Positions 1 through 24,000 of a DNA stretch of 24,000 bases are shown here, piece by piece. Source of the stretch: Sulfurifustis variabilis (GTDB lineage Bacteria > Pseudomonadota > Gammaproteobacteria > Acidiferrobacterales > Sulfurifustaceae); assembly GCF_002355415.1 (NCBI RefSeq), contig NZ_AP014936.1, positions 3,317,126 through 3,341,125 of the forward strand, read 5' to 3'. Under the pieces are notes generated by a model. That model searched no databases. It had not been told where the DNA came from and saw only the letters and a program-made list of their open reading frames with translations. How positions within the stretch are numbered: the stretch's first letter is position 1; each line of letters opens with the position of its first letter. A program made the translations under genes and the position numbers.

Positions 1-1503
1 CTGCAGATCCTCGATCCGCTCGTGGCGCAGGTGCAGGCGTACCTCGCCCCGCGCGAGCTGGCGCCCGAGCCTCTCGAGGCCTTGGGGCAGGCCGCGCAGC
101 CCCGCGCGCAGGGCAGTGAGGCCGCGGTAGGCCCGCCCGACCGCAGCCGGACCGTCGACCTCCGGCCGGAGGTCCCGCAGGATCAGGCGCGGCACGTAAG
201 CCTCGAGCATCGCCAGCATGTTGAATGTCGGATCGAGCTCGCGCGCGAGCGACTCGAGCTGCATGAAAACCTTGGCGACGAGCAGCAGCTCGCGCGGCGT
301 GCGGATCTCGTAGCGCCCGGCGAGGCGGATGAACTGCCGCAGGATCTCGGCGAACGAATACTCGCGCCCGGCAATCGCGTAGTAACGCTCCAGCGCCTCT
401 TCGAGGTCGCGGATGAACGCCGCGCGGTCGACGGTCTCGGGCGCCACCCCCATCTCGATGTAGAGATCCGCCATCCACTCGGCGTCCCTGAGAACCAGCG
501 CGACGCACAGTCCGCGCAGGTGCTCCTGGTCGCGCGGGGCGAGGCGCCCGACGATGCCGAAATCGTGGAAACACAAACGCCCGTCCGGCAGCAGGAACAT
601 GTTCCCCGGGTGCAGGTCGCCGTGGAAGAAGCCGTGCTCGAAGAGCTGCGTGAGGGTGAGCTGCGCGAGGGCCTGCGCGACCCGGCGCCGCTCCGCCGCG
701 TCCTCGGGGTAATCCGCGCCCAAGCGCCGTCCCGGGCTGCGCGCCATGGTGAGCACGCGCCGCGTCGTGAGCTCCCAGTACACGTGCGGCACGTAGACCG
801 AAGGCTTACCAGCCAGGTTGCGCTGGAAGCGCTCGGCGTTGCTCGCTTCCATGTGGAAGTCGAGCTCGCGCGCGACCGTCTCGGCGAACTCGGTCACGAG
901 CCCCAGCGGATCGAAGCGCCGGCTCTCGGGCACGTGCCGCTCGAGCAGGCGCGCGAGGAAGTACAGGAGCTCGATGTCCGCGCGCAACAGCGCCTCGATG
1001 TCGGGCCGCTGCACCTTGACGATCACCGCCGTGCCGTCCAAAAGCCGCGCCACGTGCACCTGGGCGATCGATGCGGCCGCGAGCGGTCTTTCCTCGAACG
1101 CCGCGTAGAGCTCCCCGAGCGCGCGGCCGAGCTCGCGCTCGATGAGCGCACGCGCCTGCTCGGATGGGAACGGCGGGACGCGATCCTGGAGCGTTGCGAG
1201 CTCGGCGATCACTTCCTCGGGAAAGAGGTCTTGGCGGACGGAGAGCATCTGGCCGAACTTCACGAACGAGGGTCCGAGCTCCTCGAGCGCGAGACGGAAG
1301 CGGCGGGCTTCCGGCCCCGAGACGGCCCCGGCCGGCGGCGCGCCCTCCGGCACGTGGATTTTCAGGCGCAGCCGCTCGAGGTAATGGACGAGCCCCTGCG
1401 CCGCGAGCACGCGCACGATGTGGGCGAGGCGCGGCAGCTCGCGCAGCGGCAGGTGCGCCTTGCGCTCGCTGCGATCGGCCGCGCTGTCGCGCGACGGGCT
1501 CAT
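1..1503 (-). CDS. ABC1/UbiB-family atypical kinase; the C-terminal end runs off the left window edge
   Basis: Absent from the ORF track because it has no in-window stop. Reverse-strand reading from ATG (1503..1501) stays open to position 1 (501 codons): MSPSRDSAADRSERKAHLPLRELPRLAHIVRVL... It carries ABC1 hallmarks: FVKFGQMLSVRQDLFPEEV, AAASIAQVHVA..VIVKVQRP, the catalytic loop HGFFHGDLHPGNMF and DFG (FHDFGIVG). The + strand 606-aa ORF 22..1842 is its antisense shadow. Confidence 0.9.
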   Translation of the reverse strand, partial: MSPSRDSAADRSERKAHLPLRELPRLAHIVRVLAAQGLVHYLERLRLKIHVPEGAPPAGAVSGPEARRFRLALEELGPSFVKFGQMLSVRQDLFPEEVIAELATLQDRVPPFPSEQARALIERELGRALGELYAAFEERPLAAASIAQVHVARLLDGTAVIVKVQRPDIEALLRADIELLYFLARLLERHVPESRRFDPLGLVTEFAETVARELDFHMEASNAERFQRNLAGKPSVYVPHVYWELTTRRVLTMARSPGRRLGADYPEDAAERRRVAQALAQLTLTQLFEHGFFHGDLHPGNMFLLPDGRLCFHDFGIVGRLAPRDQEHLRGLCVALVLRDAEWMADLYIEMGVAPETVDRAAFIRDLEEALERYYAIAGREYSFAEILRQFIRLAGRYEIRTPRELLLVAKVFMQLESLARELDPTFNMLAMLEAYVPRLILRDLRPEVDGPAAVGRAYRGLTALRAGLRGLPQGLERLGRQLARGEVRLHLRHERIEDLQ

Positions 1504-1552
1504 GGCTGGCGCCGGCACCCGCACCTGACCGCCCGACCGGCGCACGCGCGCC

Positions 1553-2101
1553 TCACTTCGCCTCCAATGCCTCGATGTGGCTCAGCATCTGGTCGACCAT
1601 CTGCTGCATCATCTGCAGGCGCTGCTGGGTGGCCGGGTCGCCGTGCATCATCTGCATCATCTGGTGCATGTCCCCTCCCATCATGCCACCCTGGCCTCCG
1701 CCCATGCCGCCGCCCGGGGTTCCCCCGCCCGAAGCAGCAGGCGCCTGGCCCGCCGTCGGCGGCTGCCCGCCGCCCGTTCCGCCCGCGCCCGTCTGGCGCA
1801 TCATCGCCATGTTCTCGCGCATCAGCTGCATGTGCTGCTTGAGGAGGCGCCCGCGTTCCTTGGGGTCCGTCGTCCGGCGGATCTGCTCGATCTGCGACTG
1901 CATCTTCCCGATGTTTTGCTCGAACGCCGGGGGCGCCTTCGGCGCCGCTGGAGTCGGGGCCGCGCCCGGCGGCGGCGCCGGAGCGGTGGCGCCGGGCGCC
2001 GTGCCGGGCTGTCCGCCTGGCGGATGGTGCTCCTCGACCGCGAGCGCCAATGGCGCCAGCGCGAACAGCGAGAGAGCGGCGAGCGTGTTCACGTTTTTCA
2101 T
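1553..2101 (-). CDS. secreted Met/Gly/Pro-rich protein, possibly periplasmic metal-binding or stress protein
   Basis: ORF 1553..2116. I prefer the internal ATG at 2101 (MKNVNTLAALSLFALAPLALA|VEEHH) because GGAG lies 9 nt upstream and it gives a clean signal peptide. The mature part has a PAPPPGAAP tract, a GGGMGGGQGGMMGGDMHQMMQMMHG Met/His cluster and a C-terminal helical QRLQMMQQMVDQML segment. It lies 65 nt downstream of a MerR gene. Confidence 0.7.
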   Translation of the reverse strand: MKNVNTLAALSLFALAPLALAVEEHHPPGGQPGTAPGATAPAPPPGAAPTPAAPKAPPAFEQNIGKMQSQIEQIRRTTDPKERGRLLKQHMQLMRENMAMMRQTGAGGTGGGQPPTAGQAPAASGGGTPGGGMGGGQGGMMGGDMHQMMQMMHGDPATQQRLQMMQQMVDQMLSHIEALEAK

Positions 2102-2181
2102 TTCAAGCGTCTCCATGGATTAATGGCGGCCGCGTCGTGGCCGGTTTTCGCGTTCGGTGTTGCTCTGGGCGCCCAACTCAT

Positions 2182-2613
2182 TCAATCCTCCGTCAAGGCC
2201 GTGATCAGGCCGCCCACGTCGTTGCCATCGGGCGCACCGCCCGGGTGCGCGTGCCACAACCGCACCGCCCGCTCCGCGCGTCGCCGCACGGCGGTCAGCT
2301 CGCGCGCGTGCCTGGCCGCCTCGCGCAGCCGCGGTTCGACGATCGCGCGCGCTTCCGGACACGGCGCCCGCCCCCGTTCCGCGCACGCCAGAAGCCGGCG
2401 TATCTCGTCGAGCGAGTAACCGAGCGCCTGCGCGCGGCGGATGAACTTGAGCCGCCGGAGCTGGGGCTCGGGGAACAAGCGATAGCCGTTGGCGGGATTG
2501 CGCTGCGGCCGCAGCAGGCCGATGCGCACGTAGTAGCGCACGACGTGCGGCGGTACGGCGGCCGCGTGCGCGACGCTGTTGACGGTGGCGGCGATCTGTC
2601 CATGAAGAGCCAT
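2182..2613 (-). CDS. MerR-family transcriptional regulator (paralog 1)
   Basis: 143 aa. The N-terminal HTH-wing signature is VNSVAHAAAVPPHVVRYYVRIGLLRPQRNPANGYRLF...LKFIRRAQALGYSLDEIRRLL. Cys residues sit at the start of the dimerisation helix (LLACAERGRAPCPEA). ATG is at 2613. Confidence 0.9.
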   Translation of the reverse strand: MALHGQIAATVNSVAHAAAVPPHVVRYYVRIGLLRPQRNPANGYRLFPEPQLRRLKFIRRAQALGYSLDEIRRLLACAERGRAPCPEARAIVEPRLREAARHARELTAVRRRAERAVRLWHAHPGGAPDGNDVGGLITALTED

Positions 2614-2642
2614 TGCGTATGTCTCTCGAGCCTGTGCTTACG

Positions 2643-2673
2643 TTTCTACACCTGTGCGCTGCACACAGGTCAA
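2643..2673 (-). promoter_or_regulatory. MerR-type promoter/operator upstream of MerR paralog 1
   Basis: Minus strand reads cTTGACC-tgtgtgcagcgcacaggtg-TAGAAA. The -35 is TTGACC, the spacer is 19 bp and the -10-like hexamer is TAGAAA. A perfect dyad ACCTGTG-N7-CACAGGT spans the -35 and spacer. The last -10 base is 29 nt upstream of the ATG at 2613. Long 19-20 bp spacers with an embedded dyad are the hallmark of MerR-regulated promoters. Confidence 0.55.
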
Positions 2674-2737
2674 GCACCGCGCCGGGAAGACGCCTAAGGC
2701 GCGGAGCAGGCAACGGGAACGGCGAGGTGGCGGAGAA

Positions 2738-2781
2738 GTAAAGGCAAAAGGATTGGCCCGCGGCCCTATCGATGCCGCGGG
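2738..2781 (-). terminator. candidate intrinsic terminator after the DUF302 gene
   Basis: Minus strand: CCCGCGG-catcgataggg-CCGCGGG (7-bp GC stem, 11-nt loop) followed by CCAATCCTTTTGCCTTTAC. It sits between the DUF302 stop (2839) and the MerR-type promoter at 2643..2673. Confidence 0.45.
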
Positions 2782-2838
2782 TAATCCCAAGCTAGGGTGC
2801 ACCTCCCACCGCTTGGAAGGACGCCGAGAGGCCTTTAT

Positions 2839-3228
2839 TCAAGCGCCGACCTGCCGGTGTACGCGTTCGAGCCTTGCGCGCACCTCCTTCGCGAGCTCGG
2901 TGATTTCCGGGTTGTCGGTGAGCTTGAGGACCGCGATCGGGTCCATGAAACCCACTGTGATGCTCGTATCCGGCTCTTCGCGAACGACCACGTTGCAAGG
3001 GAGCAGCAGGCCGATATCCGGATCGGCGCTGAGCGCCCGATGGGCGAGCGGCGGGTTGCAGGCACCGAGGATCCGGTAGGGCCGGCCCTCGACGCCGAGC
3101 TTCTCCTTCATGGTCTTTTTCACGTCGATGTCGGTGAGCACGCCGAAGCCCTCGCGCTTGAGTGCCTCAGTGACGCGTGCAACCACCTGATCGAATGTCC
3201 CCTGGACGTTGATGCTGAAACCGTACAT
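2839..3228 (-). CDS. DUF302 domain protein
   Basis: 129 aa. The pattern is typical of DUF302: [35 protein letters not shown]...[17 protein letters not shown] lies 6 nt upstream of the ATG at 3228. Confidence 0.9.
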
Positions 3229-3254
3229 GGATCACCTCCTGCCGTGCTGCCCGG

Positions 3255-4241
3255 TCATTGCACGATCGCCATCTGGTGCCCCTCGCCGCCTGGGAGCTGG
3301 ATCGTTCCCTTTAGCGTGAAGGTCTTCTGGTCGATGACCCAGATGGTCGGCGCCTTGGCGCTCGAGACGTACACCTTTCCGGCGCCGTGGATCGTGTTGA
3401 GGTGGTACGGGGCGGGCGACAGGCGCAGCGTGCGCGTTTCGCCGCTCGCCGTGTCGATCGCGACGAGCTTCTCGTCTCCGCGGGCGGTGGCGTAGAGCGT
3501 GCTGCCGTCGTCCGAGATGTCGAGCCCATGGGCGTCCTTGCCGACGGGGAAGGTGCGCGCCGGCTTGCCGCTCGCGACATCGACGGCGGTGACGACGCCG
3601 GCCCGGGGATTGGCGACATAGATCGTGCGCTCGTCCTTCGAGAACACGAGGTGCTCCGGCCCGGCCCCGGCCTCGAGCGTCCGGACGACGGTCCAGGTCG
3701 CGACATCCACTTCGCTGATGGTGCCGTTGCCGCTGTTGCTCACGAACGCGCGCTTCCCGTCGTGCGACATGAGTGTGTAGTTGGGCGCCGGTCCGGTGGC
3801 GACCATGCGCACGACCTTGTTCCCCACCAGGTCGACCACGCTGACGTAGCCGCGCGTCGGATGGGTGGAGATCACGTAGCGCCCGTCGCGCGTGACGGTC
3901 TCATGATGGGTCCAGCCCGTGACCGGCACCGTCAGCATCACGTGACCGTGGATCGGATGGATCACGGCGAGCTTGCTGTTCGGCGTGTCGTGCGGCGCCC
4001 CGGCCGGGACCGGCGTCTCCTTCAGGCTGCCGGCGATCAGGTACTCGCCGTCCGGCGTCGCCACCAGGCCGTGCGGATTCTCGACATCGGGATAGGTCGC
4101 GGTGATCTGATCGGTCGCCGCGTCGACCGCGATGACCTTGTTGCCGGAGCCGAGCGGGATATAGACCGTCGGCGCCGCGGAAGCCGTCAATGCGCCACCC
4201 AGTAAGGCAGCGCCGGTAAGCAGTGTCAAAAGGGTTTTCAT
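3255..4241 (-). CDS. secreted YVTN-type beta-propeller repeat protein
   Basis: ORF 3255..4304. The start is chosen at the internal ATG 4241 (MKTLLTLLTGAALLGGALTASA signal peptide, GGAG 8 nt upstream). It shows repeated units of the form V..VD..T.KV..T...G..P..L..S.DG...YV.N, for example ISEVDVATWTVVRTLEAGAGPEHLVFSKDERTIYVAN and VTAVDVASGKPARTFPVGKDAHGLDISDDGSTLYAT. Confidence 0.8.
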   Translation of the reverse strand: MKTLLTLLTGAALLGGALTASAAPTVYIPLGSGNKVIAVDAATDQITATYPDVENPHGLVATPDGEYLIAGSLKETPVPAGAPHDTPNSKLAVIHPIHGHVMLTVPVTGWTHHETVTRDGRYVISTHPTRGYVSVVDLVGNKVVRMVATGPAPNYTLMSHDGKRAFVSNSGNGTISEVDVATWTVVRTLEAGAGPEHLVFSKDERTIYVANPRAGVVTAVDVASGKPARTFPVGKDAHGLDISDDGSTLYATARGDEKLVAIDTASGETRTLRLSPAPYHLNTIHGAGKVYVSSAKAPTIWVIDQKTFTLKGTIQLPGGEGHQMAIVQ

Positions 4242-4260
4242 CGAGTGTCTCCTTGAGCGT

Positions 4261-4620
4261 TCATTTACGTTGCGCCGCACCGAAGCGGCTCCGAATGTAG
4301 GCAAGGACCGCCATGATTTCGCTCTCGGTCAGAGCGGGGTTGCCGCCTTTCGGCGGCATCGCCATGGGCGAGCCGGGGCTCGTCGAACCCTCGATCGTGC
4401 TCTTGAGCAGCACCGCGTCCGGTTTCGACAAGGGGCCGGCCGGGTCGTTGAAATCGGGCACGCCCGGCATGCCCCCTGCGCCGTCGGGTCCGTGGCACAC
4501 GGCGCAGGTCTGGTCGTAGACCGCCCTCCCCTGCTCCACGGCGACGTCGGCGAGCCCCGGGGCGGACGCAACGAATCCGGTCCACGCAAAGGTCACCGCC
4601 CGCATCGCGGTCCTGACCAT
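4261..4620 (-). CDS. class I c-type cytochrome (monohaem)
   Basis: 119 aa. It has a signal peptide MVRTAMRAVTFAWTGFVASAPGLA, a haem-binding CAVCHG motif and a distal Met candidate in GSPMAMPPKGG. A GAAGGGGGG RBS precedes the ATG. Confidence 0.9.
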   Translation of the reverse strand: MVRTAMRAVTFAWTGFVASAPGLADVAVEQGRAVYDQTCAVCHGPDGAGGMPGVPDFNDPAGPLSKPDAVLLKSTIEGSTSPGSPMAMPPKGGNPALTESEIMAVLAYIRSRFGAAQRK

Positions 4621-4632
4621 CGCTGCCCCCCT

Positions 4633-4746
4633 TCACGACCTGCCGCCGAGCAGGTACTTGACCAGCGCGGCGACCAGGAGAATCAGAATGAGCCAGTAAA
4701 GAAGGCCCATGCCGCCGAACCCCATGCCCCAACCGACGTGTTCCAT
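4633..4746 (-). CDS. 37-aa hydrophobic membrane peptide, below the ORF-track length cutoff
   Basis: Read by hand: GGAGGTGACAG-ATG then MEHVGWGMGFGGMGLLYWLILILLVAALVKYLLGGRS-TGA. It has a strong RBS and one predicted TM helix. It fills the gap between the Spy-like gene and the cytochrome c gene in the same orientation. Confidence 0.5.
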   Translation of the reverse strand: MEHVGWGMGFGGMGLLYWLILILLVAALVKYLLGGRS

Positions 4747-4792
4747 CTGTCACCTCCGTTTGCCTGAGAGCATTGCCACCATGAGCCTGCCG

Positions 4793-5416
4793 TTAGCGCC
4801 CCATCATGCCGCCCGGTCCATAGCCACCCTGCGGTCCATACCCGGGTCCGCGACGCCATTGCTTGAGCTGCTCGCGCTGCTCCTGGGTCAGGAGCTGCTG
4901 GATCTCGTTATCCGCGGCGACGTGCGTCTCCACCATCTGCCGGCGCAGCTGGCTGATGTCGGCGTAGACCTGACCCACCTGCTTCGGGTCCGGTTGATCG
5001 GCTTCGTACAGGCCGCGTAGCCGCGACTGCTGATCCATGATCTGGCCGGCGACGTTCCAGTGCTTGCGGCGCTCCGCGTCGCGGATGCGGGCGATCTGGC
5101 CACGCTGCTCGTCGGAAAGATCGAGCGCCTCGAACGGCGCGGTACCGCCCATGGCCCATTCCTGGTCCATCGTGCCGGGCCCCATCATGCCCGGGCCCAT
5201 CATGCCTCCTCCCCAGCCGCCCATCATGCCGCCGCGCATCATGCCCGGTCCCCCGCCCCAGCCAGGGCCATATCCGTAGCCGCTGGGTCCCATCATCTGC
5301 TGCATGGTCTGCCCATCCATCATGCCGCCCCATTGCGACCAGACCGGCGCCGTGGTGGCGACGAACGGGACCGCGATCGCACCGAGGACCAATGCCGAAA
5401 GTTTCTTGCGGTTCAT
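4793..5416 (-). CDS. Spy/CpxP-family (LTXXQ) periplasmic protein with a Gly/Met-rich N-terminal region
   Basis: 207 aa. It has a signal peptide MNRKKLSALVLGAIAVPFVATTAPVWS. A low-complexity segment GGMMDGQTMQQMMGPSGYGYGPGWGGGPGMMRGGMMGGWGGGMMGPGMMGPG follows. Two LTXXQ-type motifs are present (LDLSDEQRGQI and LLTQEQREQL). AAGGAG RBS. Confidence 0.8.
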   Translation of the reverse strand: MNRKKLSALVLGAIAVPFVATTAPVWSQWGGMMDGQTMQQMMGPSGYGYGPGWGGGPGMMRGGMMGGWGGGMMGPGMMGPGTMDQEWAMGGTAPFEALDLSDEQRGQIARIRDAERRKHWNVAGQIMDQQSRLRGLYEADQPDPKQVGQVYADISQLRRQMVETHVAADNEIQQLLTQEQREQLKQWRRGPGYGPQGGYGPGGMMGR

Positions 5417-5481
5417 GGTTTGCTCCTTCTCTGTTGACCCATGTCGGGATGCGCTCTTTCGCTGACGTCGTCCATAAGCAA

Positions 5482-5513
5482 ATGCTAAAACTTGGGTCCC
5501 GCGCGCAGGTCAA
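5482..5513 (-). promoter_or_regulatory. second MerR-type promoter, upstream of the Spy-like operon
   Basis: Minus strand reads cTTGACC-tgcgcgcgggacccaagttt-TAGCAT. The spacer is 20 bp. An imperfect dyad ACCTG-N11-CAAGT sits at exactly the same offset as ACCTG-N11-CAGGT in the promoter at 2643..2673. The -10 ends 65 nt upstream of the ATG at 5416. Confidence 0.5.
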
Positions 5514-5581
5514 GGGGCATCGTCGATCTTCCTGGCTACGGCCACAATCAACGGGCGCCCGCCGTTACTCGCACCCATCCG

Positions 5582-6304
5582 TCACGTGAGACGCAGTAGC
5601 TCCTTGCCCGCATGGAACACCCGCAGCTCGCCGGGTTTGAAAGATTCCCACGGCCCCTTGTCCAGCAACTCGGTGACGACCACCGTCCGGCTCGACCCGT
5701 CGACGCCTTCCGAGCGCACGTGCAAACGGTCGTGCCCGTACTCGATCAGCAGCGCGCCGTCGGAGAGGAGGAAGTTGAATCGCCCGTGGCTCGCGATGAG
5801 CCCGCTCAGCGCGGCGACCTCTCGCAACCACGCCTCACGCTGCGCGTCGCCCTCGTGGAAAATGAGGACGAGCTGCTCGAGCAGAAAGCAGAAGGCGCGC
5901 TCGGAATCGGTATCCCCGTCGAGCGCCGAGACGCGGGGGTGGCAGCAGCCGTCCGGTTGCAGCAGCGTCGTCACCTTGCCGTTGTGGGCGAACATCCAGG
6001 AGCGGCCGCAGCAGTCGCGCACGAACGGATGCGTATTCGCGAGCGTACGGGTCGTCCGTGGGTTGGCCTTGCGCACATGAGCGAGGACGAGGCCGGACCG
6101 CACGCTCTCCGCGAGCCTGCCGAAGCGTGCGCTTCGCGCGGCCGGTTCGGGCGCCTTCTCGACGACGAGACGTCCTGCATCCAGGAAACCAATGCCCCAG
6201 CCGTCGGGATTATCTGCGGTCCCCCCGCCGTGCCGCCCGAACTCGAGAAGCAGCTTCCCGACCCGCGCCGGCGTCGCGCTGCTGATGCCGAGTAGCTCAC
6301 ACAT
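5582..6304 (-). CDS. class II (Ntn-type) glutamine amidotransferase, YafJ-like
   Basis: 240 aa starting MCELLGIS, with the nucleophile Cys immediately after Met. Further motifs are DNPDGWGIGF, VLAHVRKAN..TRTLANTHPF and WMFAHNGKV. Confidence 0.85.
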   Translation of the reverse strand: MCELLGISSATPARVGKLLLEFGRHGGGTADNPDGWGIGFLDAGRLVVEKAPEPAARSARFGRLAESVRSGLVLAHVRKANPRTTRTLANTHPFVRDCCGRSWMFAHNGKVTTLLQPDGCCHPRVSALDGDTDSERAFCFLLEQLVLIFHEGDAQREAWLREVAALSGLIASHGRFNFLLSDGALLIEYGHDRLHVRSEGVDGSSRTVVVTELLDKGPWESFKPGELRVFHAGKELLRLT

Positions 6305-6390
6305 CTTTCGTGTCTTGACCCACCTGGGGATGCGCCCTCTGGTTCACGTCGTGCACCAAGCCGATGCAAGTACCGGCCTTGCCACGCCAG

Positions 6391-6813
6391 TCACGCCACG
6401 TCGATCTCCAGCGCCGCCGTCTCGATCAGCCGGCACCAGCCCTCGTTCTTGCCATGCTGCTCCGGCAGGCTTTCCCAGATTGCGAGCGCCCGTTCCATCC
6501 GTTGCTGAAGCGTGAGGAGCTCCGCGATCTTGGCGCGGTTGTCCTCGATGCGCGCCTTGAGGATCGCGCGCACCTGGTGACACGGGGACTTCCCCTCGCT
6601 GCTGAGCTTCAGGAACCCACGGATTTCCTCGAGCGTATAACCCAGCCGTTGCGCCTGGCGGATGAACCGCAGTCGCCCCACGTCACGCAACGAAAAGAGC
6701 TTGTAACCGTTGTCCGGGTGGCGTGCCGGCTCGAGCAGTTGGATGCGGGCGTAGTAGCGGATGACGTGCGGCGAGACGCTGCCGCGCTTGGAAAGCTGGC
6801 TCACGGTGAGCAT
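6391..6813 (-). CDS. MerR-family transcriptional regulator (paralog 2)
   Basis: ORF 6391..6903. The start is chosen at ATG 6813 (GGAGG 10 nt upstream): MLTVSQLSKRGSVSPHVIRYYARIQLLEPARHPDNGYKLFSLRDVGRLRFIRQAQRLGYTLEEIRGFL. It has Cys in SPCHQV and a second Cys in GWCRLIE. Confidence 0.9.
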   Translation of the reverse strand: MLTVSQLSKRGSVSPHVIRYYARIQLLEPARHPDNGYKLFSLRDVGRLRFIRQAQRLGYTLEEIRGFLKLSSEGKSPCHQVRAILKARIEDNRAKIAELLTLQQRMERALAIWESLPEQHGKNEGWCRLIETAALEIDVA

Positions 6814-6922
6814 TCTTATGTACCTCCGTGCTGACTGCCTGAACCGACCCCGCAGCGGCGGGGACCGCGAGTAAACGTAGGGATGCGCGCGCTCGCCGCG
6901 CACGAAATCCCGGGACAGTCAG

Positions 6923-7330
6923 CTAGTTCAGGAGGTGCCCGAAACGCAGGTAGAGGGGTGAACGCGGCGGGAACGGCGGTGCGCTCGACCACGAGAGCGG
7001 GGAGACGAGCGGCATGGCGAGAAGGCCGACGAAGAACGCGAGCAGGAGCGCCGCCTGGAAAATGGGAGAGGAGCCCGTGGGGAGCGCCTGCGACTCGTGG
7101 TCGAGCGCCGTGGCGCAGAGCGCATGGCCGCTCGCCTGCGCGTGGTCATGGCTGTCGCCCGCCGCCCCGCCGTCCGCATGCTCAGCCGCGCCCGAAAAGA
7201 TGCTCGTCACCCCCTCGCAGCACGGCGAAAGCGCGCCCGCGACGGCCAGGACGAGCCAAGCAACGAGCAGCCTCGCCGCGAGCGACCACGGCCCGCGGCG
7301 CAGTCTCTTGTGCAAGCGTTGGATGGACAT
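6923..7330 (-). CDS. hypothetical two-TM membrane protein with a His/Cys-rich loop
   Basis: 135 aa. TM1 is WSLAARLLVAWLVLAVAGAL, the loop is SPCCEG...AEHADGGAAGDSHDHAQASGHALC and TM2 is IFQAALLLAFFVGLLAMPLV. The RBS is weak and no family was recognised with confidence. The layout is reminiscent of CopL-like small metal-cluster proteins. Confidence 0.45.
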   Translation of the reverse strand: MSIQRLHKRLRRGPWSLAARLLVAWLVLAVAGALSPCCEGVTSIFSGAAEHADGGAAGDSHDHAQASGHALCATALDHESQALPTGSSPIFQAALLLAFFVGLLAMPLVSPLSWSSAPPFPPRSPLYLRFGHLLN

Positions 7331-7635
7331 CTTCGCTACAGTCAGGCTGCTCCCGCCATAAGTAGGTGTCAGGTTACGAGGCGACCCGAGGTCGAACCTT
7401 GATCGCGGTCAAAAAAATCTGAATCCCCGGCCCGTTCCTGATGCTCCAGATCCTGGGAACGAAAACGACGGGAAAACCTAGAAAGCAATGGCTCAATATA
7501 GGTTCCAGGCACAGCTGCACAGCGACCTCAGCTCGCCCTAGGGGTCTCCCGCGCTCGACGCACCGATCGCATCCAGCTAGGCTCTCGGTTCAGCTTCGTT
7601 GGCCCAGCGTAGGTGACTGACAGTCTGGCCAGCGG

Positions 7636-7935
7636 ATGGCTCCGATGGCGACGGAGACGACCGCGGAAGGAGGGGATGTGACAGCGACGACCGAAAACGA
7701 CCTGCGGGACATGACGAACCGGGCTATGGAGGAAGCGCTCGCGAAGCTACGGCGCCTCCTCGATGCCGCAGCTGCGAGCGCCAGCGAGACCGGGTCGCCC
7801 GTCGTACTCGATGACCATCTTCAAGGCGAACTCGAGTACGTGGTCAAACAGGCCGTCGCAATCGGGGTAAGCTTGGCGACGGAAGCCCGGGCGGTAAGCG
7901 TGGCTCCAACCAAGCTGACTGGACTGCCGCACTGA
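7636..7935 (+). CDS. hypothetical protein
   Basis: 99-aa ORF with plausible acidic/helical composition and GC-rich third positions. No recognisable motif. Confidence 0.3.
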   Translation: MAPMATETTAEGGDVTATTENDLRDMTNRAMEEALAKLRRLLDAAAASASETGSPVVLDDHLQGELEYVVKQAVAIGVSLATEARAVSVAPTKLTGLPH

Positions 7936-8089
7936 GGTGCGCACGCGCCCCTCGACTCGATCCCGCCAGCGACGTTTCGCCACTCCCGACACTCGGGGGC
8001 CCCACGGTCCCCTCCTAGCCGCGCCTTTGATTGCCGTGAGGTGACACTTATAATTCCCACGGCCTCGTCATGGAATCCTGGGTGCGGAT

Positions 8090-8245
8090 TTGAAGTTCCG
8101 CGTCGTCGTACACGCGGCGGAGGTCGGGGGCTACTGGGCGGAGATCCCGGCGTTTCCCGGCTTGGTCGCCGTCGGCGCCAGCTTGGACGAGATCAAGGAG
8201 AACGCGCGCCAAGCAGTGGTGAGCCAGGTGCTCAGGAGTGAATGA
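8090..8245 (+). CDS. HicB-like (UPF0150) antitoxin-fold mini-protein, TTG start
   Basis: Read by hand in a frame the ORF track does not list (51 codons): (TTG)KFRVVVHAAEVGGYWAEIPAFPGLVAVGASLDEIKENARQAVVSQVLRSE-TGA. This matches the HicB N-terminal pattern MKF.V.i....gGY.aevPelPGc.tqG.tldE..eN.keAi. There is no in-frame ATG and the protein is shorter than usual. Confidence 0.5.
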   Translation: MKFRVVVHAAEVGGYWAEIPAFPGLVAVGASLDEIKENARQAVVSQVLRSE

Positions 8246-8562
8246 GCTGATTATCGGGCTGCGCGATCCCACACTGCAGATTCTCGAGATTGAGCTGTGA
8301 CACGCCGGTTCTTCGTGCAAGCCCCGCTCTCGCCTGCGTCCGGATCCTGGCCCGGAAGCGCTCTCTCGCCGCCTACAGGTGCAGGACCGCGCCACATGGC
8401 GATGTCTTGCACCGCCGCCGGAGATCGATTCCAGCCGGAACGTCGTCGAATGAGCGGACGAACGCGTGGAAGTGAGACGCGGCGAGCCACCTTGCGGTCC
8501 GTCGCGTCTTCGGCGACCCGCGGGGCGAGCACGAATTCCTTCTCCTGCCGGGGCAAACGTCC

Positions 8563-8594
8563 AAAAAAGATGGGCCTCTTGGAAGAGGCCCATC
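8563..8594 (-). terminator. Rho-independent terminator downstream of the GGDEF-EAL gene
   Basis: Minus strand: GATGGGCCTCTT-cc-AAGAGGCCCATC (perfect 12-nt arms) followed directly by TTTTTTGG. It lies about 140 nt downstream of the stop at 8737. Confidence 0.65.
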
Positions 8595-8736
8595 AAGCAC
8601 AGTGTGGAACAGACAGGGAGAGATCTGTCCCCCACAGCGTGAAGTCTACCGAGCGCCCGCGGAGGCCTCAACTCGCAGCGCGCGTGTACCGAGCCGCGGG
8701 TTGCACGTGGGCCGTCGGCGCTCGGCACAGCGGTCC

Positions 8737-11517
8737 TTACGTCCTCTGTGAACCTCGCTTCCCGGTCACCGCCCCGCCTCTTTCCCGCATCCAGCCCGTG
8801 AGCTCCTCGAGAGCCAGGGGCCTGCCGAAATAGTAGCCCTGTGCCGCGTCACAGCGGAGCGCCTGGAGCTTTTTCCATATGTTTTCGTTCTCGACGCCCT
8901 CGGCCACGACCTTGAGCCCGAGTGCATGGGCCAGCGAGATGATCGAGCGCACGATCGTCGCCGAGTCCTTGCTCATGAGCATGTCCAGAACGAAGGACTT
9001 GTCGATCTTGATGGCGTCCACGGGCAACTTCTTCAGGTAACCGAGCGAGGAGTACCCGGTCCCGAAATCGTCGATGTAGAGCGGAATGCCGAGCTTGTGG
9101 AGTCGCGTGACGAGGGCCAGAGCGCGCGCCGGATCGGCCATGATCATGCTCTCCGTGATTTCGAGCTCGAGCAGCCCCTTCTTGATGCCCCACTTCGCGC
9201 ACAACGCCTTGATCTTGTCCGGAAGCGTTGCATCGAGCAGGTTGCGCGCCGACAGGTTGACGGCCACGGGCAGGCGCATCCCGTCTTCCTGCCAGGCGTG
9301 GACCTGGCGTATGGCGGTCTCGAGCACCCACTCGGTCAACGGCGCGATCAGGCCGGTCTGCTCCGCGAGAGTAATGAATTCATCGGGCCGGATCATGCCC
9401 TGCTGTGGGTGGCGCCAGCGAGTCAGCGCCTCGACGCCGCAGGGCTTGGCCGTTCGGACGTCGACCTTCGGCTGATAGTAGAGCAGCAGGTTTCCGCGCT
9501 CGATCGCTTCGCGCAGATCGGCCGCAAGGGCCAGACGCCGGGCCGTGTTCTGGTCATGGGCCGGATCGTACAGCGCCCAGGCCGCGCCGGACTGCTTGGC
9601 GTGCTGCAACGCCATGTCCGCTGAGCGGACGAGCGCGTCCACCTCGCGGCCGTCCTCCGGATAGAGCGCTACCCCGATGCTGGTATCCAAGTCCAGCGAG
9701 AGCGACCCGATCGTGAAACGCTCATCGAGCGCCTCGCGAATGCGCGCCACAACTTGCTCGGCACACGCCACGCGGTCGCACGGCACGAACACGGCGAATT
9801 CGTCTCCGCGCATCCGGGCGATGAACTCGCTTGGCTTCAACACGGCGCACAGTCTTCCGGCGACGGCCTTCAGGAGCAGGTTCGCCTGCTGCATCCCCAG
9901 CGCTTCGTTGATTTCGCGGAACCGTGTGATGTCGATGAGGAGCAGCGCCGTCGGTGCGTCTTGATTGCTCACCTTTTCTCGAAAGTACTGCTGAAGCTGG
10001 GCGTGATTGGGAAGCTCGCTCAGCGTATCGAAGTAGGCCAGCCGCTCGATTATCGAGGTCGCCTGCTCGTGTCGTGCGCGGGTGCGCAGCGCGGCGATAC
10101 CGTACGAAAGGTCCTCCGCCATCTCTTCGAGCAGCCCCATCTCGTTCTCGTCGAACGCGTCCGGTTCCGCGGCGTAGATGGCGAGCGCGCCCATGGGCCG
10201 GCGGTCGACGATAAGTGGAAGCGCCGCGACGGCGGCGTAGCCGCGCGCAGCCGCCTCCTCTCGCCAAGGAGCGAAGTTCGGGTCCGTCAGGATTTCGCGC
10301 ATGACGGCGGGACGCCCGGTGCGAATCGCTCGACCGACCGGCCCACGGCCGCGCTCGGTGTCATCCCAGCGCACGTCCAGCCGATTCAGGGGCGAGAGGA
10401 TTCCCTCCTCGAGTCCCTCCTGGGCCATCGCACGCACCGTCTTCGTGTCGTCCTCTTGTGCGAACCCGACCCAGGCCATGCGGTAGCCGCCAACTCGCAC
10501 GACTGCCCGGCACATCGCCGCGAGCAGTTCCTGCTCGTCGTGGGCCCGGACGAGGGAGCGGTTGCCAGCACTCAACGTGCGCAGCGCCCGGTTGGAGCGC
10601 TCGAGTCCTTCGGCCATGGCGTCGAAAGCGCCCGCCAGGCGGGCGAGCTCGTCGCCTTCGTGCGGCAGGCCGGTGCGCGCGCCGAGCTCGCCGCGGCCGA
10701 GGCGACCGGCCGCATTCACGAGGGCGTTCACGCGCCGCAGGACAAACAGGCTCGTCCCGACCCAGGCCGCCACCAGTGCGAGCGCTGCAAGGCCGAGCAG
10801 CGCGAGATTGCCGGTGAGCACCTTCTCCACTCGAGCGTAAACGAATTCCGTGGGAATGCCCGCGATGACGTGCACGGTGCCGTCGGCGTGACCGTGCAGG
10901 CGGCCATGGGCCGTGAGCCGGGAGACTCCGTCGGGGCCCGTAAACACACCGGCGCCTTCGCGCTCGGCGAACAGGGCGTCCCGGAGAGCGGGGTCGATGA
11001 GTTCGTTTCCTACTCGATCGCCCGCGGACTTAGGCTGGTAGGCGAGCACCGTCCCCCGATGATCCACGACGGCGAGTGTGGAGCCCGGTGGGAGGTCGAT
11101 GCGTGCGAGCAGCTGGTCGAACCACGAGAGATCGAGGGCCGCATAAACGACCGCCTTGGCGGTGTCACTGGCGTCCCGTACGGGGTAGCCCATGTTGATG
11201 GCGCTCTTGCCGGTCAGCCTTCCGACTTGATACTCGCCGATGCTGAAGTCGTTGGTCTCGAGCGCCTGCCTGAAATAGCGCCGGTCGGCGATGCTCACCC
11301 CCTGCTTCAAGGGTGCGGCGCTGCAGTAGATGTGACCCTCGGCATCGGCCACCCCGATATTGGTGTAGTAAGGATGAAGCCTGAGGGTGTTTGCGAGGAA
11401 CCGCCGGCATCGTTCCGTCCGTGCGCGGTCGGGGACCGTCGGATGGCCGGCGAGGCCGGCAAGCAGCTGGCGCGACTGCGCGACGAGGAATTCCTGCTCC
11501 CGGATCACGAGATGCAC
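8737..11517 (-). CDS. membrane sensor: Cache-like periplasmic domain, HAMP, GAF, degenerate GGDEF (RGDEF) and EAL c-di-GMP phosphodiesterase. The contiguous ORF is given; the true 5' end is probably at 11666 across a frameshift
   Basis: 926-aa ORF starting at a GTG. TM2 is NLALLGLAALALVAAWVGTSLFVL. HAMP reads RRVNALVNAAGRLGRGELG...FDAMAEGL. GAF reads YRMAWVGFAQ...GRAIRTGRPAV...ALPLIVDRRPMGALAIYA. The GGDEF domain has ARMRGDEFAVF. The EAL domain has QPKV, VEALTRW, NLSA, ELEITE, DDFGTGYSSL, KIDKSF, EGVE and QGYYFGRP. Confidence 0.9.
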   Translation of the reverse strand: MHLVIREQEFLVAQSRQLLAGLAGHPTVPDRARTERCRRFLANTLRLHPYYTNIGVADAEGHIYCSAAPLKQGVSIADRRYFRQALETNDFSIGEYQVGRLTGKSAINMGYPVRDASDTAKAVVYAALDLSWFDQLLARIDLPPGSTLAVVDHRGTVLAYQPKSAGDRVGNELIDPALRDALFAEREGAGVFTGPDGVSRLTAHGRLHGHADGTVHVIAGIPTEFVYARVEKVLTGNLALLGLAALALVAAWVGTSLFVLRRVNALVNAAGRLGRGELGARTGLPHEGDELARLAGAFDAMAEGLERSNRALRTLSAGNRSLVRAHDEQELLAAMCRAVVRVGGYRMAWVGFAQEDDTKTVRAMAQEGLEEGILSPLNRLDVRWDDTERGRGPVGRAIRTGRPAVMREILTDPNFAPWREEAAARGYAAVAALPLIVDRRPMGALAIYAAEPDAFDENEMGLLEEMAEDLSYGIAALRTRARHEQATSIIERLAYFDTLSELPNHAQLQQYFREKVSNQDAPTALLLIDITRFREINEALGMQQANLLLKAVAGRLCAVLKPSEFIARMRGDEFAVFVPCDRVACAEQVVARIREALDERFTIGSLSLDLDTSIGVALYPEDGREVDALVRSADMALQHAKQSGAAWALYDPAHDQNTARRLALAADLREAIERGNLLLYYQPKVDVRTAKPCGVEALTRWRHPQQGMIRPDEFITLAEQTGLIAPLTEWVLETAIRQVHAWQEDGMRLPVAVNLSARNLLDATLPDKIKALCAKWGIKKGLLELEITESMIMADPARALALVTRLHKLGIPLYIDDFGTGYSSLGYLKKLPVDAIKIDKSFVLDMLMSKDSATIVRSIISLAHALGLKVVAEGVENENIWKKLQALRCDAAQGYYFGRPLALEELTGWMRERGGAVTGKRGSQRT

Positions 11518-11793
11518 CAGGTTGCGCGCCTCGCGTTCCGCTTCAACGGCCGCCGCCTGCCGCTCGACGAGAGCGGTATAAAGGATGATGACGAGCGCGG
11601 GAAGCGCCCCAGCAGCACCAGCAAGAATAACCGGCCTCGCAGGCTCAAAGCCGTCGAGCCTTGCATCACAACTCCCCTTTTCTGCGTCTCGATAGGTAGT
11701 TACATAGCAAAATTAACAGTGAAGGGAAGTTCTCCCACTCATCGTGCGCTTACCGACCGAGCACCGGCTTCTGACCGGCGAGGAAGACCGGAG

Positions 11794-12114
11794 CTAAGCG
11801 TGTGATGTCCCCCGGAAAATCGAGTACAACCGATGCAGGCGCTCGATGACGGCCTCAGCGTGGCCCCCTCGTACGGAAGTTTGGTCGCCTGGCGGCTGGG
11901 ACAGGATCGCTTCGATATCCTTTATTAGGGTCTCCAGGTCCCTTCGGAGCCGGGCAGGAACCTCTATCGTGATGTCGATCGTCGCAAGGATCTTGTGAGC
12001 CGCTGCGAGACGCTCAATAGCGGGTCCCGGAGCGAGGACTGACGCCAACGCCGCTTCTCTCAACTTTCGAAGTCCCGTGGTTTCACCGACCATGTCAAAA
12101 AAGCGCAATGGCAA
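11794..12114 (-). CDS. hypothetical protein
   Basis: 106-aa ORF (TTG start; alternative ATG at 12093, MVGETTG...) in a patch of lower GC. The composition is helical and non-Arg-biased. No recognised motif. Confidence 0.35.
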   Translation of the reverse strand: MPLRFFDMVGETTGLRKLREAALASVLAPGPAIERLAAAHKILATIDITIEVPARLRRDLETLIKDIEAILSQPPGDQTSVRGGHAEAVIERLHRLYSIFRGTSHA

Positions 12115-12613
12115 TGAACCGGCGCGCTACCTCGCGTTCAGCGTTTCGACTCAAAGATGCAGCAACGGCGCGAAGACTTCATGACGGTGCGAATTCGTGC
12201 CTCGGGAACTGGTCGCATTAAGTGGCCTAGCGAACCCCAACGACTTGGAAGACCAGACGGCTCGAATCAGCATCGCTCTTCTGTCACAGCGATGCAGGAG
12301 CGGTCGCCCAACTCAGAGGCCGTTTCTATCTTGGGGTACGGTTCAGCCGATTCGCTGAGTTGCAGCAAAAACTAAGCCAGCCGTCGCAGCATTTTGGCGA
12401 AGTGTGGACTATTGGTATCGCTGTTTTCGTGGCAGGGGATATCGGGATTTGGCAGCTCCTTTGGCGCGAAAACCGCATTGCCAGAAAGTACGCCCGGGGT
12501 TAAGTACCCCCGACACCAGCCTGCCGGTTCCCGCAACAGTGCGCTTCGGCAGCCGCCCGCCATGCTCGGAAATTAGGTTGTGGGCTACGCACGCCGCATC
12601 CAGAGCCCTCTCC

Positions 12614-12940
12614 TCACAGCGCCGAGTGCGGGATCGGCACGTGGCGGTAAAAGACGAGTACCCAGTCGAACGCCGGGATGTGCCACGCGCTGTCGCGCAG
12701 CGGTGTGGCGGCGCGCAGATTAGCGAGGGTGAGCGTGTATTCCTCGGGGTCCACGGTGTCGAGTTCGCGCAGGATCAGCGTGATCTCGTCGTCGGACCAA
12801 TCGTCTTGGCCGCCCAGCGGCAACAGGCAGGTAACGCTGTAGTGGTAGCGGCGATCGCCATGCTCGCGCATCGCGCCATGCGCTTCGCGCAGCGTCGCGA
12901 AGACGCTCGCTGCGCCGGTCTGCTCCGTAGGGTTCCCCAT
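12614..12940 (-). CDS. hypothetical protein
   Basis: 108-aa ORF with an acidic, protein-like composition (DDWSDDEITLILRELDTVDPEEYTLTLANL). AAAGGA lies about 10 nt upstream of the ATG. The overlapping ORFs in other frames are Arg-rich shadows. Confidence 0.45.
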   Translation of the reverse strand: MGNPTEQTGAASVFATLREAHGAMREHGDRRYHYSVTCLLPLGGQDDWSDDEITLILRELDTVDPEEYTLTLANLRAATPLRDSAWHIPAFDWVLVFYRHVPIPHSAL

Positions 12941-13279
12941 GCGTGATAGTCCTTTGCCACGGGCGCACGGTATTCTTCGGCAGGAGTTGCAAGACCTGTG
13001 CCCGATCGGGCCAGTGCACAGTGATGCATGTCTGTCTGCGACCGGCCAGGAGGAGCAAAGGGCGCACTACGCCGCCGCTGCGTGAGTTTGCCTTCCACGT
13101 GCGCATGCAACAAGAGGTCATCAGTGTGTTCGTCGGATGGTGGCCGAACTGGTAGAAGGTGCGCGTGTGCAGGGCACGGCGCCAAGGCGAATCATTGGGG
13201 CGCGCGAGGTGCGCAGCGAAGCGCGAGGTCGGCGCCCGACCGCGAATCGCTCGTCGTTCAGCGTTCGCTCGCTGACAAA

Positions 13280-13720
13280 TCATGAGCCCGAACGCGGGCG
13301 CGGCAGCCGCGCCTCGAGGTAGCGCAGCGCAAACGCGAGGATCAGGCTCTCCGAGAGCAGGCGCGCCGGCAGGTAGCGCACCGCCCCGCCCCACTGGCAG
13401 CGGACGTAGCCGTAGGGACGCACCGGGCGGCCGGCCACGGGCGGAAAGCCGCCGTGCCGCAGGATGACGCGGTAGACCGAGAGCTGCACGATGTCGTGAA
13501 GGTAGACGCAGGGCACGCGGCGCGTCTTCGAGTCGACCACGATGAGATCGCCGTTCAGCGCCTGGTAGACCTGGTCGGGCTGGCCACAGAGCGGCAGCGG
13601 GTAGCGTGTCCGGATCGGACACTCGGACAGCACGAGATCGGCCGTGCGCAGCTCCGCCGGCATGGCCTCGGCGCGCTGCCAGCGGCGGCGTCGCAGGTGG
13701 TGAATGATGGCCGCGATCAT
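13280..13720 (-). CDS. RecB/Cas4-like PD-(D/E)XK nuclease-fold protein
   Basis: 146 aa. Motif order is CGQPDQV (motif II Asp), LIVVDSKTR (D-x-K) and DIVQLSVYRVIL (QhxxY), as in RecB-family nucleases. It is last in a tightly packed three-gene operon. Confidence 0.65.
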   Translation of the reverse strand: MIAAIIHHLRRRRWQRAEAMPAELRTADLVLSECPIRTRYPLPLCGQPDQVYQALNGDLIVVDSKTRRVPCVYLHDIVQLSVYRVILRHGGFPPVAGRPVRPYGYVRCQWGGAVRYLPARLLSESLILAFALRYLEARLPRPRSGS

Positions 13721-13726
13721 CTTCTT

Positions 13727-13909
13727 TCAGCGGAAGCGCCGCGCACGGCGATGGTGTTCCTGGTGATCGGCGCGGCCGCGGGCAGCGGCCGTGTTACGCG
13801 CCGGCAAGTCGGCCGACAGGCCCTGGCGAGCGCGGCCTGCCACGAAATCAGCAAGCGCGGTGGCGCTGATGTACGCCGCGTCCGGCCTGGGTGGCTGACG
13901 CGTCTTCAT
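13727..13909 (-). CDS. small hypothetical protein (60 aa), translationally coupled
   Basis: The internal ATG of ORF 13727..13975 overlaps the DUF1173 stop as ATGA, with a GGAGGG RBS inside the upstream gene. It reads MKTRQPPRPDAAYISATALADFVAGRARQG... and ends 6 nt before the nuclease ATG. Confidence 0.35.
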   Translation of the reverse strand: MKTRQPPRPDAAYISATALADFVAGRARQGLSADLPARNTAAARGRADHQEHHRRARRFR

Positions 13910-15180
13910 GTGACCCTCCCCTGCGCCGGCGGCAGCGGGGGCGGCTGCGGCGTTGCCTGCGGATCCCACCACCACAGCGCTTGCCCGAGTTGCTCGTAGC
14001 GCGCCTGCTTCTGCCGCCAGCGCTCGGCATAGACTGCGTGATTCATCATGCCGAGGACCTCGAGGTGCATGCGGTCCGCACGATCCTCCAAGATCACGTC
14101 CGGCAACAGTCTGTCACCCTGCTCCTCGATCGCGAGCGGCTTGCGGAACGTGCGCTGGGTGGCCAGGAGCGAGCGCACGAGCTGGCGTTCGTGTCCGGAA
14201 TCGACCGGGATCCAGCTCGAGCCGTCGGATAGAGGCAGCGCCGCAAAATCGCGAACGTCGAGGCGGATTTCCCGCGCCGCATCGGTTCGCTCGACGCGGG
14301 CGATAAAGGCGATCGGGTGCTCGGGGGTGAACGCGTCCTGCGGGGCCATGTCGAGCCAGACGTCGGCGTACTGCTCCCAGGCCTTGGCGGCGACGTGGAG
14401 CGGCAGCGGAAAGTGGGCGCACTTGAGGATGAAGCTCCCGTCCTGCCGCTCGACGTGTTTCACGATGCCGACGAGGTAGCCGTACCACTGGCGGCCGTTC
14501 TTTGGATTCTGCGTTAGGTTCGAGAGCCACCGGTCTCGCCCGGCACGAAGTTCCTCCTCGCGGTCCGGATGATACGGGGGCGGGACGTAGAGCAGCGGCG
14601 CCAGATCGTGGGCGCGCAGCTGCAGGGTCGCGGCCACCTCGCGCAGGCGATGACTCACGACGCCGTAGTGGCGCTTGCGCGCGAACGCCGGGCGCCAGAT
14701 GTTGAGCTCGGCCTGCGACCAGAGGACCTCGAGCAGCGAGCGCAGCCTACCGCGCGGCGCGGGAGCACGCAGCCGGCCGCTTTTCGGCTCGTCGTCCGTA
14801 TCTCCTGCGCCGGCCGCGGACGACGCCCGGTAGAGCGGTGCGGCGAGATTCAGGTTGATGCGGTCGCCGCGGATCTCGACGACCGGCGGGCCGGCGGCGT
14901 CGCCGGAAGCCTCGGCCTGCTGCTCCACCATGCGATGCGGGCAACCGAGCGCGTGTCGGGCAGGGTCGCTTCGCTGCAGCGGATAGAGGTAGTACGTGTC
15001 GTGCGGCACGCTGCGGTGCCCTACTCCCATCGGGATACCCTCGCTTCGGCATAGACAGAGCACGTCGCCGGCCTTGCCGTGGCTCGGCCCCAAGTAATGC
15101 GCGCGATGCTCGCGCGAGCGCTCGATCTCGCTCAGCGCGATGCGCCGCCTATCGGGCAGTTCGATCAGCGGGGTCGGCAT
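13906..15180 (-). CDS. DUF1173-like protein
   Basis: 424 aa. The N-terminal Cys/His cluster (DVLCLCRSEGIPMGV...HALGCPH) is the pattern I recall for DUF1173. The C-terminal LLPDVILEDRADRMHLEVLGMMNHAVYAERWRQKQARY resembles a Vsr/DUF559-style endonuclease core (PD..n..EV.G). Assignment is from memory of the family and not from a search. Confidence 0.65.
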   Translation of the reverse strand: MPTPLIELPDRRRIALSEIERSREHRAHYLGPSHGKAGDVLCLCRSEGIPMGVGHRSVPHDTYYLYPLQRSDPARHALGCPHRMVEQQAEASGDAAGPPVVEIRGDRINLNLAAPLYRASSAAGAGDTDDEPKSGRLRAPAPRGRLRSLLEVLWSQAELNIWRPAFARKRHYGVVSHRLREVAATLQLRAHDLAPLLYVPPPYHPDREEELRAGRDRWLSNLTQNPKNGRQWYGYLVGIVKHVERQDGSFILKCAHFPLPLHVAAKAWEQYADVWLDMAPQDAFTPEHPIAFIARVERTDAAREIRLDVRDFAALPLSDGSSWIPVDSGHERQLVRSLLATQRTFRKPLAIEEQGDRLLPDVILEDRADRMHLEVLGMMNHAVYAERWRQKQARYEQLGQALWWWDPQATPQPPPLPPAQGRVT

Positions 15181-15688
15181 GGCCTCGTATCCTTTCGGGA
15201 GCGCACACGCACGGTGCGGGCGTGTATCGGGCGAGCTTGTCCTTGCTGGTTATGAACCGCGCGAGTGCGGGCGCCGCAGACACGCACTCGACACGACGCT
15301 CGGCGATGGCGAGCTCCCGCGCGACGCGCGCCTGGGCGGGCAGCAACGGGCGCCAGCCTTGCTCGATCAGCACCGGCGCCGTCTCCTGTCCGAACTCGCG
15401 CAGGTAGCGCCACGGGTCGCTCAGAAAGAGCTCGAAGGAGATCTCGGCCCGAAGGCCGCAGGCCTGGTAGATGTCGGCCCAGTGGTCGATGACGGCGTCA
15501 TTCAGCATCGGCGCTACTCCGAGTGTGTGCACACCTCCAACATGCCATGCGTTTTCAAATTGCAAGGGATCACCGGTGGACCCGAGTACGGCGCGATGCG
15601 CGGCCGCGCGGACTCGGCGTCGGTGTACGACGCCGAGTCCCACCCCGTCGGACACGGACAACGCGCACTCACGCTTTGCCGCCTGCAA
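15149..15688 (-). CDS. hypothetical protein (start uncertain)
   Basis: 179-aa ORF from a TTG. A likelier ATG at 15508 gives MLNDAVIDHWADIYQACGLRAEISFELFLSDPWRYLREFGQE... The 3' end overlaps the DUF1173 start by 32 nt. No family recognised. Confidence 0.4.
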   Translation of the reverse strand: MQAAKRECALSVSDGVGLGVVHRRRVRAAAHRAVLGSTGDPLQFENAWHVGGVHTLGVAPMLNDAVIDHWADIYQACGLRAEISFELFLSDPWRYLREFGQETAPVLIEQGWRPLLPAQARVARELAIAERRVECVSAAPALARFITSKDKLARYTPAPCVCAPERIRGHADPADRTAR

Positions 15689-15779
15689 ACTTGCATTTTC
15701 TGGATCGCCCGTATGCTGAGGTCATTTCAACGGGGGACCGACCGTGCCTGAGCGTAAGCATGCCGAGGCGATGAAGCCC

Positions 15780-16889
15780 TTATCCTATTTCCTTGCTAAA
15801 GCTCTCGCCGAGATCGCCTCCCGCGACGCCCGCCGGCGCCTCAACCGGCGACGACGTAACGTCCGTCGTCTCCGCGGCTGACGGCGTGCTTCGGCTCGGT
15901 TTGCGGCTTCTCAGCAGCGGTCCGAGATAGGCGCTCGCAATCTGCGGGCGCGAATGCCCGAGATGTTCCGCGACGATCTGACGCGCCAGGCGTTCATCGG
16001 CCGGGTCAACGGAGGCCGTGTCGCCGCCGTAGACCGGCGCGTCCACGCCCAGGATGCTCTTGTAGATCGCGTTGGCCTCCTCGTGGCGAAGCCCGTGCGC
16101 CACGATCCCGGTGGTGCGCGCGATGCCGCAGTCGCGGCATACCCGGTAGTAGTGGGTCTTCCAGGCTTTCAGCGACTGCGCGTCAGGAATCAGCGACCCC
16201 GTGGAGGTGTTCGCCCAACGCTTTGCGATATCCAGAATGTGTCGCTGGGCAGGATTCTCGATCGGCACCGTCCGATCCCGACCTCCCTTGGCGCCCCAGT
16301 TGACGGCGAGATGCGTCCCCTGGTCGGCGAGCCTCGGGTGCAGCAGCCAGGCCTCCCGGGCCCGCAGGCCGAACACCCGCTGCAGCGCGAGCTGAAGGGC
16401 CACGAGCTTATCGAGCTTGGCGATCTCGGCGAGCTTTTGTTCGACATCAATACCGAGACCGCTCCAGCCCTTGGGCTTTTGCGCGACGTAGGACCGCTCG
16501 GCAGCGGCCGGATCGGCGAGGTACTGCCCCGCGCGGGCGACCATGCCGTGCTTCCCGACCCAGGTCGCGAAGACCCGAAACACCGAAAACCGCCGCTGGA
16601 TCTCGGCAGCCGAGAGTCTCTGCTCCTCCCAGTGGCGCGCCAACACCTGCATGTGGCGGTTTCCGAAACCGGCCGGGTCGCGCAGCTTGTAGCCGAGCTC
16701 GTGTAATGCGAGGAATCCCTGCCTGAGGATCTGCCCGCGGGCCGTTGCCGTGGCGTCGCTGCAGCGCTTCGCGAAGCGACCGTGGCGGTGGTTGTGCTCG
16801 CGCAAGAGTTGAGTGAGCCGATACAGCAGCTCGCTCTTCGCCGAGCGGCGGCTACCGCGGCTCGGGTTCTTCGTGTTCGTCGTTGGCAT
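15780..16889 (-). CDS. tyrosine recombinase, Integrase_1-like (second recombinase of the element)
   Basis: ORF 15780..16985. The start is chosen at ATG 16889 (GGAGGA 6 nt upstream, MPTTNTKNPSRG...). Candidate catalytic residues are GLRAREAWLL (Arg), AHGLRHEEA (H-x-x-R) and HLGHSRPQIASAYLG (His...Tyr). Confidence 0.75.
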   Translation of the reverse strand: MPTTNTKNPSRGSRRSAKSELLYRLTQLLREHNHRHGRFAKRCSDATATARGQILRQGFLALHELGYKLRDPAGFGNRHMQVLARHWEEQRLSAAEIQRRFSVFRVFATWVGKHGMVARAGQYLADPAAAERSYVAQKPKGWSGLGIDVEQKLAEIAKLDKLVALQLALQRVFGLRAREAWLLHPRLADQGTHLAVNWGAKGGRDRTVPIENPAQRHILDIAKRWANTSTGSLIPDAQSLKAWKTHYYRVCRDCGIARTTGIVAHGLRHEEANAIYKSILGVDAPVYGGDTASVDPADERLARQIVAEHLGHSRPQIASAYLGPLLRSRKPSRSTPSAAETTDVTSSPVEAPAGVAGGDLGESFSKEIG

Positions 16890-18568
16890 AGCGTCCTCCG
16901 AATCTGTGGTTGATGGGTTGAATCGTTTAAGGAGCGACAGCGCCGGCTCGTGCCCGGGCCCCGCCAGCAATGGGGCAATGGCCATTTCGTTAGAGAGTGA
17001 TGAGCAGCGAGCGCGCCCGTTTCCGGGACGCGTGCGCGGGGGCTTGCGACCTGCTGCGCAAGCGGCGGGCTCAAAGAACGATCACCGTGAGTTCATCGAC
17101 GACGAAGACACCGATGGGCTTCCTGCCGGCCAACAGCAGGCTGGGTGGCTGCGCAACTTCCCGGGGCACGTGGCGTCGCGTATGGACGCCATATTCCCCG
17201 AGCGGCCTTGCGGCCGTGTACTGGGCGCCGCTTCGTCGGATCGATTGCATGCGAAGCCGACGCAACATCGGCTTCGGCACCGTATGCCGTCGTCCTGCGA
17301 CACGGTGCTTGGACGTGATCGTTACTACGCGATCACGTTTCGGGCGGGGGGGACGACCTGTTGGGGACCTTCGCGCGGAGACGGCGCGAATCGCGCTGGC
17401 GGTGAGGCTTGCCTGGCGCAGTGCCCTGATGGCGCATGCAAACAGCGAAAGCGCCTGCGAGCTACGACACGGGGGGACTCAACACTCTCGGGTAAGCACT
17501 TGGGGCGAGCATTCGCCCTTGTGCTATCGGCGCTGCTTTTCCTGTTCGGACGCTGCAGCTCGCGCGCCTCGGTCGAGGCTTGGGGGAAAACGCGCGCATT
17601 CTGAACTGATCACACACGCGCGGTCAAGCGCGTCTTCGCGCGCTTGTCGGGTGTGGAACTATTTGTCTGCGGTCGATGCGGGTGCCGCCGGCCCTGATCG
17701 GCATCGCCAAGTGCCGATGCACAAGGACGATTCTTGGACGCGCTCGACCCCTCTGTGTTCCGGGAACCGAGGCACGTGGAGATTGATCGCGAGACACGCC
17801 GCGACCGCGGGCTCCGGCACGCTGCCCTGCGACACGGTGCGGCATCGCGGAGAGCGACCGATCGCCGTCGATCACACCGGCAACCGATTGAGCCGCGCTC
17901 CATCGCCGTCACCATCAAACACGTCGCTTGCGACGTGCATCGCCCGTCACGAGCCCGATCGCGTCGTCTGCGACGTTTCTGCGACGCGCACCGGCGATAG
18001 ATGCGTGATCTGGTGATCTATCCCCTCTTGCCTCGCGATGAGTCTTCTGGCACAAATGCCGCCACGGGATTCGAGCGAGTCGAACCCGATAGTCGTCGGC
18101 GGCATGCGGCGACTGCGTGACCCGAGACCGCATGCGACACGCTCCACCCGATCGCTGGTCTCAACGAGGTGATCGATCGTTCGGCTTCTCAGGCCAAACG
18201 ATCGAGCGGCAACGAAAGCAAGGCACCGCTAGTGCCGACGCCCCGTTGCCGTAGCTTTTGTGATAGTAGCTGGCGCAAGACCCCGCAGTTTCTGCTAGGT
18301 CAATGAGGTCGGATAGCGTGCTCTTTGGCGTTCGCTGATCCGGCTTGAAACGAGACCTGCCGCGCGGCATGCGGCAACAGTCAAGCGGGTGCGGCATCGG
18401 GCTAATCAATCAGCCCTCGCTGCCAGCCCGCTTCTCTCCATGTTCCCTGTTCGTGATTTTGCGGCGTGCTGCGTGTGCGCCGCGCGGATGACGCACGCCC
18501 GCTCGCGCCGGTTTTTCACGCGCGCCGTTCACCCTGATTTCAACCGAATTCCTTAAAGGAGCTACTGC

Positions 18569-19579
18569 ATGCACACCACCATTCGAGCAATCGATGTTGG
18601 CTACGGAAACACCAAGTACACGCTGTCCCACAGCCGCCAGGGGGAGATCCCTTGCGGCGTCTTCGCGTCCATCGTCGCCCCGGCGGTGGCGGGCGATCTC
18701 TCGGACGGGGCGCTCGCGCGGCGCAACACCGCCGTCGTCCACGTGAACGGCTGCGACTACGAGGTCGGCCCGGATGCCGAGCTCGTGACTGGCGCGCACG
18801 CCGCGCGCGTGCTCCACGGCGAGTTCCTCGGCACGCGCGAGTATCTCGCGCTGCTGCGCGGGGCGCTCTGCTACATGGAGGTCGCGAGCATCGATCTCCT
18901 CGTGGTCGGCCTCCCGGTGTCCTACCTCGCGGACAAGGCGGCGGCGCTGCGCGCCCTGGCCGAAGGGACGCACGTGCTGTCGGTGAAGCATTCCGTGCAC
19001 GTGGCCAAGGCGCTCGTGCTCGCCCAGCCGCTCGGCGGCCTCGCCTACCACGCCATGACCCGCGGCCTCTACGGCCGGTTCCTCCAGACCCGCAACCTCA
19101 TCGTCGATCCCGGCTACTACACCGTCGACTGGCTGACCACGAAGGGCCTGCAGCCGCTGCCCAAGCGCTGCGGGAGCTTCGCCGGGGGTGTGCACGCGGT
19201 CGCTCGGGCCGTTGCGCGCGCGGTAGCGAGCGAGGAGCGGATTTCCCCTGATGAGCTGCCGGCGCTCGATGCCGCCGTGCGCGACGGCTACCTCACGCTC
19301 TTCGGCCGGCGTACGCCTCTGCAACCGCGGCATCTCGAGGCGGCCCGCGGCGTCACCGAGGAGGCGGCGCACGCGATTGCGAACTCGGTCGGGGCCGGAC
19401 GCGACATCGAGGCGATCCTGCTCGTCGGCGGCGGTGCGGATCTCTACCGCGAGGCGCTCGCCCGGCGGTATCCGAAGCACGCGGTCCAGATCGTACCGGA
19501 GCCGGTGCTCGCGAATGTCCGCGGCTTCCAGCTCATCGGCGAGGAGGTCGCGCGCCGGCGCCAAGCGGCCACGGCATGA
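18569..19579 (+). CDS. ParM/StbA-family actin-like segregation ATPase
   Basis: 336 aa with an AAGGAG RBS. Actin-fold motifs appear in order: IRAIDVGYGNTKY (phosphate 1), LLVVGLPVSY, VLAQPLGG, NLIVDPGYYTVDW (phosphate 2), ILLVGGGADLY (adenosine) and a C-terminal VRGFQLIG. Confidence 0.85.
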   Translation: MHTTIRAIDVGYGNTKYTLSHSRQGEIPCGVFASIVAPAVAGDLSDGALARRNTAVVHVNGCDYEVGPDAELVTGAHAARVLHGEFLGTREYLALLRGALCYMEVASIDLLVVGLPVSYLADKAAALRALAEGTHVLSVKHSVHVAKALVLAQPLGGLAYHAMTRGLYGRFLQTRNLIVDPGYYTVDWLTTKGLQPLPKRCGSFAGGVHAVARAVARAVASEERISPDELPALDAAVRDGYLTLFGRRTPLQPRHLEAARGVTEEAAHAIANSVGAGRDIEAILLVGGGADLYREALARRYPKHAVQIVPEPVLANVRGFQLIGEEVARRRQAATA

Positions 19580-19839
19580 AGCGGCTTCGCATCAACCTGC
19601 ACATCCGTGACGACGTCTCGCCGAGGCTCTACGAGGCCCTGGCCAGTCTGCCGCCGCGCCCGCGCGCCGAGCTCCTGCGGCGGCTCGCCGAGCTCGGCCT
19701 GCGGCCGGCCGCCCCAACCGTGCCGCAGCTTGACCGAGATGAGGCAACCGCCGTGGCCGCTATGACAGAAGCCAGCGATCCGCGGGACCGGGATGCGTTC
19801 GGCGATGAGCTGGTGCGCATCGTGAGCGGCCTGCCGTAA
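19576..19839 (+). CDS. small ribbon-helix-helix-like protein, candidate ParR-type adaptor
   Basis: 87 aa. The start overlaps the parM-like stop (ATGA). The N-terminus KRLRINLHIRDDVSPRLYEALASLPPRPRAELLRRLAELGL fits a beta-strand/helix/helix (RHH) pattern. The position matches parR in parMR loci. Confidence 0.5.
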   Translation: MKRLRINLHIRDDVSPRLYEALASLPPRPRAELLRRLAELGLRPAAPTVPQLDRDEATAVAAMTEASDPRDRDAFGDELVRIVSGLP

Positions 19840-19861
19840 GGACCAACACCGAGACCACGCC

Positions 19862-20275
19862 ATGCTCAAACACGCCAATCCTGACCCGAACCAGGTCGCC
19901 ACGTCCCTGGGGAAGTCCACGCCGCGCTCGTCCGAGAAAGACGGGAGAAGCGAGACGCTGCTGACACTGGAACAGGCAGCCCGGTTCCTCCGGATGAACC
20001 CGGAATCCCTGCGCCGCAAAGCAAAGGCCGGAGAGGTTCCGGGCGCCAAGATCGGACGATCCTGGCTCTTCTACGAACCTGACCTTGTCGCCAACTTGAG
20101 GTCCTTGTACCCTGCTTCTCGGGCGTTGCAGGGCAAGGAGGAAAATCCATGCTCTGCAAATTCAAGGGCAGTCCGCATTGGTACGTTCGCTTCACGGCGC
20201 CAAATGGACGCCGCATATGCCGAACTACTCGGACTGCCGATCGAAAGCTCGCCCAAGAGTACGAAATCCAGTTGA
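19862..20275 (+). CDS. excisionase-family HTH DNA-binding protein (Xis/AlpA-like)
   Basis: 137-aa ORF. The HTH_17-type core is LLTLEQAARFLRMNPESLRRKAKAGEVPGAKIGRSWLFYEPDLVANL. The RBS at 19862 is poor, so the start is uncertain. The tail overlaps the integrase gene by 127 nt. Confidence 0.6.
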   Translation: MLKHANPDPNQVATSLGKSTPRSSEKDGRSETLLTLEQAARFLRMNPESLRRKAKAGEVPGAKIGRSWLFYEPDLVANLRSLYPASRALQGKEENPCSANSRAVRIGTFASRRQMDAAYAELLGLPIESSPKSTKSS

Positions 20276-21216
20276 AGCAGGAGGTATGGCGGGCCTGCCA
20301 GCTCGGTGAGGAATCGCCGAAACGCTGGGAGGAGGCCGTCATGCCCTGGTCGCAGGCCAAGAAGTCCAAGCCGTCGTGGCGAGACCTGCGTCGGAACCTG
20401 CGGATACTGAATCCGTACCTCGGGGGCAAGCTGTTGAGAGACATCACCGCGGAGGACATAGATAGGATCAAGGCAGACCGAGAGTCAGCGGGGGTAGCGC
20501 CAGCAACAACCAATCGGACGCTCGAAGTGTTGCGTTCGGTATTGCGGATGGCACTCAAGCGTAATTGGCTCAAAGCGCTCCCCCCGATCGAATTCCTCGA
20601 CGAACCCGACGTTCGCATTCGTTGGATCACGCCGGAAGAAGCCGACCGGTTGATTCAGGAACTGGCGAAGTCGAAGCGGACCGCAGCGCTTGCGGAATTG
20701 GTCCGGTTCAGCCTCGCGACGGGACTGCGCGAATCGAACGTCACCGGCCTTGAGTGGTCTAGGGTCGATCTGGAGCGGCGGGTAATGTGGGTGGAAGGCT
20801 ATCAATCGAAGAACGGTTCGGCCTTCAATCTGCCGCTTTCCGCCGAGGCGATCCTGGTGCTACGTCGGCAGCAAGGGAAGCATTCGCGGTGGGTGTTTAC
20901 GTATTACGGAAAGCGAGTAAAACGGGGCAACACGAAGGCGTTCAAAGCGGCTCTGAAGCGCGCAGGGATTTCCAACTTCCGTTGGCACGACCTGCGTCAC
21001 ACCTGGGCCTCTTGGCACGTTCAAAATGGAACGCCGATCCCCGTGCTGCAGCAACTCGGTGGATGGAAGACGCTCGCGATGGTCATGCGGTACGCCCATC
21101 TCGGCGCCAGCCACCTCGCCGAGTTTGCCGACAACGTCCCGAGGCTTCGGGTCGTTGCTGGCAAAAAATTGGCAAAGTCAGAATGCGACTCTACCGAAGA
21201 TGCTGTAAGTGCTTGA
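20149..21216 (+). CDS. tyrosine-type site-specific integrase
   Basis: 355 aa with AAGGAGGA 7 nt upstream. The N-terminal arm-binding pattern is KGSPHWYVRFTAPNGRRICRTTRTADRKLAQEYE. Catalytic residues are TGLRESNVTGLEW (Arg), WHDLRHTWASW (H-x-x-R) and GGWKTLAMVMRYAHL (Tyr). The stop lies 4 nt from a tRNA-Lys 3' fragment. Confidence 0.9.
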   Translation: MLCKFKGSPHWYVRFTAPNGRRICRTTRTADRKLAQEYEIQLKQEVWRACQLGEESPKRWEEAVMPWSQAKKSKPSWRDLRRNLRILNPYLGGKLLRDITAEDIDRIKADRESAGVAPATTNRTLEVLRSVLRMALKRNWLKALPPIEFLDEPDVRIRWITPEEADRLIQELAKSKRTAALAELVRFSLATGLRESNVTGLEWSRVDLERRVMWVEGYQSKNGSAFNLPLSAEAILVLRRQQGKHSRWVFTYYGKRVKRGNTKAFKAALKRAGISNFRWHDLRHTWASWHVQNGTPIPVLQQLGGWKTLAMVMRYAHLGASHLAEFADNVPRLRVVAGKKLAKSECDSTEDAVSA

Positions 21217-21220
21217 TAAC

Positions 21221-21266
21221 TGGTGGGCCGTGCAGGAGTCGAACCTGCGACCAACTGGTTAAAAGG
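21221..21266 (-). other. 3' 46 nt of tRNA-Lys(UUU), from anticodon loop to CCA; att-site core, not an intact tRNA
   Basis: Minus strand: CTTTTAA-CCAGT-TGGTC-GCAGG-TTCGACT-CCTGC-ACGGCCC-A-CCA. This gives the anticodon loop (UUU), 3' anticodon stem, variable loop, complete T arm, 3' acceptor strand, discriminator and CCA. The 5' anticodon-stem partner (ACTGG expected, CACGC found), the D arm and the 5' acceptor strand (GGGCCGT) are absent. Confidence 0.8.
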
Positions 21267-21573
21267 CGTGAGCTGTTTTTGTGGGCGTAGTCAATTCAAC
21301 CACTTACGGAGCGCCCGTTGCACACAAAAGCAGCAAAACGTCCATTTGGGCCCACTGAAGTGTCACAAAAGTGCCACACGAAAATTTTTTTCGAGCGTCA
21401 CTTACGCAAGGATTCGCTCGCACGGCGAAATGATACGCTGCGCGACGCAAGGTGGTCACCCAACATGCTCTCCAGATCCTGGATCTGTCATGCGCGTTCT
21501 CGGTGCCCTTCCTCCTCTTTTCGGCGCCGCGCCTCTTTCTCCAATCTCTCCTTTTCGATTTCACGCGACCGAG

Positions 21574-22992
21574 TTACATGAAGAACCGAAACTGATACGG
21601 CGCGCTCCCCAAACCGTGCATGCGCTTAACCACTCGCGCGAGTACCTTCGCGTACCCAATGGTTACGGGTAGCGGGTCATACAAAGCATCGTTGTTCCAG
21701 TCCATTTTCGAAAGCGCGAGTATGGCGCGCGCGGTCTCGTCCCAAGGCCCGTGGCCGGCGTGCCGTACCAAGCGCACCGGTACGGGTGTACCTCGAGCAC
21801 CCTGAAAGTATTGCCGATCGCTAATGCCACGTACGTCACCATGGGTCCACAGCAACGCTTCTCGCGGACCGAGACCCATCAGCGTACCGCGCGAAACCGG
21901 AAAGGCTGCGGGCTTTCCCTTCTTCGCGCCATCATCACCGTCGATCCGAATTCCGCGCCAACCAACGTCTTCAACGATCTGCAAGAGATCGACTGCCTCG
22001 CACAGATGAAGGGCTTCCATGCAACCATCGATCTCGTCCGGCTTAAATTCGGTTGTCTTATGGACCATCACACGGCGCGGCGAGCGACCAGCATGACGGC
22101 GACGGTATAGTTCCAACGAACGTGTCATCACGCGGAACATCTCGGTACGTGAGAGGAATGGATTGTCGCGTTGGACCTCCACTTCGTGGGCATCATAGGC
22201 AACAAACTCCAAGCCCGAGCCTTCAGCGTCAAAAACCTGGCTGCAGCAGGTAACAAAGCGAGGCCGGTCCGATTCGACCGGGCGCACGGCGTAGGAAATT
22301 CCGATGTAAGCAGTTTCAGGGTCCATCTCAGCCAGCTTCCAGGGCACACCACCGGCCTTGGCATAAAGCGCTAACCCAATGCGCCACATCACACTAGCTC
22401 GATCTGGATAGGCGAGCGCCTTGTCCTCGCGTACCAACTGGACAGGGAGTCGACGGGTGGCTGTTGCGGCTTTTAGGTGATCATGCAGATCAAAATCTTC
22501 GCCTGACGCCCCGACGTAGCCAGCTGCCCAGCGTTGAGGGATGTAAATAAACAGCACATCAAAATCATTGCGTTGGGTGTCGAGGCGCTGAATGGCGCGC
22601 ACCAGCCGCTCGGCCAACACAATGTGCGGTGTTGATGAATCGCAGAATTCAGCCTCAAGTTCTTTGTCGAGCTCAACGTGGCAGCTACCACCGGCGGCTT
22701 TCATATGAAGACCGAAAACGCGCTGAAAACCGGGCCACTCCGGCAGATAGTCTCTGCGCTCGCTGGGTTTGGCTGGCGCGTTGAGCTGCTTCAAGAAATC
22801 GTAAAGGCGGTGGCTCTCACCCTCAGGTGCCAACGTGGCGACGCGGATAGGATCCGGCACCAAGCCGCTGGAGTGCGGACCGAATCGCAGCAGGCCCCGC
22901 AGCGGGTGAATGTCCTGGTCAGATGCGCGATCAGGATGGAAGGCCAGTTTTGGTTCAGGCAACCAAACATGAGGAAAAATCTCGCTGCTCAT
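21574..22992 (-). CDS. short prokaryotic Argonaute (MID-PIWI only, catalytically inactive)
   Basis: 472 aa with a GGAGGG RBS. MID 5'-end pocket candidates are H-x3-K (DLHDHLK), Q (PVQLV) and K (LYAKAGGVPWKL), with spacing close to the canonical Y/H-K-Q-K. The PIWI motif is AYIGISYAV, where active Agos have G-x-D-V, so the first catalytic Asp is replaced by Ser. The C-terminus is YQFRFFM. The size fits short pAgos, which lack N and PAZ domains. Confidence 0.9.
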   Translation of the reverse strand: MSSEIFPHVWLPEPKLAFHPDRASDQDIHPLRGLLRFGPHSSGLVPDPIRVATLAPEGESHRLYDFLKQLNAPAKPSERRDYLPEWPGFQRVFGLHMKAAGGSCHVELDKELEAEFCDSSTPHIVLAERLVRAIQRLDTQRNDFDVLFIYIPQRWAAGYVGASGEDFDLHDHLKAATATRRLPVQLVREDKALAYPDRASVMWRIGLALYAKAGGVPWKLAEMDPETAYIGISYAVRPVESDRPRFVTCCSQVFDAEGSGLEFVAYDAHEVEVQRDNPFLSRTEMFRVMTRSLELYRRRHAGRSPRRVMVHKTTEFKPDEIDGCMEALHLCEAVDLLQIVEDVGWRGIRIDGDDGAKKGKPAAFPVSRGTLMGLGPREALLWTHGDVRGISDRQYFQGARGTPVPVRLVRHAGHGPWDETARAILALSKMDWNNDALYDPLPVTIGYAKVLARVVKRMHGLGSAPYQFRFFM

Positions 22993-24000
22993 GCCCCAGC
23001 CCTCCTCGAAAAGGCGGTAATCCCAGAGATAGAAAAAACGGCATCGACACCATCACCGATTTCCAGCGCGCGCAGATCGCTGCCGGCAAGTAGTTCAGCC
23101 CAAAAATCGACGAAATCGTTGAGTTGCCGGTTATAGCGCTTAACCGTCCTTTCACGAGAAAAATCTGCGGCAGCCGCCTTATTGGCATCGGTGATGCCAT
23201 CGAAGACTGTCCGCGGTTCGATCAACAACCACAGGCGGTCATCGGCCCAGTCGAGCCGAATTCCAACACCTTCACGCCAACGTAATCCGGAACCACCTGC
23301 GACCGCACCACTGAGCGAGCCGGCCAGACGTTTCAGTGGCGCCCATGTGCTGTCCGCTGGATCAGTTGGTGCTAGCAGATCCGTGCTTCGCCGGCGAACG
23401 ACGTCAAGACACCGATGGCGCTGGATCGCCCGAGTCAGTGCATCGCGCAAGAGACCGCGTTCGCCAGAATCATAGCGAAGCCGTTTTGTCTCGATGGTAT
23501 GCAAGTCAAATTCCGTGATGCCGTATGGCTCGAAAGCCTTACGCACATCAGCGTCCCTACCATATGCCAATACTCCGGCCCGAGTGCGAGCAATCAATAC
23601 GTCCACACCGGCCTTTTGAGCTGCATCGCGCGCTTCACCAAAGCCGCCGATCTGGCACACTACACGCCGGCACACGTTGGGCGTACGGACTACCGGTAAC
23701 GCATTGAGGCGCACTACTGGCCAACCACGACTTCCGTTTGGACGCGGAGCGTCGCTCCAGCGCCGACGCTCCGTAGCGAAAGCATCAAGCACGGTCGTGT
23801 CGATACCCTTCACCAGACGGATGAGATCTCGCATTACCTCGTCGAAGTTTTCCACACGCACTAGCCCAGCTTCCACTCCCGCCGCCTTGGCGCTCAACAG
23901 TAACTGCTGAACGCGGGGGAGCGGCGGTTCTTCGCCTCGATGCAGCCAAAAGAGCCCCAACTGGAACGCGTCGCTGTGCTTTAGTGCCTCCTCGAGCGCG
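22989..24000 (-). CDS. APAZ-domain partner of the short pAgo; the N-terminal effector domain (probably SIR2) is outside the window
   Basis: The reading frame is open from the window edge: ...ALEEALKHSDAFQLGLFWLHRGEEPP.... The ORF-track 'M' at 23960 is an internal TTG. The stop overlaps the pAgo ATG as ATGA. About 337 aa are visible. The first 60 or so (FWLHRGEEPP..LLLSAKAAGVEAGLVRVENFDEVMRDLIRL) resemble the tail of SIR2_2-type domains. The remainder has the size and position of APAZ. Confidence 0.8.
   Translation of the reverse strand, partial: ALEEALKHSDAFQLGLFWLHRGEEPPLPRVQQLLLSAKAAGVEAGLVRVENFDEVMRDLIRLVKGIDTTVLDAFATERRRWSDAPRPNGSRGWPVVRLNALPVVRTPNVCRRVVCQIGGFGEARDAAQKAGVDVLIARTRAGVLAYGRDADVRKAFEPYGITEFDLHTIETKRLRYDSGERGLLRDALTRAIQRHRCLDVVRRRSTDLLAPTDPADSTWAPLKRLAGSLSGAVAGGSGLRWREGVGIRLDWADDRLWLLIEPRTVFDGITDANKAAAADFSRERTVKRYNRQLNDFVDFWAELLAGSDLRALEIGDGVDAVFSISGITAFSRRAGA

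Follow-up and report, generated by a model that had tools for sequence, protein, structure and literature searches.

Results

The half tRNA-Lys and its surroundings

The window, i.e. the whole stretch of 24,000 nucleotides of the Sulfurifustis variabilis genome that was analysed, contains near its right end a tyrosine integrase gene convergent with a partial tRNA-Lys(UUU), beyond which lies a short pAgo gene (Table 1). The fragment begins with the complete anticodon loop (CTTTTAA) and extends to the CCA. It is on the minus strand, with a spacer of four bases (TAAC) between it and the stop codon of the integrase (TGA, 21214-21216), as had been described, although its length is 45 nt rather than the 46 nt first claimed. 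ARAGORN called no tRNA gene in the window, and Rfam gave a sub-threshold tRNA match there (14.4 bits against a gathering score of 29); the 45-mer occurs once in the window and a match was obtained in 0 of 100 shuffles.

Compared with the intact tRNA-Lys(UUU) gene of the genome, the fragment has 2 mismatches, both in the T-loop (TTCGACT in the fragment, TTCAAGT in the intact gene). The base preceding position 32 differs in every fragment copy, and therefore homology stops precisely at the 5′ boundary of the anticodon loop; alignment to the intact gene thus bears out the break within the anticodon loop that was part of the original prediction. A meaningful 5-bp extension of identity (ATAAC ahead of the core at R3 and R4) was considered and dropped as unproven; it overlaps the stop codons of the B integrase and A differs there.

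Table 1. Features of the tRNA-Lys locus; positions refer to the window unless marked as genome positions.
Feature	Position	Strand	Evidence or remark
DUF1173 protein, B right-end backbone	13906..15180	-	PF06666, E 4e-43
Second tyrosine recombinase, Integrase_1 type	15780..16985	-	PF12835, E 3e-11; common to A, B and C
339-aa ORF	16997..18016	+	part 16997-17590 common to A and C
GC-rich, hairpin-rich non-coding leader, ~290 nt	18280..18568	+	conserved in A, B and C; ends at RBS + ATG
Actin-like partition ATPase (PRTRC system protein D, ParM-like)	18569..19579	+	PF17989 ALP_N, E 2e-22
87-aa ORF after ParM-like gene	19576..19839	+	no family match
Excisionase-like HTH protein, 137 aa	19862..20275	+	PF12728 HTH_17, E 1e-9
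Tyrosine integrase of B, 355 aa	20149..21216	+	PF00589, E 5e-34; convergent with tRNA fragment
Candidate arm-type integrase site, doublet TGGCAAA-N4-TGGCAAA within 22-mer	21158..21179	+	B right arm
3′ half of tRNA-Lys(UUU), positions 32-76 (R3)	21221..21265	-	genome repeat alignment
C left arm	21266..21415	+	homologous to A left arm
Candidate arm-type site for A/C-type integrase, doublet TGTCACA-N4-TGCCACA	21361..21378	+	
Short pAgo gene, first cargo gene of C	21574..22992	-	weak Piwi match
pAgo upstream partner gene	22989..24000	-	ORF list; cut by window edge
Left flank: LigT gene	left of R1		
R1	genome 3042643		45-mer copy
Element A	R1-R2		31.2 kb; defence cargo
R2	genome 3073852		45-mer copy
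Element B	R2-R3		264.4 kb; conjugative
R3	genome 3338346		half tRNA-Lys in window
Element C	R3-R4		24.3 kb; putative pAgo/SIR2 operon
R4	genome 3362663-3362738		intact tRNA-Lys
Right flank: Sulf_transp, queC, queE, then tol-pal region	right of R4		

Three elements in tandem at a single tRNA gene

Four direct copies of the 45-mer are present in the genome, all in one orientation, and the rightmost (R4) is inside the intact tRNA-Lys(UUU) gene, which is single in the genome. An intact gene to the right of the fragment, in the same orientation, had been expected and is found 24.3 kb away; the additional direct repeats that had also been anticipated are R1 and R2. Matches to PF00589, all on the plus strand, are found directly left of R2, R3 and R4 (genome 3073264-3073686, 3337748-3338230 and 3362049-3362498, respectively). 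An integrase gene and a fragment of its own go with each member of the array (A, B and C), and the intact target gene and the displaced 3′ fragments have the same orientation on the same replicon. In nine relatives, from family to order level, homologues of the outer flanks lie 1-3 kb apart on one contig with one intact tRNA-Lys(UUU) between them.

It is highly probable that the half tRNA is the joint of two integrated mobile elements within a three-element tandem array at the sole tRNA-Lys(UUU) gene. The proposal of tandem islands at one tRNA-Lys is supported, with the number of elements refined from two to three. R3 is a hybrid att site, at which the right junction of B coincides with the left junction of C.

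The right end of B is also found in another host, on a metagenome contig, L047, which matches the last 1553 bp of B at 96.8% identity and carries the exact 45-mer, the T-loop variant of B included. In this contig the 45-mer is fused to the tRNA 5′ half, giving an intact tRNA-Lys, and the adjoining integrase is 99% identical to that of B; the same chromosomal genes follow downstream at an identity of just 76-81%. Contig L131 similarly has a C-type integrase (96% identical) adjoining an intact tRNA-Lys. This arrangement is the habit of the integrase family, as a convergent tRNA gene was found less than 400 bp from the integrase stop codon in 62 of 73 related integrase loci, and in 8 of the other 11 a tRNA 3′ fragment takes its place.

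Fragments of tRNA genes are common in general and frequently mis-annotated, and the fragment could have been a decayed tRNA duplicate that lies beside an integrase by chance; such a pseudogene origin is, however, ruled out for practical purposes by the identical break at position 32 in all three fragment copies, the integrase to the left of each copy, the homologous element DNA that follows two of them and the finding that in L047 the same 45-mer supplies the 3′ half of a working tRNA gene. The half tRNA-Lys is a genuine attachment-site scar, at which a conjugative element of 264 kb meets a defence island of 24 kb.

The right end of element B

Residues R194, K221, H280, R283, W306 and Y315 of the B integrase are invariant in an alignment of 21 homologues, and on this comparison the protein appears to have the catalytic residues of a tyrosine recombinase. 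The 22-mer in the right arm of B, allowing up to 3 mismatches, has only two sites in the 3.96-Mb genome; the second (genome 3074001-3074022) is 105 bp inside the left end of B, and the repeat thus pairs the two ends of the element. The excisionase-like gene lies just upstream of the integrase gene and overlaps its start; the match of its product to the TIGR01764 excisionase domain (E 7e-5) is below the cut-off. The ParM-like protein scores 263.5 bits against TIGR03739 (cut-off 214.8), and a gene of the same size as the 87-aa ORF that follows it was called at the same place in contig L048. The elements may still be able to excise.

The ~290-nt leader is located ahead of this excision/integration operon. 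Its alignment across the three elements has a mean column identity of 84%, there was no match for it in Rfam, and RNAalifold, from three sequences only, gave 4 compensatory pairs, the covariation term being -0.08, which speaks neither for nor against a structured RNA. A k-mer search for an operator common to the leader and the B transfer operons returned nothing usable, as GC-rich chance matches dominate. The one exception is CAACCGAATTCC, which, allowing up to 1 mismatch, has 5 occurrences in the genome, 4 of which are within the array.

On the other side of the leader, no family match above threshold was found for the 339-aa ORF. The neighbouring Integrase_1-type protein is 70-71% identical to the copies in C and A, the DNA being 77% identical to both, and the three copies do not differ at the R, HxxR, H and Y positions. 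A profile search of the genome contigs with the alignment of these three proteins found no relatives.

This enzyme could be envisaged as the one that integrates at tRNA-Lys, with the integrases adjacent to the att sites serving another role. It is the sole recombinase with good conservation among the three elements, matching the identical 45-bp core, and its catalytic positions are invariant, while the att-adjacent integrases of A and C, 85% identical to each other, are each only ~28% identical to that of B. In many genomes, however, homologues of both att-adjacent types lie tail-to-tail with a tRNA gene, and which tRNA is targeted shifts as the att-adjacent integrase diverges, as would be expected of the enzyme that determines the site. 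Further, each att-adjacent type is accompanied by a repeat motif of its own, present in both arms. The chance that the Integrase_1-type recombinase is the one responsible seems to us very slim.

Elements A and C

A and C are related defence islands. Over the first 150 bp they share 92% identity (over 145 bp), and over the right 4 kb 87%; each has, upstream of its integrase, either an AlpA-like or an unassigned small ORF. The doublet that is the candidate arm-type site of the A/C-type integrase, allowing up to 2 mismatches, occurs only in the A left arm (3042783), at the window copy and in the C right arm (3362576); the A right arm has one of the two heptamers only. No conjugation domain was detected in the 26 A and C ORFs scanned. 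The partner gene upstream of pAgo, complete in the genome (3340114-3341850), encodes 578 aa.

The GC content of A and C is 60.4-60.5%, compared to 67.5% for the genome. As had been supposed, the pAgo region is not ancestral flank, since C (60.5% GC) is a 24.3-kb element with its own integrase adjoining the intact tRNA and is absent from the nine relatives.

Element B is conjugative

The genes identified in B include TraI_2, TrwB/TraD, TraC (TraC_F_IV), TraN, TraU, TrbC, a TraF-type S26 peptidase, TrbI-like and TraH, together with a DUF4400 protein, YqaJ, RecT and SSB; its TraI_2 gene and its FlhC-family gene (3102140-3102643) are the sole ones of the genome. A relaxase, a coupling protein, a VirB4-type ATPase, mating-pair proteins and an integrase are thus all present between R2 and R3, which makes B a conjugative element; its transfer system is of the F type, its relaxase is of the MOBH class, and it also has an FlhC-like gene. 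The island placed on the integrase side by the original prediction is therefore a mobile element as proposed, now refined to a 264-kb conjugative element whose left end is far outside the window. Its cargo is a large set of metal-resistance and metabolic genes. This inventory covers ~55 of the ~250 genes of B, so that it is possible that other elements are nested within it.

Alternatively, only the ends could be mobile, in which case the integrase would belong to a small island and most of the DNA between R2 and R3 would be chromosome, either brought between att copies by rearrangement or captured by an element and since fixed. The right 200 kb of B have a genome-like GC content (66-72%) and encode proteins of metabolic and housekeeping type, housekeeping-like genes in B including a SecY copy, a transaldolase-transketolase fusion and a phosphoketolase, and some B genes have 70-79% DNA matches in relatives. 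Given the host-like GC and these genes, part of B could indeed have been captured, or have been resident for long, and not be recent cargo. However, the matches in relatives are sparse, scattered and partly multi-copy, forming no collinear block, and the SecY of B is a second copy, the core copy being at 3388375. The adjacency of the outer flanks in the nine relatives implies that the whole block was inserted at the site. No extra tRNA-Lys fragment was found inside B when up to 8 substitutions were allowed, the 22-mer arm repeat is confined to its two ends and the full set of conjugation genes is within it. That mobility is limited to the ends is very unlikely.

Discussion

Proposed mechanism and order of insertion

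The layout R1-A-R2-B-R3-C-R4 is best explained by repeated rounds of one reaction. The attP of every element would be a copy of tRNA positions 32-76, and a tyrosine integrase would recombine it with the tRNA gene; strand exchange would occur 5′ of the T-loop, i.e. in the anticodon stem-loop region. The 3′ half brought by the incoming element would complete the tRNA gene, and the earlier 3′ half would stay at the far (left) end of that element. R3 would then be the 3′ half derived from the attP of B, formerly the end of a complete tRNA gene until the arrival of C pushed it aside. The T-loop polymorphism makes this a clean natural example, in that it reveals on which side of the T-loop strand exchange occurs.

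The parsimonious reading is that the integrase side (B) came first and the pAgo side (C) second. The same final structure could also have arisen if C was already resident and B integrated into its left att site, and it is possible that the whole array entered as one composite.

Comparison with known systems

Tandem genomic islands at tRNA genes are recognised by the Islander signature (Hudson, Lau and Williams 2015, PMC4383910), for which Williams 2002 is the earlier source cited there. The array shares with it an intact tDNA with direct displaced 3′ fragments, an island-specific fragment with a tyrosine integrase, and an attP centred on the anticodon region (class A in PMC4383910). There is no difference in kind; the array has three members, one of them unusually large (264 kb). 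Only 4 three-member arrays are found among 3919 islands in the Islander 2014 table (PMC4383910).

Accretion of ICEs with IMEs or CIMEs is described for ICESt1/ICESt3 in Streptococcus thermophilus and for an ICE-IME tandem at tRNA-Lys in S. agalactiae (PMC5704250). As in those cases, conjugative and non-conjugative integrative elements occupy one att site with chimeric internal att sites and, as in the S. agalactiae tandem, the integrases are distantly related (<30% identity). The att sites of the two streptococcal elements are very different (PMC5704250), whereas the array has a 45-bp core in common. The host also differs, the array being that of an Acidiferrobacterales sulfur oxidiser.

The gene kit of B (MOBH TraI, TraD, DUF4400, F-type Tra, bet/exo-like RecT/YqaJ and SSB) we take to be that of the SXT/R391 ICEs and IncA/C plasmids, its FlhC-like gene presumably being SetC/AcaC-like. 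SXT/R391 ICEs integrate into the 5′ end of prfC by means of an IntSXT-type integrase, whereas B is in tRNA-Lys and has a different integrase; the likeness is one of gene kit and B is not an SXT/R391 element sensu stricto.

It is conceivable, if rather unlikely, that A and C belong to a family of islands with defence cargo that are dedicated satellites of the B-type conjugative element, and that the FlhC-like activator of B triggers excision of all three, which would then travel through the B pore singly or as a composite. Features common to the three are the tRNA-Lys core, the Integrase_1-type recombinase and the conserved leader. MGIs and SGI1 use sites other than those of their helper elements, whereas A and C share the site of B.

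Tandem accretion at tRNA genes is a well-known, textbook route of genome growth, and the array is a clean further case of it, biologically ordinary. For the organism, the text of the genome paper (PMC5024460) does not contain the words island, integrase, mobile or conjug, and ~320 kb, or 8%, of the genome of this type strain can now be attributed to three mobile elements that share one tRNA gene as their site. This puts on transferable DNA the extra metal-resistance genes of the strain, along with several of its systems for phage defence, among them the putative pAgo/SIR2 operon, AbiE and CBASS-type genes (SMODS cyclase, Cap15 receptor domain).

A tRNA-Lys 3' half present in four copies

The tRNA-Lys(UUU) fragment is a 45-mer that occurs once in the window (0 of 100 shuffled sequences matched) and comprises, on the minus strand, the anticodon loop CTTTTAA, the 3' anticodon-stem strand, variable loop, T-arm, acceptor 3' strand and CCA. 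ARAGORN called no tRNA gene in the window and Rfam gave only a tRNA match below threshold, which points to a fragment rather than a gene. The original prediction placed it correctly, as the 3' half of the tRNA on the minus strand, 4 nt past the integrase stop codon, although 45 nt are counted and not 46.

The genome is a single contig of 3,958,814 bp, of which the window covers bases 3317126-3341125. It has one tRNA-Lys(UUU) gene, on the same strand as the fragment and 24.3 kb further right. An intact gene on this side had been foreseen, as had further direct copies of the repeat; a genome search for the 45-mer with substitutions allowed returned four copies in one shared orientation, the studied fragment R3 together with R1, R2 and R4. 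R1, R2 and R4 are identical in sequence, two T-loop bases differ in R3, and the similarity to the tRNA ends at one same base, position 32, in R1, R2 and R3.

Coordinates of the repeats, elements and associated features
Feature	Position	Strand	Remark
R1	genome 3042643		45-mer match; same orientation as other copies
R2	genome 3073852		45-mer match; same orientation as other copies
R3, tRNA-Lys(UUU) fragment, positions 32-76	window 21221-21265; genome 3338346	-	45-mer match; same orientation as other copies
R4, within intact tRNA-Lys gene	genome 3362663		45-mer match; same orientation as other copies
Intact tRNA-Lys(UUU) gene	genome 3362663-3362738	-	
Element A	R1-R2		31.2 kb
Element B	R2-R3		264.4 kb
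Element C	R3-R4		24.3 kb
Tyrosine integrase of B	window 20149-21216	+	PF00589, E 5e-34
Excisionase-like ORF of B	window 19862-20275		
22-mer, copy 1	105 bp inside B left end		
22-mer, copy 2	window 21158-21179		42 bp before R3
A/C-type doublet, C left arm	window 21361-21378		
Non-coding stretch, ~290 nt	window 18280-18568; L005 about 7960-8256; L003 about 12150-12446		L005, L003: other loci compared
FlhC-family gene	genome 3102140-3102643		B transfer region; adjoins SLT transglycosylase gene
Ribonucleotide reductase ORF pair	genome 3106481-3109672		in B
Second SecY gene, full-length	genome 3271612-3272928		within B; 389.9 bits
Core SecY copy	genome 3388375-3389403		

Three elements at one insertion site

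PF00589 matches lie directly to the left of each of R2, R3 and R4, all on the plus strand, so that the right end of each of A, B and C consists of an integrase gene and, after it, a tRNA 3' half. At 60.4-60.5%, the GC content of A and C is below the genome value of 67.5%. Between these two elements, identity is 92% along 145 bp at the left end, 87% along ~4 kb at the right end and 85% for the integrases, whereas the integrases of B and C are just 28% identical across 217 residues.

Relatives were searched with two 4-kb queries, one taken left of R1 and the other right of the tRNA gene. Nine of these, which share the family or only the order of this genome, have the two flanks on a single contig with 1-3 kb between them, and in each of the nine one intact tRNA-Lys(UUU) occupies that gap; the entire 320 kb of A, B and C is an insertion. 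The left flank here carries phosphoribulokinase, an HD-domain protein, a CMD-Rieske protein and LigT, and the right flank Sulf_transp, QueC, a radical-SAM protein (QueE by position) and CpoB. In contrast to the flanks, B has only sparse and scattered matches in the relatives. The best matches of several B cargo genes, including phosphoketolase and a P-type ATPase, cluster in one relative (G005:C1:960000-985000) at 77-79% DNA identity; since the core flanks of the two genomes are only about 70% identical, related accessory DNA may be present elsewhere in this relative's genome.

Gene content and ends of the elements

Pfam scans of about 55 ORFs indicate that B is a conjugative element. A MOBH relaxase (TraI_2) and a coupling protein (TrwB/TraD) are accompanied by the mating-pair genes TraC, TraN, TraU, TrbC, a TraF-type S26 peptidase, a TrbI-like protein and TraH, and by a DUF4400 protein, YqaJ, RecT and SSB. 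The TraI_2 gene and the FlhC-family gene are each the only one in the genome; the latter is similar to the activators SetC/AcaC known from SXT/IncC elements. The cargo includes at least two RND pumps, two heavy-metal P-type ATPases and two multicopper oxidases, as well as a pyridine-nucleotide disulphide oxidoreductase, phosphoketolase, a transaldolase-transketolase fusion and isoamylase. Two adjacent ORFs of 317 and 661 aa jointly span the ribonucleotide reductase large subunit, covering Ribonuc_red_lgN and both halves of lgC; this gene may be split, frameshifted or intein-interrupted.

At its left end B carries an AAA_13 ATPase and an AbiEii toxin gene. Its right end, in the window, runs from DUF1173 through an Integrase_1-type recombinase, a 339-aa ORF without assigned function, a PRTRC-D/ParM-like ATPase, an 87-aa ORF and an HTH_17 excisionase-like protein to the integrase. 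The excisionase-like ORF overlaps the start of the integrase ORF by 127 nt in a different frame, and in a compared contig (L048, 94% identical) no gene is called at its position. The 22-mer CTGGCAAAAAAWTGGCAAAGTC, which holds the doublet TGGCAAA-N4-TGGCAAA, occurs exactly twice in the genome at up to 3 mismatches, once near each end of B. These copies are candidate arm-type integrase sites, and the two ends of B belong together. The doublet of A and C differs (TG[GCT]CACA-N4-TGCCACA) and is found in the A left arm and in both arms of C.

The cargo of A comprises AbiEi and AbiEii, a DUF1156 methylase with a DUF499 ATPase, a SMODS cyclase with a Cap15-type receptor domain protein (CBASS-type), a PLD-domain protein, an SNF2-type helicase and a 1103-aa protein with weak matches to NOV_C, HATPase and Mrr. 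C carries pAgo and its upstream partner gene, an 1842-aa DEAD-box helicase, a C-5 DNA methylase, an HhH-GPD glycosylase, an AbiEi-like protein and a 1068-aa protein without assigned function. No conjugation domains were seen among the 26 ORFs scanned in A and C.

The Integrase_1-type recombinase is common to all three elements; the copy in B is 70-71% identical to those in A or C, and all three agree at the R, HxxR, H and Y positions. Also common to the three is a GC-rich, hairpin-rich non-coding stretch with 84% column identity, which terminates at an RBS and ATG and has no Rfam match. It lies ahead of the ParM-like gene in B, while in A and C its final ATG comes shortly before the integrase region; a leader, an operator region and an oriT are all conceivable roles. 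The shared recombinase and leader are the grounds for supposing that A and C are dedicated satellites of a B-type conjugative element, which we consider unlikely.

Related elements in other hosts

The metagenome contig L047 encodes an integrase 99% identical in protein to that of B. Its first 1553 bp are 96.8% identical to the right end of B, a match that stops at the final base of the 45-mer and includes the T-loop variant of B. A tRNA 5' half comes next, so that the tRNA-Lys(UUU) of this contig is intact, and beyond it lie Sulf_transp, QueC, QueE, CpoB, Pal, TolB, TolA, TolR, TolQ, YbgC and RuvB. This is the same chromosomal neighbourhood as here, but at just 76-81% DNA identity. L047 thus shows the state before C, in another host, and the contrast between element and flank means that the B-type element has moved between species, with the 45-mer travelling on the integrase side. 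Strand exchange accordingly falls on the 5' side of the T-loop (tRNA sense), in the anticodon stem-loop region and between positions 32 and 56, where the crossover had been proposed; Islander has a class of anticodon-centred attP sites, with which this placement agrees (PMC4383910).

A second contig (L049, integrase 77% identical) has the same arrangement as L047. The sample that yielded L047 also contains L131, where an intact tRNA-Lys adjoins an integrase of the C type (96% identical); the cargo of L131 is unlike that of C (ThiF, E2 and JAB-type genes). In L130, from a metagenome-assembled genome, a tRNA-Lys 3' fragment at 2590-2634 separates a C-type integrase (92% identical) from a different island with an AEP-TOTE/helicase protein and Fic, so that the clade has a second tRNA-Lys tandem.

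Relatives of the B integrase (43-54% identical) were collected from 80 loci, 73 with enough DNA past the gene. A convergent tRNA gene (Arg, Lys, Met, Phe, Thr, Asn, His, Pro or Ala) lies within 400 bp of the integrase stop codon in 62 of the 73, and 8 of the 11 others have a tRNA 3' fragment instead; a half tRNA behind the integrase is therefore common in this family.

Discussion

The reading of the half tRNA as a sign of tandem islands at one tRNA-Lys is correct, except that there are three elements rather than two. The simplest course is that A, then B, then C entered the intact tRNA-Lys gene. Islander defines a category for tandem arrays in tRNA genes, with one integrase and one fragment per member, and the A-B-C array is alike in both respects; among 3919 islands, Islander tabulates 125 arrays of at least two members and 4 of at least three (PMC4383910). 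Accretion of ICEs with IMEs has also been reviewed, including an ICE-IME pair at tRNA-Lys with integrases less than 30% identical (PMC5704250). Since both phenomena are already known, the array is an ordinary kind of feature, of which it provides a tidy and fairly large new example.

Follow-up and report, generated by a model that had tools for sequence, protein, structure and literature searches.

The right edge of the analysed window (24,000 nucleotides of Sulfurifustis variabilis DNA) carries what is very probably, at about 90%, a clade S1B SPARSA system of two genes, in which a SIR2-APAZ gene is followed by a translationally coupled short prokaryotic Argonaute (pAgo) gene. The preliminary description had proposed a short pAgo and APAZ-effector operon of the SPARSA/SPARTA class, and the PADLOC profiles agree with it. 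The pAgo protein matches pAgo_I (PDLC02377; E = 7.4e-199, residues 2-472 on profile positions 2-457 of 457), and the visible part of its partner matches the SIR2-APAZ profile Aga_SIR2-PNTD1-PNTD2 (PDLC02401; E = 6.5e-98, profile positions 194-523 of 524). We established directly the gene structure and the family membership, and showed that the gene pair and the residues for binding and catalysis are conserved.

The SIR2-Argonaute (SPARSA) system type is well characterised, and both a mechanism and structures have been solved in the family. The operon adds one further member and changes little in that picture.

The Argonaute gene

The features of the operon are as follows, with domain limits carried over from the Geobacter sulfurreducens proteins GsAgo and GsSir2.

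21574..22992, reverse strand: complete short prokaryotic Argonaute gene (open reading frame; PADLOC pAgo_I; alignment to GsAgo, PDB 8in8_C)
22324..22992, reverse strand: MID domain, about residues 1-223 (from the GsAgo MID limits, residues 1-218, PMC10781750, by HMMER alignment)
22357..22485, reverse strand: HK-type 5'-phosphate pocket, H170, K174, Q185 and K212 (aligned to GsAgo H166, K170, Q181 and K207)
21574..22323, reverse strand: PIWI domain, about residues 224-472, apparently without slicer residues (tetrad positions compared with GsAgo)
22150..22194, reverse strand: PIWI sensor loop, residues 267-281, DAHEVEVQRDNPFLS (aligned to the GsAgo sensor loop, D261-S276)
22989..22992, reverse strand: ATGA overlap of the SIR2-APAZ stop with the pAgo start (sequence)
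22989..24000, reverse strand: 3' part of the SIR2-APAZ gene, 336 codons and stop (frame open to the edge; PADLOC; GsSir2; the related contig L001)
22989..23711, reverse strand: APAZ domain, visible residues ~97-336 (GsSir2 APAZ, residues 331-587)
23712..23777, reverse strand: linker between SIR2 and APAZ, visible residues ~75-96 (GsSir2 linker, residues 310-331)
23778..24000, reverse strand: C-terminal tail of the SIR2 domain, visible residues 1-74 (GsSir2 Sir2 domain, residues 1-309)

The GsSir2 limits (Sir2 1-309, linker 310-331, APAZ 331-587) are those of PMC10781750.

The pAgo gene is an uninterrupted frame of 472 amino acids and a stop in the list of open reading frames, with an ATG start. 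The protein consists of MID and PIWI domains without N or PAZ domains, and the class ranges from ~450 to 500 amino acids. Residues 3-472 align with residues 6-473 of the 473-residue GsAgo (PDB 8in8_C), thus end to end, with E = 1.5e-114 and about 42% identity, in agreement with the MID-PIWI Argonaute of 472 amino acids described earlier at these coordinates. Nine other solved short-pAgo chains also match, with E values of only 1e-19 to 1e-30. Judged by homology, with E values of 1e-114 to 1e-199, the gene call is far beyond chance.

General domain libraries respond poorly to these proteins. The Pfam Piwi profile PF02171 scored 19.2 bits on the pAgo, under its cut-off of 28.9; a Pfam search of the visible SIR2-APAZ part gave no meaningful match, and an NCBIfam search matched neither protein. 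These libraries are therefore poor tests for the short pAgo/SIR2-APAZ family, and the family assignment was decided by PADLOC profiles and PDB sequences. The preliminary description had put forward a PF02171 search, which would mislead, and had taken the lack of a significant Piwi match as a refutation, which is too strict for short pAgos.

The ATGA overlap noted earlier between the two genes lies at 22989-22992. The TGA stop of the partner (22989-22991) overlaps the ATG of the pAgo (22990-22992), so the genes encode two separate polypeptides and not a fusion. A GAGGAGG Shine-Dalgarno sequence (23001-23007) is located 8 nucleotides upstream of the pAgo ATG. Terminator and promoter predictions in 21000-24000 did not rise above the expectation from shuffled sequence.

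Separate polypeptides define clade S1B, and fusions define S1A (PMC9097488). The S1A fusions (SPARSA-A; JomSPARSA and PgSir2-Ago) contain the same three modules, which are here divided between two overlapping genes. Two PADLOC profiles for fusions, PDLC02420 and PDLC02384, also respond to both window proteins, with much lower scores (376 and 338 versus 659 bits), and the best PADLOC profile for the pAgo is the stand-alone pAgo_I.

The SIR2-APAZ partner and its effector domain

The reading frame of the partner is open to the window edge at 24000, and the profile match begins at position 194, as anticipated by the suggestion that the effector end lies outside the window. About 230 codons of the 5' part are beyond the edge. 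The visible part matches GsSir2 (PDB 8in8_B) with E = 3.5e-23 over GsSir2 residues 238-550, which includes most of APAZ. The visible residues, thought earlier to be 337 residues of APAZ, comprise 336 codons, of which APAZ accounts for ~240; the remainder is a SIR2 tail of ~74 residues and a linker of ~22.

The half of the SIR2 domain that holds the catalytic residues lies outside the window, and an exact-sequence look-up of the pAgo, aimed at the adjoining DNA, gave no record. This half was read from the nearest relative, contig L001, as a proxy. This contig is 98.2% identical in nucleotide sequence to window positions 21212-24000, and residues 231-566 of its partner protein are identical to the visible part at 329 of 336 positions. 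The full-length L001 protein has 566 amino acids and matches Pfam SIR2_2 (E = 1.2e-11; 45.3 bits, cut-off 24.5), the PADLOC SIR2-APAZ profile (632 bits) and GsSir2 (E = 2.7e-71). The SIR2_2 match covers residues 130-261, about 31 of which are inside the window.

The L001 protein retains the N, HGD and GYSGRD elements of SIR2 domains. N135, H181-G-D and D225 correspond to GsSir2 N142, H186 and D230, and are kept in 64-65 of 65 relatives. All three positions are beyond the window edge, which falls at about residue 231. Mutation of the GsSir2 residues abolishes activity or defence (PMC10781750).

The PADLOC SIR2-APAZ profile, the GsSir2 match and the 98%-identical homologue with a Pfam SIR2_2 domain together identify the effector as SIR2, and the visible N-terminal piece is SIR2-like, as had been suspected. 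Because the effector is SIR2, with L001 as proxy, the system would belong to SPARSA clade S1B and not to SPARTA or SPARDA. Two further checks named in the preliminary description concerned the partner. One asked whether it belongs to a family other than APAZ, and the profile and GsSir2 matches place it with SIR2-APAZ; the other asked for an enzymatic N-terminal domain, which the 566-residue L001 proxy has in SIR2_2.

Perhaps the effector is of another class, either the TIR domain of SPARTA or the DUF4365/DREN nuclease of SPARDA, since only its C-terminal part is visible and that part lacks a significant Pfam match. However, the alignments start inside the SIR2 domain (profile position 194; GsSir2 residue 238), the 98%-identical homologue has SIR2_2, and no TIR or nuclease family was matched. 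The pAgo itself is far closer to GsAgo (1e-114) than to the nine other solved short-pAgo chains (1e-19 to 1e-30). Another effector class is thus hardly credible.

A second alternative accepts the family and holds that this copy is decaying or inactive, with the SIR2-APAZ gene truncated or frameshifted just past the window edge. The 5' ~40% of that gene is indeed out of sight, and the pAgo gene of L001 has a premature stop at codon 86 (W86), which implies that copies of the cassette can be inactive. Moreover, nonsynonymous changes between the window and L001 are not rare: the pAgo has 4, with 8 synonymous changes, and the SIR2-APAZ gene has 7, with 9 synonymous changes. Against this, both visible frames are intact, as are the start codon, the Shine-Dalgarno sequence and the coupling overlap, and all functional residues that were checked are kept. 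The stop in L001 could also be an assembly error of a metagenome-assembled genome (MAG). An inactive remnant is therefore improbable, and an intact SPARSA operon is the preferred reading.

Functional residues and a possible mechanism

The 5'-phosphate pocket of the MID domain, for which the preliminary description had claimed an intact H-K-Q-K set, is complete. H170, K174, Q185 and K212 show no variation among the relatives (79 of 79). Also retained are the metal ligands, N433 and the C-terminal M472, together with D168, which corresponds to the contact with guide A1, and the pAgo dimer residue H105.

The PIWI domain appears to lack the DEDX slicer tetrad, judging from the three of its four positions that were mapped. 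These positions were assigned from the GxDV, RDG and YAH motifs known from active Argonautes; the second (Glu) position lies in the sensor loop. The first, third and fourth positions are S233, K312 and K449, and their GsAgo counterparts are S228, K307 and Q450. The S and K residues at tetrad positions are invariant in the 79 relatives. S233 lies in the sequence YIGISYAV (residues 229-236), in which the first catalytic Asp had already been noted as lost, and GsAgo likewise has a serine there. At the tip of the sensor loop, N277-P-F279 corresponds to GsAgo N272-P-Y274, and N277 and P278 are invariant in the 79 relatives. The function of this loop in GsAgo is described in PMC11452484.

We infer every biochemical step from homology to GsSir2/Ago of G. 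sulfurreducens (PMC10781750, PMC10474274, PMC11452484, bioRxiv 10.1101/2021.12.14.472599). The pAgo and SIR2-APAZ proteins would form a heterodimer, in which the MID pocket would grip a small guide RNA by its 5'-phosphate and APAZ would take the place of the absent N and PAZ lobe. The guide would pair with complementary single-stranded DNA of an invader, and the PIWI sensor loop would read the duplex. The complexes would then oligomerise, whereby the SIR2 domain would become active and hydrolyse NAD+. Depletion of NAD+ would halt or kill the cell ahead of the spread of a plasmid or phage, as in abortive infection.

GsSir2/Ago, an S1B SPARSA system (PDB 8IN8, 8JKZ, 8JL0, 8K87, 8K88, 8Y7Z-8Y82), has the same two-gene order, with SIR2-APAZ upstream of a MID-PIWI pAgo of ~472 amino acids, and both proteins align end to end when the L001 protein represents the partner. 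The HK-type pocket, the metal ligands and the sensor-loop tip are kept, the slicer tetrad is lost in both, and the SIR2 elements N, HGD and GYSGRD are present in L001. The systems differ in that the pAgos are only ~42% identical and the partner has 566 residues here (in L001), compared with 587 in GsSir2.

They also differ at residues that contact the guide. GsAgo R190, N184 and N195, which read the 5'-AU of the guide, are Y195, R188 and S200 in this pAgo, and the 2'-OH contacts Y240, H310 and K396 are F, E and Q. Most of these changes are fixed in the subfamily. R190, which contacts guide U2, is replaced by Y195 in 79 of 79 relatives, N195 by S200 in 79/79, Y240 by F246 in 79/79, H310 by E315 in 78/79 and K396 by Q397 in 72/79. 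The tetramer-interface residues H158, Y168 and N244 of GsSir2 are not conserved in this system either; H158 is replaced by A, Y168 by D and N244 by S (R in L001).

These changes in guide contacts and at the tetramer interface mean that the guide preference and the mode of oligomerisation may differ from those of GsSPARSA. The subfamily could conceivably choose its guides otherwise, with no 5'-AU bias or with DNA guides tolerated, or activate its NADase through another oligomer, although this is rather doubtful. A SPARSA-like system that differs in such detail, whether in the 5' preference or type of its guide or in activation without a tetramer of the GsSir2 type, would account for the subfamily-fixed substitutions R190Y, N195S, Y240F, H310E and K396Q and for the loss of the Sir2 interface residues. 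However, interface and base-contact residues drift between homologues while the mechanism stays unchanged, and conservation extends to the 5'-phosphate pocket, D168, the sensor-loop tip, H105 and the catalytic residues of SIR2. Such a difference is accordingly a possibility of lesser weight than a mechanism like that of GsSir2/Ago. The fixed guide-contact differences may go with a different guide preference, a matter relevant to nucleic-acid detection tools based on short pAgos.

Two other S1B systems studied in vivo, CcSir2/Ago of Caballeronia cordobensis and XavSIR2-APAZ of Xanthomonas vesicatoria, have the same SIR2-APAZ and short pAgo operon, and NAD depletion or interference has been reported for them. 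Genomes of these two species are absent from the 80 genome loci closest to this pAgo (68-99% identity), so the two systems are probably more distant than that range.

SPARTA (S2A; PDB 8FEX, 8IFK, 8I87) likewise combines a short pAgo with an NADase fused to APAZ, and depletes NAD+ in response to guide RNA and target DNA. Its effector is TIR, whereas it is SIR2 here, and in its pAgo the C-terminal two thirds match this one, with E values of only 1e-20 to 1e-23. SPARTA was considered as a candidate and rejected: Pfam and PADLOC found SIR2 and no TIR in the visible part and the full-length L001 protein. SPARDA and other S2B systems were also rejected, as neither library gave a DUF4365/DREN or DHS-like match in the same two sequences. 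On plasmids, pAgos at whose match a DUF4365 gene is annotated share only ~26% identity with this one.

Distribution and mobile context

The pAgo has matches at more than 300 genome loci, and the 80 closest are distributed among many phyla. The SIR2-APAZ gene is directly upstream of the pAgo gene in 79 of 80 related loci, also from many phyla, and the 4-nucleotide ATGA overlap occurs in 55 of 65. The pair forms a compact cassette of 3.2 kb that moves among phyla and into unrelated contexts, and the subfamily occurs commonly in genomes from soil and sediment. Relatives in viral contigs are only ~40% identical, and no phage-borne members of the pAgo subfamily were found among these contigs.

To the left of the operon are features associated with integration.

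19862-20275, forward strand: xis-like HTH_17 gene (Pfam HTH_17, E = 1.1e-09)
20149-21216, forward strand: tyrosine integrase (Pfam Phage_integrase, E = 5.1e-34)
21218..21265, reverse strand: 3' portion of tRNA-Lys(UUU), from the anticodon loop to CCA, att-type (BLAST against E. coli)

The integrase, which shares 42-44% identity with integrases of Burkholderia phages, ends 2 nucleotides before the tRNA-Lys fragment, which lies between integrase and operon, bounds the DNA that carries the operon, and is also present in L001. The preliminary description had recognised this fragment as an att sequence. It is 48 nucleotides long and, by BLAST, shares 91.7% identity with tRNA-Lys genes annotated in E. 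coli; ARAGORN and Rfam detected no tRNA at this site, consistent with an incomplete tRNA. A second att copy of at least 11 nucleotides was not found in the window by searches with a 32-mer allowing 3 mismatches, with k-mers down to 10 or with a repeat finder, and the window and 10 kb of L001 hold neither a second copy of the fragment nor a complete tRNA-Lys. When plasmids were searched with the left flank, matches were limited to the tRNA fragment and a short stretch of PRTRC-D.

The GC content at the operon is 0.57-0.59, versus 0.65-0.72 to its left. The operon thus does lie in DNA of lower GC, as described earlier; the drop does not begin right after the tRNA-Lys fragment, but ~1.3 kb further left, at ~19.7-20.0 kb, with the xis-like and integrase genes. 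The lower GC, the tRNA-Lys fragment and the adjoining integrase suggest that the operon is probably located on a mobile island, and the earlier view of it as island cargo holds as a probable one. The order of integrase, tRNA fragment and operon would fit either two tandem islands or an attP-like junction.

In L001, Druantia (DruE) comes next to the SPARSA genes. The operon in the window is probably at a tRNA-Lys integration hotspot, and a Druantia system is its probable neighbour.

Short Argonaute operon at the right edge

Two minus-strand genes at the right edge of the window encode a short Argonaute (pAgo) and a SIR2-APAZ partner. Judged by sequence, the operon is a SPARSA system of clade S1B, in which the two parts are separate polypeptides. 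This is a well-characterized kind of system, and the finding is real.

22989-24000, minus strand: 3' part of the SIR2-APAZ gene, in a frame without a stop to the window edge; 336 visible residues, then TGA
21574-22992, minus strand: pAgo ORF, 472 aa, ATG start (from the ORF list)

Across the gene junction, the minus strand reads ...GAGGAGGGCTGGGGCATGAGC..., in which the ATGA at 22989-22992 is common to the upstream-gene stop codon and the pAgo ATG. This ATG has a Shine-Dalgarno sequence, GAGGAGG, 8 nt upstream of it. The ORF list and minus-strand sequence agree with the preliminary description, which had proposed this pAgo ORF, upstream gene and ATGA overlap. Its interpretation as a short pAgo with an APAZ-effector of the SPARSA or SPARTA class also is supported, and can be sharpened to clade S1B SPARSA with SIR2.

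Pfam gives only a sub-threshold Piwi match for the pAgo (19.2 bits; cut-off, 28.9), an NCBIfam search gives zero matches, and an exact-sequence look-up found no record. PADLOC, as a defense-specific library, places the downstream gene unambiguously as pAgo_I (PDLC02377; E 7.4e-199), with residues 2-472 covering profile positions 2-457 of 457. The best solved-structure match is the Piwi-domain protein of PDB 8IN8 (E 1.5e-114, residues 3-472 versus 6-473), which is the Geobacter sulfurreducens SIR2-APAZ/Ago complex (GsSir2/GsAgo). A MAFFT alignment gives ~42% identity to GsAgo. Nine further solved short-pAgo chains match, far more weakly (E 1e-19 to 1e-30) and mostly over the C-terminal two thirds only.

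The pAgo residues H170, K174, Q185 and K212 align with GsAgo H166, K170, Q181 and K207, an HK-type 5'-phosphate pocket, and are invariant in 79 of 79 pAgo relatives. Also retained are the metal ligands N433 and C-terminal M472, the guide A1 contact D168, the pAgo-pAgo interface residue H105, and the tip of the sensor loop (N277-P-F279, which is N272-P-Y274 in GsAgo). Slicer positions 1, 3 and 4, assigned through known Argonaute motifs, are S233, K312 and K449, and the protein is predicted to be unable to cleave targets. S233 fits the earlier remark that the first catalytic Asp is lost in "YIGISYAV".

The SIR2-APAZ partner and the mobility of the pair

The visible 336 aa of the partner match the PADLOC "Aga_SIR2-PNTD1-PNTD2" (SIR2-APAZ) profile with E 6.5e-98, at positions 194-523 of 524, and residues 238-550 of the Sir2 protein of 8IN8 with E 3.5e-23. 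GsSir2 comprises a Sir2 domain (residues 1-309), a linker (about 310-331) and APAZ (331-587) (PMC10781750). By these limits, the visible piece would comprise the SIR2 tail (~74 aa), the linker (~22 aa) and APAZ (~240 aa).

A scan of one genome per species revealed 330 pAgo relatives, the best 80 of which are 68-99% identical. The best is L001, a Solibacteraceae MAG contig (CAYWQS010000058.1) that is 98.2% nucleotide-identical to window positions 21212-24000; the contig ends there. Its SIR2-APAZ protein has 566 aa and is identical at 329 of the 336 window-visible residues. This protein matches Pfam SIR2_2 above cut-off (E 1.2e-11, residues 130-261), scores 632 bits on PADLOC SIR2-APAZ profiles, and aligns with GsSir2 over residues 10-537 (E 2.7e-71). 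L001 N135, H181-G-D and D225, equivalents of GsSir2 N142, H186 and D230, are kept in 64-65 of 65 full-length relatives. N142A and H186A eliminate NADase activity in GsSir2 (PMC10781750), and D230A is an inactive control in phage assays. The equivalents of N135, H181 and D225 all lie just off the window, which starts at the equivalent of residue 231. The predicted effector is SIR2, with its intactness in the S. variabilis genome judged through L001 rather than seen directly. The SIR2 found in the full-length L001 partner all but excludes an effector of the TIR or nuclease kind.

In the L001 pAgo (10001-11419), 98-99% identical to that of the window, codon 86, which encodes W in the window, is a premature stop; either this copy is inactivated or the assembly is in error. 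This stop, and the fact that the SIR2-APAZ gene of the window itself has its 5' part off-window, are points in favor of an inactive copy in the window, which we consider improbable.

SIR2-APAZ is directly upstream of pAgo in 79 of the best 80 of 330 loci (in the one exception, a contig end cuts the locus), and the 4-nt overlap occurs in 55 of 65 loci. L082, a 686-kb metagenome contig, carries the pair at 9275-12432. Its 87% nucleotide identity to the window is limited to 21568-23999, its identity to L001 is limited to L001 8267-11425, and the likeness stops 6 nt past the pAgo stop codon. Because the match is confined to the two genes and the flanks are unrelated, the pair travels as a mobile cassette of ~3.16 kb. 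The pAgo relatives span Acidobacteriota, Pseudomonadota, Planctomycetota, Actinomycetota, Chloroflexota and other phyla. Conjugative plasmids carry relatives too, with no annotation other than "hypothetical protein" and "SIR2 family protein". One such plasmid, from Sagittula sp. P11 (NZ_CP021915.1), encodes a 74%-identical pAgo and a SIR2 partner at 4397-7425, near Fic, DUF6602 and HEPN genes and IS66 elements; in the annotation this pAgo is no more than a hypothetical protein, with a gene start called ~150 nt too late.

Resemblance to the Geobacter system

GsSir2/Ago is a heterodimer with a preference for RNA guides and DNA targets; it depletes NAD+ and gives protection from phages and plasmids. 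In its structures, metal assists binding of the 5'-phosphate, PIWI has a sensor loop, and target ssDNA activates the complex; activation needs tetramerization, which aligns H186. By homology, the window system would follow the same scheme, with a heterodimer, guide RNA and NAD+ depletion triggered by target DNA. Parts for each step are retained, so this scheme is the best explanation, and we assign a probability of roughly 90% to the family and mechanism being SPARSA of the GsSir2/Ago type.

Several contacts differ. GsAgo R190, which reads guide U2, is Y195 in the window pAgo, and N195 is S200 (each in 79 of 79 subfamily members), whereas N184 is R188 (75 of 79). The guide 2'-OH contacts Y240, H310 and K396 are replaced by F246, E315 and Q397, which are fixed in the subfamily. 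At the GsSir2 tetramer interface, H158, Y168 and N244 give way to A, D and S (the N244 equivalent is R in L001). Such positions drift easily, so these changes are only a hint that guide preference or oligomer geometry might differ. The subfamily-specific guide-contact changes may alter guide choice.

Genomic neighborhood

The following features lie to the left of the operon.

13906-15180, minus strand: DUF1173 gene, in a GC-rich stretch left of the integrase
15780-16985, minus strand: Integrase_1 gene, in the same stretch
18569-19579, plus strand: ParM-like actin gene, resembling "PRTRC system protein D" of Ralstonia plasmids
within 19862-21216, plus strand: xis-like HTH_17 gene, overlapping the integrase start
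20149-21216, plus strand: tyrosine integrase, 42-44% identical to Burkholderia phage integrases, adjoining the tRNA fragment on its left
21218-21265, minus strand: 3' portion of tRNA-Lys(UUU), 48 nt, anticodon loop to CCA, 91.7% identical to annotated E. coli tRNA-Lys genes

The stretch 13906-19579 has a GC content of about 65-72% and resembles a portion of a PRTRC-type integrative or plasmid-like element. The drop in GC content, from 0.72 to 0.60, comes at about 19.7-20.0 kb, at the xis-like/integrase module, rather than right after the tRNA fragment as previously described; the proposal that the operon is island cargo holds in substance.

The tRNA fragment starts 2 nt past the integrase stop codon. 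Its 5' half is absent, and ARAGORN and Rfam report zero tRNAs there. With the integrase on one side and the operon on the other, the fragment is oriented so that the displaced 3' end falls on the left border of the operon. Either one tRNA-Lys gene harbors two islands in tandem, and SPARSA belongs to the one closer to that gene, or the fragment is an attP-like junction of a single element. A second copy of the att fragment was found neither in the window nor in L001.

In L001, positions 207-8184 hold a Druantia system, comprising a 1842-aa DruE (PADLOC DruE4, 1757 bits) directly upstream of SIR2-APAZ, with a 334-aa and a 499-aa ORF before it. This DruE suggests that a defense island may extend past the right edge of the window.

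Elsewhere in the window, a 926-aa signaling protein (8737-11517, minus strand) has dCache, HAMP, GAF, GGDEF and EAL domains (cyclic-di-GMP turnover), and past it GC content dips locally to 0.58-0.62 at 11.0-13.0 kb. Two adjoining direct-repeat pairs at 2389-2557 and 6610-6778 (68 and 75 nt, 72-73% identical, common spacing of 4221 nt) probably mark two paralogous genes. Two minus-strand genes, at 4793-5416 and 5582-6304, encode an LTXXQ/Metal_resist (Spy/CpxP-like) protein and a class-II glutamine amidotransferase (GATase_4) protein, respectively. Short repeats of the CATCATCTGCAT type occur at 1586-1838 and near 5166-5330.
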